Assembly: GCA_946611635.1 (NCBI GenBank)
Contig: CAMODW010000003.1
Coordinates: 2,364-66,363 of the forward strand
DNA length: 64,000 bases
Direction of reading: 5' to 3'
Origin: an uncultured Bacillota bacterium
Lineage (GTDB): Bacteria > Bacillota_I > Bacilli_A > RF39 > UBA660
Shown: one piece after another, positions 1-64,000 of the stretch
How positions within the stretch are numbered: the first letter of the stretch is position 1
How the letters are laid out: every line of letters starts with the position of its first letter
The notes under the pieces: model-generated
Told to the model about the DNA's origin: nothing
What the model saw: only the letters and a program-made list of their open reading frames with translations
Database searches by the model: none
Program-made: the position numbers and the translations under genes

Positions 1-521
1 TCTGTGTCTTCATCAGTTAATTGTAGATTTAAACTTTGATCGAATCTAAGTGTTTTTATATTAAATCCAACTGAATTAAATAATGTTATAACTATTAAAA
101 AGTATCCAATGAAAGGGATGAATCCCATTATGTCTTTATAAATTCCGACGGTTGTCGTACTTATAGTTCCGATTTCTATTGATGTAAATGCATTATAAAG
201 TAATAAAGATAATACGAATAATATAAAATAGTAAATTATGCTAAAAGTATATAACTTTGTTGATTTGTTTTTCTTTTTCATTAAACTATACAACATAATG
301 TTGAATAGTATTAAGAAAACTAAGGAAATTAGTAACCATAATGTTATATATTTGCCTGGAATACCCGTTTCGAAGGTTGAATATTTATTATTTACATATT
401 TTCTTAAAAAATTTGATATATCACTAAAACATAATGTTACATAAAATGTAGGTATTAATAAAAGTAAGTTTATTAATTTAAAGTGCTTTATTATAAAGCC
501 ATAGGGCTTTTTTAATATCAA
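1..521 (-). CDS. Partial CDS (3' end outside window): multi-pass membrane protein, function unknown
   Basis: Not in the ORF track because it runs off the window edge. Hand translation of the minus strand from TTG at 521-519 (AGGAGG 6 nt upstream) is open to position 1 and gives several hydrophobic segments (LILKKPYGFIIKHFKLINLLLLIPTFY...). Confidence 0.5.
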   Translation of the reverse strand, partial: MILKKPYGFIIKHFKLINLLLLIPTFYVTLCFSDISNFLRKYVNNKYSTFETGIPGKYITLWLLISLVFLILFNIMLYSLMKKKNKSTKLYTFSIIYYFILFVLSLLLYNAFTSIEIGTISTTTVGIYKDIMGFIPFIGYFLIVITLFNSVGFNIKTLRFDQSLNLQLTDEDT

Positions 522-608
522 TTTTATTCCTCCTATTCTGTATATATTATAGCATGTATTTTTATTATGTAATATTAATTAATGTAAAAAAGAGTAGTTT
601 AACTACTC

Positions 609-1055
609 TTATTTTGTTCGATTCATTGTACCATATTTCTTCTTTTCTTCTATCATAAAACTTGAGATTGCTGTTTCTACTTCCGGAAGAGCTCTTTTAT
701 CTAGATTTGTAATAGTTACTTCTTCTTTTATGGTATCTATAATTATTTTTCCCCATAATATACCTTGGTATACTTGTAAATCATTGAACATATCAGGTGT
801 GATTGAACTTAAGGAATACCCTAAGATTATGTGATCTTCGCCAATAAGGATTCTTTCATTTGTTAGACATACAACACATGTTGATAAGAAGTCCAACGCA
901 TTGTCGTTTTTTTGCCCTGCAAAGGAATAAATTGGTTCTTCAGTCGCATTTAAATGTTTTTCAATTATTGCTGCATGTTTTCTTAATCTAAACCAAGTAA
1001 CTGTGTGAGGGAATTTAGCTTTAAACATCATTACTTGATCATATACTTTTCCCAT
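609..1055 (-). CDS. Bacterial PH-domain (YokE-like) protein
   Basis: 148 aa ORF. The pattern CVVCLTNERILIGE...GKIIIDT resembles bacterial PH-domain proteins. Family assignment is from memory of the motif only. Confidence 0.5.
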   Translation of the reverse strand: MGKVYDQVMMFKAKFPHTVTWFRLRKHAAIIEKHLNATEEPIYSFAGQKNDNALDFLSTCVVCLTNERILIGEDHIILGYSLSSITPDMFNDLQVYQGILWGKIIIDTIKEEVTITNLDKRALPEVETAISSFMIEEKKKYGTMNRTK

Positions 1056-1066
1056 TTTTACACCTT

Positions 1067-1549
1067 CTATTCATAACTTTTTATTAGTTTGTTAATATTA
1101 TCTTTGTCTAGTGTTGTTTTAGAAATTATTTTTTTGTTATATATTTTTATTATTGTGTTCTCTTTTATATTCTTTAATTCTGGATTTAAATTATAGTATT
1201 TAGCTTTTTCTTTTTTTGTGTATTCACTTATATTTATTAGATATATATTTTCGTTGTTGTAAAAACATAATTTGTTAATGAATTCTTTAAAACTTTCCTG
1301 GGTGTTTGATTTATTATTTGTTATTGCTATAGTATATACTTTTTTTTCTTTAAATATTTTGTTTATTGTGTTAAATTTAGCCTTGTTATAGTAAGTTGTC
1401 TTTTTATTATATTTGTCTTTATATGTAACATTTTTATTAACAATAACTATTTCTTCTCTCTTTTGGCAATCAGATTGATTCTTTATTAGAAATAAATTAA
1501 AAATTGTTAATATGATACATATACAAATGATTATTATATAGTGTTTCAT
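1067..1549 (-). CDS. Hypothetical N-terminally membrane-anchored protein
   Basis: 160 aa ORF with an N-terminal hydrophobic segment. 11-nt gap to the downstream minus-strand ORF. Confidence 0.55.
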   Translation of the reverse strand: MKHYIIIICICIILTIFNLFLIKNQSDCQKREEIVIVNKNVTYKDKYNKKTTYYNKAKFNTINKIFKEKKVYTIAITNNKSNTQESFKEFINKLCFYNNENIYLINISEYTKKEKAKYYNLNPELKNIKENTIIKIYNKKIISKTTLDKDNINKLIKSYE

Positions 1550-1621
1550 AGTATCGTTCCTTTGTATATTTATATTTTATAATGATTTTATTATTTATTC
1601 AACAAATAAAAAAGGAAACAT

Positions 1622-2902
1622 TTAGTTTCCAAATAATAGTAATATTGATGCTATTCCAGCTCCTATACCACATATAAGTGCTACAACGGATGTAATAATA
1701 ATTGTACTAGTAAATCCAACGTCTTTATTTTTTTCTTCTTCTACTATGAGTTTTACTTTTTCATCTTTTTCTTTTGTGTTTTGGCTTTCTAGTAATTCTG
1801 GATGATCTTTTAGGTTTACTGGATACTTTTTTTGAATTAAATCTAGCTTGTTTGTTATCTTGACGTTAATTGATTGTGTAGCCATTGTTCTTTCTACTTT
1901 GTTTATTTTTTTCTCTTTGTATTCTTTATTTTCTTTTTCTTTTTGTATTTTTGCAATTTCTTCAAAATTATCTGCTACTATTTTTTCTAATTCTTTAGCT
2001 TTAATTAAGTTAGTATTATTATAGATTATTCTACTAATAGCATCTTTGTATAGTTTTAATGCATCGCTAAATGTTTCTGTTAATTTTTTTATGTCTTTAT
2101 AATAGTATTCATATAGTGTTGGTAATATTTTCTCTTTTTTAACATATTTATTATTAATCATATATATATTATCAGGCACACTATTTTCTTTGTTTATATT
2201 AATGGATACAGATATTGGAGCAAAATAGCTATTTTCCCAAGTTTGATTGTTATTGTTATCTATTTTGGTAATAATAGAATAATCATAGTTTCTGTATTTT
2301 CTATTTATAATGTAATCAAACAGAATCATTCTAATATAATTTTTACGAATACTTTTTTTTGTTTCATTTTCTAGTGGGATTTTTCTTTCGATTTCTAGCT
2401 TGTCAAAAATAGAATTTAAGCCTAGGTCTATAACTTTTTTAATATCTTCATTATTATCTAGAGGAGTATCCTTGGTTGCTTTAGTCATTTGTAATACTTC
2501 ATTATATCCTATAGCTTTTTTTTCATCTAATAATCCGGCATTAATATTATTAATTACACTTTGTAAAATATTAGTTATGGATATTCTTGATTCTAAGTTT
2601 TGACTATAGTTAAGTTCTGTAAATATTCCAATATTTTTATCTTCTGTTACTATTCTACGATTATTTTCGTGTCTTATATCTAATAATTCAGCTATGTCTG
2701 ATTTTATAATATCATAATCATCTAAATAAGAAGTGTTTGGATCACCACTATTATTTTTGTATATTCCAAATACGGTTTCGTTTAATTGAACCAATTGACT
2801 TCCATCTTGAAAATTATTAAAAGTCTTCATGGTAATTGGTTCTTCGTTGTGAATACCATTATCTAAAGAAACAATAAACATTTGATTATTATTCATGTCC
2901 AT
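1622..2902 (-). CDS. Hypothetical tail-anchored protein (C-terminal TM helix)
   Basis: 426 aa ORF. C-terminus TSTIIITSVVALICGIGAGIASILLLFGN is a clear TM segment. No recognisable catalytic motif. Confidence 0.6.
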   Translation of the reverse strand: MDMNNNQMFIVSLDNGIHNEEPITMKTFNNFQDGSQLVQLNETVFGIYKNNSGDPNTSYLDDYDIIKSDIAELLDIRHENNRRIVTEDKNIGIFTELNYSQNLESRISITNILQSVINNINAGLLDEKKAIGYNEVLQMTKATKDTPLDNNEDIKKVIDLGLNSIFDKLEIERKIPLENETKKSIRKNYIRMILFDYIINRKYRNYDYSIITKIDNNNNQTWENSYFAPISVSININKENSVPDNIYMINNKYVKKEKILPTLYEYYYKDIKKLTETFSDALKLYKDAISRIIYNNTNLIKAKELEKIVADNFEEIAKIQKEKENKEYKEKKINKVERTMATQSINVKITNKLDLIQKKYPVNLKDHPELLESQNTKEKDEKVKLIVEEEKNKDVGFTSTIIITSVVALICGIGAGIASILLLFGN

Positions 2903-2966
2903 AGTTTCATTCTCCTTACCTTGTATTGATTATATCAAATAAATGGACTTTTTTAAACAATAAAAT

Positions 2967-2990
2967 AAAAAAAAGACCTATAAGGTCCTA
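2967..2990 (-). terminator. Intrinsic terminator downstream of the two minus-strand tRNA-type genes
   Basis: On the minus strand: GACCT-TAT-AGGTC followed by T8. The stem is short (5 bp). Confidence 0.45.
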
Positions 2991-3000
2991 TTATTTACAT

Positions 3001-3076
3001 TGGTGCCGAGAGACTGAGTTTAACAAGCCAATTTATGCAAACAATGCATACGTTTTAACGTTACAACTATCTCGGC
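3001..3076 (-). ncRNA. Degenerate tRNA-like gene (Thr-type acceptor stem, encoded CCA, UGU in anticodon position)
   Basis: Reverse complement is GCCGAGA...TCTCGGC-A-CCA, a perfect 7-bp acceptor stem. The anticodon-position hairpin is TATGC-ATTGTTT-GCATA. The D-loop lacks GG. The T-arm is GCTTG/CAGTC with loop TTAAACT instead of TTCRANY. Confidence 0.4.
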
Positions 3077-3118
3077 ATAACTAAGTTCATTATAGCATGT
3101 TTTAATAAAAAAAACAAG

Positions 3119-3193
3119 TGGTGCCGACTGCCGGATTTGAACCAGCGACCTACGCGTTACGAGGGCGTTGCACTACCACTGTGCTAAGTCGGC
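3119..3193 (-). tRNA. tRNA-Thr (anticodon CGU)
   Basis: Reverse complement folds as a cloverleaf: GCCGACT acceptor, GCAC/GTGC D-stem with AGTGGTA loop, anticodon loop CTCGTAA, T-arm GCTGG-TTCAAAT-CCGGC, encoded CCA. There is one C-C mismatch at the base of the anticodon stem. Confidence 0.85.
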
Positions 3194-3314
3194 ATATATG
3201 AATTATACTATAAAAGTATTATTTTTTCATTATAATAATTAATAATTTATCTTTGAATAATGGTTTATATGGTATAATAAATTTGTTCAATTGTTTTTAA
3301 AAGGGAGATTTGTT

Positions 3315-3704
3315 ATGTTTAATGAAGATATTGAGATAGCTAAGAAAGCAAGATTAAATGCCCATTCACCATATGGTAAATATTTCGTTGGGGCATGTTT
3401 AAGATGCAAAGATGGTAGTGTTTATATGGGATGCAATATTGAAAATCATGGAATTCAATCTATATGTGCGGAAAGAACAGCTTTTGTTAAAGCTATATCA
3501 GAAGGTAAGAAAGAGTTTGAATCGATAGCGGTAGTTGGTGCACCTATGGGAGAAGAACCAAGTACAAAATGTCTACCTTGTGGATATTGTAGACAATTTA
3601 TGAGTGAGTTTATTGATGAGGATTTTAAGTTTATTCTTGAAGATAATGGAGAGATTGTTACTTATTCACTAGATGATTTATTACCTAATAGATTTGATTT
3701 TTAG
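3315..3704 (+). CDS. cdd: Cytidine deaminase
   Basis: CAERTA and CLPCGYCRQFM zinc-binding motifs. Size is about 130 aa. The ATG at 3315 is preceded by AAGGGAG. Confidence 0.85.
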   Translation: MFNEDIEIAKKARLNAHSPYGKYFVGACLRCKDGSVYMGCNIENHGIQSICAERTAFVKAISEGKKEFESIAVVGAPMGEEPSTKCLPCGYCRQFMSEFIDEDFKFILEDNGEIVTYSLDDLLPNRFDF

Positions 3705-3751
3705 ATAATTAATCATTTTTTGTGATACTTTGTTTTAAAAATATTAATATT

Positions 3752-3782
3752 AAAACTCGAAATGGTATTTCGAGTTTTTTTT
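3752..3782. terminator. Hairpin terminator shared by cdd (+) and ssrA (-)
   Basis: ACTCGAAAT-GGT-ATTTCGAGT followed by T8 on the + strand. Only A4 (T4 on the minus strand) on the other side. Confidence 0.7.
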
Positions 3783-3787
3783 CAATT

Positions 3788-4155
3788 TGGTGGAGTAGAG
3801 GAGAGTCGAACTCCTGTCCATAGTATCCTACTATACAAAATCTACAAGTTTAGTTAGATTTATTATTTCATTAAAGCGACGGCTATAACGTACCAACATC
3901 TTTAACTAGTCTAAATATTATTCGTTAGTATATCTTAGACTACATACTAGTATAATCTGTAAATATTAACCCTTATTTTATCCTACAGATAAAAATAAAT
4001 AAGAGTGCTCCGAACCTATTCTATTAGGCAAATGCTAAAGCATTTGGAGCGAAACCATAATTAGTTTCGTCATTTAATTTTAATTTTGAATTTTAGGTAT
4101 TCCTACCACTTGCATTCATACTTAGGAGTACTATGTCGAAACCATTTACTACCCC
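3788..4155 (-). ncRNA. ssrA: tmRNA (SsrA); predicted tag (A)DETNYGFAPNALAFA
   Basis: Minus-strand 5' end is GGGGTAGTAAATGGTTTCGACATAG. The 3' end is AGGAG-TTCGACT-CTCCT-CTACTCC-ACCA. The acceptor stem has the G3-U wobble used by AlaRS. The internal frame GAC GAA ACT ... GCA TTT GCC TAA TAG lies at 4071..4021. Confidence 0.9.
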
Positions 4156-4380
4156 AGGTGTAGAGATTATATCATTTAATAGTATTAAAAGTCAATTTTT
4201 TGCTTATTACTTGCTAATGGTTGTTTTTGACGATATGATTACAAAGTGTTATAATTTATCAGGTTTGTGGGTATTACACGTATTTATAATAACTATAAAA
4301 CACTTAAAGTTGACTTTTTAAAACGTGTGTGTTAGAGTATGCCTCAAATGAGAAAGTTTAGCTGCTAAAGGGGGTATAAT

Positions 4381-6072
4381 ATGATGAATGGTGGAAAGAA
4401 AAATAGATTAACTTTTTCGGTAGCTGCAATAGCTACTATACTTGCGTTTGGGACTTTATTTGGTCCTAGAGATGTACAAGCTAAAGAGATGAAAGGGACA
4501 ACTGTGCAAGATGCTCCATCGGGAGATGAAGAAACTGATACATTTGTTGAAGAATATTACAAAAAGATTCAGGAAGAACTGTCAGAATCCTTGGGGGATA
4601 GAGTACCTGTTCAGCATACTGAAGAAGTAACTGAAGAGAGTGAATCTACTGAAGAAGTAAATGATGAGAGTAAAAGTACTGAAGAGGATAATGCAGTTGA
4701 AGAAACTGATTCAAAAGAAACTACTGATGTAGAAGAAACGGTTCCTGCTACAAAAGAAACTATTGCTGCAGAGGAAACTGCTGCCGCAAGAGACATCGCT
4801 GCTACAAAAGAAGATTCTAATTCGGAAGGTAAAAAGTATTATAAATATTACTTCGTTGATGGCTTAGAATTCTTTGAAGTTACTGATAAAAAGGATTATA
4901 GCATACCAGAAGGAAAAGTAACTATTTGGAAATATGAGAATGGACAATGTATTTCTGAAGAAGTAGATTTTTCTACGGCTGAAAATGTACATATTGAATA
5001 TTTGTTATATTTAGAAGACGTAGATGCTAGTATTGTAGATGAAAACTATACTGGAATTGCTCCTTTAGACTATTATGGACCTGGACGAGAAGTTAAGAAT
5101 TACGGAGATGCTTCTAATGACGACGAAGTAAGAGAAAGAGCTACAATGGTTTGGAATGCTTTTCATAAAGCAAATGAAGAAGTTGGCGGCTTAATGATGT
5201 TTGATGTAGATACAGGAAAAGAATATACTGTTGAAAAAATAATGGATATCATTAAATATATGAATGGTGCTTATGTAGCTAAGGATGGCGCAGAGGCAAA
5301 AAAGATTAACGATGACTGGATTAATTTTATGGTAATGTTCTTAAATGATGGTAATTTAATAGAACATGTTACCTATCATTCTTATAGCGATGTTGTAACT
5401 GAAGATGATGTTAAAAAACATACTAATACTTTAGAAATGATTGATTTAGGGCATCTATTAATGGGAGATAGCGGTAATGGACCTTTCATAGAGTGGCTAG
5501 GTGATCAAATTAAAGCAATGTATACAACTACCGATAGAGATGAAGCTATTAGAATATATAATGAAATATCTCTAGCATTAACTGCTGTTTTTGAAGGTAA
5601 TGGATATGTTATTAATGGTGTTAATTATACTATTGAAGGTTTTAGCGATGTTAATGACTTAGTACTTATTACGGAGGTTGAAATTGGTCAAGTTCTAAGA
5701 AACGCTTGGATGTTAGATGGATATGTTTTAAATAAAGATAACGTTGGAATTGACATTATATTCTTTACTAATATATTAAATCAATTTAATCCTATGTGTT
5801 CAGATGAGCTGGCAGAGGAATTAATAAAAAACGGTGTAGAGGAATATGAGGGTGTTGTAGTTGATAGTAATGGTGAATACCTAGATATTAGGAACTATGC
5901 ATCAGTTATGCAAATGAAAGCGTTTAATATGGCTTTATCAAATGGTGAATATGGTATTAAATATTATCAAGATAATTATTTAGATTATTATGATGCCTAT
6001 ATTAAAGCATTAAATGGTGGTACTTATGAGGACGTATTAGAGTCTGAATATGTATATAAAAAGAAGAATTAG
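4381..6072 (+). CDS. Secreted protein with acidic low-complexity N-terminal region, function unknown
   Basis: 563 aa. Signal-peptide-like N-terminus (LTFSVAAIATILAFGTLFGPRDVQA), then an E/T/D-rich tract. 12-nt gap to the next ORF. Confidence 0.7.
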   Translation: MMNGGKKNRLTFSVAAIATILAFGTLFGPRDVQAKEMKGTTVQDAPSGDEETDTFVEEYYKKIQEELSESLGDRVPVQHTEEVTEESESTEEVNDESKSTEEDNAVEETDSKETTDVEETVPATKETIAAEETAAARDIAATKEDSNSEGKKYYKYYFVDGLEFFEVTDKKDYSIPEGKVTIWKYENGQCISEEVDFSTAENVHIEYLLYLEDVDASIVDENYTGIAPLDYYGPGREVKNYGDASNDDEVRERATMVWNAFHKANEEVGGLMMFDVDTGKEYTVEKIMDIIKYMNGAYVAKDGAEAKKINDDWINFMVMFLNDGNLIEHVTYHSYSDVVTEDDVKKHTNTLEMIDLGHLLMGDSGNGPFIEWLGDQIKAMYTTTDRDEAIRIYNEISLALTAVFEGNGYVINGVNYTIEGFSDVNDLVLITEVEIGQVLRNAWMLDGYVLNKDNVGIDIIFFTNILNQFNPMCSDELAEELIKNGVEEYEGVVVDSNGEYLDIRNYASVMQMKAFNMALSNGEYGIKYYQDNYLDYYDAYIKALNGGTYEDVLESEYVYKKKN

Positions 6073-6084
6073 GAGGTTTTGGAA

Positions 6085-9000
6085 ATGTACGATGAAAATG
6101 GAACTTACAGAATAGGTATTAACTGGAAGGATATAATTGTAAAGATTATATTAGTTATCTTATTTATTGTATTGCTTTTATGGTTATTTCCTAGAAATGA
6201 TCTAGGCGTATTCTATGATAGTGTTTATACAAATAATATAAATACTATGAGAGATGCTGCTGAGAGATATTATACAGGAAATAGATTGCCAGCTACTGTT
6301 GGTGAATCTAAAGTTATGACTTTAAAAGAAATGATCGATAATAAGATGATCATTAGATTCACAGATAAAGATAAAAATTACTGTGATGAGAATGCTAGTA
6401 GTATTCAAGTAACAAAAAATGCTACAGACGATTATGTATTAAAAGTGCATTTGGTTTGTGGTAAAGATGATGATTACATACTTGAAACTTTATCAGGTAA
6501 TGGATCAAATAATGGTTCTAATAATGGATCTGAATCATCTAATGTAAAAGAAAGTGCAGATAAAACAGAAAATTCAAGTAGTCAAGATGATAAAGAATCT
6601 GGTACATCTACTGGAAGTGTTGCTGCTAATAGTAGTGATGATGTAGAAGTTGATTATAGTGGATGTACAAATGTAAAAGATGCTGATACTGGAAATTGTG
6701 CGATATATAAAACAGCTGTTACAATGTATCAACATAGAAAAGCTGTTTATTATACAAAAACAGTTTATAGTTGCCCTGCTGGATATATTCAAAATGGTAC
6801 TAAATGTATAAAAGTAATAAAAGGTGCAACTATAGATGCAACACCAACTTATTCAAGTGGTGAAACTATAACTACCGATGCTTTAATAAATGGTGGTGGT
6901 CAAGTTACAGAATATGCTGATCCTATTAAAGTAGCAATTGGAACAGATTATGTTTGTGACGAAGGTTATACTAAGAATGGTACATTCTGTATTAAGTATA
7001 CAGATGCTAATGAAAAACCTGGTAAAAGTTCATATAAATGTGACGAAGGTTATAACTTAGAGGAAGATGGAGTTACTTGTAAAAAGACTTATACTGCTAC
7101 TTATGATGAAGGTGCAAGTAAATATACTTGTCCAAATGATGGAGATTTAAGTGGAACAAATTGTGTTGTAACAAAAAATGCAACAGCTACTCCTTCTTAT
7201 ACATGTCCAAGTGGATATACACAAAATGGTTCAAGTTGTTATAAAGTTTATAGTGCTACAGCAAAAACAACTTATACTTGTCCTAAAGGCGGAACTTTAA
7301 ATGGAACAAAATGTGTGGTTGGTGGTTCTGATACTATAGACGCAACAGCAAAAACAACATATAGTTGTTCAAGTGGATCGTTAAGTGGTAAGAATTGTAC
7401 TACAAATAGTACAATAAATGCAACAGCTTCTACAAAAAAGGCTTGCTCAAGTGGATCTTTGGTAGGAAATGATTGTGTTTCAACAACTACAATAAATGCA
7501 ACATCTGGAATAAAATATAGCTGTTCAAGTGGAACATTAAGCGGTAAGAGTTGTATTAATACAACTACAATAAATGCGACAAGTAGTCAAAAATATGCAT
7601 GTTCAAGTGGAACATTAAGTGGCAGAAATTGTATTACAAGTAGTACAATAAATGCAACAGCAAAAACAACATATAGTTGTTCAAGTGGAACGTTGAGTGG
7701 AACTAGTTGTATAAAATATTCAACTACAGGAGCTTCTTCTCATACAGAATATTCTTCTTGGCATCATAGTGGAACTTATTACTACACATCAGCTTCTAAA
7801 GCTTATACTGGAGATACATCAAAATTAGTATATAGTGGAGCTGTATCAGGAGCTTCTTGTGGATCTCCTTGTGGAAATTCAGGAATATGGTATAAATATT
7901 CATATTATACAAGAAGTAAGAGTACTGAAAAAACTTGTCCAAGTGGATATTCAAGAGATGGTTCAACTTGTACAAAGAAAACAACAACATCTGCTACTAA
8001 AAAGACAACATATAGTTGTCCAAGTGGATATAAACAAAATGGAACAAAATGTACAAAACAAAACACAACTGCAGCAACTTTAAAAACAGTTTATAGTTGT
8101 CCAAGTGGATATACATTAAATGGAACAAAATGTTCTAAAAAGACTACAACTGCAGCAACAGGTAAAACTGTTTATAGTTGTCCAAGTGGATATACATTAA
8201 ATGGAACAAAATGTTCTAAATCAACTAAAACAACACCAACATCAAAGACAGCTTATACATGTCCAAGTGGATATAAACAAAACGGAACAAAATGTACAAA
8301 ATCAGGATCAACTCCTGCAACAGCAAAAACAACTTATACATGTCCAAGTGGATATACATTAAATGGAACAAAATGTACAAAAGGTACAACTACATCATAT
8401 GATGCAACTGCAAAAGTAGAATATAGTTGTTCAGAGGGAGTTCTTGAAGGAAAAGAATGTAAAGTAACTACTAAAGCTACAGAAAAAACATCATATAGTT
8501 GTCCTGCAGGATACTCACAAAATGGAACAAAATGTACATGGACTTATGTGGCTACAAAAGAAGAAGGTCAAGGTGCTTATACATGTCCAAATGGTGGAGT
8601 TTTATCTGATAAAACTTGTATAATTACTAAGCCAGCTGAAGAAGTAACTGGTGAGAAAACTTATGAATGCCCAGAAGGATCATCATTAGAAGATGGTAAA
8701 TGTGTATACAAGGTTCAAGCTACTGCTAAAGTGGCATATGGTTATACTTGTCCAGATGGATATACTAAGAGTGGTGAAGGTGAATCAACGGTATGTTCTA
8801 AACTTGTTAATAAAGAAGGAATATACTATTGTGAAGATGCTTCAGCAATCTTAAGTGGAGATAAATGTTTAAAAAATGTTGATGGTCAAATTACTGGTTA
8901 TACTTGTCCAGATGGATATGATTTAAATGGAAAACTTTGTACAAAAGATACTACAGAAGTAATTGATGCAATTGCTTCAACTAAAACAACAACTTCTTAC

Positions 9001-9096
9001 AAGTATATGTGGAGTGAAAAATCTTATGTAGAATGTTGGGAGTTTACTGGTAGAACTAAGACTATAACAAAGAATTATACTGCTGGTCAAAGATAG
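6085..9096 (+). CDS. Membrane-anchored surface protein with ~25 tandem Cys-pair modules (Y-x-C-P-x-G-Y-x-x-N-G-x-x-C)
   Basis: ATG at 6085 lies 8 nt after AGGAGG. One N-terminal TM helix. Modules repeat every ~25-27 aa. Confidence 0.75.
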   Translation: MYDENGTYRIGINWKDIIVKIILVILFIVLLLWLFPRNDLGVFYDSVYTNNINTMRDAAERYYTGNRLPATVGESKVMTLKEMIDNKMIIRFTDKDKNYCDENASSIQVTKNATDDYVLKVHLVCGKDDDYILETLSGNGSNNGSNNGSESSNVKESADKTENSSSQDDKESGTSTGSVAANSSDDVEVDYSGCTNVKDADTGNCAIYKTAVTMYQHRKAVYYTKTVYSCPAGYIQNGTKCIKVIKGATIDATPTYSSGETITTDALINGGGQVTEYADPIKVAIGTDYVCDEGYTKNGTFCIKYTDANEKPGKSSYKCDEGYNLEEDGVTCKKTYTATYDEGASKYTCPNDGDLSGTNCVVTKNATATPSYTCPSGYTQNGSSCYKVYSATAKTTYTCPKGGTLNGTKCVVGGSDTIDATAKTTYSCSSGSLSGKNCTTNSTINATASTKKACSSGSLVGNDCVSTTTINATSGIKYSCSSGTLSGKSCINTTTINATSSQKYACSSGTLSGRNCITSSTINATAKTTYSCSSGTLSGTSCIKYSTTGASSHTEYSSWHHSGTYYYTSASKAYTGDTSKLVYSGAVSGASCGSPCGNSGIWYKYSYYTRSKSTEKTCPSGYSRDGSTCTKKTTTSATKKTTYSCPSGYKQNGTKCTKQNTTAATLKTVYSCPSGYTLNGTKCSKKTTTAATGKTVYSCPSGYTLNGTKCSKSTKTTPTSKTAYTCPSGYKQNGTKCTKSGSTPATAKTTYTCPSGYTLNGTKCTKGTTTSYDATAKVEYSCSEGVLEGKECKVTTKATEKTSYSCPAGYSQNGTKCTWTYVATKEEGQGAYTCPNGGVLSDKTCIITKPAEEVTGEKTYECPEGSSLEDGKCVYKVQATAKVAYGYTCPDGYTKSGEGESTVCSKLVNKEGIYYCEDASAILSGDKCLKNVDGQITGYTCPDGYDLNGKLCTKDTTEVIDAIASTKTTTSYKYMWSEKSYVECWEFTGRTKTITKNYTAGQR
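7190..8960 (+). repeat. Intragenic tandem repeat array encoding the Cys-pair modules (boundaries approximate)
   Basis: DNA-level repetition, for example an identical 51-nt segment at 8089-8139 and 8170-8220 (81-nt period). Confidence 0.8.
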
Positions 9097-9101
9097 TAAA
9101 A

Positions 9102-9130
9102 AAGGATTAAATAAAATAATCCTTTTTTTT
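9102..9130 (+). terminator. Intrinsic terminator
   Basis: AAGGATTA-loop-TAATCCTT followed by a T-run. Confidence 0.75.
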
Positions 9131-9241
9131 GCATTATTATATAAACTATATGTGTTTTAAAATATTAAGTTTATTACTATAATATATTAATGATTTTGGT
9201 ATTATATTATTAATGAAATTTATTGTTAAGTGGGTGTAATA

Positions 9242-9574
9242 ATGAATAATATAAAAGTTCTTAGGGAAAAAAGAAATATTACGCAAATAAGATTAAGTAC
9301 TGGTATAGATGTTTCTCAAGAAACAATTAGCGCTTATGAATCAGGAAGAGCAAATCCTAGCGCAGATACTTTAATAAGAATAGCTGATTTTCTTAATACT
9401 TCTACAGATTATTTGCTTGGAAGAATAGAAAATGATATGTCTATAAAGCAAATAATCAATGAAAAAGTTGATGAGGATATAGATAGGTTATTGGGTAATT
9501 ATTCTTTACTAAGTAATAGCCAGAAAAAGGATTTATTATGGTATAGTGAAGTTTTAAAGGATAAAGACATATAA
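9242..9574 (+). CDS. XRE-family helix-turn-helix transcriptional regulator
   Basis: LREKRNITQIRLSTGIDVSQETISAYESGRANPSADTLIRIADFLNTSTDYLLG is a typical Cro/C1 HTH. Confidence 0.8.
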   Translation: MNNIKVLREKRNITQIRLSTGIDVSQETISAYESGRANPSADTLIRIADFLNTSTDYLLGRIENDMSIKQIINEKVDEDIDRLLGNYSLLSNSQKKDLLWYSEVLKDKDI

Positions 9575-9577
9575 AAA

Positions 9578-9598
9578 AGTAGGTTATAAAAACCTACT
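9578..9598. terminator. Bidirectional hairpin between convergent genes
   Basis: AGTAGGTT-ATAAA-AACCTACT, flanked by an A-run and a T-run. Confidence 0.6.
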
Positions 9599-9609
9599 TT
9601 AAAATTGCC

Positions 9610-10725
9610 TTAATTTAGTTTATTTCCGCATTGTTGGCAAAAGTTTCCACCATTTGTTGGAGTGCCACAATTAGGGCAGAATTTTGCTCCCGCAACAGCT
9701 CCAGCAGCCATTCCGTTTTGTGCTTGAGCTTGAGCATTTTGATTGGCAGCATTCATAGCAGCTCCTCCGGCTCCTTGAGCCATGTTTAATCCAGCAAATC
9801 CCATCATAGCGCCATTTTCATTTCCAGCAGCTGTTTTCATAGCATCAGCAGTAGCAGAAGCTAATAAGCCAGATTGTAAGTTGGCATTAGCGAATATGTT
9901 AGCATCATCAATTTTGCTAATTCTTTCCATAGATTTTTCTGTAACGTTAATATCTCCCATAGAAACATCTGTTACAATTAAACCATATTTTTCTTTCCAA
10001 CTTTTAGAAAGGACTTCGTTCATTTGATCTGATAGATCTGAACCATAAAGACCTATATCTCCGAAAGATACTTTTTTAATACGCATTACTTCAGTAATAG
10101 CTTTTGTTAGTTGTTCTGAAAATTCTGCTTTAAATTGATCCCCAACAACTTCGTCAAAGGTTACTTCGTCTTTTGGATTTGCTCCAATAACTGTATTTAC
10201 TAATATAATAGGATCATCTACTTTATATGCAAAGTTTCCAAAGAAAGTAACTTCTAGAATTCCATATTTTTCATCAGTAATTTTTTTAGGCTGTGGAGAA
10301 CCGAATTTGTTGCCAGTTACATTTAGTAAATTTACATAATACACTCTTTGGTCTCTTGCTGTTTGGCCGCCAAATGTAAAACGACTTCCGATAGTTTTAA
10401 ATGTGTCGATTATTCCTTTTCCAAGACCGCCTGTAAAAATACTAGGTTCTGAACTTGTATCATAAATGTATTCACCAGGTTCGGCTGAGAATTCTGCAAC
10501 TTTACCATTGTCAACAAGCATCATTGCCCATCCTTGAGGTATTGCTATTTTTGAACCATTAGATATAACCCCTGGACTTGGTTTAGAATTACCTTCTCCA
10601 TGACTAACTACTCCTCTAGCAATTAGTACGTTTTTATCATCTGCTTGTGGGCATGTGACGAACTCTTTAAATTGATCGCCAAGAGCCGTAGTTGCTGATG
10701 ATGTTAATGCTTTAATTAATCCCAT
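9610..10725 (-). CDS. SPFH/band-7-like protein with C-terminal zinc ribbon (YdjI-like)
   Basis: 371 aa. C-terminal FCPNCGTPTNGGNFCQQCGNKL zinc ribbon after an Ala/Gly/Gln-rich linker. Overall pattern resembles the YdjI/COG4260-type family (from memory). Confidence 0.65.
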   Translation of the reverse strand: MGLIKALTSSATTALGDQFKEFVTCPQADDKNVLIARGVVSHGEGNSKPSPGVISNGSKIAIPQGWAMMLVDNGKVAEFSAEPGEYIYDTSSEPSIFTGGLGKGIIDTFKTIGSRFTFGGQTARDQRVYYVNLLNVTGNKFGSPQPKKITDEKYGILEVTFFGNFAYKVDDPIILVNTVIGANPKDEVTFDEVVGDQFKAEFSEQLTKAITEVMRIKKVSFGDIGLYGSDLSDQMNEVLSKSWKEKYGLIVTDVSMGDINVTEKSMERISKIDDANIFANANLQSGLLASATADAMKTAAGNENGAMMGFAGLNMAQGAGGAAMNAANQNAQAQAQNGMAAGAVAGAKFCPNCGTPTNGGNFCQQCGNKLN

Positions 10726-10875
10726 AATTTCCCTCCAATATCATAATATAGCATTATATATTTGTTGCTTAATATAATTATATAATTTTAAAAAATCATT
10801 TTCAAGGAAAGGTTTATATAACTTGATAATATGTTTATAATTTGTTATCATTATTTATAATAAAGGGTGATAATT

Positions 10876-11406
10876 ATGGAGAGGAAGTTACTTTGGGTAT
10901 TGTGTGCTTTATCTATTTTTACTTTTACTACCTCTTTGTTTTCCTCTTTGTTGATTTTTTTAAATGATAATAATCATACTAAGGTTAATGCTAATTCGGT
11001 TGTTAATAAAAAAACAAGATATAAAAGAAGTATGATTGTTTTTGAAAATGGAAATAGGGTTGATTTAAGGAATATTGGTAGTGGCTTTGAAAAAAACTAT
11101 CAATTTAGTGTTACAAATGATAATTCGGATATAATTGATTATAGGATTCAATGGTCTGGAACATATACTGATTGGAATACTAGTGATTATCAATTTCTTT
11201 TATATGCTTTAAGTTGTGATAATGGGGTGTTTTTAGATAATCAAAATATGCCTTTTACTAATGAAAAAAAAGATATTATTTCTTCATTAAAAGTTAATTC
11301 TAATAAAACGGTAGTTTGTGATATAAAAATAAAATATAAAGCTAGCTATATAGAACAAACAAATAATATGTTTATATCTGATATAGATGTGTTTATTAAT
11401 GGTTAG
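10876..11406 (+). CDS. Small exported or membrane-anchored protein; candidate SipW-cognate substrate
   Basis: N-terminal hydrophobic segment followed by IFLNDN. This resembles the A-F-x-D motif that follows TasA/camelysin-type signal peptides. Confidence 0.6.
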   Translation: MERKLLWVLCALSIFTFTTSLFSSLLIFLNDNNHTKVNANSVVNKKTRYKRSMIVFENGNRVDLRNIGSGFEKNYQFSVTNDNSDIIDYRIQWSGTYTDWNTSDYQFLLYALSCDNGVFLDNQNMPFTNEKKDIISSLKVNSNKTVVCDIKIKYKASYIEQTNNMFISDIDVFING

Positions 11407-11417
11407 GACGTGTTGTT

Positions 11418-11990
11418 ATGGATAAACAAAATGGACTTTCTAAGCAGAATAGTATTTTTTTGAATTTTTATAAAAATGAAAAAAAGATGAAGATGTTTCT
11501 TTTGTTAATAATAATAATTGTTATTTTATCTTCTTCTTTATTGTCTTTGGCTTTTTCTTATAAATCATATAACAAAATAAAAAAGTATATGAACGAATAT
11601 AATAATAAAGAGTATGAAAGTTTATCTTATGAAACTTTAGTTGTTTCTTATTCTAATGGTAGTTTGCTAAATTGTAATGAAAATGGATGCGGTAGTACTA
11701 CTATTCATTTAGAAAATATAGGCCCCGATAATATTTTATGTAATATTGCTTTTGTAGATGTTGATGGGGATAATGATAATTATAATTATTTTGTAAATTT
11801 TGATAATAAAGTTATTAGTAATAAAGCCCCCAATAATAATATTGTAGTTTTTGATAATATAGAGATTAAACCTGGGGAAATGAAGGAATATGAGTTATCT
11901 TTAAATAGCATTGATGGAGCTATACATGGTAATTATCAAATGAAGCTTCAAATAAACATGGATGATGATAAAAGTATTTTTTTAGAATAG
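11418..11990 (+). CDS. Small membrane-anchored protein, loosely similar in layout to the preceding ORF
   Basis: 190 aa with one TM segment, then a beta-rich, Asn/Asp-rich domain. Start codon uncertain. Confidence 0.55.
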   Translation: MDKQNGLSKQNSIFLNFYKNEKKMKMFLLLIIIIVILSSSLLSLAFSYKSYNKIKKYMNEYNNKEYESLSYETLVVSYSNGSLLNCNENGCGSTTIHLENIGPDNILCNIAFVDVDGDNDNYNYFVNFDNKVISNKAPNNNIVVFDNIEIKPGEMKEYELSLNSIDGAIHGNYQMKLQINMDDDKSIFLE

Positions 11991-12044
11991 TTGTATTTTT
12001 TATTTGGTTAAATTATAATAAAAAAGAATAGAAGGGTATTGTTA

Positions 12045-13718
12045 ATGGCCGAAAAAGTTAGGAATAAAAGTACTTTGTTAGGGAAATTATTAAAAATACT
12101 ATTTAATATAGTAATTTTTTTGGTGTGTGTAATTGCCTTTGTTTTAATAGCGTATGTATTTTTAGCTCAAATTCATAAAGATGATAATAACTATAAGCCT
12201 TCTATATCTTTTTATACAATAGTTAGTCCTAGTATGAATCCAGTTATAAAAGTTTATGATGTTGTTGTTAATATTAAACCAAGTGGACCTGAAGATATTG
12301 AAATAGGGGATATAATTACTTATGTTTCAACAAATTCAACTTCAGAAGGTATGACTATTACTCATAGAGTTGTTGCCATTACTAAGGCTGAAAATGGTAA
12401 TTATGAATATCAAACACAAGGAGATAACAATAGTGAACCTGATGGTGTTTTGGTAACGTATGATAATGTAATAGGAAAAGAAATAATGATTATTCCTAAA
12501 CTAGGAAAAATCCAATTTCTATTAGCTAATAAAAAAAGTTGGCTTTTGTTATTATTAATACCTGTTATGATTTTTGTTTTTAAGGATATTTATGATTTGA
12601 TTGAATTGTTTGGTTTAAGAAGAAAAGTTGATGATGTCACAGGATATATAGAGGAACCAACGCGTGTAAGAAAAAATGAGTTAGAAATTAAACAAAAGGA
12701 AATATTAAAAAGAGAATTATCTATTCATGCAGTTCGTGAAGATGCTTTAGTTCGTAAACCGACAGAAAGTGAAGGATTTTTAGAACCTTATTCTGAAAGT
12801 GTTATTGAAGTAGGGAAGAGTATTGATTCTGATAAAAAAGAAGAAAGACCTGCAACAATGAAAATTGTAAAACCGGTTAAAATAGAGGGAGAAGAAATTA
12901 GACCTAATACTGATGATGAAGAATTCAATAAGAAAGTTCAGGAATTGAAACCGGTTGTATCTTCTATAGAAGTTTTAGATACAGACGAGTTGACCACTAA
13001 AATTAAAGATTATGATGATAAAGTTTCTAAATTAAACGAAATGTTGAATGATTTAGAAAAAATGAAGATTAATAAAGAAAAAGAAATTAGTGTAGAGAAA
13101 GAAAGAGTAAATCGTGAAATAATTATTGAAAAGGAAAAAGCCAAGAAAGAAATAGAGGCTGAAAGAGCTAAAGTAAAAGAAGAATTGCAAACAGCTAAAG
13201 AACAAGCAAGTAATAAAGATATTAAAAGTAATACAAAGAAAATTGTTGATAGTTATTTGATTGGAAGAAAAATAAAGGTTGTTGGATCGGAAGAAACAAA
13301 GAATAGAAGGAAGAAAAGAGTTTCTAATGATAAAAAGATTTTATTAGGAAAAAAGAAAACTAATATTAATTCTAGGTTAGTAATAGAAAAACCAAAAGTT
13401 GAAGACTTGCCTAAAATTAAAGATGATGTTGTACAAAAAAAGGTTGTAGAAGAAAAAGTTAAAAGTACTCCTATTATCAATAATAGGGAGTTAAATCTCA
13501 AAAACAATCAAACAAGTAAAAAGAAAAAATCTTTATCTACTGAAGATGTAATATTAAGAGAATTAAATACGATTAATAAAAAAGATGATAAAGATTTGAT
13601 ATTTAATCCTAAAATGGTTAAAAAAGTTGATGTAAATAAGAAAAAACAGGAGGAAAAAAAGCCTGAAAAAAAGAGGGGGTTAATTTACATAGCTAAAAGG
13701 GAAAAAGTAAAAAAATAA
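12045..13718 (+). CDS. Signal peptidase I of the SipW/ER type with a long Lys/Glu-rich C-terminal extension
   Basis: SPSMNP (catalytic Ser) and ITHRVV (His of the Ser-His type) motifs. A second TM follows the catalytic domain, then ~370 aa of charged low-complexity or coiled-coil-like sequence. Confidence 0.75.
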   Translation: MAEKVRNKSTLLGKLLKILFNIVIFLVCVIAFVLIAYVFLAQIHKDDNNYKPSISFYTIVSPSMNPVIKVYDVVVNIKPSGPEDIEIGDIITYVSTNSTSEGMTITHRVVAITKAENGNYEYQTQGDNNSEPDGVLVTYDNVIGKEIMIIPKLGKIQFLLANKKSWLLLLLIPVMIFVFKDIYDLIELFGLRRKVDDVTGYIEEPTRVRKNELEIKQKEILKRELSIHAVREDALVRKPTESEGFLEPYSESVIEVGKSIDSDKKEERPATMKIVKPVKIEGEEIRPNTDDEEFNKKVQELKPVVSSIEVLDTDELTTKIKDYDDKVSKLNEMLNDLEKMKINKEKEISVEKERVNREIIIEKEKAKKEIEAERAKVKEELQTAKEQASNKDIKSNTKKIVDSYLIGRKIKVVGSEETKNRRKKRVSNDKKILLGKKKTNINSRLVIEKPKVEDLPKIKDDVVQKKVVEEKVKSTPIINNRELNLKNNQTSKKKKSLSTEDVILRELNTINKKDDKDLIFNPKMVKKVDVNKKKQEEKKPEKKRGLIYIAKREKVKK

Positions 13719-13720
13719 GG

Positions 13721-13751
13721 GAAATTAATGATTTACATTAATTTCTCTTTT
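13721..13751 (+). terminator. Intrinsic terminator
   Basis: GAAATTAATG-ATTTA-CATTAATTTC followed by TCTTTTT. Confidence 0.7.
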
Positions 13752-13795
13752 TGCTATAATTTATATATAGTAGGCTTAGGCGAGGTGTTTTTAAT

Positions 13796-16237
13796 ATGGC
13801 AGAAAGAATTATTGATGGAACTGAGAATAATATATTTAATCTATTATGTAATTTGGCTGATTCGGAGAATAGCATTGCTTTAGATGCTGCAAATAAAGAA
13901 ATTGAAGATTTGAATTCTCAAATTGAAGAGATAAGTGAGAGAATTAGTTCTGTTACGTCTGAATTAGAAGAAACAAAAGAACAAGAAGGAATTATGGAAA
14001 AAGGACCTGCAGCTTTTTCTAGTTTTGTTGACGAATTTAATAAAAATACTTTGCTAGTTAGCTATTTTCACATATTAGGTTATGATAACTATTTAAGTAA
14101 TCCTGTTGCTTCTCACGAGGAAGAACAAAGAACTAGCGCTAAATATGATGAGATTGTAAATAAAATTGATTCTTTATCAAAAGAACTAGAGGAGTTAGAA
14201 AACGAAAGTTTAATGTTAAATAATAAATTGGAAAATGATAATAAAATATTGGGGAATATTAAATTTTTTACAGAGAGAATTAAACTTTTAATTGATGCTT
14301 CTATAAGCGGTAATGGTTCATATACTAAAGATTATGTAATTGAGACGTTATCCTATTTCCAAGATGTGTGTAAGGAATTTGGTATTATTTTTCCTAGTAA
14401 TTATATTGATTCTGGTTCAATGGCCATATTTTTCCCAAACTTCCCAGGAAAAGAGTTTGCTCAGGTTGTTAACCAATATAGAGAAGGTAATATAGGTAAA
14501 TTAATGTATACTGGTGAAGGAGATACGCCACTTATAGATAGTACTTCAGAAGATATAAAGGATGATTTGTTTAATATTTCTGTTGATTCTTTGGCTTCTA
14601 CTGAGGAGGAAGTTGGCTCTCAAGAAAATATTCATGGGGAAGCAGATTCTTCAGATGAAGAAATAGTGTTTAGTGTTCCTATAGATGATGAGGAGGATGT
14701 TTCAACTGTTGATCAAGCTGAAAAAAATCAAGACGAAAAAATAATTGACTTTTCTACTGGCGAGGAAAAAACATCTGAAGAAACACAGTTAGAAGATATT
14801 GCTGGTTCTTCGTTAGAAGAAACTTCTTCAGAAGCTAAAGAACCTGTAAGTATTTTTGATGAAATTGAACCAACAGTAAGCAAGCCTGAATTAGTAGAGG
14901 AAGATGATTCGTCGTTTGCGTATTCGCCTGATGTTGATAAAGTAATTGATTTGCAAGATATATTTGCTAGAATGCAAGCTTCAATAGAGCATGGGTATGC
15001 ATCTGTTAAAATGATGGAGGAAACTGAAAAGTCGAATAAGTTTGGTTTAGAGGATTCTTTAATAAGTGAAGAATTAAATAGTTTGTTAAAGAGTGCGGAT
15101 GCCAATGTGGTAAAAAATAATATTGATAATTTAGAAGCTTTAAATATAGATAAAAACTATTTTTATGTAGTAGATGATGGATATTCTATTTTGGTGGATG
15201 GAGATTTAGTTAATAAGATTAATTATTTAAGAGGTAAAAAGATACCTGAGAAGTCAGTTAAGAATGCTGTGATATCTGGCTATTTAAGAGGTAGTCTTGA
15301 AAGTATTAAAGCTGGTATAATTGACTTAGAAAATAGCGAATATGGATTTGATAAAAAGTATTTGCCACTACTTAAATATGGTGTACAACCATTCTTTGAT
15401 TCTATTGATTATTTGAAGAAGAGTGGTATTGAACCAGATGAATCTGAGATGCTAACTTTCTTAGTTATTCTATCTAAGTTTTATAAAAATATAGAAGTAG
15501 ATACTGAAGTTTTAAAAGATTATAGTGTTGGAGTTCTTAGATCTAATGGTAAATTTGAATTGGGTTATGGCAAGAAAACTCCAAAGCAATTGGTTGAATT
15601 CTTAGATGCGGTTATTGAACTTGGTGAAGAAGATTTGATTAATAATGTTCCTGAGGTGCTTTCTATGAACTTAGATACAGTACTTAAGAGATTGTGGTAT
15701 GTTAAATCTAATGGAATTGATTATAAGGAAGGAACAGTATATGCTGATTATATTATTAAACCAGGTTTATTTAATAGAGAGTTTAATAATCCTGAATTAG
15801 GTGAAATAAAATCTTGTGAAGAATGTAATAAGCTTTTAGACGCTTCATTAAATAATGATTTATGTTCAATATTTATGGAAGTACTTGATAAATTTTATGC
15901 TGATAGTAGAAGCTATAAATCTGTTGAGTTAAATGAAGAACAACAAGGAATATATGAAAAGCTTAAAGATATGCTTGAGAGTTTGTTTAGCGCTAGTTTA
16001 GTAAGTAAAAATGCTTATGATATTCAAGGTACTATAATATCAAGAAATAAGTTTGAAAGAAATCTAAGTTGTTTGGTTTGTACTTTGAATGATAATGGTG
16101 AAGATTTGCTTTCTGAAGCAAAAGAAATTCTATTAGTATCAGCGTTATATAATTCAAGAAGACCTGAGGAAATGATGCTAAAAATACCTCAAGAAATACA
16201 AGAGGAATCAGTTAGTATGGGAGGTATGGCTGCGTAA
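13796..16237 (+). CDS. Large acidic protein; N-terminal coiled coil, acidic linker, C-terminal helical repeats (mTERF-like by eye)
   Basis: 813 aa ORF. Its stop overlaps the next start (TAATG). Confidence 0.65.
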   Translation: MAERIIDGTENNIFNLLCNLADSENSIALDAANKEIEDLNSQIEEISERISSVTSELEETKEQEGIMEKGPAAFSSFVDEFNKNTLLVSYFHILGYDNYLSNPVASHEEEQRTSAKYDEIVNKIDSLSKELEELENESLMLNNKLENDNKILGNIKFFTERIKLLIDASISGNGSYTKDYVIETLSYFQDVCKEFGIIFPSNYIDSGSMAIFFPNFPGKEFAQVVNQYREGNIGKLMYTGEGDTPLIDSTSEDIKDDLFNISVDSLASTEEEVGSQENIHGEADSSDEEIVFSVPIDDEEDVSTVDQAEKNQDEKIIDFSTGEEKTSEETQLEDIAGSSLEETSSEAKEPVSIFDEIEPTVSKPELVEEDDSSFAYSPDVDKVIDLQDIFARMQASIEHGYASVKMMEETEKSNKFGLEDSLISEELNSLLKSADANVVKNNIDNLEALNIDKNYFYVVDDGYSILVDGDLVNKINYLRGKKIPEKSVKNAVISGYLRGSLESIKAGIIDLENSEYGFDKKYLPLLKYGVQPFFDSIDYLKKSGIEPDESEMLTFLVILSKFYKNIEVDTEVLKDYSVGVLRSNGKFELGYGKKTPKQLVEFLDAVIELGEEDLINNVPEVLSMNLDTVLKRLWYVKSNGIDYKEGTVYADYIIKPGLFNREFNNPELGEIKSCEECNKLLDASLNNDLCSIFMEVLDKFYADSRSYKSVELNEEQQGIYEKLKDMLESLFSASLVSKNAYDIQGTIISRNKFERNLSCLVCTLNDNGEDLLSEAKEILLVSALYNSRRPEEMMLKIPQEIQEESVSMGGMAA

Positions 16238-16548
16238 TGATGAACGAGAATAAAAAGGAAGTTTTATTCATTAAAGATCTTGGTTTAGATGATGAACATA
16301 TAAAAGAAGTAAAAGCTATTTTTGATAGTGAGGCTTTAAATATTATTAATGAAAATATTGAAACGGTATATACTAATATTAGCTTTTTAAAAAATTTGGG
16401 AGTATCAAATTATCAAGATGCTTTTCTTAGGTTTTATAATATGTTTTTGATAGAACCATCTTCTTTTGAAGAAATATTTCAAAAATATGATAAAGAAGAT
16501 TTAATAGCTAAGTTAGAAAAAAATGTGGCTATAATGGAACATTTATAA
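16237..16548 (+). CDS. Small helical-repeat protein (mTERF-like by eye), translationally coupled to the upstream ORF
   Basis: 103 aa. Motifs IKDLGLDDEHIKEV and FLKNLGVSNYQDAFLRFYNMFLIEPSSFEE. Confidence 0.6.
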   Translation: MMNENKKEVLFIKDLGLDDEHIKEVKAIFDSEALNIINENIETVYTNISFLKNLGVSNYQDAFLRFYNMFLIEPSSFEEIFQKYDKEDLIAKLEKNVAIMEHL

Positions 16549-16578
16549 GAAGTACATTTGTACTTCTTTTATTTTTTA
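16547..16578 (+). terminator. Intrinsic terminator
   Basis: AAGAAGTACA..TGTACTTCTT followed by a T-rich run. Confidence 0.7.
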
Positions 16579-16609
16579 TATAATGTTATAATACGAAAGA
16601 GGTGCAGCG

Positions 16610-18691
16610 ATGAATTATTTAGAAGAATTAAATGATAAACAAATAGAAGCAGTTATTCATGTTGATGGCCCTTGTTTGGTGTTAGCCGGAGCTGGGTCTG
16701 GTAAGACTAAAGTTCTTACTACAAGGATTGCTAGATTGATAGATTGTGGAATTCCATCATATAATATATTAGCAATAACTTTTACTAATAAAGCAGCTAA
16801 GGAAATGAAGGATAGATTAGAAAGAATTGTCCCTGGCAATTATGCTTTTGTTGGTACGTTTCACTCACTTGGTGTTAGAATTTTAAGAGAAAATGCAAGT
16901 GTGTTAGGTTATGATAAGAATTATTCGATAATTGATAGTGATGATGCTTTATCTATTATTAAAAAAATAATGAAAGAAAAGACATATATATCTAAAGATA
17001 TTACACCATCATATGTTAGAAATAAAATTAGTAGTATAAAAAACGATATGTTATCAGATAATGAAATAGATAATTATTTTTCGTCTGGAAATGATTCAAT
17101 AGTAAAGGATATTTATTATGAATATCAAGCTATATTAAGGAAAAATAATTCTGTAGATTTTGATGATTTATTATTATTACCTGTAAAGCTTTTTATGGAA
17201 CATAAGGATGTATTAGAAAGCTATCAAGATAAATATAAATATATATTAGTAGATGAGTATCAGGATACTAATGAAGTACAATATAAATTGTCTAAATTAT
17301 TAGCTAGTAAATATAAAAATATATTTGTTGTAGGTGATCCTGATCAATCTATTTATATGTTTAGAGGGGCTAATTTTAGAAACATATTGAATTTTGAAAG
17401 AGATTATAAAAATGCAAAGGTTATTTCATTGGAGGAAAACTATAGGTCTACTAATAATATATTAGAAGCAGCTAATTCTGTTATAAAAAATAATAAAGAA
17501 CGAAAAGAAAAGAATTTATGGAGTAATAAAGGCGAAGGTAAAAAAATCAAATATTTAAGAGCTTATGATGGGAAACATGAAATACAGCTAGTATTAGATG
17601 AAATAAAAAGAATAAAAGATGAATATGATTATAATGATATAAGTGTTTTATATAGAACTAATGCTCAAGCAAGGCTTGTTGAAGAAATGTTTTTGAAAGC
17701 TAATATTCCATATAAAGTAGTAGGAAGTTATTATTTCTATAATAGAAAGGAAATTAAAGATTTAATATGTTATTTAAGATTAATACTAAATAAAGATGAT
17801 GAAATAAGTTTACTTCGAGTAATTAATGTACCTAAACGTGGTATAGGAGAAGCTACTATTAAGAAAATAGAAGAAACAGCTAGGGATAATAATATATCTA
17901 TGTTTGAAGCTATATCAAAGGGTAAAGAATTAGGATTTAAAAACTTGATATTTGAACTTATAAAAGATTCTGAAGAATTATCTTTAACTGATTTGGTTGA
18001 AGATATTTTAAGTAAAACTGGTATAAGAGCAGAATATGAAAGTAATAAAAATCTAGAAAATGAGTTAAGGTTAGATAACTTAGAAGAGTTTAAATCTATT
18101 ACGAAAACTTTTGAAGAAAGAACAGGTTCTGTCTCATTAGAAGATTTTTTGGAAGAGATATCTTTAATAGCTGATATATCTGAGCATCGTGATGATAGTG
18201 ATGCTGTAACTTTAATGACTATGCATAGTGCAAAAGGATTAGAATTTAAAGTTGTATTCTTAGTTGGAATGGAAGATGGTATTTTTCCACATCAAAATGC
18301 TTTTTTTGAATCTCAAGGATTAGAAGAAGAAAGACGTCTTTGTTATGTTGCGATTACAAGGGCTAAAGAAAGACTATATATAAGTAATGCTAAAAGAAGA
18401 ATGTTATATGGAAAAGATGTTGTTAATCCACCTAGTCGTTTTATAAAAGAAATTGATGAGGATTTACTAGAAGTAGAAAACAAGAATATGTTTGAAGGAG
18501 AAAAAATAGATAAGAAAAAGTATTATTCTGATGATGTTGTTGATTATAAAGATGGAGATATAATAAATCATGATGTCTATGGAAAAGGTGTTGTTGTTAG
18601 TATAAATGGTGATATAATAACAGTAGCTTTTAATAAAAAGTATGGCATTAAAAAATTATTAAAGAATTATAAAGGAATAACTAAAGAATAG
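16610..18691 (+). CDS. pcrA: ATP-dependent DNA helicase PcrA (UvrD/Rep family)
   Basis: AGAGSGKT Walker A, VDEYQDTN, and YRSTNNIL motifs. 693 aa. Confidence 0.9.
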   Translation: MNYLEELNDKQIEAVIHVDGPCLVLAGAGSGKTKVLTTRIARLIDCGIPSYNILAITFTNKAAKEMKDRLERIVPGNYAFVGTFHSLGVRILRENASVLGYDKNYSIIDSDDALSIIKKIMKEKTYISKDITPSYVRNKISSIKNDMLSDNEIDNYFSSGNDSIVKDIYYEYQAILRKNNSVDFDDLLLLPVKLFMEHKDVLESYQDKYKYILVDEYQDTNEVQYKLSKLLASKYKNIFVVGDPDQSIYMFRGANFRNILNFERDYKNAKVISLEENYRSTNNILEAANSVIKNNKERKEKNLWSNKGEGKKIKYLRAYDGKHEIQLVLDEIKRIKDEYDYNDISVLYRTNAQARLVEEMFLKANIPYKVVGSYYFYNRKEIKDLICYLRLILNKDDEISLLRVINVPKRGIGEATIKKIEETARDNNISMFEAISKGKELGFKNLIFELIKDSEELSLTDLVEDILSKTGIRAEYESNKNLENELRLDNLEEFKSITKTFEERTGSVSLEDFLEEISLIADISEHRDDSDAVTLMTMHSAKGLEFKVVFLVGMEDGIFPHQNAFFESQGLEEERRLCYVAITRAKERLYISNAKRRMLYGKDVVNPPSRFIKEIDEDLLEVENKNMFEGEKIDKKKYYSDDVVDYKDGDIINHDVYGKGVVVSINGDIITVAFNKKYGIKKLLKNYKGITKE

Positions 18692-18701
18692 GAGGAATAT
18701 T

Positions 18702-19595
18702 ATGGAATTAGTTATTATGGCAGCTGGTATGGGAAGTAGATTTGGAGGCCTTAAACAAATTGCTCCGATGGGACCAAATGATGAATTTATAATTGATTAT
18801 TCGATTTATGATGCGATAAAAAGTGGTTTTGATAAAGTGGTCTTTGTTATTAAAGAAGAAAACTATGATATTTTTAAAGAAACGATTGGAAGTAGAGTAG
18901 AAAAACATATACCTGTAGAATATGCTTTTCAAAAGTTAGAAGATATTCCTGAATGGGTTGAAATTCCTAAAGATAGGATTAAACCTTGGGGAACTGCTCA
19001 AGCAATATATGCAGCTAGGGATGTTGTTAAAGACAATTTTATCGTTATAAACGCAGATGATTTTTATGGAAGAGAAGCTTTTGAGGCTGCTGCAGATTAT
19101 TTAAAAAATAAAAAAGCTAATGAGATAGGAATAATTGGTTATAAAGTTAATAATACTTTAACTGAGAATGGTTCTGTAAAAAGAGGGTTTATAGTTCAAG
19201 AAAATGGTGAGTTTAAAGAACTTATAGAGAGTTCGATGGAAAAAGATGAAAAAGGTATTAAATCTACACCTCTTAATGGAGGAGATAGTTTCTATATTAA
19301 AGAAGATGATTTGGTATCAATGAATATGTTAGCATTTGATGTTTCTTTATTTGATTTAATTAAAGAGAATATGGATATATTTTTTAAAGAAAATCAAAAT
19401 AATTTAGAAAAATGTGAATTTTTAATTCCTGATATATTGGATATAGCTAATAAAGAAGGAAAAGCTAAAATATCAGTTATAGATACTACAGCTAAATGGT
19501 ATGGTGTTACTTATAAAGAGGATACGGATAGTGTTAGAAATGCTATTAAAAAACTCGTAGAAGAAGGGAAGTATCCTAATAATTTATGGGAATAA
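18702..19595 (+). CDS. Sugar-phosphate nucleotidyltransferase family protein
   Basis: N-terminal MAAGMGSRFGG signature of the NTP-transferase fold. Confidence 0.7.
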   Translation: MELVIMAAGMGSRFGGLKQIAPMGPNDEFIIDYSIYDAIKSGFDKVVFVIKEENYDIFKETIGSRVEKHIPVEYAFQKLEDIPEWVEIPKDRIKPWGTAQAIYAARDVVKDNFIVINADDFYGREAFEAAADYLKNKKANEIGIIGYKVNNTLTENGSVKRGFIVQENGEFKELIESSMEKDEKGIKSTPLNGGDSFYIKEDDLVSMNMLAFDVSLFDLIKENMDIFFKENQNNLEKCEFLIPDILDIANKEGKAKISVIDTTAKWYGVTYKEDTDSVRNAIKKLVEEGKYPNNLWE

Positions 19596-19615
19596 GTCAG
19601 AAATGACTTTTTTTC
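19594..19615 (+). terminator. Intrinsic terminator
   Basis: AAGTCA-GAAA-TGACTT followed by T7. Confidence 0.7.
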
Positions 19616-19744
19616 TTTGTTGAACAATTATGTTTCTAATATTATAATCTTAATAGATATAAAAAGAAGTATGAAGTTATAGCTTGATTGCTTAATATAC
19701 TTAATTGTAGTATAATTTAATTACTCATGAAGAGGTGGTATGTG

Positions 19745-20263
19745 ATGAAGAAATTAAAAAGGATTTATACTGAGCATAGGGTTTTTGCTATTTTAATGGC
19801 ATTAGTTATTGTATGTTTTGTTTTAATAGGAACAGTACTAATACAATGTTTCTATGTTGGTGGTAGTAAAGATAAGTATGGAAATAGATTGGATGGAATA
19901 AATAAAGTTGCTTTGAAGAGTAGTTTTATTAAAGATACTGAAAGTAAATTGTTATCTGAAGAAATAGTTAAAAAGGCGGAGATAATAGTTACAGGAAAAA
20001 TAGTTTATATATCAATGGGATTTAACGCTCCAGCAGCGTTAGTTGATGCTCAAAGTATGGCTCAAAAATCTTTAGAATACTTTTCAGATGAAGAAAAGGC
20101 TTTTTATGATTTTAATTTCACTTTAAGAGAAGATAAAACAGAGGCTTCTGAGGGTTTTTTAATTAGTGGTTATAAAAATTCTAATGGTTCTGGTCTTGTT
20201 TGGAATAATAATAATCCAGTTACTGAAGAAAATGAATCTACAGAGAAAAGTGATGGAGAGTAG
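19745..20263 (+). CDS. Hypothetical membrane-anchored protein
   Basis: ATG at 19745 follows AGAGGTGG. One TM helix. 5-nt gap to the next ORF. Confidence 0.6.
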   Translation: MKKLKRIYTEHRVFAILMALVIVCFVLIGTVLIQCFYVGGSKDKYGNRLDGINKVALKSSFIKDTESKLLSEEIVKKAEIIVTGKIVYISMGFNAPAALVDAQSMAQKSLEYFSDEEKAFYDFNFTLREDKTEASEGFLISGYKNSNGSGLVWNNNNPVTEENESTEKSDGE

Positions 20264-20268
20264 TTATT

Positions 20269-22326
20269 ATGACAAATGAAAAAAAGAAAGTTTTATTAAT
20301 AGTATTAATACTGGTTTCTATATTTTCGGTTGTAGCTGTTGGAACCTATTTAATATTACATGATGATAATAAGTTGGATGTAAAGGAAAAAGAATGGATT
20401 GCCGATAATACTAATAATGTACAAAATGTGTATGTTGTTAATGATATTGATATTTTAGCTAAAAATGGATCAGGAGTTATATTTGATTTCTTGGATATGC
20501 TAAAAAAAGAATATGGTTTAGATATAAATCCAATTACTTATAATTCTGGGGAGCAAGTTGGAGATAGAGCGTTTAAATTAACTACAGAAGTTGCTAAAAA
20601 TCAGACAGAAATATATAAAGAACATTATGTTTTAATTAGTAAAAGTCTTAATTCTATTGAATCTTTAAAACAATTAAATAATATTAATGTTGGAGTTGTT
20701 ATAAACGATGAGAAAAGTGTTAATAATTATTTAAATGGAGCTAACATAGTAATTAAGTCTTATGAAACTCCAACTAAGCTTTTTGAAGCTTTGGAACTAA
20801 GTCAAGATATTACATATGCTATTGTTCCTTTAGAAGAGAATTTATCTTCAATACTTACTTCAAATTATTATATAGATTATCATATTAGTGATTTAAATAA
20901 ATATCTTGTTTATGAACAAAAAGAAGGGGATTTATTTAGTTCTATTGTTTCTAAGTATTTTGCTAAATTTAAAGACGATGATTTATTAAATTCATATAAT
21001 AAAAATGAATTAGATGCTTTTTTAAGTGCTTTATCGGTTTCTGATAAAGACTTAAAAAAGATACAAGGAAAGACTTATCAATATGGATTTTTAAATAATA
21101 GTCCATATGAAATACTAACTAGTGGTACATATGGAGGTATAGTTAGTGAGTATTTGTCTCGTTTTGGTGCTTTTAGTGGAACAGAGTTTAATTTTACTAG
21201 ATATAAGAATTTTAATAAGTTTACTGAAGCTGTAGCTAATAATAAAATAGATTTGTATTATAATTATTATAATATTACTACTGAATATAATAGAGTTGAT
21301 TCTTTAGATTATATTTCGTTTGTTGTTGTTGCTCCTGAAGAGGATAGCTTAGTTATTAATTCTGTTGGTGCTTTGGGCAATACTCCTATATATGTTTTAA
21401 AAGATAGTATTCTAGAAAAGTATTTAGATGAGTTTGGTGGTTTAAAAGTTAAGGTATATGAAAATACTAGGGATTTAAAAAGAATTGCTAATAAAGGTTA
21501 TGTAATAGCAATTGATAAATTAAGTTTCGAATATTATAATAAGGATTTTTTATCAGGATATAATATTAGATATGAAAATGTGCTAAATGATACTTATAAT
21601 TTCTATGTAAAAAAAGATAATGAAATATTTGAGTTATTATATGCTAAGTATATTAATCTATTAGATCCAAAAGAAATTAGAGTTAAAGGATTATATAATC
21701 ATTCTTTGACTGTTAAGTCTGGTACTATAATTGGCCAAATTGCTAGATATGCTTTAATAATAATATTTGCTATTGTTGTATTCTTATTAATACTTTATAA
21801 ATCCACTAAGAAGGTAAAAATTGCTAAAAAAATAAAGAAAGAAGATAAGCTTAAATATATAGATCAACTTACTTCTCTAAAAAATAGAAATTATTTAAAT
21901 GATAGCCTTCCTGGATGGAATAAGAATTCTATTTATCCTCAGGCTACAATAGTTATTGATCTTAATAGAATTCAAGATATTAATGATACTGATGGCTATG
22001 ATAGTGGAGATAAGCAAATTAAAGCTGCTGCTAATGTATTAGTTAGAACTCAGTTGGATAATTCAGATATTATAAGAACAGATGGAAATGAGTTTTTATT
22101 ATATTTAGTTGGTTATTCTGAAAAACAAGTTGTTAGTTATATTAGAAAATTAAATAAAGAGTTTAAAAAATTGCCATATGAATATGGTGCAGCTATTGGA
22201 TATAGTATGGTTCTTAATGAAGCTAAAACTCTTGAAGATGCTATAAATGAATCTGTTGATGATATGAAGAATAAGAAGAATGAACAGGTTTTTGCTGGAG
22301 AAAAAGCTGATGAAAAAGAAAGCTAA
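20269..22326 (+). CDS. Membrane sensor: extracytoplasmic solute-binding-like region, TM helix, degenerate GGDEF domain
   Basis: C-terminal domain has the GGDEF-domain layout (LTSLKNRNYL...), but the signature reads RTDGNEF instead of GGDEF/GGEEF. Confidence 0.7.
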   Translation: MTNEKKKVLLIVLILVSIFSVVAVGTYLILHDDNKLDVKEKEWIADNTNNVQNVYVVNDIDILAKNGSGVIFDFLDMLKKEYGLDINPITYNSGEQVGDRAFKLTTEVAKNQTEIYKEHYVLISKSLNSIESLKQLNNINVGVVINDEKSVNNYLNGANIVIKSYETPTKLFEALELSQDITYAIVPLEENLSSILTSNYYIDYHISDLNKYLVYEQKEGDLFSSIVSKYFAKFKDDDLLNSYNKNELDAFLSALSVSDKDLKKIQGKTYQYGFLNNSPYEILTSGTYGGIVSEYLSRFGAFSGTEFNFTRYKNFNKFTEAVANNKIDLYYNYYNITTEYNRVDSLDYISFVVVAPEEDSLVINSVGALGNTPIYVLKDSILEKYLDEFGGLKVKVYENTRDLKRIANKGYVIAIDKLSFEYYNKDFLSGYNIRYENVLNDTYNFYVKKDNEIFELLYAKYINLLDPKEIRVKGLYNHSLTVKSGTIIGQIARYALIIIFAIVVFLLILYKSTKKVKIAKKIKKEDKLKYIDQLTSLKNRNYLNDSLPGWNKNSIYPQATIVIDLNRIQDINDTDGYDSGDKQIKAAANVLVRTQLDNSDIIRTDGNEFLLYLVGYSEKQVVSYIRKLNKEFKKLPYEYGAAIGYSMVLNEAKTLEDAINESVDDMKNKKNEQVFAGEKADEKES

Positions 22327-23263
22327 AAAAAGAGGAAAATTTTTTCGAAGGTTTGCAGCTTCTATTACAAGACCAGAGATGCTTGTCTTGCCAGGTCAGA
22401 TTGCTTTCTTTTTGTTTTTATCGATTGTTCCAACAATTACTTTAATTAGTTATGTTAGTATGTATTTAAATATTTCTAATGCATTAATTAATAAGGTTAT
22501 TGGTAGTGCAATAGGTGATAATTATGCAAGTATGCTTGTACCTATTATAAATTCTACTAAGATTACCCCTTCTTTCTTTATTTCGCTTGGAGTTGGCTAT
22601 TTTATTGCTTCAAATGGAATGAGCTCTATGATAGTTGCGTCTAATATGATATATGGTATAAGTGATTCAGGATTTGTAAAAAGAAGATTTAAAGCGATAA
22701 TAATGGAAATAGTTATAGTTTTATTATTCTTATTCGTATTATTTGTACCTTTACTTGGTAATAATATTATTAATTTTTTACATTATTTGAATTTAGATGT
22801 AGAAACGACGGAATTAGTTGTAGGAATTTTAAGATTCTTAAAAGGACCTTTTTCATGGTTGGTAATATTTATCTTTGTTAAATTATTATATACTATGGCT
22901 CCTGATAAAAGAATACCTAGTAGGAGGGTTAATTTTGGAGCTATGTTTACTTGCCTAGGATGGGTAGTAGGAACATTTATTTATTCTTTCTATATTAATA
23001 ATTATGCTAATTATTCCTTGTTCTATGGAACATTAGCTAACTTGGTTGTATTGATGGTATGGATATACTTTCTATCTTATATATTTGTTATTGGTTTAGC
23101 TATGAATTATCATGAAGAATTAGAGGTGACAGGGGTTATAGATGTAATGAAGATTATTGAAGAAAGTGCTAATAGTGCTCCTGTTTTACCTGAGGAAAAA
23201 AAAGAAGATAGAAAAACTAAAAAAAGTGTAATAAAAGATAACAAAAAGAATGGTTTACATTAA
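22310..23263 (+). CDS. YihY/BrkB-family membrane protein
   Basis: Multi-pass membrane protein with the family-typical LPGQIAFFLFLSIVP segment. Start chosen at the internal ATG overlapping the upstream stop. Confidence 0.65.
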   Translation: MKKKAKKRGKFFRRFAASITRPEMLVLPGQIAFFLFLSIVPTITLISYVSMYLNISNALINKVIGSAIGDNYASMLVPIINSTKITPSFFISLGVGYFIASNGMSSMIVASNMIYGISDSGFVKRRFKAIIMEIVIVLLFLFVLFVPLLGNNIINFLHYLNLDVETTELVVGILRFLKGPFSWLVIFIFVKLLYTMAPDKRIPSRRVNFGAMFTCLGWVVGTFIYSFYINNYANYSLFYGTLANLVVLMVWIYFLSYIFVIGLAMNYHEELEVTGVIDVMKIIEESANSAPVLPEEKKEDRKTKKSVIKDNKKNGLH

Positions 23264-23327
23264 ACTATTCTTTTTTTGTTGAAATTTATTTAAGATTGTG
23301 ATATTTCTATTGTAGAGGGTGATAATA

Positions 23328-23738
23328 ATGGATTATGATGAAATATATAAAGATGATATAGATAGAAAATGGTTTTATTCGGATTATCCTGGAAATAAGT
23401 TGGTTGTTGGAAAGATAGGTTTAAAAAATGCAATGGCAAGAATGAATAAGAACGAGTATTATGCTTTAGTTACTTATAATGAAGGTGAAACATTGCCTGA
23501 GTATTATGTACCATATGATGGACTTAGTAGTGATGATGGTACTTTGTTTGCTACTATAAATCCTGATGTTCGTGTATCTAGTATATGTCGTAATGGTGGT
23601 ATACAAATGATTTCTAGATTAGGAAGACCAGATGAAAGCATTCGATATCTTTTGGGACCAGGGCCAGAAAAAGTGTATTTGGATGATTTAATACAAGAAC
23701 AATATGATGCTTGTTATGGAAATAAAATGAGTATGTAG
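23328..23738 (+). CDS. Hypothetical protein
   Basis: ORF with GAGGGTG upstream of the ATG at 23328. No recognisable motif. Confidence 0.5.
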   Translation: MDYDEIYKDDIDRKWFYSDYPGNKLVVGKIGLKNAMARMNKNEYYALVTYNEGETLPEYYVPYDGLSSDDGTLFATINPDVRVSSICRNGGIQMISRLGRPDESIRYLLGPGPEKVYLDDLIQEQYDACYGNKMSM

Positions 23739-23811
23739 AAAAAAGTAATTATTTATATTTATAATTACTTTTTTTAATGTTTTGTTGTTATAATAGTAAT
23801 TGGTGATTGAA

Positions 23812-25965
23812 ATGGATGAGGTTATAAAGTATTTAGTTATAAATTTAAATTTGAAAGAAGAACAAATAAAGACAGTTTTAGATATGCTTGCTGAAGGAGC
23901 TACTATTCCTTTTATAGCAAGATATAGAAAAGATAAGACTGGTAATCTTAATGAAGATCAAATAAGAGCAATTGAAGAGCAATATCGTTATCAAAAGAAT
24001 CTATTAGAGAAAAAAGAAGATGTAATAAGGCTTATAGATGAAAAAGGAATGCTTACTGATGAAATAAGAGAAGCTGTTATGAAATGTACTAAACTAACGG
24101 AAGTTGAAGATGTATATAGACCTTATAAGGAGAAAAAGAAAACTAAAGCTTCAGAAGCTATAAAAAATGGTCTAGAACCTTTAGCAAAGATGATAATGTC
24201 TTTTCCTGTTAGGGGTAGTTTAGAAGAAATGGCTACTAAGTTTATAAATGAAAATGTTAAAGATACAAATGCAGCTATAGAAGGTGCTGGTTATATAATT
24301 GCTGAATGGATAAGTGATAATGCAGCTTATAGAAAATGGATTAGAAATAATGTTTATATGAATGGTAATATATCTTCGAAAGTAAAAAAGAATGCAGAAG
24401 ATGATAAAAAATTATATGAAATGTATTATGATTTTACAGATAGAGTAAGATATATTAAACATTATAGAGTTTTAGCTTTAAATAGAGGGGAAAAAGAAAA
24501 AATATTATCGGTAAGTATAGATATGGATAATGATGCTATACAAAGTTATTTGGAAAGTAAACTAATAAAGAATAACGATTCTTTTGTTGTAGATTTAGTA
24601 AAGAATAGTATTAAAGATTCTCTTAAGAGATTGATACTTCCTAGTATTGAAAGAGAAATAAGAAGTGAACTTACAGAAAAAGCAGACAAGTTAGCTATAG
24701 ATACTTTTGGAGTTAATTTAGAACATTTACTACTAACTAGACCGTTAAAAGGTTATAGAGTATTAGGATTTGATCCTGGATATGTTAATGGTTGTAAACT
24801 TGCTGTCGTATCAGAGAATGGTGCTTATTTAGATTCAACAGTTATTAAGCCTTTCTTAAACGGAAGTAAACAAGAAGAATATATTAAAGCTAGTAAATTG
24901 ATAGTTAAAAATCTAATTGAAAAATATAAGATAGATATTATTGCTATTGGTAATGGTACGGCTTCAAGAGAATCAGAAAAATTCTGTGCAGAGATGATAC
25001 AAGAATACAAATTACCATGTAAGTATGTAATTGTATCAGAAGCAGGAGCTTCAATATATAGTGCGTCTAAATTGGCTATAGAAGAGTTTCCTGACCTAGA
25101 AGTAGAGAAAAGAAGTGCTGTAAGTATTGCGAGAAGATTACAAGATCCATTATCAGAATTAGTTAAAATAGATCCTAAATCTATTGGTGTTGGAGAATAT
25201 CAATATGATGTTAATCAAAAAGAATTAGGTGAAGCTTTAGATTTTACTACTACTAAAGTAGTAAATGAAGTAGGAGTAAATGTTAATACGGCTTCTAAAA
25301 GTATATTAAAATATGTATCAGGGCTAACTAAGTCAGTAATAGATAAAATATATGATTATAAAGAAAAGAATAAGATAACTTCTAGAGAAGAAATAAAAAA
25401 GATTAAGGGTGTTAGTGATAAAGTATATGAACAATCTATAGGTTTTTTAAGAATACCTGATGGAATTAATCCTTATGATAAAACAGGCATTCATCCTGAG
25501 AGTTATGAATTGACATCTAAATTATTAGAAAAACTAAATTTAAATATAAAAGATATAAATGAAGAAAGTTTTAAAGAGACTTTAAAAAAACAAGTACCAG
25601 TTAAACTATCAGAGGAACTTAATAGTGATATATATACAGTTCAAGATATAATAAAAGAGTTATTAAATCCTGGATTAGATCCCCGTGATACTTTAGAAGC
25701 CCCAATCTTAAAAAGTGATGTTTTACACATAGAAGATTTAAAAGTAGGTATGGAGTTACAAGGGACTGTACGTAATGTGGCATCATTTGGTGCTTTTGTA
25801 GATATCGGTTTGCATGATGATGGTTTGGTTCATATTTCTAAGATGAGCAAGTCTTTTGTTAAGAATCCTAATGATATAGTTAATGTAGGAGATATAGTAA
25901 CAGTTTATGTCGATGATATAGATTTAGTTAAACAAAAAGTACAGTTAAGTTTAATTAAAAATTAA
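23812..25965 (+). CDS. tex: Tex-family transcription accessory protein (YqgF/HhH/S1 domains)
   Basis: IPFIARYRKD N-terminal motif. C-terminal S1 domain (GTVRNVASFGAFVDIG...DGLVHISK). Confidence 0.9.
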   Translation: MDEVIKYLVINLNLKEEQIKTVLDMLAEGATIPFIARYRKDKTGNLNEDQIRAIEEQYRYQKNLLEKKEDVIRLIDEKGMLTDEIREAVMKCTKLTEVEDVYRPYKEKKKTKASEAIKNGLEPLAKMIMSFPVRGSLEEMATKFINENVKDTNAAIEGAGYIIAEWISDNAAYRKWIRNNVYMNGNISSKVKKNAEDDKKLYEMYYDFTDRVRYIKHYRVLALNRGEKEKILSVSIDMDNDAIQSYLESKLIKNNDSFVVDLVKNSIKDSLKRLILPSIEREIRSELTEKADKLAIDTFGVNLEHLLLTRPLKGYRVLGFDPGYVNGCKLAVVSENGAYLDSTVIKPFLNGSKQEEYIKASKLIVKNLIEKYKIDIIAIGNGTASRESEKFCAEMIQEYKLPCKYVIVSEAGASIYSASKLAIEEFPDLEVEKRSAVSIARRLQDPLSELVKIDPKSIGVGEYQYDVNQKELGEALDFTTTKVVNEVGVNVNTASKSILKYVSGLTKSVIDKIYDYKEKNKITSREEIKKIKGVSDKVYEQSIGFLRIPDGINPYDKTGIHPESYELTSKLLEKLNLNIKDINEESFKETLKKQVPVKLSEELNSDIYTVQDIIKELLNPGLDPRDTLEAPILKSDVLHIEDLKVGMELQGTVRNVASFGAFVDIGLHDDGLVHISKMSKSFVKNPNDIVNVGDIVTVYVDDIDLVKQKVQLSLIKN

Positions 25966-25983
25966 AAGGAATTAATCTAATGA

Positions 25984-26415
25984 TTAACTCCTTTTCTTTT
26001 TAGTATTTCTTTTAAAAATAAAATGTAATATTATACCAATTAAAACTCCAAGTAGAGTGTTAAATAAAAGCATGTCTCTATAAAAAGTCATCCAAATAAT
26101 AGAACTTTCTGTATGATTTTTTCTTGCCCAATTAGCAACTACTTGGTATTTATTAGAGTATCTTTCTTCTAGTTTATCAAAGTCATTTACCCAATGGTCT
26201 TCGTAGTTGTTAGCGTCTTCTGTTATATCATTTTTCCAATCTTTTTCACAATACTTTTTATCTTTTATACAATCATTAACCATATTTAACCATTTTTGAT
26301 TTTCATTTATACCTAAACATGAATGAACTAAGATGGCAATTGAAGTAAGAGCTAGTGTAATAGTAGTAGTTATTAGTATGCTTTTTATTATACTTTTTTT
26401 CATGATTGTTTTCAT
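25984..26415 (-). CDS. Hypothetical membrane protein
   Basis: 143 aa with N- and C-terminal hydrophobic segments. Confidence 0.5.
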   Translation of the reverse strand: MKTIMKKSIIKSILITTTITLALTSIAILVHSCLGINENQKWLNMVNDCIKDKKYCEKDWKNDITEDANNYEDHWVNDFDKLEERYSNKYQVVANWARKNHTESSIIWMTFYRDMLLFNTLLGVLIGIILHFIFKRNTKKKRS

Positions 26416-26533
26416 CTTATCACCTCTAATCTAATTTTAGCACTATAATGATACATGTATATCTTTTTATAATTTGTTATTTGTAAATTAGTGTATATAA
26501 AATAACTTCTATTAATGGTATAATATTATATAG

Positions 26534-28483
26534 TTGGTGATTAGTGTGAAAAATAAGATTAACCCTTTTATTATATTTAGTATTATTTTAATATATTTTG
26601 AATTAGTTATTAAATATGTGATGTTAAAAAAAATAATTGATTTTGGATTTATATACTTGTTAATATTTTTACTTCCTGTATGTTTGTTACTAACTTTGTT
26701 GACTAAAAGTTTTGGGAAAAAAATCAATAAAGTAATGATGTATTTAGTAATAATATTTTTAACAATTTTTTTTGAAGTACAATTAATATTTTTTAAGTTG
26801 TTTTCTTTACCATTTTCATTTTCTACAATTGGTTTAGCCGATCAAGCTTTAGATTTTGTAAATATAGTTAAAGATTCTATTGTTACTAATATTGTTCCAT
26901 TTTCATTGTTGTTATTACCAATATTAGTATTAATAATTCTTAATATATTTAAAATGGTTAATTATGATAAGTATTCTAAAGCTTCGATTCTTTCTTTGTT
27001 CTTAATGTTTATAACTTCATATCTAGTATCTTTTGTATATTTGTTGCCAGATATGGGACATAATTCTTCTGTTTATAAATTATATTTTAAGATTGATGAT
27101 GCTGGCTCTATTATTGATAACTTTGGTATGATTAATTATGCAAAGATTGATATTAAAAGACAATTAATGGGTTATGAGAATGAAATAAATATAGAGAATA
27201 CTAAAGCTGTAGAAAATACTAAAAAGAAAGATGAAGTAGAAGAAATTGTTTATAAAGATAATGTTTTAAATTTAAATTTTGAAGATAGTAGTAATAAAGA
27301 TATTAATAGTTTAAATGAATATTTTAAAAATGCAACACCTAGTAAACAAAACGAATATACAGGTATGTTTAAAGGTAAAAATCTTATCTTTATTTTAGCA
27401 GAAGGGTATAATGAAGTGGCTTTGGATAAAGATAGGACTCCAACTTTGTATAAAATGATAAATGAAGGGTTTAATTTTACTAATTTTTATTCTCCAGTAT
27501 TTTTGAGTACGACTGGTGGAGAATTTCAAGCAACTACGGGTTTGATACCAACTCAGGAAACATTAAAATTATGGAAGCAAAAACAACCTAAAGTGTCTTT
27601 TGCTCTTGGTAATACATTTAGTAAAATAGGTTATAGGGCTTATAGTTTTCATGATTGGACTTATACATATTATAAGAGAAATATTACTATGAATACTTTA
27701 GGATTTAGTAATTATATGGGTATTGGTAATGGCTTAGAGAAAAGAATACGCTCAAATTGGTTGCCTAGTGATACTGATATGATGAATGCAACAACTCCTG
27801 ATTATTTGGGACAGGATGGTAATTTTGTTACCTATTATGTAACAGTAAGTGGTCATTCTCCTTATAATGGAAGTGATAATATTGCTAAACAATATTTAGA
27901 TCAAATTGATTCTTCATTACCTTCTCAAGCAAGATATTATTTAGCTTCACAAATGGAGCTTGATAAAGCTTTAGAGGCATTAATTAATAATTTAAAAGAG
28001 TCTGGAGAATTGGATAATACAGTAATAGCTATGGTAGGTGATCATTATCCATATACACTTACTATTGATGAAATGAATTCTATGTCTAGTTATACTAAAG
28101 ATGAAATAGTTGAAGTAAATAGAAGTAATTTCTTCCTATGGAGCAGTAGTATGGAAAAACCTATTACAATAGATAAAGTAGGAAGTCAGATAGATGTGTT
28201 GCCAACTTTGTTAAATTTATTCGGAGCAGAATATGATTCTAGATTAATAGTCGGTAAAGACATACTAAGTGATTATCCAGGAATTGCAATTTTTTCTAAT
28301 AGAAGTTGGGTAAGTGATTATGGAACATATTTCTCAGGAGGAAAATTTATTCTTAAAGATGGTAAAAATTTAGATAATCAAGAAGAATATATAAAAGAAA
28401 TGAATAATAGGGTGGCTAATGGATTTAGTATTAGTAAAATGTTAATGAATAGTAATTATTATGATGTTATTACGAAAGAATAG
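26534..28483 (+). CDS. LTA synthase / sulfatase-family membrane enzyme (LtaS-like)
   Basis: Five or so N-terminal TM helices, then an alkaline-phosphatase-superfamily domain (ILAEGYNE, STTGGEFQATTG, VSGHSPY, GDHYPY). Start codon uncertain (GTG 26534 or 26546). Confidence 0.75.
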   Translation: MVISVKNKINPFIIFSIILIYFELVIKYVMLKKIIDFGFIYLLIFLLPVCLLLTLLTKSFGKKINKVMMYLVIIFLTIFFEVQLIFFKLFSLPFSFSTIGLADQALDFVNIVKDSIVTNIVPFSLLLLPILVLIILNIFKMVNYDKYSKASILSLFLMFITSYLVSFVYLLPDMGHNSSVYKLYFKIDDAGSIIDNFGMINYAKIDIKRQLMGYENEINIENTKAVENTKKKDEVEEIVYKDNVLNLNFEDSSNKDINSLNEYFKNATPSKQNEYTGMFKGKNLIFILAEGYNEVALDKDRTPTLYKMINEGFNFTNFYSPVFLSTTGGEFQATTGLIPTQETLKLWKQKQPKVSFALGNTFSKIGYRAYSFHDWTYTYYKRNITMNTLGFSNYMGIGNGLEKRIRSNWLPSDTDMMNATTPDYLGQDGNFVTYYVTVSGHSPYNGSDNIAKQYLDQIDSSLPSQARYYLASQMELDKALEALINNLKESGELDNTVIAMVGDHYPYTLTIDEMNSMSSYTKDEIVEVNRSNFFLWSSSMEKPITIDKVGSQIDVLPTLLNLFGAEYDSRLIVGKDILSDYPGIAIFSNRSWVSDYGTYFSGGKFILKDGKNLDNQEEYIKEMNNRVANGFSISKMLMNSNYYDVITKE

Positions 28484-28491
28484 GTGATATT

Positions 28492-30300
28492 ATGTGTGGA
28501 ATTGCTGGATATATATCTTCAAAAAAACCTAGTAAGAAAATACTAAAAGCTATGACTGATAGGATAGCTCATAGAGGTCCTGATGCTGAAGGTTTTTATT
28601 TAGATGACAATTGTGCTTTGGGTCATAGAAGATTATCAATTATTGATTTAGCTACTGGGAATCAACCTATGTATAATGAGAATAAAACAATTGTTATTGT
28701 ATTCAATGGAGAAATATATAATTATAAAGAATTAAAAAAAGAATTAGGAAGTAAGTATAAATTTCATACAACATCGGATACCGAAGTACTTTTGCATTGT
28801 TATGAAGAGTGGGGACATGATGTAACCAAGAAACTTAGAGGAATGTTTGCTTTTGGTATATGGGATACAAATAAAAAAGAACTATATTGTGCTAGAGATG
28901 GCTGGGGAATAAAACCATTTTATTATTATCAAAATAATGATACATTTATGTTTGCTTCAGAAATTAAGGCTTTCTTAGATCATCCGGATTTTAATAAAGA
29001 ATTTAATGAAGAAATACTAGCAGCATATTTGTGCTTTAATTCTACTCCTACTACAGAAACTTTCTTTAAGGGAGTTAAAAGATTAGAACCTGGGTATCAG
29101 CTTGTTTATAAAGATGGAGATATAAAACTGGATAGATTCTTTAAAATGGAATTTAAGAAGAGTAATAAAAAAATGAGTGATTTAGTTGATGATATTGATA
29201 AAGCTATGAGAGATTCTGTATTGCATCATAAAATAGCAGATGTAGAAGTTGGTTCTTTTCTTTCAAGTGGTATTGATTCTTCGTATTTAGTATCTCTTGC
29301 TAAACCAGATAAAACATATACAGTTGGTTATGATAATCCAAAATATGATGAAATATCTTATGCTAAGGATTTGTCTGATAAACTAGGTATTAATAATGTT
29401 TCTAAAAAGATTACTAAAGAAGAGTATATGAAAGCATTTCCTAATATAATGTATCATATGGATGAACCTTTAGCAGACCCATCAGCGATAGCTTTATATT
29501 TTGTAGCACAAATAGCGTCAAAAGATGTGAAAGTTGTTATGTCTGGAGAAGGGGCTGATGAGCTGTTTTGTGGATATAATACTTATCGCGAAGAAATTGA
29601 CCAAAGTTGGTATATGAAAATTCCTTTTTCTTTAAGGAAGCTAGCAGCTGGGTTAGCGGGATTATTCCCAGAGAAAAGAGGATTTAATTTTGTATATAGA
29701 AGAGGTAAAAGATTAGAAGATATAAATATTGGTTTGGGTAGAATATTTAGAGATGAAGAGGCTCAAAAGATAGTAAAAATAAAGAATCAAATTCATACAA
29801 AGGATATTGTTAAACCATTTTATGATGAATATTCTAATGATAGTAATTTAGTTAAGAGACAAGTTATTGATTATTATTTTTGGCTTGTTAGAGACTTTTT
29901 ACATGCTGTTGATAGAAATACTATGATGTTTGGTTTAGAAGCTAGGACTCCGTTCTTAGATAAAGAAGTATATGAAGTTGCTAGAAGGCTTCCTGATGAG
30001 GCTAAAATAGATAGTAAAACAACTAAGGTAGCTCTTAGAGAAGCTGCTAAAAGAGTAATACCGAATGAAGCTTATAAAAAGAAAAAATTAGGATTTCCAG
30101 TGCCTCTTAGAGAGTGGATTAGAGAAGACGATTTATATAATGATATAAAAGAGAAGTTTAATAGTAATATTGCAAAAAAATTCTTTGATATAAAAAGGAT
30201 TAATAAACTATTAGAAGATCATAAAAGTGGGAAAAAAGATTGCTATAAGAAAGTTTGGACTATATATTCTTTCTTGGTATGGTATAATCAATTTTTTTAA
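28492..30300 (+). CDS. asnB: Asparagine synthase (glutamine-hydrolysing) family amidotransferase
   Basis: MCGIAG N-terminal nucleophile and SGGIDSS-like PP-loop (LSSGIDSS). 602 aa. Confidence 0.85.
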   Translation: MCGIAGYISSKKPSKKILKAMTDRIAHRGPDAEGFYLDDNCALGHRRLSIIDLATGNQPMYNENKTIVIVFNGEIYNYKELKKELGSKYKFHTTSDTEVLLHCYEEWGHDVTKKLRGMFAFGIWDTNKKELYCARDGWGIKPFYYYQNNDTFMFASEIKAFLDHPDFNKEFNEEILAAYLCFNSTPTTETFFKGVKRLEPGYQLVYKDGDIKLDRFFKMEFKKSNKKMSDLVDDIDKAMRDSVLHHKIADVEVGSFLSSGIDSSYLVSLAKPDKTYTVGYDNPKYDEISYAKDLSDKLGINNVSKKITKEEYMKAFPNIMYHMDEPLADPSAIALYFVAQIASKDVKVVMSGEGADELFCGYNTYREEIDQSWYMKIPFSLRKLAAGLAGLFPEKRGFNFVYRRGKRLEDINIGLGRIFRDEEAQKIVKIKNQIHTKDIVKPFYDEYSNDSNLVKRQVIDYYFWLVRDFLHAVDRNTMMFGLEARTPFLDKEVYEVARRLPDEAKIDSKTTKVALREAAKRVIPNEAYKKKKLGFPVPLREWIREDDLYNDIKEKFNSNIAKKFFDIKRINKLLEDHKSGKKDCYKKVWTIYSFLVWYNQFF

Positions 30301-30309
30301 GGTGATTAA

Positions 30310-31698
30310 ATGGAAGAAGAAGCATTAAAAAAACTATATCAAGATTATTTAGAACTTGTTTATGAAACTAGCGAGTACGAATATGGCGAAAAAAAAGAAA
30401 CAAGAGATTTTGTTTTTCCTCGTAGGTTTAAGGTTGAATATGTTGATAATGATTCTATAATAAAGGATATTGCTACCGATCAGGTTGTTACTGTTCTTAG
30501 AAATAAAAAAGTTTCAGAGGAAATTTTTCCCGGTTTGTTTGGAGTAGAAAAAGAAGAAAGAGATAAATCCTGGTATGACTATTCTAGGTATTATTATTAT
30601 ATAGATTATATGGGCAGGAAGGTAAAACCTCTAAAAAAAAGTTTAAACACATCAAGAGAATATACTTGTGGAATTAGTAGGACAAGATTTAGAAAAGAAG
30701 GAAAATATTTTTTTAATGATCTTACTAGAGAATATGAACCTCTTGTATTTGATCCACTTGTATTCGAATATGAATATGAGTATGGACCACACGCCGATTT
30801 TACAGGACAAATGGCTATTCATATGGAAAATCAATATTATAAATTGTTTATTGGTGATGATAAAAAAGTATTTTTGTATAGAAAAGTTTTAGGTACATAT
30901 GAAGAATTAGCTTATAATAAAGTAGATAAGCAGAATAGTTCTTCTGAAAAAGGTTTTATAGCATTAGATATTAATTTTGATAGAAATATAATGAAAATTA
31001 ATGATACTTATTATTATATGACTCCATTTGATGTAGTAGATATTAGTGGTATGATGAAGAACAAGAGATGGAGCAGATCTATTAGGATAACTCCTGTAAA
31101 AGAGAAAATAATGTCTTATGATTTCTTTAAAACCAATATGAAAAAGAATAAAGATTTTTGGGATTTATTAGTTAAAGAAATAAATGAATTAAAACAAAAG
31201 AAGTATATTGAGGATTTAGAAAATGCGCAAAGAATTAAAGAACAAGAAGAATTATTAAGAAAGACTCAAAGAGCTAAGGAATTGTGGCAGAAAATTTTTG
31301 ATGCGATGAAAGAATTAAAAGAATTAGGAGATTTATCGATAGTAGGAAGAATAAAGGTAGATGAAGATCTTCTATTTATAAAAATTGGTGATCATCTAGA
31401 ATTTAATCCAGTATTTATAAACTATCTTAGCTTGATAGATTTAAGCTTAATAAGTTTTAAGAACGTAAAGGTTTCAGGATTAGATTTTAGTGGTTCAAAT
31501 GCTTTTATCGATCCGCAAATTGTATATGATAAAGATATGAGTAATGGTAATTATTCTGGTTTAGATTTTAACAGTGCTTCTTTTAATGGGGTTAATATTT
31601 GTGGCAGTAGTTTTATTGATTGCCCTATGGATTTTACTGACTTTGAAGGTGCTTTAAAAGATGATGATACAGTAATTGAAGGAAGTTATACCTTTTAA
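30310..31698 (+). CDS. Hypothetical protein with C-terminal pentapeptide-repeat region
   Basis: C-terminus VKVSGLDFSGSNAF...YSGLDFNSASFNGVNICGSSFIDCPMDFTDFEGA. Confidence 0.6.
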   Translation: MEEEALKKLYQDYLELVYETSEYEYGEKKETRDFVFPRRFKVEYVDNDSIIKDIATDQVVTVLRNKKVSEEIFPGLFGVEKEERDKSWYDYSRYYYYIDYMGRKVKPLKKSLNTSREYTCGISRTRFRKEGKYFFNDLTREYEPLVFDPLVFEYEYEYGPHADFTGQMAIHMENQYYKLFIGDDKKVFLYRKVLGTYEELAYNKVDKQNSSSEKGFIALDINFDRNIMKINDTYYYMTPFDVVDISGMMKNKRWSRSIRITPVKEKIMSYDFFKTNMKKNKDFWDLLVKEINELKQKKYIEDLENAQRIKEQEELLRKTQRAKELWQKIFDAMKELKELGDLSIVGRIKVDEDLLFIKIGDHLEFNPVFINYLSLIDLSLISFKNVKVSGLDFSGSNAFIDPQIVYDKDMSNGNYSGLDFNSASFNGVNICGSSFIDCPMDFTDFEGALKDDDTVIEGSYTF

Positions 31699-31702
31699 AA
31701 AA

Positions 31703-31730
31703 AGAATCGATTTATATCGATTCTTATTTT
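31703..31730. terminator. Bidirectional hairpin between convergent genes
   Basis: AGAATCGAT-TTAT-ATCGATTCT with flanking A and T runs. Overlaps the upp stop. Confidence 0.65.
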
Positions 31731-32353
31731 GTTCCATAAATTCTATCTCCAGCATCTCCGAGACCGGGAACTATATATTTATTTTCATTTAATTTTTCAT
31801 CAATGTGAGCAGTGAATATTTTTACATCTGGATGTTTTTTTGTTACTGCTTTTAATCCTTCTGGAGCAGATATAATGCATAAGAATTTTATCTTTTTAAC
31901 ACCTTTACTTTTTAATAAATCTATTGCATCTATGGCAGAACCACCAGTTGCTAACATTGGATCAATTATTATTACTTCTCTTTTTTCTATATCTTTTGGT
32001 ACTTTGAAAAAGTAGTTTACTGGTTCAAATGTTGTTTCGTCTCTATACATTCCTATATGACCTATTTTAGCATTTGGCATTACTTGAATTACTCCGTCAA
32101 GCATTCCCATTCCAGCTCTTAGAATAGGGATAAATGCATAATTATCATCATTTAATTTGCCTGTTTTCATTTTACAAATTGGTGTTTCTATTGTTTCTTC
32201 ATCTAATTTAGCGTCTGCTAATGCTTCATAGCATAGAAACATAGCTATTTCTTCTACTAATTCACGAAATTCCTTTGTACCCGTTTTTTTATCTCTTAAT
32301 ATAGCGAGTTTGTGCTCTATTAAAGGATGCTTTAGTTCTATAACGTTTTTCAT
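31724..32353 (-). CDS. upp: Uracil phosphoribosyltransferase
   Basis: 209 aa. [10 protein letters not shown] and [15 protein letters not shown]-binding motifs. Confidence 0.9.
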
Positions 32354-32361
32354 TGTTGTTA

Positions 32362-33858
32362 TTATTCACCTCTTTTATTCTTTTTATCTTTGTTTAGTTC
32401 GCTTTTTATTTCTTCTAATAATTCATCTTTTAACTCTATTGTTAGTTCATCTTTTATAGCTTTTTTTAATTCGTCAATTTTAGATACTGCTTCATCTTTT
32501 ATTCTTTTTGATTCTTCGTGATTTGTTATTACGATTTCTTCTTCGTCTTCTTCATCAGTAATAAATAGGTTAAGTAGTATACCTGCTAGAGCAGCTAAAC
32601 TCATTCCAGATATTTCTACTGATATACCTTTTCCTGTTGCTATTGAGAATGCAGCTCCACCTAGTCCCAATACTAACATAGCTGATGCAATTATTATGTT
32701 TTTATTTATTGAAAAGTCTGTTTTATTTTCAATTAGAACTTTTAATCCGTTTATAGCTATAAAACCATATAATAATAAACATACTCCACCAAGAACTGGT
32801 TTTGGAATAGTTTGAACTATTGCATTAAATTTTCCTAAGAAACCAAGTATTATTGATATTACTGCAGCCATACCAATTACTCCAACAGAAGCGTTTTTAG
32901 TCATACCTACTACTGAAGTGTTTTCTCCATAAGTTGTATTTGCCGGTCCGCCTAAAGCACCAGCTGCTAATGTAGCTAAACCATCTCCTAATAATGTTTT
33001 GTCTAATCCCGGTTCTTGTAATAGGTCTTTGCCTATAATTGTACTTAATGCTTTATGATCACCAATGTGCTCAGCCATAGTTACTAATGCTATTGGAGCC
33101 ATGGTAATAGCTATTAATAGATTTGGTTTATAACTTACGAATGGTACGTGAAATTTTGGTACTTGGAACCATGCAGCAGATTTTATTATTTCAAAGTTTA
33201 CTAATCCAAATACACAAGATGTAAGGTATCCTACTGCTATTCCAACTAAGAATGGAATTATTTTAAAGAATCCTTTTGCTTTAGTCATTACAAGAGCTGT
33301 AGTCATAAAAGTTATTAAAGCTACCAAAGGTCCTTTCCATTCGATTCCTTTAACTGCTGATGAAGTATCAAATATGTTTCCAACAGCACTACCAGCTAGT
33401 CCTAATCCGATAATCATAATCATTGGACCTATTACTATTGGTGGTAGTATTTTGTCTATCCATTTCTTTCCAACTATTCTAATAATGATAGAGGTAATTA
33501 TATATATTATACCTATAACCATTACACCAGTCATTGCTCCTGATAGACCTCCACTTACTCCTCCTTTTTTAGCTCCAGCTATATAAGCAGCAGCAATTGG
33601 AGCAATAAAAGCAAATGAGCTACCTAAAAATACAGGTGATTTTGCTCTTGTACATGCTATATAAATTAAAGTTCCTATTCCGGCTGTTACAAGTGCGACT
33701 GCAATTGATAATGCTTCTCCTTTAACTCCCGCTTTGGCGATAGCATCATTTACTAAGATAGGCACTAATATCGTAGCACCGAACATAGCAAATACGTGTT
33801 GTATTGCTAATATTAAGCTTTTACCAAATGGTGGCATTTCATCGACGTCATACATCAT
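32362..33858 (-). CDS. pyrP: Uracil/xanthine permease (NCS2 family) with charged C-terminal extension
   Basis: NCS2-type multi-pass protein ([16 protein letters not shown]). Lies directly upstream of upp. The last ~60 aa are E/K-rich. Confidence 0.8.
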
Positions 33859-33903
33859 TTTTTTGTTTTTTATAAAAATCTCCTCCTTCTTAGGGTGCCA
33901 TTA

Positions 33904-33938
33904 TAAAAAAAGAAGATATTTTTAGAAAAATATCTTCT
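33904..33938 (-). promoter_or_regulatory. Terminator-type hairpin inside the permease 5' leader (candidate transcription attenuator)
   Basis: On the minus strand: AGAAGATATTTTT-CT-AAAAATATCTTCT followed by T7, about 45 nt upstream of the start codon. Confidence 0.5.
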
Positions 33939-34200
33939 TTGTTAATAAAATAGGCATAGATAAAAATAGGAAAATTAGCCCTCTTTTTAAATTATTAGGA
34001 ACTTTAGGAATATCAATTGATAAGCTAATTTTTCTAAGAAATCTATTCATAAATCCACCCTTATTAAGATAATAATATAAAAAAATATAAAAAACAAGAA
34101 AAAGTTTTGTGGATTATTAATAAGTTTAGAATAACTTGTGGAATAGTAGTGTTTGTATGTTTAATAATGTGTTATTATTATAGTATCTAGGAGGAAGATT

Positions 34201-35574
34201 ATGATTAATATTAAGATAGATTCAAGGAAAGTAGTAAAGGGAGATACTTTTGTTGCTCTTAGGGGAGCTGTTGTAGATGGGCATTCTTTTATAGATAAAG
34301 CTATTGAAAATGGAGCAACTAAGGTTGTGGTAGAAGAAGATGTGGAATGTTCTGTTCCTAAGTTAGTAGTTAAAGATACTAATAAATGGTTAACTGATTA
34401 TATTTCAAATACTTATTCAAGTGAAATAAATGAAATGGAGATATTAGGTGTAACAGGAACTAATGGTAAAACTACTACTGCTTATTTAACTTATCAAATG
34501 TTAAATAAGCTTGGTAAAAAAACAGCTTATATAGGAACAATAGGTTTTTATATTCCGGGAGAAGATGTATTAGAATTACCAAATACAACACCTAATATAT
34601 TGGATTTGTATGAATTGTTACTAACAGCTAAAGATAAGGGATGCAGAGCGGTAATAATGGAAGTAAGTTCTCATGCTTTAGATCAAGAAAGAACAAAGGG
34701 AATTGAGTTTGAGGTAGGAGCTTTTACAAATTTAACTCAAGATCATTTAGATTATCATAAAACTATGGAGAAATATTTAGAAGCTAAATTGTTGTTTGTT
34801 AAACAATTGAAAGGAAAGTTAATAGTAAATATTGATGATAGTTATGGAAAAGAATGGCTAGGTAAGTATGATAATTGTGTAACTTTGGGTAAAAATGGAA
34901 AAGATTATACCATTAAAGATTTTAGTGATACAAAAAAGGGAACTTTATTAGATGTATCTATATATAATAAGGATTATAAAATTGAAACTAATTTGAGAAG
35001 TAGTTTTAATGTTTATAATTACTTAACAGCTTTAGCTTTTGCTCATAATTTAGGATATAGTGTTGAAGAAATAATAGAGGTTACTAAAGATGTTTATCCA
35101 CCTAAAGGTAGATGCGAGCAAATTCGAGTAGGTAAAGGAGAAGCGGTAGTTGATTATGCTCATACTCCTGATGCTGTTGAAAAAATAATAGATGCTTTCA
35201 ATGCCACAGCTCGTGGTAAAGTTATTACATTAGTAGGTTGTGGTGGAGATCGAGATCCAAAGAAAAGGCCGATAATGGGTAAGATAGCGGCTTCTAAGAG
35301 TGATTATGTAATCTTTACTTCTGATAATCCACGTACAGAAGATCCACAAAAAATAATGGATGACATATTAGCTGGAGTAGAAACTAGTAATTATGAAGTT
35401 GAGTTAGATAGAAGAAAAGCTATTGTTAAGGCTTTGGATATGATTCAAGGTGAAGATGTAGTGTTACTACTAGGTAAAGGTCATGAAGATTATCAAATAC
35501 TAGGACGCGAAAAAGTTCATTTTGATGATGCTGAAGAAGTGAAAAAATATGTTGATAATCATAAAAACATATAG
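34201..35574 (+). CDS. murE: UDP-N-acetylmuramoyl-tripeptide synthetase MurE (DNPR motif suggests meso-DAP adding)
   Basis: GVTGTNGKTT P-loop and SDNPRTEDP motif. 457 aa. Confidence 0.85.
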   Translation: MINIKIDSRKVVKGDTFVALRGAVVDGHSFIDKAIENGATKVVVEEDVECSVPKLVVKDTNKWLTDYISNTYSSEINEMEILGVTGTNGKTTTAYLTYQMLNKLGKKTAYIGTIGFYIPGEDVLELPNTTPNILDLYELLLTAKDKGCRAVIMEVSSHALDQERTKGIEFEVGAFTNLTQDHLDYHKTMEKYLEAKLLFVKQLKGKLIVNIDDSYGKEWLGKYDNCVTLGKNGKDYTIKDFSDTKKGTLLDVSIYNKDYKIETNLRSSFNVYNYLTALAFAHNLGYSVEEIIEVTKDVYPPKGRCEQIRVGKGEAVVDYAHTPDAVEKIIDAFNATARGKVITLVGCGGDRDPKKRPIMGKIAASKSDYVIFTSDNPRTEDPQKIMDDILAGVETSNYEVELDRRKAIVKALDMIQGEDVVLLLGKGHEDYQILGREKVHFDDAEEVKKYVDNHKNI

Positions 35575-35651
35575 ATAATATATAAAAAGTAGGCAAAAAC
35601 ACTTGCATTATTAAAAAAAATGTGTATAATTAAAGATGCCTACTTTAATTT

Positions 35652-35725
35652 GCAGGTGTAGTTTAATGGTAGAGCTTCAGCCTTCCAAGCTGATAACGTG
35701 GGTTCGATTCCCATCACCTGCTCCA
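35652..35725 (+). tRNA. tRNA-Gly (anticodon UCC)
   Basis: GCAGGTG acceptor, anticodon loop CTTCCAA, T-arm GTGGG-TTCGATT-CCCAT, encoded CCA. Upstream is TTGCAT-16-TATAAT. Confidence 0.9.
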
Positions 35726-35736
35726 TTTAAAATTAG

Positions 35737-35759
35737 CTAGTCGATAGACTAGTTTTTTT
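35737..35759 (+). terminator. tRNA-Gly terminator; copy 1 of the CTAGTCGATAGACTAG-T6 hairpin repeat
   Basis: CTAGTC-GATA-GACTAG followed by T7. Confidence 0.75.
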
Positions 35760-35840
35760 ATGTATTGGCAATAATTTCAGAACATGAGGGACACATAGCA
35801 GGTTCATCCTCTACAACTTTTACATCATAAAAAAAGGGTT

Positions 35841-36314
35841 TTATATATCCCTTTTTCTTATATATTCTTTTATTTCTTTTATTATTTCTAATATAATGTC
35901 TTTTTCTTGTGCACTAATAATTCCTCTATCTCTATATGTTTTATCAATTATTTCAAATTCTTTTGGAGAAATGTCGAGCTCTTTACAAACATTTATTATA
36001 CCACTGGTTCCTCCCGGATATTCATCTTCTATAAATTCCCAAAAATTGAATAATGAATCAGTAACAAGTTCATGTATATTATTATCATTTCCTTGTAATC
36101 GTTCTTCTATCATTTTTTTTAATGTTGTCCTTCTTGGATTCATTATAAAGTTTTTATCTATATCAAAATCATGTTTTAATAACTCTTTTTCTAAATCTTC
36201 TAATAATATTTTTATTTCGGGCACTTTCATAGATTTAGACCATATTTTATTACTATCTACTGAATTCATAAATGTATTTCTCTTTAAATAATTCTTTTTC
36301 TTTATTTCATCCAT
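35841..36314 (-). CDS. Hypothetical 157-aa protein, sole gene between two identical hairpin repeats
   Basis: ORF with GGAGAAT upstream of the ATG. No recognisable motif. Confidence 0.55.
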   Translation of the reverse strand: MDEIKKKNYLKRNTFMNSVDSNKIWSKSMKVPEIKILLEDLEKELLKHDFDIDKNFIMNPRRTTLKKMIEERLQGNDNNIHELVTDSLFNFWEFIEDEYPGGTSGIINVCKELDISPKEFEIIDKTYRDRGIISAQEKDIILEIIKEIKEYIRKRDI

Positions 36315-36389
36315 ATTATCATTCTCCTTAAATTAAATTATATAATAATTTTAAGCTTTTTAATATACTTTGATAAGTGTGGTATACAA

Positions 36390-36411
36390 CTAGTCGATAG
36401 ACTAGTTTTTT
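36390..36411 (+). repeat. Copy 2 of the CTAGTCGATAGACTAG-T6 hairpin (22/22 identical to 35737-35758)
   Basis: Direct repeat 653 bp downstream of copy 1. No + strand gene lies upstream for it to terminate. Confidence 0.8.
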
Positions 36412-36462
36412 ATATGCAAGAAGAGAAAAATAACACATATAGTAAAAACTACCATAAATATA

Positions 36463-36489
36463 TTGACTTTTTCTTACATATGGTATAAT
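36463..36489 (+). promoter_or_regulatory. Sigma-A-type promoter of the purB operon
   Basis: TTGACT, 15-nt spacer, TGgTATAAT (extended -10). About 25 nt upstream of the purB RBS. Confidence 0.6.
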
Positions 36490-36513
36490 ATACTATATGT
36501 AAGGAGGGAAAAT

Positions 36514-37861
36514 ATGAATAGATTGAAAATGATATCACCAATAGATGGTAGGTATTGTAATTATACTAACGTACTTGAAGATTATTTTAGTGAATATGCT
36601 TATTTAAAATATCGCTTTAATATTGAAATTGATTGGTTAAGTTATTTGATGCAATTAAAAATGATTATTAATACTGAAAAAGCAAAAAAAGAGCTTAATA
36701 ATATTAAAAAATCTTTTTCTTTGGATAGTGCAAAAAAAAATAAAAGAAATAGAAAGAATAACAAACCATGATGTTAAAGCAATAGAATATTATATTAGAA
36801 AAATTTTGAAAGCTAAAAAATTAGATGAATTAGAAAGCTTTGTTCATTTTGGCTTAACGTCTGAGGATGTTAATAATTTGGCAATTTCAAAGATGTTAAA
36901 AGATTTTCTTGAGAGTACATTTTTTATTAAAGTAGAAGAGTTAATAAATGAATTAGTAGAAAAGAAAATGGCTTATAAGGATATAACCATGTTATCACAT
37001 ACTCATGGTCAGCCAGCTACACCAACAACTGTTGGTAAAGAGCTTGCAGTATATATCTATCGAATAAAAACTATAGCTAATACAATAAAATCTTTAAAAC
37101 TTAGAGGTAAACTTTCTGGAGCTGTTGGTAACTTTGCTGCGTTAGTTGTAGCTTATCCAGATAAAGATTGGTTAAAAGTATCTAAAAAGTTTGTTGAAAG
37201 TCAAGGACTAGAATTTAATCTGTTAACAACACAAATTGAATCTCATGATGTCTTATGTATGATTCTGAATTTAGTAAAAAATCTAAATAATATTGTTTAT
37301 GATTTGAATCAAGATATGTGGTTGTATATTTCAAACAGTTATTTCAAATTAAAAGTAATTGATAAAGAAGTAGGATCTTCTGTAATGCCACATAAGGTTA
37401 ATCCAATTAATTTTGAAAATTCAATGGCTAATATGAGATTATCAAATTCTTTAATAGATTGTTTAGTTGATAATTTACAAATATCTAGAATGCAAAGGGA
37501 TTTATCAGATTCTTCGTTTCAAAGAAATATAGGGGTTTTATTTGGGTATTTTTTAGTAGGTATTAATCAAACGATAGTAGGGTTAAAGAAATGTGAGATT
37601 AATAACGAAAAAATAAGTGATGATTTAAAAAATAATCCTGAAGTTATCGCTGAAGCAATTCAAACCGTTTTAAGAAAGAATAAAGATACTAAAGCATATG
37701 AAAAATTAAAAAAAATAACACGAGGTAAAAACGTTTCAATAAATGCTCTTTATAAATACATAAATAAATTAGATATTAATGACGATGATAAAAATAGTCT
37801 GCTTAATCTTAATGTTGAAGATTATATAGGATTATCTAAAGAATTGTCAGATTTAGTTTAG
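36514..37861 (+). pseudogene. purB: Adenylosuccinate lyase (E. coli-type PurB) interrupted by a reading-frame change in an A9 tract
   Basis: The N-terminal 75 codons (MNRLKMISPIDGRY...SFSLDSAKK) are in frame 1 and the rest (IKEIERITNHDVKAIEYY...) in frame 2. With eight A instead of nine at 36732-36740, the two parts join as ...SAKKIKEIERITNHD.... Confidence 0.8.
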
Positions 37862-37871
37862 GAGGTAAAGT

Positions 37872-38426
37872 ATGGAAATAACAGCTACTATATTAGGTTT
37901 AGTGCAAGGAATATTAGTTATGCTTAATAGAAGAAGTAACTGGATATTCTATATATTTCAAATGATATTTTTAATAATATTTTCTAGTATTAATCATTTA
38001 TATGGAGATGTTGTAAACAATTCATTTTATCTAATTCTTGGATTTATAGGATTTCTTGAATGGAGCGAGAATAAGAAATCGATCAATATAGGAAGGGCTA
38101 CTAATGATGAAAAAATTAAATATATTGTAATAATTGTTATGGGAACAATGGTGCTAAATGTATTCTTAAAAGCAACAAATGATCCATTACCATTATTAGA
38201 TTCGTTTACAACAATAAGTAGTTTAGTAGCAACTTATTATATGATAAGAAAAAAAATAGATACTTGGATTATTTGGTTTATAAACGATGTGTTTTATGCA
38301 ATAGAGTATTTTATGTTACCAAAACAGGCGTTATATTTGTTCTTATTAAATATAGTTTGGGCGTTTATGGCAATAGGTTCTTATTTTAATTGGTATAGGA
38401 TAATGAAAGGACAAGAAGCAACATGA
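37872..38426 (+). CDS. PnuC-family nucleoside (nicotinamide riboside-type) transporter
   Basis: 184 aa, about 7 TM helices, with conserved aromatic/Trp pattern typical of PnuC. Substrate not inferable. Confidence 0.7.
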   Translation: MEITATILGLVQGILVMLNRRSNWIFYIFQMIFLIIFSSINHLYGDVVNNSFYLILGFIGFLEWSENKKSINIGRATNDEKIKYIVIIVMGTMVLNVFLKATNDPLPLLDSFTTISSLVATYYMIRKKIDTWIIWFINDVFYAIEYFMLPKQALYLFLLNIVWAFMAIGSYFNWYRIMKGQEAT

Positions 38427-38932
38427 TTAAACTATTTTATTCAGGAACTTATAAAGTTCGTCACGAATTGATTAATAAAGAAAATGTATTAGAAATGTTA
38501 AAAGATGATATAAGAAGCAAAATAGTTGGTAATGTTAAAGATACTGTTTATGCTTCAAATGGGGTGGTAATTAATAAAAATAAAAATGTTATGTATATTG
38601 GAGGTTTTTATTATGAGAAACAAGATGAAAATAAGTCGGTTTGTGAAAATGTTGTAAGTGAAGAATTAAAACAAATAGATAAATGCGATTTAGTAGTTGC
38701 TAATCTAACTAAGTACTCTGCAATAGCATCTATTACAGAGATAATATATGCAGCATTTAAACGAAAAAAGATTGTAATATTTTGTGATCCTAAAATAACT
38801 AGCTATGAAATAGAGGGAGAATATTGGTTTCCAATATTGGCTTGTAAACAATTAAATAAAAATATAGAAGTTAAGTTTGTAAATAATGAAAAAGAAATAA
38901 TAAATTATATCAATGAATTAAAGGAGGAATAA
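38423..38932 (+). CDS. Nucleoside 2-deoxyribosyltransferase / DNPH1-like fold protein
   Basis: CDLVVANLTKYSAIASITEIIYAAFKRKKIVIF parallels the ADVVVAE..S.G..YE.G.A...KP motif of that superfamily. Overlaps the pnuC-like stop by 4 nt. Confidence 0.5.
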   Translation: MIKLFYSGTYKVRHELINKENVLEMLKDDIRSKIVGNVKDTVYASNGVVINKNKNVMYIGGFYYEKQDENKSVCENVVSEELKQIDKCDLVVANLTKYSAIASITEIIYAAFKRKKIVIFCDPKITSYEIEGEYWFPILACKQLNKNIEVKFVNNEKEIINYINELKEE

Positions 38933-40195
<1,263 letters not shown>

Positions 40196-40211
40196 AAAAG
40201 GAGAAATAAAT

Positions 40212-41498
40212 ATGAAGGTTGACGTAATAGTTGGGGGACTATATGGAGATGAAGGAAAAGGGAAAGTTGTTTCTAATTTAGGAAAAAACTACGATTATAT
40301 ATTTAGAGTTAATGCATCTACAAATGCTTCGCATACAGTTGTATTAGAAGATGGTAAAATGTTTGTTACTAAACAATTACCTTCTGTATTTGGTAAAGAG
40401 GATATTAAATTTGTTGTTGCTCCTGGAGCTGTATTAAATTTACATGCTTTAAGATTAGAACTAGAAAGTAGAAATGATTTAGATAAGATGTATAACAAAG
40501 TAACTATTGCTTCTAGTATAAGCTTGTTAATTAATCCGTATATTGATCGTAATAAAGAACAAAATCATTCTAAAAAATATGGTAGTACTAATCAAGGAAC
40601 TGGTAATGCAATAATTGCAAGAGATGCTAGACATTCTGTTAAATTAATGGATGTTAAAAATGTAATAAACAAAACTGTTTCTTTTGAATCTTTGGTTGAT
40701 AAAATTAAAGAATCTTGCTTTGAGCTAGATAAATCATTTTATCAAGATAAAGCGAATGAATACTTTGTTTTAGAAGCTAATAGTCTTATGGAAGATTATA
40801 AAAGAATAGAAGAATTAATAGGGGATTTTTGCAAGGATTATAGTAATTTCTTGTATAATATTGAATCTGATTCTAATATCCTTATAGAGGGGTGCAATGG
40901 AATTATGTTAGATAATTTACATGGGCTTAATCCGTTTACAACTAGTTCTTCAACTAGTATCAATTCATTATTAAATGGAGCAAATATTAGTCCGTGTTAT
41001 TTAAATGAAATGTATGTCATAATTACTGGTTATTTTTGTTGCTTAAATAAGAGACCTTTCTTAACAGAAATGGAATCTAATGAAGCAGATAAATTATATA
41101 AGTATAATTCTGAAGTAGATGATGCTGAAAATATGAAAAGAAGACTTGGGTGGTTTGATTTACCTACTTTAAGAAAATCTTTGATAGGACATAAAAAAGC
41201 TAAACTAATCTTAAATAAATTAGATATTATGCAAGATTTAGATGTAGTAAAAGTATGCGATTATTATTTAAATGAAAATGGTGACAAAATATATGTAATG
41301 CCAGACGATACCCACGAATTAAAGAAATTAAGGCCTCATTATAAAGAGTTTAAAGGCTGGGGGAATATAGATAATATAGATAAAGATAGTATTCCAACAT
41401 CTTTGAAAGAATATATTAAATATATTGAAAAAGAAACAAAAGAAAAAGTTGCTTATATAGGAGTAGGAAGAAAAGATAAGGATTTAATAGAGCTCTAG
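40212..41498 (+). CDS. Divergent adenylosuccinate-synthase-family paralog (substrate unknown)
   Basis: Keeps the GDEGKGK P-loop, a His in NASHT, NKLD, and TTSSS. Changes are GTTxxGIGPAY to GSTNQGTGNAI, EGAQ to EGCN, and the Asp-binding GTTTxRPRRCGW loop to AENMKRRLGW. Confidence 0.7.
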   Translation: MKVDVIVGGLYGDEGKGKVVSNLGKNYDYIFRVNASTNASHTVVLEDGKMFVTKQLPSVFGKEDIKFVVAPGAVLNLHALRLELESRNDLDKMYNKVTIASSISLLINPYIDRNKEQNHSKKYGSTNQGTGNAIIARDARHSVKLMDVKNVINKTVSFESLVDKIKESCFELDKSFYQDKANEYFVLEANSLMEDYKRIEELIGDFCKDYSNFLYNIESDSNILIEGCNGIMLDNLHGLNPFTTSSSTSINSLLNGANISPCYLNEMYVIITGYFCCLNKRPFLTEMESNEADKLYKYNSEVDDAENMKRRLGWFDLPTLRKSLIGHKKAKLILNKLDIMQDLDVVKVCDYYLNENGDKIYVMPDDTHELKKLRPHYKEFKGWGNIDNIDKDSIPTSLKEYIKYIEKETKEKVAYIGVGRKDKDLIEL

Positions 41499-41513
41499 AA
41501 GAGGAAGAATAAT

Positions 41514-41924
41514 ATGATAATACTAGAAGGAACAGATGCAGTAGGTAAAAGTAGTGTAATTAATAATTTAAATGATTATAAATTATTAGATCGCGATAAA
41601 AAAATCTGTAAACTATTTGATTTTAATGTATCATTATTAGATCGAGTAAATAAATTAAATGAATATTTAAATAATAATAAAAACTATATAATAATTTTAG
41701 TTAATAATGATAAAGAGGAATTAGAAAGAAGAGTTGATTTAAGAGATACAATTGATGAATACGATAGATATACTTACTTATATAATCTATTATATTTAGA
41801 AACATATTTATATATGGAAAAGAATGATTTGCTTCGTAATAGAATATTTATGGTAGATTGTACAGGATTAACTTTAGAAGAACAAACGAATAGAGTAAAA
41901 GAAATAGTAGATGAAATGGTTTAA
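41514..41924 (+). CDS. Small P-loop nucleoside/nucleotide kinase-like protein
   Basis: N-terminal ILEGTDAVGKSS resembles the dTMP-kinase-type EGxDxxGKS/T P-loop. Only 136 aa. Confidence 0.5.
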   Translation: MIILEGTDAVGKSSVINNLNDYKLLDRDKKICKLFDFNVSLLDRVNKLNEYLNNNKNYIIILVNNDKEELERRVDLRDTIDEYDRYTYLYNLLYLETYLYMEKNDLLRNRIFMVDCTGLTLEEQTNRVKEIVDEMV

Positions 41925-41948
41925 TAAAATAGAAAGGTAGTAAATAAT

Positions 41949-42506
41949 ATGCCTAGTATATGTTCACATATGATTATAGCTAAAGAAGTTGCCAAAAGAT
42001 TAAATATTAATAGTGATGAATTTATTAGAGGTAATTTACTCCCTGATATTATCGATTTAAAAGACAGTCATCATAAAATAAAAAAAAGTGTTTATATGGT
42101 TCCTAATATTAATTATTTTATAAAAAAACTAGATCTCACTAGTGAATTAGATATGGGATATCTAACACATTTATTGTTAGATAAACATTATTTAGAAGAT
42201 TATTTAAGTAATTTATATCCAAATAAGAATGTATTCTTGGATGGTTTAATATATAAAGATTATGATTATTTAAATCATTTATTAATAAAAGAATACAAGT
42301 TAGATACTGAGTATATAAGAAAAGTATTAATAAAGTACGATTGCAATATTTCAAAAGAAAAGTTAAAATATAATATAAACTGTTTGGGACAAAACATATC
42401 TGGAGAAACATATTATTTAAAATATAATAGTTTTTCAGAATTTCTAAGAAATATTTCTAAAACAATTAGTGAGGAGTTGGTTAAGTATGCAAATAAACCT
42501 AATTAG
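41949..42506 (+). CDS. Putative metal-dependent hydrolase (His-rich, zinc-dependent phospholipase-C-like N-terminal pattern)
   Basis: MPSICSHMIIAKEV...GNLLPDI...SHH...THLLLDKHY pattern. Assignment is weak. Confidence 0.35.
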   Translation: MPSICSHMIIAKEVAKRLNINSDEFIRGNLLPDIIDLKDSHHKIKKSVYMVPNINYFIKKLDLTSELDMGYLTHLLLDKHYLEDYLSNLYPNKNVFLDGLIYKDYDYLNHLLIKEYKLDTEYIRKVLIKYDCNISKEKLKYNINCLGQNISGETYYLKYNSFSEFLRNISKTISEELVKYANKPN

Positions 42507-43200
42507 TTGTCTATTCGTATTAGATAGTGAAAAAAATGATAATATTAGAAAAAATGATATAAAAAAAATAAAAGTATTGGTAGATAAAAATGGTAATTTA
42601 CCTTCTATATTAAATGACGGGAAGCACATGAGGACAAAGATAAATGAAATGTTGACTAGTATAGTTGGGACTAATAATTTTCATACGCAACAAGTTTGTG
42701 CAATGTCATATGATGATAGTGTAGATATTGTTTATGTAGGAGCAATGAATATAGAAAATATAAAACAATTATATGATAATTATCAATTGTTAGATTTTAA
42801 AGTAAAGGGTAATAATACTATTTTTATTGGGGATAAAATATTTAATTATAAGACAGTAGAAATAATAGAGAATAAGAATATAATTTATAAACAAATAATA
42901 GATATCGAAGATGAAGTATTAAAAAGAAAAATGAAGAATATTCTTCTATCATATAAACGTATAAGAGTAGATATAGATACTACAGATGTAATATTTAAAT
43001 TTATGCCAAATGAATTTACTTTAGAAGATGTTAGAATTGTATATGAAATAATAAAAGATCAAGAAGTAGATAAATCTAATTTTCGAAAGAAAATAAGTAA
43101 ATACTGTAAAAAATTAGATAATAAGTCTAATGAAAAAACAGGGTATAGACCTAGTCAAAAATATGAATTTGTACCATTGAAAGGAGATGTATGGTTATGA
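42487..43200 (+). CDS. NrtR-like regulator: degenerate Nudix-like N-domain plus C-terminal winged helix
   Basis: C-terminus FTLEDVRIVYEIIKDQEVDKSNFRKKISKY...GYRPSQKYEF matches the NrtR-type wHTH pattern. No intact Nudix box seen. Overlaps the upstream ORF. Confidence 0.55.
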   Translation: MQINLISCLFVLDSEKNDNIRKNDIKKIKVLVDKNGNLPSILNDGKHMRTKINEMLTSIVGTNNFHTQQVCAMSYDDSVDIVYVGAMNIENIKQLYDNYQLLDFKVKGNNTIFIGDKIFNYKTVEIIENKNIIYKQIIDIEDEVLKRKMKNILLSYKRIRVDIDTTDVIFKFMPNEFTLEDVRIVYEIIKDQEVDKSNFRKKISKYCKKLDNKSNEKTGYRPSQKYEFVPLKGDVWL

Positions 43201-43757
43201 TTATTGCTTCAAATAATAAAGGTAAAATAGAAGAAATAAAAAAAATACTAAGTGAATATGAGATTTATTCTTTGAAAGATAAAAATATAAATGTTGATGT
43301 AGAAGAAGATGAGGATACATTTTTGGGTAATGCAACTAAAAAAGCTAAAGAAATATATGGTATAGCAAAAGAAGGGACTATAGCTGATGATTCAGGATTA
43401 TGTATTGATTGTTTAGATGGATTTCCTGGTGTTATGACACATAGATTCTTAGGGGAAGATGCAACTGATAGAATGAGAAATGAATACTTGATAAAAGAAG
43501 TTAACAAACATGAAGATAGAAGTGCACAGTTTGTTTGTAATATGGTATATTATGATGGAGAGAGAACTGTTGTTGGAGAAGGAATATTAAATGGTGTTAT
43601 AGCACGAGAATGTAGAGGAGAAAATGGTTTTGGTTTTGATGAGATTTTTGAATTACCAAATGGCTTAACATTAGCTGAACTATCATCAAAAGAAAAAAAC
43701 GAAGTTAGTTCAAGAACTCTTGCTTTAAAAGATTTAAGAAATAAATTAAATAACTAG
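43197..43757 (+). CDS. rdgB: Non-canonical purine NTP pyrophosphatase (RdgB/HAM1 family)
   Basis: IIASNNKGKIEE, DDSGLCIDCLDGFPGV and GFGFDEIF motifs. The start overlaps the upstream stop. Confidence 0.85.
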   Translation: MIIASNNKGKIEEIKKILSEYEIYSLKDKNINVDVEEDEDTFLGNATKKAKEIYGIAKEGTIADDSGLCIDCLDGFPGVMTHRFLGEDATDRMRNEYLIKEVNKHEDRSAQFVCNMVYYDGERTVVGEGILNGVIARECRGENGFGFDEIFELPNGLTLAELSSKEKNEVSSRTLALKDLRNKLNN

Positions 43758-43774
43758 TCTAAAGACTAGTTTTT
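43753..43774 (+). terminator. Operon terminator; third member of the ACTAGTC-loop-GACTAG hairpin family
   Basis: ACTAGTC-TAAA-GACTAGT followed by T5. The stem is identical to copies at 35737 and 36390 and only the loop differs. Confidence 0.75.
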
Positions 43775-43794
43775 GTTTACGTTGTACAATGTAA

Positions 43795-44067
43795 TTGGAA
43801 GATTCATATATATTATTAAATGCAACAATAAATGATAATAAAGAAATATTTAATGTACTAAGTAATCCTACAGAAGGTATTGATTATTTTGCGATTACTG
43901 AAGACGATAACTATGAACTTTATAATGTAGGTGGTGTGTATACTATTTTTAGCAAGTATGATTATAATATTCAATCAGTTGCTGATAAGTTTCCTGAACA
44001 AATAAATAATAGAGTTCGCTTTGAAGAAGCGCCTGATGATTCTATGTTTGTTCCATTTAATATGTAA
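43795..44067 (+). CDS. Hypothetical small protein (TTG start)
   Basis: 90 aa ORF with no recognisable motif. Confidence 0.4.
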   Translation: MEDSYILLNATINDNKEIFNVLSNPTEGIDYFAITEDDNYELYNVGGVYTIFSKYDYNIQSVADKFPEQINNRVRFEEAPDDSMFVPFNM

Positions 44068-44113
44068 TTATTTAAAATGATATTATGATGATATAATTAT
44101 TATAGGTGATAAC

Positions 44114-44578
44114 ATGGAATTTATAGAGAATAAAATAATGAAAGATGACTTTTTAAAGATTAAAGAAGATAAAGTTATGTTTATTACAAATCCTGGGCGA
44201 ATGGGTGATGAAGATGGCTCAACGTTTATAATAAAAGAAGAAGATGAATTTAAAATATATAGATTGGATAATTGGATGTATAGAAGTAGAGATTTTGATG
44301 AAAGGGAATATATTTCGTTAGATGATGCTTTAAAGCAATTTCCTGAATGGAAGAAAGCATGGAATAATAATGATAATAAAGGCAAATATACATATCTATA
44401 TATGGGATTTGGTAATGGTTTAGCAGTTGATAATGGAATTTATGGAGAATTTAAACCATATCTTGATAAGAGAGTAAAGAAGTATTTAGAAAAGAAGGAA
44501 GATAAAGAAAGTATGCAATATGCAGCAGTATTTGATACTTGGAAAGATGCTTTTCTAGATATGATAAATAATAAATAA
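44114..44578 (+). CDS. Hypothetical protein
   Basis: 154 aa ORF with ATAGGTGA upstream of the ATG. Confidence 0.5.
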   Translation: MEFIENKIMKDDFLKIKEDKVMFITNPGRMGDEDGSTFIIKEEDEFKIYRLDNWMYRSRDFDEREYISLDDALKQFPEWKKAWNNNDNKGKYTYLYMGFGNGLAVDNGIYGEFKPYLDKRVKKYLEKKEDKESMQYAAVFDTWKDAFLDMINNK

Positions 44579-44604
44579 AAACATCTCAAACGAGATGTTT
44601 TATT
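44577..44604. terminator. Bidirectional hairpin between convergent genes
   Basis: AACATCTC-AAAC-GAGATGTT flanked by A and T runs. Confidence 0.65.
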
Positions 44605-46198
44605 TAGCTGTAAAATATCCTGGATTAGATGGACCACCATCTATATGAGCATATTCATCATTTATTTTAGTACTATTAAATACAGTTCCCATGCCTCCAA
44701 CAAGTTTATAATCTTGCCAGAACATATCTTTTACAAGGCTCTCTGACTTTTTATTAGCAGTCGTAAATTTATCACCAACATAGATAGTTTTTAATCTACC
44801 ACACGAACGGAACATATTATCAAAAGCCGTAGCATTAGTTGTATCAAAACTGCTTATATCTAAAACTTCTAATTTAGAGGCACCATTAAACATGGTTTGA
44901 TAATTCTTAACCTTTGGTGTTCTAAAATTACTCAAGTCTAAGGTTTTAAGACCTACACTTTGAAACATAGTAGACATATTAGTAACATTAGAAGTATCAA
45001 AGCTACTCAAGTTAAGACTTGTTAAACTATAATCACCACTAAACATATAGTGCATATTAGTTACTTTAGAGGTATTAAAATTACTTAAATCTAAGCTTTT
45101 TAATCTAAAATTACCAGCGAACATTCCGGTCATATTAGTTACTTTCGAAGTATCAAAACTACTTACATCTAAAGCAGATAGATTGTGTAATTCCATAAAC
45201 ATATTATTCATATTATTTACTTTCGAAGTATTAAAATTACTTATATTCAATGATGTTAAAGCATTACATCCTCTAAACATTTCTTCCATATTAGTAACAT
45301 TATCTGTTTTTAATGAACTTAAATCTAATGTTTTAAGACTAGTAGCTTGTAAAAACATATATCCCATGTTTGTTGTATTATAAGTATTTAAGTTCTCTAT
45401 ACCTTCAATAGTTTTTAAATTAAACATATAAGCGAATAGAGCATAAGTTGATTTAACAAATATTTGTCCTTCTGATCCAATAGTTACTTCATATAAACCA
45501 TTTCTATCTTTATCTTCTACCCACGAAAGAATAGTTCCTTTTGATCCGGCTCCTGCATCAAAACAATCTCTGTTATTCTTTTTATGACCTTCTAAACTAT
45601 TAGTAAATCTAACTTTTTCAATTTTTTTCTTCGCAGTTTTAGTTCTTAAGAATACTTCAGTACCATTACTCTCTGAATATCCCAAATGGAATGAATTCTT
45701 CATTAAGAAATCAGATCCAGGAGGAGGAGTATTCTCTTCAAGTATAGGATAAGAAACTTTATCACATTGAATTTTAAACATTTCTTCTTTTTTAAGTTTA
45801 GACATTCTAAATACTTTTTTGATTTCGGTTTCTTTTAAGCCCTCTCCCGTATATTTAAAGCCATAAACACTATCGGTAATATAGTATTCAATAACATTTC
45901 CGGATGCGTTTAATTTTATATAGTATTCTATTTCATTTCTGACACTTAATGGCAACTCATTATCACATTTTTTTTCTTTTGTTCTAGAGTAAACTATTTC
46001 TTTTGCTTCAGTTATTGTATCATTCATCCATGTTTTTTGAGCAGACCTATATACTTGTCTTACTTCATTTAAAAACATGTTCTTTTTAGAATAATTTAGT
46101 ATTGTTGTTACTCCTATTAAAGCCATAATAATAATTATTGCTAATATCGCTATAACGGCTAGTAATTCAACTAAGGTAAAACCTCTATTATTTTTCAT
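44600..46198 (-). CDS. Type IV pilin-like leader fused to BspA-type leucine-rich repeats (DUF285-like)
   Basis: N-terminus MKNNRGFTLVELLAVIAILAIIII is a class III prepilin signal (G/FTLVE). The C-terminal half holds about 9 repeats of DLSNFNTSKVTNMxxMF. Confidence 0.8.
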   Translation of the reverse strand: MKNNRGFTLVELLAVIAILAIIIIMALIGVTTILNYSKKNMFLNEVRQVYRSAQKTWMNDTITEAKEIVYSRTKEKKCDNELPLSVRNEIEYYIKLNASGNVIEYYITDSVYGFKYTGEGLKETEIKKVFRMSKLKKEEMFKIQCDKVSYPILEENTPPPGSDFLMKNSFHLGYSESNGTEVFLRTKTAKKKIEKVRFTNSLEGHKKNNRDCFDAGAGSKGTILSWVEDKDRNGLYEVTIGSEGQIFVKSTYALFAYMFNLKTIEGIENLNTYNTTNMGYMFLQATSLKTLDLSSLKTDNVTNMEEMFRGCNALTSLNISNFNTSKVNNMNNMFMELHNLSALDVSSFDTSKVTNMTGMFAGNFRLKSLDLSNFNTSKVTNMHYMFSGDYSLTSLNLSSFDTSNVTNMSTMFQSVGLKTLDLSNFRTPKVKNYQTMFNGASKLEVLDISSFDTTNATAFDNMFRSCGRLKTIYVGDKFTTANKKSESLVKDMFWQDYKLVGGMGTVFNSTKINDEYAHIDGGPSNPGYFTAK

Positions 46199-46331
46199 GC
46201 AATCACCAATAAAATTGTAACATATTTTGAATTGAACAAATACTAATAAAATGTTATTTTATAATTTTTCATAGTTGTGTGATTTTTTAGGAATCTTATT
46301 GTTATGTGTTATAATTAGTTGGGTGATTTAT

Positions 46332-46733
46332 GTGAAAGTATTAACTTTAAAACAACCTTGGGCTACATTAGTAGCGGAAGGAATTAAAATATATGAGTTT
46401 AGATCTTGGAAAACAAAATATAGAGGAAAAGTATTAATACATGCTGGCGCAGGTGTTGATAAAAAAGATATGGTTAGATTTAAAGAATTGAATTTTAATT
46501 ATCCTGCAAGTAAAATTGTTGCTATTGCAGATTTAGATGATTGCTTAGAATTAGATGAAAAATTAAATGATGAAATAATTGCAGAAGGTAATATAGCATA
46601 TGGAAATAAAAGAAGAACGGGTTATGCTTGGAAGTTAAAAAATATTAAAAAAGTTAGATATGATGTGGAAGTAAAAGGTAAACTTGGCCTTTGGAATTAT
46701 GAAATAAATGAAGAAGATTTGGAATTAATATAA
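46332..46733 (+). CDS. ASCH-domain protein
   Basis: LTLKQPWATLVAEGIKIYEFRSW is a typical ASCH N-terminus. Start uncertain (GTG 46332 proposed). Confidence 0.6.
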   Translation: MKVLTLKQPWATLVAEGIKIYEFRSWKTKYRGKVLIHAGAGVDKKDMVRFKELNFNYPASKIVAIADLDDCLELDEKLNDEIIAEGNIAYGNKRRTGYAWKLKNIKKVRYDVEVKGKLGLWNYEINEEDLELI

Positions 46734-46761
46734 GTATTTCTTGGGAATTTATAAAAAGTGT

Positions 46762-46790
46762 TTGACATATTGTTTTTATAGTGATAAATT
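46762..46790 (+). promoter_or_regulatory. Sigma-A-type promoter of the leuA-like leader
   Basis: TTGACA, then a ~17-nt spacer and TGaTAAATT. Confidence 0.55.
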
Positions 46791-46795
46791 GTATT

Positions 46796-46890
46796 TATTG
46801 AGTGAGTTCAAGTATGGACGTAGTCCTAGCCTTGAAGGGGAAACCTACACGAGAAATCGGAGTCACCTATATAGGTGTACTCCGTTTTTT
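46796..46890 (+). promoter_or_regulatory. Structured leader element ending in an intrinsic terminator (class unknown)
   Basis: CGGAGTCACCTA-TA-TAGGTGTACTCCG hairpin (46858-46884) followed by T6. Preceded by ~60 nt of relatively GC-rich sequence. Confidence 0.5.
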
Positions 46891-46908
46891 AATAGAGGAG
46901 AAATAATT

Positions 46909-46968
46909 ATGGAAAATGTGTTTTTTGTTAATATAGCTCTTTTATTAGACTTATTACTACGACTCTAG
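46909..46968 (+). CDS. Leu-rich leader peptide MENVFFVNIALLLDLLLRL (19 codons, 7 Leu)
   Basis: GAGGAG lies 8 nt upstream of the ATG. The stop codon overlaps the first arm of the downstream alternative structures. Confidence 0.65.
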   Translation: MENVFFVNIALLLDLLLRL

Positions 46969-47046
46969 TAATAGGTTTATTTGTACTGGAAAAAAATAGT
47001 ATTAAGTATATGAAACCTATTACTTGTTTATAGTAATAGGTTTTTT
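46967..47046 (+). promoter_or_regulatory. Three-segment attenuator: antiterminator arm (46967-46978), shared arm (47013-47024), terminator arm (47032-47043) plus T-run
   Basis: AGTAATAGGTTT occurs twice, and both copies are perfectly complementary to AAACCTATTACT. The second pairing is followed by T6. Confidence 0.7.
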
Positions 47047-47066
47047 AATTGGAAAGGGATATAAAA

Positions 47067-48242
47067 ATGAAAAAAGTAAAAATATTTGATACAACACTTA
47101 GAGATGGAGAACAATCTCCTGGTTGCTCAATGAGTAAAGAAGATAAAATAAGAATAGCTAAACAATTGGATGAAATGGGAGTAGATGTTATAGAAGCTGG
47201 ATTTGCAGCTAGTAATCAAAAGGACTTTGAAGCAATAAAAGAAATAGCTAAAGTTGTCAAAAGGGCAACGGTAGTATCTTTAGCTAGGTGTAATAAGAAA
47301 GATATAGATAAAGCTTATGAAAGTGTAAGAGATGCTGTTCATCCTAAAATACATGTATTTATTGCTACTAGTGATATACATATGTATTATAAGCTTAGAA
47401 TGGATAGGGAAGAAGTAATAGAAAAAGTTAGGGAGTGTGTAACATACGCAAAGGGAAAGTGTGATGAAATAGAGTTTTCTTTAGAAGATGCAACGCGTAG
47501 TAATCCAGATTTTGCTTGTAGAGTAATTGATACTGCTATTGAATGTGGCGCTAATACTATTAATATTCCTGATACTGTTGGATATATTACAAATGAAGAA
47601 TTTAAGAATTTTATAGTATATTTAAAATGTAATAGTAGATTGGATGAAGTTGAATTATCAGTTCATTGTCATAATGATTTGGGACTAGCAACAGCTAATT
47701 CGTTGATGGCAGTCATGTGTGGGGCTAATCAAGTAGAATGTACTGTTAATGGAATAGGAGAGAGAGCTGGTAATGCTGCGATGGAAGAAATTGTTGCGGC
47801 TATAAAAACACGTAGTGATATATTTGATGCATATACTAATATAGATACAAGAAAAATAAAGATGATAAGTAATATGGTAATAGAAGCTACTGGTTCTATG
47901 GTTCAAAATAATAAAGCGGTTGTTGGTGAAAATGCTTTTAAACACGAATCTGGTATACATCAAGCAGGGGTTATTAGTGAACGCCAAACTTATGAACTTA
48001 TGGATCCTAGTGAATATGGAATTGAAGAAGATAGCATTGTTATAGGAATTCACTCTGGTAAAGCTGCTATAGTTGATAAGATACAAAAGATGGGAATGAA
48101 TCCTTTTGATTATGAGATTGATGAAATAGTTAAAGATATAAAATCTTATTGTGAAAGTAGTAAAAGTGTACCAGATGAAAAGTTCTTTGAAATAGTAAGT
48201 GCAAATAAAAAATATAGAATAGCTCTTAATAAGGCGATGTGA
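47067..48242 (+). CDS. 2-isopropylmalate synthase-like (LeuA/DRE-TIM family), short form without C-terminal regulatory domain
   Basis: TTLRDGEQSPG and HCHNDLGLATAN motifs. 391 aa, versus more than 500 aa for regulated LeuA. Confidence 0.75.
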   Translation: MKKVKIFDTTLRDGEQSPGCSMSKEDKIRIAKQLDEMGVDVIEAGFAASNQKDFEAIKEIAKVVKRATVVSLARCNKKDIDKAYESVRDAVHPKIHVFIATSDIHMYYKLRMDREEVIEKVRECVTYAKGKCDEIEFSLEDATRSNPDFACRVIDTAIECGANTINIPDTVGYITNEEFKNFIVYLKCNSRLDEVELSVHCHNDLGLATANSLMAVMCGANQVECTVNGIGERAGNAAMEEIVAAIKTRSDIFDAYTNIDTRKIKMISNMVIEATGSMVQNNKAVVGENAFKHESGIHQAGVISERQTYELMDPSEYGIEEDSIVIGIHSGKAAIVDKIQKMGMNPFDYEIDEIVKDIKSYCESSKSVPDEKFFEIVSANKKYRIALNKAM

Positions 48243-48354
48243 TATATGTAATTTTGTAAAGCTATAGTTATTTAGATATGCAATTTTGTCTAATTGTCTT
48301 TATTTTACATGTTCTTAAGTAAAAATATGTGTTAAAATACTATTGGTGATAGTA

Positions 48355-49131
48355 ATGGAATTAAGAAGAAAAAACGTTATAGTAACAGGAGCTGCTTCTG
48401 GTTTAGGTAAAGAATTAACTAAACAATTAATTAATAAAGGATGTAAAGTAGCAGCTATAGATATAAATGAAGAAAATCTAAAAAAACTAAGAGAAGAAAT
48501 AAATAATAGAAGGTTAAAGACTTATGTTGTAGATATGTCTAGTCAAGATTCTATTAAGAACTTTAGGATAGATTATTTAAAAGATTATACAGATGTTGAT
48601 GTTATTATTAATAATGCAGGTATTATACAACCGTTTACAAAAGTTTCAGAATTAAACGATGGTATTATTAATAAAGTTATGAATGTTAATTTCTTTGGAC
48701 CTTTAAACTTAATTAGATATTTTATGGAAGACTTAACTAAAGATAGATATGAACAATATATTGTAAATGTTTCTAGTATGGGTGGCTTTTTTCCATTTCC
48801 GGGTCAAACTGTTTATGGAGCTTCTAAGGCAGCGTTGAAAATTCTTACAGAAGGTCTTTATGCTGAACTTATGGATAGTAATGTTCATGTAATGGTTGTT
48901 TTCCCTGGTGCTATAAATACTGATATAGCTAAAAATTCAAACGTTGAAATCGATAATGTAAATGGAAGTTATAAATTATTAGAAGCAGACCAGGCTGCTG
49001 CACAAATAATAAAAGGTATGGAAAAAAATAAGTTTAAATTATTCTTGGGAAGTGATTCTAAATTTTTGAAATTTTTATATAAAATAAATGCTAAATGGGC
49101 AATTAGATTTATAGGAAATAAAATGAAGTAG
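48355..49131 (+). CDS. Short-chain dehydrogenase/reductase
   Basis: TGAASGLG cofactor motif and YGASKAA catalytic motif. Confidence 0.8.
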   Translation: MELRRKNVIVTGAASGLGKELTKQLINKGCKVAAIDINEENLKKLREEINNRRLKTYVVDMSSQDSIKNFRIDYLKDYTDVDVIINNAGIIQPFTKVSELNDGIINKVMNVNFFGPLNLIRYFMEDLTKDRYEQYIVNVSSMGGFFPFPGQTVYGASKAALKILTEGLYAELMDSNVHVMVVFPGAINTDIAKNSNVEIDNVNGSYKLLEADQAAAQIIKGMEKNKFKLFLGSDSKFLKFLYKINAKWAIRFIGNKMK

Positions 49132-49142
49132 GAGACATTTAT

Positions 49143-49817
49143 ATGGAAAAAAATAAAAAGAGTTTTATTATTAGTGGATGTTTGTTTCTCTTATTTATTG
49201 TTTTTACTATAATTGTTAAATATGTTGATGTACATAGTATTGGACCAAAAGGTAGTCTTGTTGGTCTAGCTACTATTAATAATTCTTTTCGTAATGTTTT
49301 AGATTATAATGAACTGTTTTATAAAATAAGTGAAATATTAGGTTATTTATCATTATTATTAGTAGTTTTTTATGGGGGAATAGGAGTTAAACAATTAATA
49401 GAGAAAAAAAATCTATATAAAGTTGATAGAAGCCTTTTATTATTAGGTATGTTTTATGTATTAGTAGGAATTGTTTATATAATATTTGAATTTGTTGTTA
49501 TTAATTATAGACCAATTATTTTGGAAGAAGGATTGGAAGCTTCATATCCTTCTTCTCATACTATACTTTCAATTTGTGTATGTATTAGTAGTATATTGAT
49601 AAGTAAAAAAATATTTAAAAATGAAAAAGTTGTAAATGTATTTAATATTTTTACAATTATTCTAATGGTACTTATTGTATTAACTAGATTATTATCAGGA
49701 GTTCATTGGCTAACTGATATAATAGGTGGAATTATTATTTCTATGGCTTTATGTACACTTTTTGATGCTTTTTTAAATATAGATAAGAAGCGAAAAAAAA
49801 TAAATATTAAAATATAA
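49143..49817 (+). CDS. PAP2-family membrane phosphatase
   Basis: SYPSSHT and SGVHWLTD motifs in a multi-pass membrane protein. Confidence 0.7.
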   Translation: MEKNKKSFIISGCLFLLFIVFTIIVKYVDVHSIGPKGSLVGLATINNSFRNVLDYNELFYKISEILGYLSLLLVVFYGGIGVKQLIEKKNLYKVDRSLLLLGMFYVLVGIVYIIFEFVVINYRPIILEEGLEASYPSSHTILSICVCISSILISKKIFKNEKVVNVFNIFTIILMVLIVLTRLLSGVHWLTDIIGGIIISMALCTLFDAFLNIDKKRKKINIKI

Positions 49818-49905
49818 TTTTAATATTTTTTTTGTGTAAATAAATATTAAAAATTTTTAATTAATAAAGCATATAATGATATAATTTTAGTATAGGAGTG
49901 ATAAA

Positions 49906-51093
49906 ATGAGAGATGTTGGAACGGTTGTTAGGGGAATAAGAACACCTATTATTAAAGAAAATGATGATTTGGAGAATATAGTTGTTGATTCTATTTTAGA
50001 AGCTCAAAAGAATAATGGCTTTGAGTTTCATGATAGAGATATTGTTGCAATTACAGAGGCTGTAGTAGGAATAAGTGAAGGAAACTATGTTACAGTAGAT
50101 CAAGTGACACAAGATATTAAAAATAAGTTTAATAATCCTGATGAATTGGGAATAGTTTTTCCTATCTTAAGTAGGAATAGATTTTCTATTATATTAAAAG
50201 CTATTGCTAGAAGTACAAAGAAATTATATGTATTACTTTCTTTTCCAAGCGATGAGGTTGGTAATGGAATTTTAGATGAAGAAAAATTAGATGATAGTAA
50301 ATTTAATCTAGGTAGTGTTATTACTGAAGATGAATATATGGAAAACTTTGGTGATTGGTTGCATCCTTTTACTGGTATCAATATGATAAAGTTTTATAAG
50401 GAATTAATAGAGAAAGAAGGATGTGAAGCGGTATTTGTTTTGTCTAATAAGGCTACAGATATATTAAATTATACTAATAATGTACTTAGCTGTGATATAC
50501 ATACTAGATTTAAAACAAAGAAAATGCTAGAAGCTAAAGGAGCAACTGTTTTTGGATTATATGAGATAATGAATAAACCTATTGGAGATAGTGGGTATAA
50601 TGAAAAATATGGTATGCTTGGATCTAATAAATCTACCGAAGAAAGATTGAAATTATTTCCTAGAACTGGACAAAAATTAGTTGAAGGTATTCAAAAGAAA
50701 TTAAAAGAAAAAACTGGTAAAACTATAGAAGTTATGGTTTATGGAGATGGTGCATTTAGAGATCCAGTTGGAAAAATATGGGAACTAGCTGATCCTGTAG
50801 TAAGTCCTGCTTATACTAGTGGACTTGAAGGAACTCCAAATGAAATAAAACTTAAATTTGTTTCTGATAATAAATTCCCAGATTTACATGGTGATGAACT
50901 AAAAAAAGCTATTCAAGAAGAAATAAGAAAAAAAGATAAAGATTTAAAAGGACAAATGATTACTCAAGGAACAACTCCTCGAAGACTAACAGATTTAATT
51001 GGATCTTTGTGTGATTTAACTAGTGGTAGTGGTGATAAAGGAACTCCAGTAGTATTTATTCAAGGATATTTTGATAATTTGGCTGATGAATAA
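49906..51093 (+). CDS. CofE-like (F420-0:gamma-glutamyl ligase family) protein
   Basis: The N-terminal pattern GIRTPIIKENDDL...DRDIVAITEAVVGISEGN resembles this family. Function in this organism is unclear. Confidence 0.5.
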   Translation: MRDVGTVVRGIRTPIIKENDDLENIVVDSILEAQKNNGFEFHDRDIVAITEAVVGISEGNYVTVDQVTQDIKNKFNNPDELGIVFPILSRNRFSIILKAIARSTKKLYVLLSFPSDEVGNGILDEEKLDDSKFNLGSVITEDEYMENFGDWLHPFTGINMIKFYKELIEKEGCEAVFVLSNKATDILNYTNNVLSCDIHTRFKTKKMLEAKGATVFGLYEIMNKPIGDSGYNEKYGMLGSNKSTEERLKLFPRTGQKLVEGIQKKLKEKTGKTIEVMVYGDGAFRDPVGKIWELADPVVSPAYTSGLEGTPNEIKLKFVSDNKFPDLHGDELKKAIQEEIRKKDKDLKGQMITQGTTPRRLTDLIGSLCDLTSGSGDKGTPVVFIQGYFDNLADE

Positions 51094-51118
51094 AAATGGT
51101 TTTTTACCATTTTTTTTA
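51093..51118 (+). terminator. Intrinsic terminator
   Basis: AAAATGGT-TTTTT-ACCATTTT followed by a T-run. Confidence 0.65.
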
Positions 51119-51162
51119 TTTCAATTATGATATAATATATAAAAATAAGAAGGTGGCCTTGA

Positions 51163-52829
51163 TGAGGAAAATATTATTTGGCATATTAATGCTGTTGGTA
51201 TCTTTAAAAACAGTTTGTGCTATTGGTAATGTTAGAATTACTTTGTCCATTGATGAAGAAAATCATATTATGAAGCAAATAGTTGTTGATAATGAGGATG
51301 AAGAATTTACAATGATCTTACCTGAAAGTGGAAAAATTCCTGGTAGCTTTTATGGATATTATGTAGATTTAAAAGATATTAATAGTAATGTTAAATATAA
51401 AAAAAATAAGAATAATTTATTTTTTAGTAATATTAGTAATCAAGGTAGAATTGTAATAAACAATGAATATGATGTAAGTTTTAGGCAATATGATGGATAT
51501 GAATATTTCACTATATTAGAAGGAATAGATAAAGATATAGATGCTTTATCGATTCAATTGATTTTTGAAGAAACATATGATGTGAATGATTTAAAAATGT
51601 TTATTAATAATAAAGAAACAAAAAAGTATACTAGATTTATTTCTGGGAATAAAGCATCTATTATATTAAATAAATTAAATAGTAATGATTTAGTATCTTT
51701 TCAAGTTAAAAGAAGTGTAAAACATAGTATAAGTATTTTGACTATTATATCTTTTGTTTTTCCTATATTGTGTTTAATACTTAGTTTTGTATTATGGTAT
51801 TTATATGGAAAGGATCGTATACATGATATATCTAAAAAGATGAATCCTGTAAGAGAGTTGTCTTTGTTAGAAGTTGCGAAACTATATAATGAGAAAGTAA
51901 CAAAAAAAGATGTTATAAGTTTAATATTCTCTTTATGTAGTAAAGGTTTTGTTAAAATTGTTGAAACAAAAGATGAACTTAAATTAGTTAGGCTAAAAAA
52001 TTATAATGGTCATTCTTATAGTGAAGGTTTATTATTTGACTCTTTATTTGTTAAGAGTTATGTAGGTACTTTTGATGAAGTTATAAACAAAAAGAAAAAA
52101 GAATATAATGATGAAGTTAATGTAAAAGATATAAGAATTATTAGGACAATTAATAGAATTATTAGTAATGAAAATATGAATAATAAAAAGTATGAATTCT
52201 TCGAAAGAGATACTAGTAGTAAGAAAAATATAATTATAGGAATGGCTATTATTTGTTTGGTTTTAGTAACTATTAATCCTTTTATTACTATAAATAATTC
52301 TTGGTACTTTGTTGTCGCTTTAATAATTGAAATAATTAGTTTTTATCTTATATATAGGTTTGTTGAGTATGTTGATTTTAATAAGGTGAAAAAATATTTG
52401 GTACCTATATTATTAACTGTTTTATTCTTTGTGTTAATATTTGCTTTTGTTTTAGGAACTAATAGTGTTTATGAAGTTGCTTATTTGTTAGGTATTGTAT
52501 GTGTGATAGGTATGATGATATTTGCTAAGTATATGCCAAAAAGGAATGTATATGGAGATAAATTGTTTGGTAAAATGGAAGGCTTTAGAAAATTATTAGA
52601 AGAAGGTACTAAGGAAGAACTAGAGAATGTATTAAAAACTAATTCGAATTATTATTATGATATGTTAGCATACATGTATATTTTGGGAAATAAAGATAAT
52701 GTTTGTAAAAGATTTAAAAATCTTGTTGATAAAAAATGTGAATGGTATGAATCATATAAGAAATATGATTATAATAACTTTAATAAAAGTTGTGATGTAA
52801 TTATGGATGTAATGAGAGAAAATAATTAG
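51163..52829 (+). CDS. DUF2207-like membrane protein
   Basis: Signal peptide, extracytoplasmic domain, then several TM helices. Start placed at the ATG of MRKILFGILMLL. Confidence 0.55.
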
Positions 52830-52920
52830 CATTTTCTCTTTTACATTGTTGATAAGGAAAAGATATACAAAAATATAAAAAATGGTTTATAATAGAGATG
52901 GTAGAGTAGGAGGTGTTAGT

Positions 52921-54225
52921 GTGAATATAGTTATTCCAAAACCGGTTAATGAGATATTGCTTGTTTTATATGAAAACAATTATGATGGATATCTTGTTGG
53001 TGGAACTGTTAGAAATCTTGTTCTTGAACAAAAACCTAATAAATATACTATTGCTACTAATGCCAACCTAGATGATTTATTAAAGAAATTAAAAATATAT
53101 AAACCCCATATAATAGGTGACGAAAAGAAAAAAATAATTATTTCTAATACAAAGTTTCCTATGGAAATTATAAAATATGGAACTAAGGATAATAATATCG
53201 AAAGCTATTTGTTAACGAAAGATTTTACTATGAATGCTTTGGCTTTTTCAGATGAAGATGGTTTACTTGATTATTCTTCTGGATTAGTTGATATAAAAAG
53301 CTCTATAATAAGACTTAATGGTAATGAAGATGAAAATTATATTAAGGATCCGTTAAAAATATTGAGAACAATAAGGCTCGCTGGGGAATATAAGATGAAA
53401 ATAGATGCTCAAACGCTTGAGTATATGTTTGATAATAAAGAATTATTAAAAGATGTTCCGGCTGAAAGAATAAGAGATGAGTTTTCAAAGATAATGTTGT
53501 TAGATAGAATATCTTTTTATTTAAAAAAGTATTTTGATATTTTTTTAGTTTTTTTGCCAGAATTAACTCTTATGGAAAATTTTGAACAAAATAATCCATA
53601 TCATGTATATGATGTTTGGGAACATACACTAATATCTTTGAAAACTTGTGAAAAGAATTTAGAGTTAAGATTAGCTGTTTTATTTCATGATATAGCTAAA
53701 CCTCTTACTTATGAACAAGATGAGAATGGCGTTGGTAGATTCCCTAATCATGCTAAAAAAGGTGCCATGATGGCTCGTGATATTTTGAATAGATTAAAAT
53801 TTAGTAAGAAACAGATACAAGTTGTCACTAAGTTAATAGAGTATCATAATCATGATTTTCCTATGAAAGAAGTTGACTTAAAAAGATTTTTATCTAATTT
53901 TAATAGTAGTGAATTAGAAAAACTATTTAAGTTAAAATATGCTGATACGATGGGTAAAAATCCTGACTATATGAGCGATACTGATAGAATAAATAAAGAT
54001 TTTGAAAGAGTTAGATCTTTAATTAGAAGAGATGAAGTAATAAAGAAGAGTTCTTTAAAGATAAATGGTAAGGATTTAATAAATCTTGGTATATTACAAG
54101 AACAAGTTGGGAATACTTTAGAACAAGTATATAGAGCTGTATTGGATGGTAAAATAAAAAATGATAAGGATTTATTAATTAATTATGTAATAAAGAATTT
54201 TTTACCTGAAGACTTAGATAAATAA
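52921..54225 (+). CDS. cca: CCA-adding tRNA nucleotidyltransferase with HD domain
   Basis: GYLVGGTVRN and LFHDIAKP motifs. GTG lies 7 nt after AGGAGG. Confidence 0.8.
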   Translation: MNIVIPKPVNEILLVLYENNYDGYLVGGTVRNLVLEQKPNKYTIATNANLDDLLKKLKIYKPHIIGDEKKKIIISNTKFPMEIIKYGTKDNNIESYLLTKDFTMNALAFSDEDGLLDYSSGLVDIKSSIIRLNGNEDENYIKDPLKILRTIRLAGEYKMKIDAQTLEYMFDNKELLKDVPAERIRDEFSKIMLLDRISFYLKKYFDIFLVFLPELTLMENFEQNNPYHVYDVWEHTLISLKTCEKNLELRLAVLFHDIAKPLTYEQDENGVGRFPNHAKKGAMMARDILNRLKFSKKQIQVVTKLIEYHNHDFPMKEVDLKRFLSNFNSSELEKLFKLKYADTMGKNPDYMSDTDRINKDFERVRSLIRRDEVIKKSSLKINGKDLINLGILQEQVGNTLEQVYRAVLDGKIKNDKDLLINYVIKNFLPEDLDK

Positions 54226-54248
54226 AGGCAAAAAAGCCTTTATTTTTT
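54224..54248 (+). terminator. Intrinsic terminator
   Basis: AAAGGC-AAAAAA-GCCTTT followed by a T-run. Confidence 0.7.
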
Positions 54249-54286
54249 GGTGATAAAAAAGTATAATACAAGAAAGGAGGATAATT

Positions 54287-55021
54287 ATGGTAAAGAAGTT
54301 TATATCTGAAGTTGTTGGTACTATGTTATTAGTATTATTCGGATGTGGAACTGCTGTTGCAGCTAATACTTATGTAACAAATGCTTTTGGTAGTAGTGCC
54401 ATGGCATTAGTATTTAACATGTTATTAATTGCTTTGGCATTTGGTTTAATATTAATGGCTTTAGCTTATACTATTGGAAAAGTATCTGGTGCACATGTAA
54501 ATCCAGCTGTCTCTGTTGCAATGTTAATTGATGGAAGAATTAGTGTCTTTGAATGCATTTATTACGTTATAGGACAAATTCTTGGAGCAGTAGCTGGTGC
54601 AGCTGTATTAGGCTTTTTAATGGGTTCATATGAATCATTAGGCGCTAATGGTTTTGAAACTGCTGGCGGATTAGGAGTAGCTGTAGTAACATTACCTGTT
54701 GCTTTAATATTAGAAGCTATATTAACTTTTGTTTTCGTATTAGTAGTACTTACAGTATCTGCTGACTCTGAAAATAAAAGTGGTGGACTTATTATTGGTC
54801 TTGCTTTAACAGTTGTTCATATTCTTGGATTACCTTTTACTGGTACTAGTGTTAATCCAGCTAGAAGTATTGGACCTGCAATACTAACAAATGCTGCTGG
54901 TACTCTTGCTAGAAGTCAGTTATGGGTATTCATAGTTGGTCCACTTATTGGTGGAGTTTTGGCAGCTTTATTCTATAAATTTGTAATTGTAGAAAAAGAA
55001 GTTAAAAACAAAAGAAAATAG
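54287..55021 (+). CDS. MIP-family channel (aquaporin/glycerol facilitator)
   Basis: Two NPA boxes (HVNPAVS and SVNPARS). Confidence 0.85.
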   Translation: MVKKFISEVVGTMLLVLFGCGTAVAANTYVTNAFGSSAMALVFNMLLIALAFGLILMALAYTIGKVSGAHVNPAVSVAMLIDGRISVFECIYYVIGQILGAVAGAAVLGFLMGSYESLGANGFETAGGLGVAVVTLPVALILEAILTFVFVLVVLTVSADSENKSGGLIIGLALTVVHILGLPFTGTSVNPARSIGPAILTNAAGTLARSQLWVFIVGPLIGGVLAALFYKFVIVEKEVKNKRK

Positions 55022-55042
55022 CTTAATAGAGCTATTTTTTTT
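55018..55042 (+). terminator. Intrinsic terminator
   Basis: ATAGCT-loop-AGCTAT followed by T8. Confidence 0.6.
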
Positions 55043-55115
55043 AACTATAAATATCTTATGTATATTTTTTTAATTCCTTATTATATAATAATATTATTAG
55101 TTTTGAGGGATTTTT

Positions 55116-56102
55116 ATGACATTTAAAATAGGTAATATTGAATTGAAAAATAGGATTGTATTAGCTCCTATGGCTGGTATTTCTAATACTTCGTATAGAA
55201 AGATTATAAAGGAAATGGGAGCTGGACTTATATATGCAGAAATGGTTTCTGACAAGGCTATAATGTATGGAAATGAAAAAACTATTGAACTATTAAAAAT
55301 GGATGACTTTGAAAGGCCTATTGCTCAACAGATATTTGGTAGTGACGTAGAATCTTTTGTTAAAGCTGCTACATTTATTGAACAACATATGCACCCTGAT
55401 ATAATAGATATTAATATGGGGTGTCCAGTTCCTAAAGTTGCTGTTAAAGCGCAAGCGGGGAGTGCACTTTTAAAAAATCCTCATAAAGTATATGAAATAG
55501 TAAAAGCGGTTGTAGAAGCTGTCTCTGTGCCGGTAACAGTTAAAATTAGAAGTGGATGGGATAGTAAACATATTAATGCTGTAGAAGTTGCAAAAGCTTG
55601 TGAAGAGGCAGGTGCTTCAGCAATAACAGTTCATGGAAGAACAAGGGAACAGGGATATAGTGGTAAGGCTGATTGGAACATTATTAAACAAGTTAAAGAG
55701 ATGGTTAAAATACCAGTGATAGGTAATGGAGATGTTACAAGTCCATATTTAGCAAAAAAAATGATAGATGAAACTGGTTGTGATGCTGTTATGATTGGAC
55801 GTGGAGTTTTGGGTAATCCGTGGCTCATAAAACAGTGTGTGGAATATTTAGATAACGGCAAGGAACCTAAAGAGGTATCATTTGAAGAAAAAGTATTAAT
55901 GATGAAAAGACATTATCAATTATTATGTGAGGATAAAAATGAGAAAGTGGCGCTTCTTGAGATACGAAGTCATATTCTTTGGTATTTGAAAGGTATGCCG
56001 AATTCTAAAGAAATGAAGAATAAAATAATGGCATGTAAAAGTAGTGAAGATATATTTAATTCTTTAGATTATTATTTAAGCAATATAAAGGAACTAGTGT
56101 AA
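55116..56102 (+). CDS. dus: tRNA-dihydrouridine synthase
   Basis: LAPMAGISN, DINMGCP and TVHGRT motifs. Confidence 0.85.
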   Translation: MTFKIGNIELKNRIVLAPMAGISNTSYRKIIKEMGAGLIYAEMVSDKAIMYGNEKTIELLKMDDFERPIAQQIFGSDVESFVKAATFIEQHMHPDIIDINMGCPVPKVAVKAQAGSALLKNPHKVYEIVKAVVEAVSVPVTVKIRSGWDSKHINAVEVAKACEEAGASAITVHGRTREQGYSGKADWNIIKQVKEMVKIPVIGNGDVTSPYLAKKMIDETGCDAVMIGRGVLGNPWLIKQCVEYLDNGKEPKEVSFEEKVLMMKRHYQLLCEDKNEKVALLEIRSHILWYLKGMPNSKEMKNKIMACKSSEDIFNSLDYYLSNIKELV

Positions 56103-57218
56103 TTTTTTACTAGTTCCTTTTATATTTAAATATTGTTTATAGAATGTCTTTAAATTCTTGCCAGGAATAATTCCATAATTATGCAATGTATTTAAGATAT
56201 CTTCTTCATTATAACTTTCTATTCTTATTATTTGTTCTAGTATATTTAGAGCAGCATAACTATTTCTTTTATATAATAAGAATAATTCGATTGCTACTAA
56301 ATATGATGTGGCATAATTTACTAGATTATCTAATGGATAAAGTAATTCACCGTCGATATAGTCAGCATCTAATTTGTATTTTTCACGTATTATCTCTAGC
56401 GCCCTTTTTCTATCAGATATACCACTTAGTGTTGTCATATATTTAGAGTCTATATTGTTTAAGAAACCGTGATATACTGATATACTTGTCTCTTTCGCTC
56501 TTTTTATTTCGTCAAAATCATATTCGTTTTTATCTATTATATCCAGGCATAATAATTCAAACAAGATTGATTCAACTTCGTTAACAAAAGGATTTTTTAA
56601 ATGGCTTTCGTTAATAGAAGCACCGATTGCATGCCCATGTTCGTGAACTGATGAGGCAATATCATATGTTCCATTAAAGAGATACAAGTTTAAAAAAGCT
56701 TCATTTATTCCTTCGGGCCTTAATATGTCGCCTCCCCATGTATTATTGGTAGCTTTTGAAAAGTTTATATAGATGGCTCCAGTTTGATAATATTCATTAT
56801 ATTTTTCTAAGTATATGCCGCCAATATAATTATAGAAATCATTTGTTGCTGTGATGATTTTTTCTTTTGGTACTATTATGTTTGAAGCTTCAGCCCTTAG
56901 ATCGATCCCGTTACTAACAATATAATTGTTTGCATCTAATAATATTGGTATTGTTTGTATTGATTTTTCAAAAAAGTTTCTATCAGCAATAGCTACAGAT
57001 GAAAAACTTGGCTTTTTGTAGCGCTTATGGAAAGTGCTTATGAATTCTTGATAAGATTTTATAGTTTTGTATAGTGCCATTTTTTCTTCTTGTGTTTTGG
57101 CTTTCTTAAGTAATTCTTGATAATGATGTAATTTTTCTTTTAAAGTATTTTCAGTCCATGTTTTAGCTTTCATATTATTTCGCATCCTTTTTTGAATTGA
57201 CGGTTTGTATACTATCAT
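56094..57218 (-). CDS. Zinc metallopeptidase (HExxH; M3/oligoendopeptidase-like, short)
   Basis: HEHGH motif. 374 aa. The 3' end overlaps the dus 3' end within the hairpin GGAACTAGT...ACTAGTTCC. Confidence 0.55.
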   Translation of the reverse strand: MIVYKPSIQKRMRNNMKAKTWTENTLKEKLHHYQELLKKAKTQEEKMALYKTIKSYQEFISTFHKRYKKPSFSSVAIADRNFFEKSIQTIPILLDANNYIVSNGIDLRAEASNIIVPKEKIITATNDFYNYIGGIYLEKYNEYYQTGAIYINFSKATNNTWGGDILRPEGINEAFLNLYLFNGTYDIASSVHEHGHAIGASINESHLKNPFVNEVESILFELLCLDIIDKNEYDFDEIKRAKETSISVYHGFLNNIDSKYMTTLSGISDRKRALEIIREKYKLDADYIDGELLYPLDNLVNYATSYLVAIELFLLYKRNSYAALNILEQIIRIESYNEEDILNTLHNYGIIPGKNLKTFYKQYLNIKGTSKKLH

Positions 57219-57254
57219 AATGTTAACAATTTATCAAATCTTACATTTTTTTAA

Positions 57255-57283
57255 TTGACTAAATAATGTATTAAGTATATACT
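57255..57283 (+). promoter_or_regulatory. Sigma-A-type promoter facing the ORF-free region
   Basis: TTGACT (57255-57260), 17-nt spacer, TATACT (57278-57283). Confidence 0.55.
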
Positions 57284-57289
57284 TAATAT

Positions 57290-58358
57290 AGTAAGGAGGT
57301 ATACAAAGGATGGCTTAATTATTGCCATAAGATGTATATAGGGCATAAACTTGAGATAAAGTGAGAAATAATTGAAAGATTATTCCATTTGTGAAATAGA
57401 ATTTTATGGTGATATAGGTGGATGTTAAGAATGCAAACTTAATTGAAGCTGAATTTTTGAACTTGAAAAAGTTGTTATATTTGCAGTGTAATGGCTTTGA
57501 TGGTTCGTAACTTGTAACATGTATGTACGCAAAGCATATTTGTATATTAGTAATTGTTTACTAAGCCCCCAAGTTACATTCCAGCATATTTATATGTCTG
57601 AAGAGGATATGTCATTATGATGTATTCTGGTCATCTAATGTGAATAGTTTGTTGGTTTTTAGATTCATCACCAACAGATTATTATTGAGAAATCAATGTA
57701 TCGAATTACCCTTGTTATGTTATCAATAGTTAGCATTTTCTATTTACCCAATATGGGGTGATAATATGATAGTGAAATTGATGGATGGCTTTCGTATTAG
57801 CTTGGTTAATTTTTGTGAATTATCCACGTATACGTTATGCATTTAAAGATCATTTTAAGAATTTTGTTATAACTATCTTATAGGAATTATTATTTGAGTT
57901 TCTGAATTTTATTAGATGATAGAACTCTATAATCTGGGAATATAAGGCAAGTGTAGCGATTGGATTAATCTGACTGCGTTTAATAATTACGGAGTCTTAA
58001 ACTTGTTTTCGAAATTGGTCAAGCAATCCAAGCGTTGAGTTCGATTATTAATGGTTGATCCCCTTATGGTCGAAACAATAAACTATATCGTGTGAGCTCG
58101 TATAATAAAAATATTAGCGATGAATTGGAGAACTCTTATACAACAGTATAGTTAAGCGTTTATGTAATAAATATATGAATAGAGATGAGTGATGTCGTCA
58201 ATGTTAGTGAATAACTATCAAATAGTATGTCATATTCGTCTTGCTATGCGGAAGTTTATTGTTAAACTACAAATGCGTTTTTATTAGTCTAGCTATTTTG
58301 TATTAGATACTTAATAGCTAGATAATGTGAAGAGAATGATTTATAATTCTCTTTTTTT
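57290..58358 (+). ncRNA. Candidate large non-coding transcript (~1.07 kb), class unknown
   Basis: The track has no ORF of 60 aa or more on any frame between 57219 and 58443. The region is bounded by the promoter above and the intrinsic terminator at 58331-58358. Its G+C looks higher than usual for intergenic DNA here. Confidence 0.4.
58331..58358 (+). terminator. Intrinsic terminator closing the ORF-free transcription unit
   Basis: AGAGAAT-GATTTATA-ATTCTCT followed by T7. Confidence 0.7.
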
Positions 58359-58359
58359 A

Positions 58360-58388
58360 TTGCTATAATTTTTGACGAAGTGTATAAT
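58360..58388 (+). promoter_or_regulatory. Sigma-A-type promoter of the FIST/aldehyde dehydrogenase operon
   Basis: TTGCTA, 17-nt spacer, TATAAT. Confidence 0.55.
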
Positions 58389-58443
58389 TAAAATAGAGAA
58401 CTATAGAATAGTTCGATAATTGTAAGAATAAGGAGGAATTAAA

Positions 58444-59601
58444 ATGAAAGCAATGGTTGGATCTAGTGTTTTGGCGAATAGTTATGAAGCTGGTGTTGAA
58501 ACTGCAAAAAATGCTATGAAAGGAATTAAAAAGCCAAAATTAGGTTTGCTTTTTACGTCAATTAAATATGATCAAAATGATGTTATTAGGGGTATTAAAT
58601 CTGTTAATAGTGGTGTTAAAGTAATAGGTTGTACTTCTTCTGGAGCTATTATGACTCCTGAAGGAATAATTTCTTCTAATAATGGTTTTGCTGGAATGAT
58701 GATGCTTGAAGATAATGAATTAAATGTTGGAGTGGCTTCATCTCCTAGAGGAAATGATCCAAGAGAAACTGGTAGAAAAATAGCGAAAAAAGCAATGGAA
58801 GATGCAGGAAAAAAACATGCACCTAATGCTTTTGCTATGTTTGCTTCTCCAGCTGAAGAAGAATACTACTTGAAAGGAATTCAAGATGTTATAGGTGAAG
58901 TTCCTATGTTTGGTGGTAGTGCTGCAGATGATGCTGTATCTGGAGATTGGAAAATCTTTTGTGAAGATAAATCATTTGGGGATGGATGTGCTGTAGCATT
59001 TTTATATACTACAAAAGAAATTAAGAATGTATTTACTGGTGCTTATGAAGAAACAGACAAAGTAGGAATTGTAACTAAAGTGGAAAATGATAGAAAAATA
59101 TGCGAAATAGATCATGCTCCTGCTCTTAAAAAGTTTGCAGAGTGGAATGGATTGAATGCTGATGACTTGATGGGGCAAAACTTATTAGTGGCTTCAATTC
59201 CTTGTGCTTTAGGAGTAAAAACTTTGCAAGGTGATTTAACTGCTGTTCGTCATCCAATGATTGGTAATCCTGATTATTCATTTAATGTTGGTGCTAAAGT
59301 GGCTCCTAAAACAGCAATTATTCAATTAAAAAATGATGTGGATGGATTAATTAATGGAGCTGCTCAAACAGTTAAGGATGTAAAAGAAAACTTTGATCCT
59401 GCTGCTTTATTCTTAGTACATTGTGGTGGCAGAAAACTAGGAATTGGTGATAGAGTAGATGAAGATTTTGTTGCTATAAAAAGTGCTTGTGGTAGCGTTC
59501 CATTTATTGTTGCCTTTACTTTTGGTGAATATGGTCAAATGAATCATTCAGGGGCTACAATAGGTGGTTTATCGCTATCATTTACAGGTTTTTCAAAGTA
59601 G
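58444..59601 (+). CDS. FIST-domain protein
   Basis: 385 aa with a layout and motifs (GCTSSG, FGGSAADD, GEYG) resembling FIST_N/FIST_C proteins. AAGGAGG RBS. Confidence 0.6.
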   Translation: MKAMVGSSVLANSYEAGVETAKNAMKGIKKPKLGLLFTSIKYDQNDVIRGIKSVNSGVKVIGCTSSGAIMTPEGIISSNNGFAGMMMLEDNELNVGVASSPRGNDPRETGRKIAKKAMEDAGKKHAPNAFAMFASPAEEEYYLKGIQDVIGEVPMFGGSAADDAVSGDWKIFCEDKSFGDGCAVAFLYTTKEIKNVFTGAYEETDKVGIVTKVENDRKICEIDHAPALKKFAEWNGLNADDLMGQNLLVASIPCALGVKTLQGDLTAVRHPMIGNPDYSFNVGAKVAPKTAIIQLKNDVDGLINGAAQTVKDVKENFDPAALFLVHCGGRKLGIGDRVDEDFVAIKSACGSVPFIVAFTFGEYGQMNHSGATIGGLSLSFTGFSK

Positions 59602-59609
59602 GTGTTTAA

Positions 59610-61049
59610 ATGGCTAAGAATTTAATTGGAAGTGAATGGGTTGATTCTTCTGATGGCGGTTTGATTAGAATTGTTAATCCTGCTACTGGATCGTTAATTG
59701 ATACCGTTCCGGAGAGTACAAAAAAAGATTGTGATATGGCTGTTCAAGCAGCTAAAAAAGCTCAAAAGGTTTGGGCGAAAAAGCCTATACATGAAAGAGC
59801 CAATATATTAATGAAATTTGTTTCATTAGTTGAAAAAAATAAAAATGAATTGGCAAAATTGTTAAGCGATGAAACGGGTAAACCAATTAAGGAAGCGTAT
59901 GCTGAAATTGCAAATGTTTCTATTGGTATTCCTGCTTTTTGTGAAAAGGCAAAGCATATGTATGGTAATATGATTCCTGCTGGTCAAGAAGCTGGTCAGG
60001 AACATACATTGCAATATACTGTTCAAGAACCATTAGGTGTTGTTGTAGCTATTATACCTTTTAATTTCCCAAGTGATTTGTTTTGCCAAAAAATTCCTCC
60101 AGCATTGTTGATGGGGAATTCGGTTATTATGAAACCTTCTCCACATAACCCATTAACTCTTAATAGATATGCAGAATTATTGCTTGAAGCAGGAGTGACT
60201 CCAGGAGCTATTGAAGTAATTAATGGTACTGCTGGAGATGCCGCCCAAGCATTAGCTGCAAATCCAGGAGTTTCATTGGTAAGTTTAACAGGGGCAACTA
60301 AATCAGGTATGGAAACAATGAAAACTTGTAGTTCTAATCTTACTCATGTGATGTTAGAATTAGGAGGTAATGATGCTTTTATTCTTGATAGAGATGGAGA
60401 TGTTGACTTGGCCGTTGAAGAAACAATTTGGGGAAGATTTTATAATACTGGCCAAGTTTGTTGTGCATCAAAAAGATTTTTGATTCATAATTCTGTTAAA
60501 AAAGAATATATTAAAAAATTAAAAGAAAGAATTTTAAAGATTAAAAGAGGTATGCCAAGTGATCCAAGCGTAGAATTAGGTTGTTTAGTATCGGTAGATG
60601 CAGCTAAAAGGGTTGAAGAACAGGTTAATAAGACTGTTTCTGAAGGGGCAACTATAATTTTAGGTGGAAAAAGAGAAGGAGCTTTTTATGATCCAACTAT
60701 TCTAGATGGAGTAACAAAAAATATGGAAGTTGCTAAAGATATGGAAATATTTGGACCAGTAGTTCCTATAATTGGATTTGATGATATAAACGAGGCTATA
60801 AAGATAGCAAACCAATCGTCTTTTGGATTATGTGGCTCTATAATATCAAAGAATGTTAGCAATGCAATAAATATAGCTAATCAACTTGAATGTGGTGGAG
60901 CTATAATTAATGGAGCTTCATTCTTTAGATCATTCGAAATGCCTTTTGGTGGTTGGAAATACTCTGGAATTGGTAATGAAGGAGTTATGACAACTTTAAA
61001 AGAAATGTCTCGAACTAAAACGGTAATTTTAAAAAATATTTTAAAATAA
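59610..61049 (+). CDS. NAD(P)-dependent aldehyde dehydrogenase
   Basis: ELGGND and GQVCCASKRF catalytic motifs. 479 aa. Confidence 0.85.
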   Translation: MAKNLIGSEWVDSSDGGLIRIVNPATGSLIDTVPESTKKDCDMAVQAAKKAQKVWAKKPIHERANILMKFVSLVEKNKNELAKLLSDETGKPIKEAYAEIANVSIGIPAFCEKAKHMYGNMIPAGQEAGQEHTLQYTVQEPLGVVVAIIPFNFPSDLFCQKIPPALLMGNSVIMKPSPHNPLTLNRYAELLLEAGVTPGAIEVINGTAGDAAQALAANPGVSLVSLTGATKSGMETMKTCSSNLTHVMLELGGNDAFILDRDGDVDLAVEETIWGRFYNTGQVCCASKRFLIHNSVKKEYIKKLKERILKIKRGMPSDPSVELGCLVSVDAAKRVEEQVNKTVSEGATIILGGKREGAFYDPTILDGVTKNMEVAKDMEIFGPVVPIIGFDDINEAIKIANQSSFGLCGSIISKNVSNAINIANQLECGGAIINGASFFRSFEMPFGGWKYSGIGNEGVMTTLKEMSRTKTVILKNILK

Positions 61050-61055
61050 AATAAC

Positions 61056-61090
61056 AAAAAAACTTGACTTTTCAAGTTTTTTATTTTTTT
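61056..61090 (+). terminator. Intrinsic terminator
   Basis: AACTTGA-CTTT-TCAAGTT followed by a T-run. Confidence 0.7.
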
Positions 61091-61377
61091 AAAAAAACCG
61101 ATTTTCAAAAAAATGTAAAAAATTAGAAAGTTAATTTTTTTGAAAAAAGTAAAAAAATGTAAAGAAAGTCCAAAAAGTCTTCAAAGCCTTTTAAATACTG
61201 GTTTTGCAGCAAAAATAACATAGTGTTTATTATTTTTAAACTAAGGTAAAAAAGGCAAAAAATGAAAAAATGGTTTTTTGAAAAAATGCATTTTTTGAAA
61301 AAAATATTTTTTTGTTATTTACTTTTTAGATGGCTATGGTAGAATGGAATTAGGAAAAGGTAGAAGGAGAGTTTAAA

Positions 61378-63696
61378 ATGGTAAAAGAAAAAGATTTTTC
61401 GTTAGATGAATTAACAGTTATAAAAAGAAATGGTAAGAAAGTAGATTTTAACGAAACAAAAATTGCCTTAGCTATAAAAAAAGCTTTTGATGAAATAATT
61501 GAAATAAATGAATATGATGAGGAAGCTCCTAAATATAGTGAAAAAGATATGCAAAAGGTTTTGCATGACGTTTTAGATAGAATTAAAAAGGAATATGTTG
61601 GTAAAGAAAAAATTAAAATTGAAGAAATTCAAGATTTAATAGAAACTTCACTTAAAGCAAAGAAATATAATGATGTTTATGAAAGTTTTACTACATATAG
61701 AGAGAAAAGAGCACAGTCTAGAGCTGCTTTTACAGAAGATAAAAGAAGTCATAAGTTTTTAAAAACGTTAGAAGGACTTGCTTTGAAAAGTGCTTCTGAG
61801 GATGATACCAAAAGAGAAAATGGTAATATAGATGGTAATTCTGCTATGGGAACTATGTTACAATTTGGTTCAAATGTTTCTAAAGAATTTGCGAAAACAT
61901 ATTTAATGAAGAAAAAGTTTGCAGATGCTCATGATGATGGAGATATTCATATTCATGATATGGATTTTGAGGCAATGGGTACAACTACTTGTTTACAAAT
62001 AGATTTGGCTAAATTATTTAAAGGTGGATTTTCAACAGGTCATGGTTATTTAAGAGAACCTAATGATATTATGAGTTATTCTGCTTTAGCAGCAATTGCA
62101 ATTCAATCTAATCAAAATGATCAACATGGTGGACAAAGTATTCCTTTGTTTGACTACTATCTAGCACCTGGGGTTTTAAAAACTTATAAAAAGCAATTGA
62201 AAATGACTATTCAAGATTTGCTTGATTATTCTGATTTTGCTAGTTTTGTGCCACAAAAGTCTTTAGAGACAGAAATAATGAAACTAACTTCTATTGAAAA
62301 TGATATAGAAATATTTGAAAAGTATTATAAAGATAACGAATCTTTGAAAAGATTGTTTAAGATGGCTATGGAAAAAGCTGTTGAAAAAACAGATAGGATT
62401 ACTTATCAAGCTATGGAAGCCTTTATACATAATTTAAATACAATGCATTCAAGAGCAGGTGCTCAGGTACCATTTAGTTCAATTAACTTTGGAACAGATA
62501 CTTCTCCAGAAGGTAGAATGGTAATGAAAAATTATCTTTTGGGTGTTGATGCTGGATTGGGTCATAGTGAAACTCCTATTTTCCCAATATCAATATTCAA
62601 GGTAAAAGAGGGTATCAATTATAATCCTGAAGATCCTAACTATGATTTATTTAAACTATCTTGTAAGGTATCTGCTAAACGTTTGTTCCCTAACTTTGAG
62701 TTTATAGATGCTCCATTTAATTTACAATATTATGTTCCAGGAAGACCTGAAACAGAAGTAGTTACTATGGGATGTAGAACTAGAGTTATGGCTAATGTTG
62801 CTGATCCAGACAAGCAAATAGCAATAGGTAGAGGAAATTTATCATTTACTTCTATTAATCTTGTTAGATTAGGAATTAAACATGGTATAGTTGGAAATAC
62901 TGATCGTAAAAAAGCTGATATGAAAGCTTTCTATGAAGATCTAGATGAAAAAATGGAATTAGTTAGAGATCAATTATTAGAAAGATTTGATATTCAATGT
63001 AGTAAAAGAGTTTATAATTTCCCATTTTTAATGGGTCAAGGTAATTGGTTGGATTCAGAAAAATTAAAACCAAATGATAAACTAAAAAAAGTTTTGAAAC
63101 ATGGTACTTTATCAATAGGATTTATAGGACTTGCAGAAACATTAGTAGCTTTGATAGGTGAACATCATGGTGAGTCTGCTAAGGCTCAAAAGCTAGGTTT
63201 AGAAATTATTGGTCATATGAGAGAAAAATGCGATGAATATTCTAAAGAATATAAATTGAATTTCACACTACTTGCTACTCCTGCTGAAGGATTAAGTGGA
63301 AGATTTACAAAAATAGATAAAGCAATATATGGAAAAATTAAAGGTGTAACTGATAGGCCTTACTATACTAATTCATTCCATGTACCTGTTTATTATAATA
63401 CAACGATTTCTAAGAAGATAAAAATAGAAGCTCCTTATCATGCTTTAACTAATGCTGGACATATTAGTTATATTGAATTAGATGGAGATACTACAGAAAA
63501 TGTTGAGGCTTTTGAATCAGTAATAAGAATGATGAAAGAAGCAGGTATTGGATATGGTGCAATTAACCATCCAGTTGATAGAGATCCAGTTTGTGGATAT
63601 GTTGGAGTAATAAAAGATGTTTGTCCAGGCTGTGGAAGAAGAGATGGCGATCCTATCCCAGCTGAATTGCTTAAAACGCTAAATCTTAATAAATAA
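61378..63696 (+). CDS. nrdD: Anaerobic ribonucleoside-triphosphate reductase, large part (ATP cone to zinc-ribbon region; lacks the glycyl-radical segment)
   Basis: N-terminal ATP cone (VIKRNGKKVDF). The class III RNR core ends ...VCGYVGVIKDVCPGCGRRDGDPIPAELLKTLNLNK without an RxxGY radical motif. Confidence 0.85.
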   Translation: MVKEKDFSLDELTVIKRNGKKVDFNETKIALAIKKAFDEIIEINEYDEEAPKYSEKDMQKVLHDVLDRIKKEYVGKEKIKIEEIQDLIETSLKAKKYNDVYESFTTYREKRAQSRAAFTEDKRSHKFLKTLEGLALKSASEDDTKRENGNIDGNSAMGTMLQFGSNVSKEFAKTYLMKKKFADAHDDGDIHIHDMDFEAMGTTTCLQIDLAKLFKGGFSTGHGYLREPNDIMSYSALAAIAIQSNQNDQHGGQSIPLFDYYLAPGVLKTYKKQLKMTIQDLLDYSDFASFVPQKSLETEIMKLTSIENDIEIFEKYYKDNESLKRLFKMAMEKAVEKTDRITYQAMEAFIHNLNTMHSRAGAQVPFSSINFGTDTSPEGRMVMKNYLLGVDAGLGHSETPIFPISIFKVKEGINYNPEDPNYDLFKLSCKVSAKRLFPNFEFIDAPFNLQYYVPGRPETEVVTMGCRTRVMANVADPDKQIAIGRGNLSFTSINLVRLGIKHGIVGNTDRKKADMKAFYEDLDEKMELVRDQLLERFDIQCSKRVYNFPFLMGQGNWLDSEKLKPNDKLKKVLKHGTLSIGFIGLAETLVALIGEHHGESAKAQKLGLEIIGHMREKCDEYSKEYKLNFTLLATPAEGLSGRFTKIDKAIYGKIKGVTDRPYYTNSFHVPVYYNTTISKKIKIEAPYHALTNAGHISYIELDGDTTENVEAFESVIRMMKEAGIGYGAINHPVDRDPVCGYVGVIKDVCPGCGRRDGDPIPAELLKTLNLNK

Positions 63697-63736
63697 AAAA
63701 TAGAACAAAATAATATAAATAGAAAGAGGAATAAAA

Positions 63737-63916
63737 ATGAAAAAAGAAAATATTGAAAAAACTGAAATTAAAACAGAAAGCAAGAAAATGGTTGGTGAAG
63801 GAATAGGATTTGAAAGAATTAGAAGAATCACTGGTTATTTGGTTGGAACTGTTGAAAGATTTAACGATGGTAAAAAAGCTGAAGAACACGATAGAGTAAA
63901 GCATACTTTTAAGTAG
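63737..63916 (+). CDS. 59-aa ORF encoding the NrdD-type glycyl-radical C-terminal segment
   Basis: Not in the track (59 codons, below its apparent 60-aa cut-off). AAAGAGGA lies 6 nt upstream of the ATG. The translation ends ...GFERIRRITGYLVGTVERFNDGKKAEEHDRVKHTFK, the usual C-terminal signature of class III RNR. Confidence 0.75.
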   Translation: MKKENIEKTEIKTESKKMVGEGIGFERIRRITGYLVGTVERFNDGKKAEEHDRVKHTFK

Positions 63917-63941
63917 AAACTAGAGAAATCTAGTTTTTTTT
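63917..63941 (+). terminator. Intrinsic terminator
   Basis: AAACTAGA-GAAA-TCTAGTTT followed by a T-run. Confidence 0.65.
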
Positions 63942-64000
63942 ATTATAATTCTTATGAATTGAAAAATAGTACCTATTATTGTAATATTTTAATGTATTTC

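Follow-up and report, generated by a model that had tools for sequence, protein, structure and literature searches.

The purB-rdgB gene run and its flanking signals

Within the window (the whole 64,000-nt stretch of DNA analysed, from an uncultured Bacillota bacterium of the gut), nine genes run in one direction (+) across positions 36514-43757, separated by gaps of +10, -4, +3, +16, +15, +24, -20 (or -38), and -10 nt, and hence with three overlaps; the alternative value applies to the gap before the regulator gene and depends on which of that gene's two candidate start codons, GTG 42469 or ATG 42487, is chosen. On the same strand, a promoter-like site (36463-36489), placed 25 nt 5' of the purB start, combines the -35 hexamer TTGACT (36463-36468) with an extended -10 element, TGGTATAAT (36481-36489), and a ribosome-binding site, AAGGAGGG, is found directly 5' of the purB ATG at 36514. 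Across the region, our scan gave 67 promoter-like matches with 74 expected, which is no enrichment for the class as a whole, so that the operon promoter is called from its position and quality alone. Terminator-like sites in the region number 8 against 1.4 expected, and a bidirectional terminator hairpin, AACTAGTC-TAAA-GACTAGTT with a T-run (43752-43775), overlaps the rdgB stop codon. A second copy of this palindrome, AACTAGTC-GATA-GACTAGTT with a T-run (36388-36411), lies about 55 nt 5' of the -35 hexamer, and so the two copies flank the operon on both sides. In fact, the CTAGTC-N4-GACTAG palindrome occurs three times within the window, where 0.04 copies are expected by chance. Of the nine-gene operon with a single promoter and terminator described in the first-pass annotation, the co-directional genes, the three overlaps, and the terminator stand, whereas the promoter is a positional inference and purB is interrupted.

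More precisely, purB (adenylosuccinate lyase, 36514-37861, +; Lyase_1 and ASL_C domains) is split: a +1 frameshift at nine consecutive A (36732-36740) leaves two ORFs, 36514-36771 and 36728-37861, and these N- and C-terminal pieces score 59.9 and 498.9 bits with NCBIfam NF006764. The contig L194 (98.6% identical) has eight A and one intact purB ORF of 449 aa, against which pN/pS is 0.125. This frameshift, like the phage-like contigs and the pentostatin/coformycin-type link taken up below, was absent from the first-pass annotation. The canonical purA (adenylosuccinate synthetase, 419 aa, 38936-40195, +) matches PF00709 with 584 bits and NF002223 with 564 bits (cut-off 402), and its aligned aspartate and IMP sites are intact. 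At the end of the run, rdgB (43191-43757, +) encodes a 188-aa Ham1-family non-canonical purine NTP pyrophosphatase (PF01725, 192 bits; TIGR00042, 160.9 bits against a cut-off of 145.35).

The roles given to the next three proteins are guesses from family membership. A putative nucleoside transporter of the PnuC family (184 aa, 37872-38426, +) matches PF04973 with 124 bits and TIGR01528 with 79.9 bits (cut-off 42.45). Next to it, a 169-aa protein of the NDT/DNPH1/MilB superfamily (38423-38932, +) had been labelled deoxyribosyltransferase-like, for which we found sub-threshold Pfam matches (PF15891 and PF05014, 23.6 and 18.4 bits) and weak fold matches of its AF2 model (pLDDT 78.8) to BcmB, MilB, DNPH1, 4mcj, and NDTs (Foldseek TM 0.4-0.55). 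With an invariant Glu106 in a TEI motif and 265 homologues (identity at least 75% among the 120 matches listed), it could be an N-glycosidase or base-exchange enzyme. Likewise, the supposed metal hydrolase is a 185-aa all-α protein (41949-42506, +) with a near-threshold match to PF00882 (Zn_dep_PLPC, 26.3 against 26.8 bits), 130 homologues, invariant His7, Asp33, His41, and Asp78, and a nearly invariant His74. Foldseek searches of the PDB and BFVD with its AF2 model (pLDDT 95.7) returned nothing at E <1, and we refer to it as the orphan-fold protein; it may be a Zn-dependent phosphoesterase. Lastly, the regulator (42469-43200, +) joins an N-terminal domain to a C-terminal NrtR/AraR-type winged helix (PF21906, 55.7 bits). 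The NrtR-like assignment made earlier thus holds for the DNA-binding domain, to which the PDB matches are confined and which also occurs in AraR, but the remainder of NrtR is unmatched: the NCBIfam NrtR model gives 32.5 bits (cut-off 400), and profile searches detected no Nudix domain.

A PurA-family enzyme with a replaced aspartate site

Downstream of the canonical purA, a second PurA-family gene (40212-41498, +) encodes PurA2, a remodelled enzyme of 428 aa that matches PF00709 with 281 bits, shares 25-31% identity with solved PurAs across its full length, and scores under every NCBIfam PurA/PurZ cut-off. When its family profile was searched against 1.84 billion representative proteins, about seven full-length 50%-identity clusters were recovered at 413-671 bits. 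PurA2 (pN/pS = 0.21) is under purifying selection and belongs to a distinct, rare lineage, being no decayed duplicate; as had been proposed, it stands apart from ordinary PurA duplicates, with the family at 413 bits or more and canonical PurAs at 273 bits or less. We searched the literature and found no account of this family.

To describe the active site, we compiled a residue table of 120 PurA2 family members and 130 canonical PurAs. The family retains the GTP P-loop, the NKLD motif, the catalytic Asp13 and His41, and the ligands of the 5'-phosphate, with G12-K18, Asp13, Asn38, His41, Thr129, Thr239, Arg305, Lys331, and Asp333 kept at 95-100% and Arg143 in 91% of members. Essentially invariant switches are R131Q, A223C, Q224N, R272C, V273L, and G274N, together with A275K, G276R, G298D, T300A, T301E, and R303M, among which R131Q, G298D, T300A, T301E, and R303M fall in the aspartate site. 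In the alignment, GTTTxRPRR becomes D-x-A-E-x-M-K-R-R, EGAQ becomes EGCN, and GIGPAY becomes GTGNAI, so that all motif claims of the first-pass annotation (GDEGKGK, His41, and NKLD kept; aspartate loop, EGCN, and GTGNAI changed) are borne out, and the replacement of aspartate and base-contact residues extends family-wide through the 120 members. In PurA, R303 touches both O2' of IMP and the aspartate, and in PurZ the conserved tip of the equivalent loop (T273-T276) touches the aspartate (PMC8342488). Judged by these residues, the aspartate site of PurA2 is lost, while its GTP and nucleotide sites appear retained. A reaction of the PurZ or ToyG type (aspartate addition followed by PurB cleavage), which had been put forward, is therefore unlikely.

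Moreover, Arg305 and Arg306 are kept in PurA2, and a new invariant pair, Lys275-Arg276, is added; because of these four residues, a carboxylate-bearing nucleophile other than aspartate would be possible. There are also two invariant cysteines, at positions 223 and 272 (E. coli numbering), with which thiol chemistry could take the place of amination.

Kinase fusions and gene neighbourhoods

Immediately after PurA2 comes a small P-loop kinase of 136 aa (41514-41924, +), which is Tmk-like and without a NadR/NRK (AAA_28) signature. With 96% probability of homology, hhalign relates it to the thymidylate-kinase-like part of the HisG fusion proteins in L180 and L186. Fusions with the kinase at the PurA2 C-terminus occur in P0050 and P0057 (571-577 aa), HisG-Tmk and FmdA-HisG-Tmk fusions are found in PurA2 clusters, and in the phage-like L013 the gene beside PurA2 encodes the kinase joined to a SAICAR-synthetase-like domain. 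In L006, a guanylate-kinase-like gene follows PurA2. From the gene fusions, the kinase is probably a functional partner of PurA2.

A seven-gene core (pnuC, the NDT-like gene, PurA2, the Tmk-like kinase, the orphan-fold protein, the NrtR-type regulator, and rdgB) is present in L001-L003, L187, L194, and L195, throughout which PnuC is syntenic. The neighbourhood is thus conserved beyond the strain, which the first-pass reading required, down to 58% PurA2 identity and including a different gene order. Operons of this type are widespread among gut Bacilli and contain an importer but no exporter. Where PurA2 occurs in gut Clostridia, Myxococcota, or phage-like contigs, its neighbours include HisG-Tmk fusions and SAICAR-synthetase-like, SDR, and FmdA-like genes, the recurrent partners in other lineages being HisG, SAICAR-synthetase-like, SDR, FmdA-like, and HisA/HisI genes. 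An NDT-like homologue adjoins PurA2 in the Clostridia locus L180, and a Ham1 gene does so in the phage-like L008 and the high-GC L011; together with the PurA2-kinase fusions, these recurring neighbours strengthen the earlier suggestion that PurA2 cooperates with the kinase, the NDT-fold protein, and the NTPase. The cluster in L196 carries ABC exporters, a regulator homologue (as does L195), and an orphan-fold homologue (33 bits; 23 bits in L195), and has purA and purB directly after PurA2, this purA being 68% identical to the canonical one of the window. In the phage-like L010, PurA2 occurs without any pathway gene within 8 kb on either side. Bacilli-type and cluster-type contexts fall within one Firmicute PurA2 clade and have in common PurA2, the kinase, the NDT-like and Zn_dep_PLPC-like genes, the NrtR-type regulator, and purA/purB, whereas they differ mainly in having a PnuC importer or a biosynthetic set, respectively.

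Proposed role of PurA2 and competing readings

The product of PurA2 is probably a purine nucleotide, made by a reaction without prior description, and from sequence we infer its chemistry, substrate, and nucleophile as follows. Our preferred reading, a tentative one, is that PurA2 activates a 6-oxopurine nucleotide in a GTP-dependent manner, employs a nucleophile that is not aspartate, and passes its product to the kinase. As a catalytically competent PurA fold, it would bind GTP and a nucleoside 5'-monophosphate and probably move the GTP γ-phosphate onto the oxo group beside the imidazole ring, as PurA does on IMP. L-aspartate would no longer be used, and the activated intermediate would be resolved by another nucleophile, most likely ammonia or another amine because an invariant acidic D-x-A-E motif replaces the aspartate loop. 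The product, a nucleoside monophosphate, would be converted to the diphosphate by the adjacent Tmk-like kinase, as the fusions suggest. In two lineages the operon that carries PurA2 also contains a canonical purA, beside which a second IMP-to-AMP route would look redundant, and the true substrate of PurA2 may differ from IMP. The pair would be set within an operon for purine-nucleotide salvage and sanitation, with nucleosides imported by the PnuC-type carrier. Glycosidic or phosphate bonds would be the targets of the NDT/DNPH1-fold enzyme and of the orphan-fold protein, which is probably metal-dependent, and RdgB would convert deaminated purine triphosphates back to monophosphates. The ordinary IMP-to-AMP conversion would proceed in parallel through PurA and PurB, and the NrtR-type winged-helix protein would presumably regulate the operon.

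That PurA2 is instead an ordinary aspartate-using isozyme or an inactive pseudoenzyme, as a PF00709 match along its full length and its 25-31% identity to solved PurAs might suggest, is very unlikely: each aspartate-binding residue class is replaced in 120/120 members and a bit-score gap separates the family from canonical PurA, while the 95-100% conservation of the P-loop, Asp13, His41, Asn38, Thr129, Thr239, Lys331, and Asp333, with the pN/pS of 0.21, argues against inactivity. Hardly credible is the more mundane view that nicotinamide-riboside and purine salvage are fused here (PnuC importer, small kinase, and NrtR-like regulator) and that PurA2 is an unrelated or redundant duplicate. PnuC, with 79.9 bits, does clear the 42.45-bit equivalog cut-off of the NCBIfam nicotinamide riboside transporter model, the regulator has the NrtR winged helix, and importer and converting-enzyme pairs are real modules, as with the PnuC-like importer and bifunctional NadR-like nicotinamide-riboside-converting enzyme of phage NARP3 (PMC13464706). 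However, the kinase is Tmk-like without a NadR/NRK signature and is found fused to PurA2 or to HisG or SAICAR-synthetase-like domains, the operon has no NMN adenylyltransferase, the regulator falls far under the NrtR cut-off with no recognisable Nudix and a winged helix that AraR shares, and PurA2 is no neutral duplicate. Moreover, the PnuC family also includes carriers for other substrates.

Two further readings draw on the cluster-type contexts. It is possible, if unlikely, that PurA2 acts on 8-oxo-coformycin 5'-phosphate, a ring-expanded nucleotide in the coformycin/pentostatin pathway whose carbonyl is positioned like O6 of IMP, and that the Bacilli operon is an uptake-and-conversion (salvage) arm belonging to this pathway, in which PnuC imports a diazepine nucleoside produced by neighbouring gut Clostridia. 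PurA2 does lie inside complete PenA/PenB/PenC-type sets (HisG-Tmk, SDR, SAICAR-synthetase-like, HisA/HisI; ABC exporters in L196), the contexts belong to one clade and share genes yet differ by biosynthetic set and importer, a contrast commonly seen between de novo synthesis and salvage, Q224N and A223C would widen the base pocket, and the redundancy with the adjacent canonical PurA disappears. On the other hand, HisG, SAICAR-synthetase-like, and SDR genes are absent from the window operon and unproven cross-feeding would be needed, the cluster SDR, expected to reduce the 8-oxo group, would compete for the same carbonyl, and L010 has PurA2 without pathway genes. We also know of no natural 8-amino or otherwise 8-substituted coformycin. 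Rather improbably, PurA2 and the kinase could serve an adenosine-analogue ("protege") pathway beside a pentostatin-type "protector", either as a source of precursors or as target copies that give self-resistance, with the window lineage keeping this half only. The combination of kinase, metal-dependent phosphoesterase, and oxidoreductase echoes the cordycepin route, and the purA and purB copies in L196 suit supply or resistance. In pentostatin-type clusters, an adenosine analogue always accompanies the deaminase inhibitor, and the HisG-Tmk fusions resemble fungal Cns3, a nucleoside kinase fused to HisG (PMC12648386). Against this, the operon is widespread in gut Bacilli with an importer but no exporter, contains housekeeping-type rdgB, purA, and purB, and would make a toxic analogue without its protector, which would be odd. 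To our knowledge, no analogue pathway requires an aspartate-blind PurA.

Under the preferred reading of PurA2 as a nucleotide activator acting with its kinase, the pair would either feed a nucleotide to a pentostatin/coformycin-type pathway or modify the 8-oxo-diazepine nucleotide of that pathway, because the same module is joined in other Firmicutes to HisG, SAICAR-synthetase-like, and SDR genes, a set that corresponds to the pentostatin/coformycin gene set.

Layout and gene content of the operon

Nine co-directional genes occupy the forward strand at 36514-43757, and their intergenic distances of +10, -4, +3, +16, +15, +24, -20 (or -38), and -10 nt agree with the gene number, span of gaps, and three overlaps described in the first-pass annotation. 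Family scans confirmed purB, a PnuC-family carrier (TIGR01528, 79.9 bits against a cut-off of 42.45), the canonical PurA (38936-40195; 584 bits on PF00709, 564.2 bits on NF002223 with a cut-off of 402, and 524.6 bits on TIGR00184 with a cut-off of 395.55), a second PF00709 protein (PurA2; 40212-41498, 428 aa), a regulator with an NrtR-type winged-helix domain (42469-43200), and RdgB/Ham1 (43191-43757), which passes the TIGR00042 equivalog cut-off (160.9 against 145.35 bits). These scans support the earlier naming of purB, the PnuC-type carrier, purA, the second PurA-family gene, and rdgB. As for purB, its identity stands, but its reading frame is split in the window by a run of nine A at 36732-36740. 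L194, a metagenomic contig of 98.6% identity, instead carries eight A at this place, with a single intact 449-aa purB ORF, and the pN/pS of purB between the window and L194 is 0.125, which indicates purifying selection. The extra A is therefore either a sequencing error or a very recent event, and the run could reflect such an error, a site prone to slippage, or an inactivation of very recent date.

The operon is set in the chromosome, being flanked by MurE, a tRNA, and a tmRNA; Rfam gave a clear tmRNA match at 3788-4155 on the reverse strand (112.9 bits). Elsewhere in the window, a 532-aa protein (44600-46198, reverse strand) combines a methylation motif of the type IV pilin kind at its N-terminus with DUF285 (Mycoplasma-type) leucine-rich repeats after it, a make-up that fits a Mollicutes-related or reduced-genome Bacilli host, and a 693-aa ORF holds, at 18293-18394 on the forward strand, a match to the Rfam C. 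difficile sRNA n00280 'included into helicase gene' (66.3 against 65.2 bits). No riboswitch was found by Rfam upstream of the operon or of the related clusters. Of the single promoter and single terminator proposed earlier, the latter is matched by a hairpin and T-run 3' of rdgB (43752-43775), and the region is rich in terminator-like sites, with 8 where 1.4 would be expected. The promoter-like site upstream of purB, located on the forward strand by reading the sequence and by a scan, consists of TTGACT at 36463 and an extended -10 element, TGGTATAAT, at 36481-36489. Promoter-like sites are not enriched in the region (67 against 74 expected), and so this call is a positional one. Moreover, the palindrome CTAGTC-N4-GACTAG with a T-run occurs exactly three times in the 64 kb (0.04 expected by chance), at 35737-35752 after the tRNA gene, at 36390-36405 about 55 nt 5' of the operon promoter, and at 43754-43769 at the operon end. 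These copies bracket the operon, and among the relatives examined only the near-identical L194 carries one. They may serve as common terminators or be remnants of an insertion adjoining the tRNA.

The other operon products are less readily classified. The label 'deoxyribosyltransferase-like' for the NDT-like protein (38423-38932) draws on Pfam scores of 23.6 and 18.4 bits, which fall short of the thresholds (30 and 28.8), and on a limited resemblance in fold, since its structural model (pLDDT 78.8) resembles the CMP N-glycosidases BcmB and MilB, DNPH1, and NDTs with Foldseek probabilities of 0.99-1.0 and TM-scores of only 0.4-0.55. Its Glu106 is invariant and may be the catalytic nucleophile. 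The protein at 41949-42506, previously called a metal hydrolase, gave a near-threshold match to Zn_dep_PLPC (26.3 against 26.8 bits), and its AlphaFold model (pLDDT 95.7) had no Foldseek match in either the PDB or BFVD. This conserved 185-aa protein has invariant or nearly invariant His and Asp residues, and seems to represent an all-alpha orphan fold accompanying PurA2. For the small Tmk-like P-loop kinase (41514-41924), family scans returned a weak Dynamin_N match alone. Single-sequence and profile searches of the PDB gave nothing significant for the kinase, NDT-like, and orphan-fold proteins. Lastly, the 'NrtR-like' regulator retains that likeness in its winged-helix domain (55.7 bits), by which it also resembles AraR and NadQ; this similarity is restricted to the DNA-binding domain. 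No Nudix domain was recognised in the N-terminal part, and the NrtR equivalog model scores 32.5 bits against 400.

Family and active site of PurA2

PurA2 matches PF00709 with 281 bits, residues 5-425 covering profile positions 1-415 of 416, but it scores well under the curated PurA models (253.4 against 395.55 bits for TIGR00184; 246.5 against 402 for NF002223) and the PurZ model (NF038379; 93.8 bits with a cut-off of 300). It shares 29% identity with the neighbouring PurA and, in the same alignment, 25% with E. coli PurA. In PDB searches, solved PurAs were matched at E-values of about 1e-45 to 1e-34 with 25-31% identity, and the match to PurZ structures was confined to roughly the first 140 residues. 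A word-indexed search gave 284 homologues at E <= 1e-20, the best 120 of which, with identities between 99% and 41%, derive largely from gut and rumen metagenomes and have uninformative names. When a profile of the family was scored against 1.84 billion 50%-identity representative proteins, about seven full-length clusters (413-671 bits) and three fragments were recovered, below which the scores step down to canonical PurAs at no more than 273 bits. The first protein under this step (P0369) has all the canonical PurA motifs, and the step itself (413 against 273 bits) sets the paralog apart from housekeeping PurA duplicates, as had been supposed. Two divergent family proteins, P0364 and P0365, deviate in the P-loop (SDSGKGK and SDEGKGV); in one, an N-terminal extension of 106 aa may be membrane-associated, and the other has a C-terminal extension of about 300 aa.

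We compared residues among 120 family members, 130 canonical representatives, and E. coli PurA, the sequence of which serves as a numbering reference only, with Asp13, Asn38, and His41 falling where expected. The family retains G12-K18, Asp13, Asn38, Ala39, His41, Thr129, Arg143, Glu221, Asp229, Thr239, Arg305, Arg306, Lys331, and Asp333, and the GTP site (P-loop GDEGKGK and N/TKLD) and catalytic Asp13/His41 are 95-100% conserved among the 120 members. Near-invariant replacements are G35A, G36S, G40S, R131Q, I133T, A223C, Q224N, and D231L, then R272C, V273L, G274N, A275K, and G276R in the ribose-side loop, and G298D, T300A, T301E, and R303M. At aspartate-site positions 300, 301, 303, and 131, the family has Ala (99%), Glu (99%), Met (94%), and Gln (100%), whereas canonical PurAs have Thr (73%), Thr (96%), Arg (96%), and Arg or Lys (85%). 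Position 131 we take to be part of the L-aspartate site of PurA and Gln224 to be a contact of the IMP base; residue 224 is Asn throughout the family and Gln in 90% of canonical PurAs. The altered aspartate loop and the EGAQ-to-EGCN change that were read from the one protein thus prove near-invariant across all 120 members. In PurA, R303 contacts both the IMP 2'-oxygen (O2') and aspartate, and in PurZ it is the tip of the equivalent loop that contacts aspartate (PMC8342488). The pN/pS of PurA2 between the window and L194 is 0.21. From the residue pattern, it follows that the GTP-dependent phosphotransfer machinery and the anchor for a nucleoside monophosphate have probably been kept. Judged by sequence, the aspartate site has been rebuilt and then frozen, as have some of the residues around the base and ribose, and PurA2 would be neither an ordinary PurA duplicate nor a pseudoenzyme.

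Gene neighbourhoods and fusions

The block of pnuC, NDT-like, PurA2, kinase, orphan-fold, regulator, and rdgB genes recurs in goat jejunum Bacilli MAGs, and the same seven genes are found in a further uncultured Bacillales MAG (L001), in the Hadza gut, and in a Clostridium-labelled MAG (L187). A 125-kb contig (L195) has the block at 58% PurA2 identity, with the orphan-fold and kinase genes placed upstream of PurA2. The block is accordingly conserved beyond this strain, down to 58% PurA2 identity, with purA and purB as variable members. In L195, genes for a large serine recombinase, an HTH regulator, and a Prim-Pol protein stand just upstream of the seven-gene module (2172-6095), and in the window the module adjoins a tRNA gene; these neighbours hint that the module is horizontally mobile.

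A second type of neighbourhood was seen in eight gut Clostridia MAG loci (L177, L180, L183, L184, L186, L190, L191, and L196). SAICAR-synthetase-like genes are near PurA2 in all eight, and all except L190 have an FmdA-like amidase and a HisG fused to a Tmk-like kinase. SDR genes are present in L180, L184, L186, and L196, HisA/HisI genes in L184 and L196, orphan-fold homologues in L186 and L196, and an NDT-like gene in L180. L196 further encodes ABC exporters and an NrtR-type regulator, and its PurA2 is followed directly by purA and purB (11311-13965; in this Logan assembly each is split over two reading frames). The 68% identity of its purA to that of the window suggests that purA and purB travel with the module. 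An unassigned contig (L006) carries HisG, HisI/HisE (PRA-CH/PRA-PH), a HisA/HisF-family (His_biosynth) gene, two SAICAR-synthetase-like genes, and one FmdA-like gene, and a high-GC contig (L011) has Ham1, HisG, and SAICAR-synthetase-like genes. In a Myxococcota locus (L192), a fused HisA-HisI-HisE protein adjoins PurA2. Contigs L008, L010, and L013 are phage-like by strong PHROG matches on neighbouring genes, and the tRNA-rich L008 (900-6272) has HisG, Ham1, PurA2, SAICAR-synthetase-like, and HAD genes, immediately upstream of which is an array of 13 tRNA genes. In a neighbour-joining tree, the phage clade and a high-GC/Myxococcota clade stand apart from a single Firmicute clade that holds both the Bacilli-type and cluster-type contexts, and hence PurA2 would serve the operon and the clusters alike.

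Three kinds of fusion tie PurA2 to the kinase. There are PurA2-kinase fusion proteins of 571-577 aa, and in phage-like L013 the gene upstream of PurA2 is a window-type small kinase fused to a SAICAR-synthetase-like domain. The clostridial clusters contain HisG-thymidylate-kinase-like and FmdA-HisG-thymidylate-kinase-like fusions, the kinase domain of which is homologous to the window kinase (hhalign 96%), and in L006 a guanylate-kinase-like gene follows PurA2. One protein of 736 aa in L186 (2199-4409, reverse strand) joins an FmdA-like amidase, HisG, and a thymidylate-kinase-like domain, an architecture for which we know of no characterised enzyme. Fusions thus link PurA2 to the kinase, and its gene neighbourhoods connect it with coformycin/pentostatin-type chemistry and with phages.

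Other searches delimit the family. A back-translated RVNASTNA[SG]H pattern, searched in IMG/VR and genome collections, gave nothing in IMG/VR and 20 genome loci, among which L174, L176, and L189 were discarded as chance DNA matches within unrelated genes, and L179 and L188 are fragments alone. The matches listed from a GDEGKGK-pattern scan of viral and genome collections were all canonical PurAs (at most 31% identity), and in GenBank phage records (INPHARED) no family member was found, every match being below 30% identity. Neither PurA2 nor the genes around it matched a defence system in PADLOC. Literature searches on PurA-like enzymes with HisG, SAICAR synthetase, coformycin, or phage counter-defence did not turn up a description of the family.

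Possible chemistry and comparison with known systems

The residue pattern, fusions, and synteny were observed directly, and what we propose from them is tentative: it is quite possible, at somewhat less than an even chance, that PurA2 activates an oxo group of a nucleotide with GTP for attack by a nucleophile other than aspartate. PurA2 would bind GTP and a nucleoside 5'-monophosphate, phosphorylate the oxo group beside the imidazole ring in a first half-reaction like that of PurA and PurZ, and have the intermediate resolved by something besides aspartate, after which the kinase would carry the product to the diphosphate. Because the D-x-A-E loop is acidic, ammonia or a cationic amine is favoured as the donor, and because Arg305/Arg306 are retained and Lys275/Arg276 are new, there is room as well for a carboxylate-bearing one. 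The family also has two invariant cysteines, at 223 and 272. FmdA-like amidases were considered as ammonia donors and set aside, as a role inside the diazepine pathway fits them equally well.

The substrate may be conceived in two ways. PurA2 and the kinase could together turn a 6-oxopurine (deoxy)nucleotide into the 6-amino diphosphate with no need of aspartate or PurB, with RdgB/Ham1 recycling deaminated triphosphates into PurA2 substrate and, in the clusters, this route feeding HisG; it is weakened by being redundant with the adjacent canonical PurA. The R303M and V273L changes resemble those that accompany 2'-deoxy substrates in PurZ, but a dIMP-to-dAMP specialisation was retained only as a sub-option, its dIMP source being unclear and the lost aspartate site left unexplained. 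Alternatively, though we regard this as rather unlikely, PurA2 acts on 8-oxo-coformycin 5'-phosphate, whose carbonyl takes a position equivalent to that of O6 in IMP. On this view, the window operon would serve as the uptake-and-conversion arm of the pathway, its PnuC importer replacing the HisG, SAICAR-synthetase-like, and SDR genes, which accounts for the gene sets shared and exchanged between the Bacilli and cluster contexts but calls for a hypothetical cross-feeding step. Joining these ideas, PurA2 would be the first PurA-fold enzyme with both a non-IMP substrate and a non-aspartate nucleophile, activating the 8-oxo group of a coformycin-type nucleotide, and gut Bacilli would import through PnuC a nucleoside made by Clostridia nearby and convert it to the di- or triphosphate; this combination we consider unlikely. 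That PurA2 provides self-resistance or supply for an adenosine-analogue pathway seems more unlikely still, and it is very improbable, given the frozen replacements, that PurA2 is an ordinary PurA isozyme or a pseudoenzyme. In phages, PurA2 possibly counters defences that deaminate adenine nucleotides.

The alternative raised at first, nicotinamide-riboside salvage (PnuC/NadR/NrtR, as in phage NARP3), shares with the operon a PnuC-family carrier with an equivalog match, a P-loop kinase, and an NrtR-type winged-helix regulator. However, the window kinase is Tmk-like and fused in relatives to PurA2 and other purine-pathway enzymes, the family scan found no cytidylyltransferase-like gene (NMN adenylyltransferase) in the operon, the regulator lacks a recognisable Nudix domain, and the conserved partners are purine enzymes, which together make this reading highly improbable. 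NARP3 itself is PnuC plus NadR and was dismissed as unrelated.

The chemistry of PurA, phosphorylation of an oxo group by GTP and its subsequent displacement by aspartate, had long been regarded as invariable, and PurZ has demonstrated that another nucleotide can serve as substrate. A family that is conserved yet lacks the aspartate site would mean that the nucleophile is changeable as well, and the outcome would be either a 6-aminopurine nucleotide made in a single step that needs no PurB or a new tailoring reaction on diazepine nucleotides. The family joins housekeeping purine salvage in uncultured gut Bacilli, phage auxiliary genes, and the pentostatin/coformycin-type clusters of gut Clostridia and Myxococcota, which to our knowledge are not phyla known for such compounds. 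Were the combined reading true, the gut microbiome would contain a cross-fed and physiologically used non-canonical purine nucleotide, and should the products be deaminase inhibitors or re-aminated nucleotides, they would bear on phage counter-defence against ATP/dATP-deaminating immunity and on adenosine signalling in the gut. PurA2, its kinase partner, and the candidate substrates are readily tested in vitro.

Compared with PurA (E. coli 1ADE and relatives, EC 6.3.4.4), PurA2 has the same fold and length, matches PF00709 end to end, and shares the P-loop, NKLD guanine motif, catalytic Asp13/His41, and 5'-phosphate ligands Asn38, Thr129, Thr239, and Arg143. In contrast, its aspartate site is replaced, Gln224 and its neighbour Ala223 have given way to Asn and Cys, the ribose-side loop is changed, and it forms a small clade of its own under every NCBIfam PurA cut-off (253 against 395.55 bits). 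Like PurZ/PurZ0, the succino-2-amino-deoxyadenylate synthase of Z-genome phages, it is a PurA paralog with seemingly changed nucleotide specificity, matches phrog_1211, has lost or displaced R303, and has an NTP pyrophosphatase neighbour to supply monophosphate (MazZ in phages, RdgB/Ham1 here). In some phages, PurZ also adjoins the NDT-family N-glycosidase DmtZ (PMC8342488; PMC12884076), so that the logic of paralog, pyrophosphatase, and N-glycosidase is alike (PMC12884076), with RdgB and the NDT-like protein being only functional analogues of MazZ and DmtZ. Unlike PurA2, which is full length, PurZ is of the archaeal type (about 340-365 aa), uses ATP, and still needs host PurB. The loop tip that contacts aspartate is conserved in PurZ (T273-T276 in S-2L), and Ser stands in the place of Asp13 (PMC8342488), whereas PurA2 has D-x-A-E in place of an aspartate loop and keeps Asp13 and NKLD. 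The operon, moreover, is chromosomal (MurE, tmRNA, and tRNAs), in contrast to the phage Z-cluster (DatZ, MazZ, and DpoZ). By its sequence, PurA2 would belong with neither PurA nor PurZ, as it scores below the curated cut-offs and lacks the aspartate site, the Gln224 of PurA, and the Ser of PurZ. The early impression of a real and distinct variant of the PurA/PurZ kind has thus held.

Pentostatin-type clusters are defined by PenA (HisG-like), PenB (SDR), and PenC (SAICAR-synthase-like) and pair a deaminase inhibitor with an adenosine analogue, and the fungal Cns3 is a kinase fused to HisG (PMC12648386). Our literature search found no such cluster with an aspartate-blind PurA homologue or an FmdA-like amidase. 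The likeness is that PurA2 relatives lie inside clusters with all three Pen gene types (L006, L180, L184, L186, and L196) together with HisA/HisI, and that these clusters have HisG-kinase fusions, as in Cns3. The window operon differs in having no HisG, SDR, or SAICAR-synthetase-like genes, and the hosts of PurA2 are gut Firmicutes, Myxococcota, and phages rather than actinomycetes or fungi.

Follow-up and report, generated by a model that had tools for sequence, protein, structure and literature searches.

A predicted 1.07-kb structured non-coding RNA, probably of an uncatalogued family, in uncultured gut and rumen Bacilli

Introduction

What a bacterial chromosome might encode in more than a kilobase of DNA devoid of open reading frames (ORFs) is the question raised by positions 57219-58443 of the DNA analysed here, a 64,000-nt stretch of a contig from an uncultured Bacillota bacterium (hereafter the window). 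Besides ribosomal RNA, very few bacterial RNAs longer than 500 nt are, to our knowledge, endowed with conserved and intricate folds. Those that are known comprise RNase P, tmRNA, the group I and group II introns, OLE, GOLLD and ROOL, each of which has brought new biochemistry to light or still stands as a prominent unsolved problem. A first-pass annotation, made from the letters of the window, interpreted the ORF-free stretch as a large non-coding RNA with its own promoter and terminator. Conservation, covariation and the absence of ORFs, as set out below, support that interpretation: 57290-58358 of the plus strand is very probably a stand-alone gene for a non-coding RNA of ~1,070 nt with an elaborate, evolutionarily maintained fold, representing an uncatalogued RNA family. 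As judged from the loci recovered by sequence comparison, the range of this family is a clade of uncultured low-G+C gut and rumen Bacilli, in which it keeps to a single syntenic site, flanked by dusB on one side and the FIST-aldehyde dehydrogenase-nrdD genes on the other.

A promoter-to-terminator unit without open reading frames

The ORF-free stretch spans 1225 nt and is the longest gap between ORFs of at least 100 aa in the window, as had been recognised at first reading; the next-longest internal gap measures 356 nt. Each of the six reading frames of 57219-58443 is interrupted by 27-44 stop codons, and the largest ORF contained within it does not exceed 35 aa. Towards its 5' end, a promoter scan returned the near-consensus sigma-70-type promoter that had previously been picked out by eye (57255-57283, plus strand; 10 of 12 matches), composed of a -35 box TTGACT at 57255-57260, a 17-nt spacer and a -10 box TATACT at 57278-57283. 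This promoter predicts a transcription start at ~57290, and nearly every aligned copy of the element retains both TTGACT and TATACT/TATAAT. At the opposite end, an intrinsic terminator can be read directly in the sequence of the plus strand (58330-58358), consisting of AGAGAAU...AUUCUCU (stem 58330-58338/58344-58352) and a U7 tract ending at 58358, with the T-run present on this strand only. The terminator scan did not flag 58330-58358, as its stem contains fewer than three G-C pairs. Across relatives, this stem (helix 37 of the consensus fold) has nine pairs, six of them with double changes, and 96.4% of cells are paired, so that the terminator proposed earlier is both present and covarying. 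Promoter and terminator together delimit a predicted non-coding primary transcript of ~1,070 nt (57290-58358, plus strand). In agreement with the earlier proposal of a separate promoter beyond the terminator, the promoter scan also found a promoter-like site, TTGCTA-17-TATAAT, at 58360-58388.

The base composition of the element (29.3% G+C) differs from that of the other intergenic DNA of the window (22.3%) and lies close to that of its coding DNA (28.4%). The enrichment over intergenic DNA suggested by the first-pass annotation is thus real, but the hand counts of 33-38% on which it was based are among the highest values: 60-nt intervals across the element average 30% and span 17-37%.

Conservation, distribution and inheritance

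Related loci were recovered in 46 cases, giving 47 sequences with that of the window, and each holds exactly one copy of the element. The carriers are uncultured low-GC gut and rumen Bacilli of the 'Ca. Coprovivens' kind; the only relative with a name is 'Candidatus Coprovivens excrementavium', which is placed in Bacilli incertae sedis. With one genome considered per GTDB species, the closest relatives of the downstream FIST protein belong to uncultured 'Erysipelotrichaceae/Tenericutes/Bacilli' MAGs from rumen and gut. Contigs reached via more distant FIST proteins (61-67% amino acid identity) also carry the element, and a metagenome scan with a degenerate 30-mer taken from the most conserved block retrieved 31 contigs, with the element found in all 31.

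In species representatives, the element shows a nucleotide identity of 67-87%, compared with 74-80% for the flanking dusB and 77-83% for the FIST operon. In the close clade it is at least as conserved as these flanking genes, with 63-70% identity elsewhere. Conservation starts at the -35 box and stops at the terminator. Within the same genome pairs, the RNA is 63-86% identical as against 37-50% at four-fold degenerate sites of FIST, which are saturated. Conservation in relatives had been named in advance as a test of the non-coding RNA interpretation, and its excess over saturated synonymous sites indicates strong purifying selection acting on a sequence that does not code for protein.

No match to the element was obtained by blastn against a phage collection (50,697 records) or a plasmid collection, and the 35 loci returned by scanning viral contigs with an invariant 16-mer included no homologue, identifying them as chance matches. 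Given the lack of phage or plasmid matches and the single syntenic copy, a mobile, phage or plasmid origin of the element was rejected. The distribution indicates vertical inheritance of the RNA, with one copy at a fixed chromosomal locus.

Evidence for a conserved fold

The structural analysis was based on 29 non-redundant copies, aligned by sequence only. For these copies, RNAalifold proposed 177 pairs, 89 of which show compensatory double changes, whilst a ribosum-scored consensus has 37 helices with 258 pairs, the number of helices rising to 39 once six more distant copies are included. Standard pairs occupy 94.2% of cells as observed, 84.8% after column shuffling, a control that ignores phylogeny and is not tree-aware, and 35-47% when the partners are slid by 1-3 columns. 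Under the same controls, the 126 double-changed pairs of the real alignment compare with 81.5±4.1 in column shuffles (none of 500 reaching 126) and 48-61 in slid versions, and the covariation score of 0.348 with 0.180 and 0.07-0.10, respectively. Prediction and scoring of the structure drew on alignments of one kind, a circularity that the slid and hold-out controls lessen, though they are no substitute for R-scape. In the hold-out, the 29-copy structure was imposed on six distant copies excluded from its derivation. There, 88.2% of cells pair, compared with 35-44% after sliding, and 63 pairs are retained even though both of their nucleotides differ from those of the window, compared with 24-33 after sliding. 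Covariation across relatives, likewise set beforehand as a test, is hence extensive and survives the shuffled, slid and hold-out controls, and these comparisons support the predicted secondary structure together with one tertiary pairing.

Several features bear on the strand that is structured. G-U combinations make up 13.5% of paired cells and A-C combinations 1.5%, a nine-fold difference, and the folding energy of domain II, the 3' of the two domains described below, is -100 kcal/mol on the plus strand and -60 on the minus strand. This G-U excess, the folding energy, the promoter and the one-sided U-tract together identify the plus strand as the RNA. Stability of the individual sequence differs between the two domains: relative to shuffles, domain I of the window copy has a z-score of -3.07, whereas domain II alone is no more stable than shuffled sequences (z = -0.73), so that the case for domain II rests on covariation and conservation. 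Many pairs in the domain II core are invariant, and as such uninformative, or change on one side only, from G-C to G-U.

Predicted architecture of the RNA

The fold that emerges from the alignment is one of two closed domains, I and II, joined by a small linker element, with a pseudoknot tying domain I to the linker; all parts are given here on the plus strand. The RNA opens with the segment AUAGUAAGGAGGUAU (57288-57302), which is nearly invariant in 30 copies and resembles a Shine-Dalgarno site with no ORF after it. Its nucleotides 57291-57294 and 57298-57302 pair with 57698-57709 to form helix P0, in which GGA is bulged and 96.9% of cells are paired, compared with 17-51% in slid controls. 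This bears on the AAGGAGG sequence at about +4 to +10 of the predicted transcript, which lacks a conserved ORF. STAB-SD-type 5' stabilisers, such as that of Bacillus cryIIIA, employ a 5' sequence that is Shine-Dalgarno-like, untranslated and free to bind the 30S subunit. A comparable role for AAGGAGG as a free ribosome-binding stabiliser was considered and is weakened by the pairing of most of the segment in P0; that pairing makes a structural role, in which the 5' end would be protected inside a helix, the more likely one.

Domain I (57303-57641, or 57291-57709 counting P0) is closed by P0 and by the long-range helix P1 (57303-57314/57630-57641), in which 10 of 11 pairs covary. It encloses nine inner helices, 84-100% paired and mostly with double changes. 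Four of these lie in its 5' part (57330-57339/57396-57404, 57343-45/57390-92, 57349-51/57360-62 and 57363-72/57377-86) and five further downstream (57470-77/57489-96, 57508-14/57570-76, 57517-26/57534-43, 57547-53/57558-64 and 57579-88/57592-605). P1 is followed by a hairpin at 57642-57683 whose TGTTGGT...ACCAACA arms had been noticed at first reading; it is a real, covarying helix (stem 57642-57656/57670-57683), with 10 of its 14 pairs covarying. The pseudoknot emerged when stacked pairs that covary were sought beyond the nested structure: the loop of this hairpin (UUCAUCA, 57664-57670) pairs with a single-stranded junction (UGAUGGA, 57779-57785), a pairing confirmed with 97.5% of cells paired and four pairs showing double changes. 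A small hairpin (57684-87/57694-97) then precedes the 3' strand of P0 (57698-57709).

The linker element (57710-57774) consists of an outer helix (57710-25/57759-74), with 13 of 15 pairs covarying, and two hairpins. One of these (57726-29/57740-43) presents an invariant 10-nt loop, UUAGCAUUUU, at 57730-57739, and the second is formed by 57747-49/57756-58. The linker sequence TAGTTAGCATTTTCTA was invariant in the first seven copies and is nearly so in 30. Two further roles for the invariant loop were examined and abandoned. A second pseudoknot between the loop sequence GCAUUUUC (57733-57740) and GAAAUUG (57774-57780) was dropped, since both strands are nearly invariant and one of them overlaps the supported pseudoknot, and use of the loop as an antisense seed was discarded as complementary sites in the window form no sensible pattern.

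Domain II (57787-58257) is the most conserved part of the RNA, with a mean column identity of 97% over 58115-58144 and a highly conserved core at 57975-58160. Inside its closing helix (57787-57801/58243-58257) are nested the long-range helices 57827-32/58172-77, 57838-42/58162-66, 57975-83/58152-60, 57991-98/58128-36 and 58024-38/58114-27. These are accompanied by local hairpins at 57804-09/57820-25, 58002-10/58014-23, 58039-42/58073-76 and 58084-92/58097-104, and, towards the 3' side, at 58137-41/58146-50, 58182-89/58194-201 and 58214-18/58222-26. A variable peripheral arm (57851-57972), built from 57851-57882/57941-57972 and 57889-57904/57920-57933, shows the richest covariation in the RNA. 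Ahead of the terminator region lies the 3' tail AAACUACAAAUGC (58264-58276), of which AAAUGC is invariant in 30 copies. It is followed in the window by an extra 10-bp hairpin, UCUAGCUAUU ... AAUAGCUAGA (58288-58322), which is specific to the clade of the window and loci L001-L003 and L022; its sequences differ among these copies, each being self-complementary.

Natural variants and the tandem-module arm

Predicted transcript lengths range from ~840 nt to ~1,640 nt among the copies. At the short end of variation, locus L074 is without the peripheral arm corresponding to 57851-57972, and L005 is without a 5' sub-domain, P1 being kept in the latter with a completely different, complementary sequence. 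The sub-domains absent from L005 and L074 are either dispensable parts of the RNA or signs that these copies are decaying.

Expansion is seen in L079-L082, in which ~690 nt of tandem modules are inserted at the tip of the peripheral arm. Locus L081 contains 11 exact occurrences of GTGAAATAG, against 0.12 expected, whereas the window copy has a single one (57391-57399) and no array. The module array folds into repeated hairpins of ~75 nt (z = -5.1), each with an internal loop made from GUGAAAUAG and UGGAUACAU. In the window, the same two elements flank an internal loop of domain I (UAGGGCAUAA, 57338-57347, and GUGAAAUAG, 57391-57399). From this shared occurrence, the tandem array looks like a multiplied copy of a native domain I motif.

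Gene neighbourhood

The gene order is MIP - Hsp20 - dusB - [0-3 divergent genes] - RNA - [0-3 lipoprotein genes] - FIST - (aldehyde dehydrogenase) - nrdD, and it holds in every locus with sufficiently long flanks. The divergent genes upstream of the RNA, present in 0-3 copies, encode PepF-like proteins of 360-400 aa and are fast-evolving paralogues with an invariant HExxH...E signature and a weak profile match to oligoendopeptidase F. The representative in the window, a 374-aa PepF-like gluzincin, was considered as an obligate partner of the RNA and rejected, the gene being absent from several carriers. Between the terminator and FIST lie 0-3 lipoprotein genes of ~150 aa, replaced in L003 by another gene, and each gene that intervenes before FIST in relatives has its own promoter-like sequence and ribosome-binding site. 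Because all carriers are related and syntenic, the neighbourhood gives no functional clue. The coming and going of flanking genes whilst the RNA stays argues against its being a leader of the FIST operon or a 3' UTR of dusB.

Alternative explanations

Two alternatives had been raised by the first-pass annotation. A decayed pseudogene, or an otherwise non-functional spacer, would account for a long ORF-less stretch with coding-like G+C content, and a cluster of several small genes, encoding small RNAs and/or micro-peptides in place of one long RNA, could be imagined from the short ORFs of 30-35 aa in the window copy and the AAGGAGG at its 5' end. The homologous stretches of every relative are similarly devoid of long ORFs; the longest stop-free frames among the copies reach at most 101 codons and are placed differently from copy to copy, and no ORF of at least 12 codons is common to more than 19 of 30 copies, with lengths that vary. 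A search of Pfam with the ten longest translated stop-free pieces gave no match, and no frame-shifted protein remnant was recovered in any of the six frames. With six-frame translation, the ORFs of relatives and Pfam all empty, the element has no coding capacity and is not a protein pseudogene. Conservation far above saturated synonymous sites and extensive compensatory base changes refute the pseudogene or spacer reading, which can practically be set aside. The small-gene cluster is hardly more credible: no promoter or terminator is conserved other than the pair that bounds the element, and covarying helices join residues 300-470 nt apart (57303/57641 and 57787/58257), a covariation that requires one continuous molecule.

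Two further explanations accept a structured RNA and differ as to what kind it is. The element might be a giant cis-acting leader, riboswitch- or attenuator-like, of the FIST-aldehyde dehydrogenase-nrdD operon, with the terminator serving as a regulated expression platform; in every locus that includes the downstream flank, FIST follows the element on the same strand, and in the window the terminator ends only 86 nt before the FIST start codon. Such a leader would have no promoter or gene ahead of the ORF that it regulates, whereas here a separate promoter-like site (58360-58388) follows the terminator and one to three lipoprotein genes, or another gene, intervene in many relatives. In addition, an unsystematic look at the terminator stem revealed no antiterminator pairing, and the size and two-domain architecture far exceed those of any known leader. 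We regard this explanation as improbable. The conservation of both ends and the presence of other genes before FIST in some relatives instead favour an independent transcription unit, in line with the earlier view that this is not a long leader. Alternatively, the RNA could be a highly divergent member of a known large family (OLE, ROOL, GOLLD, raiA, RNase P or an ORF-less group II intron) missed by the available models, given that AT-rich sequences can score poorly against them and that its size class, ornate structure, Bacillota host and rumen/gut origin are common to ROOL and OLE. Against this stand the covariance-model searches with Rfam 15 (4227 families, including OLE, ROOL, GOLLD, HEARO, raiA, RNase P, tmRNA, 6S, SRP and intron models). 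At the gathering score, no match fell inside the element in a scan of the whole window; at E<=10, the element region yielded two microRNA-type chance matches, neither inside the element, and at E<=5, nine diverse homologues gave no match inside it. The failure of the first reading to match the sequence to any known RNA family was thereby borne out. The single-copy, chromosomal and syntenic character of the RNA is also unlike that of ROOL, GOLLD and introns, which are associated with phages or mobile elements, and a divergent known family is accordingly a very unlikely source.

An uncatalogued RNA gene is thus the reading retained here, and a full-text search of the literature found no description of this RNA. 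Elsewhere in the window, outside the element, Rfam matches a C. difficile sRNA, a match that misleads as to the host.

Possible roles and significance

A tentative picture of how the RNA might work, which we consider possible but rather less than an even prospect as a whole, is that of a stable, trans-acting structural RNA that would serve as a ribonucleoprotein scaffold or form an RNA-only assembly, with its loops making contacts and its arm acting as a platform. The invariant loops and junctions would constitute contact or active sites, and the peripheral arm would offer a platform on which, in the expanded variants, the repeated GUGAAAUAG / GGAUACAUAA internal-loop modules could bind several copies of a partner. 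The RNA may also have a catalytic role.

A bolder and more doubtful proposal is that the element is the founding member of a new giant class of bacterial RNA, measuring ~1.07 kb here and as much as ~1.6 kb in relatives, and thus larger than GOLLD. On this proposal it would be an RNA machine with a housekeeping role peculiar to its lineage, working as a ribozyme or as a self-assembling particle of RNA or ribonucleoprotein. Uncultured gut and rumen Bacilli with reduced genomes would have retained it in single copy throughout their clade, and its expandable arm would recruit many copies of a partner.

At its predicted ~1.07 kb, the RNA exceeds the orphan classes OLE, GOLLD and ROOL in length, and the family is of high interest to RNA biologists. 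With its well-supported secondary structure, a tertiary contact, natural variants that carry deletions or expansions, and sequences numbering in the dozens, it lends itself directly to cryo-EM, chemical probing and partner pull-downs. The RNA further suggests that uncultured host-associated Bacilli possess lineage-specific, putatively housekeeping RNAs that are entirely missed by annotation pipelines.

Comparison with known RNAs

Several families can be set apart by their models and genomic habits. The element matches neither the model of the raiA motif RNA (RF03072) nor those of RNase P RNA (RF00010/RF00011), with its P4 core, and it departs from a group II intron in having no Rfam match, no ORF and one syntenic copy per locus. 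The arm of L079-L082, and this part only, is reminiscent of the CsrB/RsmZ-type sponge RNAs, in that short hairpin modules are arranged in tandem with the same motif on each, a layout found in RNAs that bind many copies of one protein. However, the motif differs from the GGA that marks CsrA sites, and the modules are inserted into a peripheral arm belonging to a far larger conserved fold.

GOLLD (RF01998), at ~800 nt and with a multi-domain fold, is among the largest previously described non-ribosomal structured RNAs of bacteria (PMC12286853). It shares with the element the character of a very large multi-domain structured RNA but is phage-associated, whereas the element is chromosomal, has no match to the GOLLD model and is longer (~1.07 kb, extended to as much as ~1.6 kb where the repeat arm is present). 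ROOL (RF03087) is a non-coding RNA of ornate structure, of rumen or gut origin and with Bacillota or Mollicutes-like hosts (PMC5737381, PMC12286853), and resembles the element in origin, type of host, ornate fold and lack of coding capacity. In contrast to the element, ROOL is ~580 nt in length, often occurs in a prophage or mobile context and forms RNA-only cages; the element does not match its model, is passed on vertically as one copy in a syntenic position, and matches nothing in the phage and plasmid collections.

The known RNA that the element behaves most like is OLE (RF01071), a large, highly conserved multi-helix non-coding RNA found as a single chromosomal copy in anaerobic or extremophilic Bacillota, which as far as known forms the core of a ribonucleoprotein and whose function resisted assignment for years (PMC9723947, PMC10898510). 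The element does not match the OLE model, its host lineage differs, its predicted length is ~1,070 nt compared with ~600 nt for OLE, and its neighbours (MIP, Hsp20, DusB, PepF-like, FIST, Aldedh and NrdD) are not partners of the oapA/oapB type. What the two RNAs have in common is that both are chromosomal, single-copy and lineage-wide.

Natural variation in the RNA

The predicted structured RNA varies among relatives by both loss and expansion of sequence. Two natural deletion variants are found among the related loci: L074 (5996-6922) is without the variable arm of domain II (window 57851-57972), and L005 (4984-5870) is without the sub-domain around window 57315-57470 and retains P1, the long-range helix closing domain I, with a different but complementary sequence. 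In one sister clade (L079-L082), the peripheral arm contains an array of tandem modules (L079 2779-3487; L080 2828-3490; L081 2804-3491; L082 1-302), which is about 690 nt in length and is composed of modules of about 44 nt, with hairpins of about 75 nt. Both GGUGAAAUAG and UGGAUACAUAA are present in every module of these arrays, and exact GTGAAATAG occurs 11 times in L081 versus 0.12 expected. A 117-aa ORF (L081 3164-3517) was called by the gene caller on the strand opposite this array; it is a spurious call.

Downstream of its conserved 3' tail and ahead of its terminator, the RNA has an additional hairpin with a perfect stem of 10 bp (window 58288-58322, + strand), which is confined to the close clade (the window, L001-L003 and L022). 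The hairpin sequence differs in each member of this clade, and is self-complementary in every one.

Genes flanking the RNA

Divergent from the RNA promoter is a gene encoding a 374-aa PepF-like protein (window 56094-57218, - strand), members of whose family occupy the same upstream position in relatives (e.g. L004 2313-4698, L026 878-4194 and L076 2474-5808) in zero to three copies, arranged in tandem. The family is fast-evolving, with pairwise identities of 16-22%, and possesses an invariant HExxH motif and downstream Glu. No match to the family was found in Pfam or NCBIfam; profile comparison gave a weak match to oligoendopeptidase F (3sks_A; E=0.002), in its catalytic region. The gene is convergent with dusB (+ strand, ending at 56102), and because their 3' ends overlap by 9 nt (window 56094-56102) there is no space for a terminator between them.

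Directly 3' of the RNA terminator and before FIST, many relatives carry one to three paralogous lipoprotein genes (e.g. L007 1123-2033, L025 and L012 6502-6969), whose products of about 150 aa have a signal peptide, an L-x-G-C lipobox and an acidic C-terminal part. The window has none at this position.

Rfam matches elsewhere in the window

At 18293-18394 (+ strand), the model RF03531 ('n00280, C. difficile sRNA included into helicase gene') gives a borderline match, with 66.3 bits for a gathering score of 65.2. The organism here is not C. difficile, and the match, which falls within a 693-aa ORF (16610-18691), is probably due to conservation of coding sequence and not to an sRNA. Rfam also matched an ordinary tmRNA gene (3788-4155, - strand; 112.9 bits) and two tRNA genes (3122-3193, - strand; 35652-35722, + strand). 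Therefore, unlike the RNA described here, the standard RNA genes of this genome are readily detected by Rfam models.
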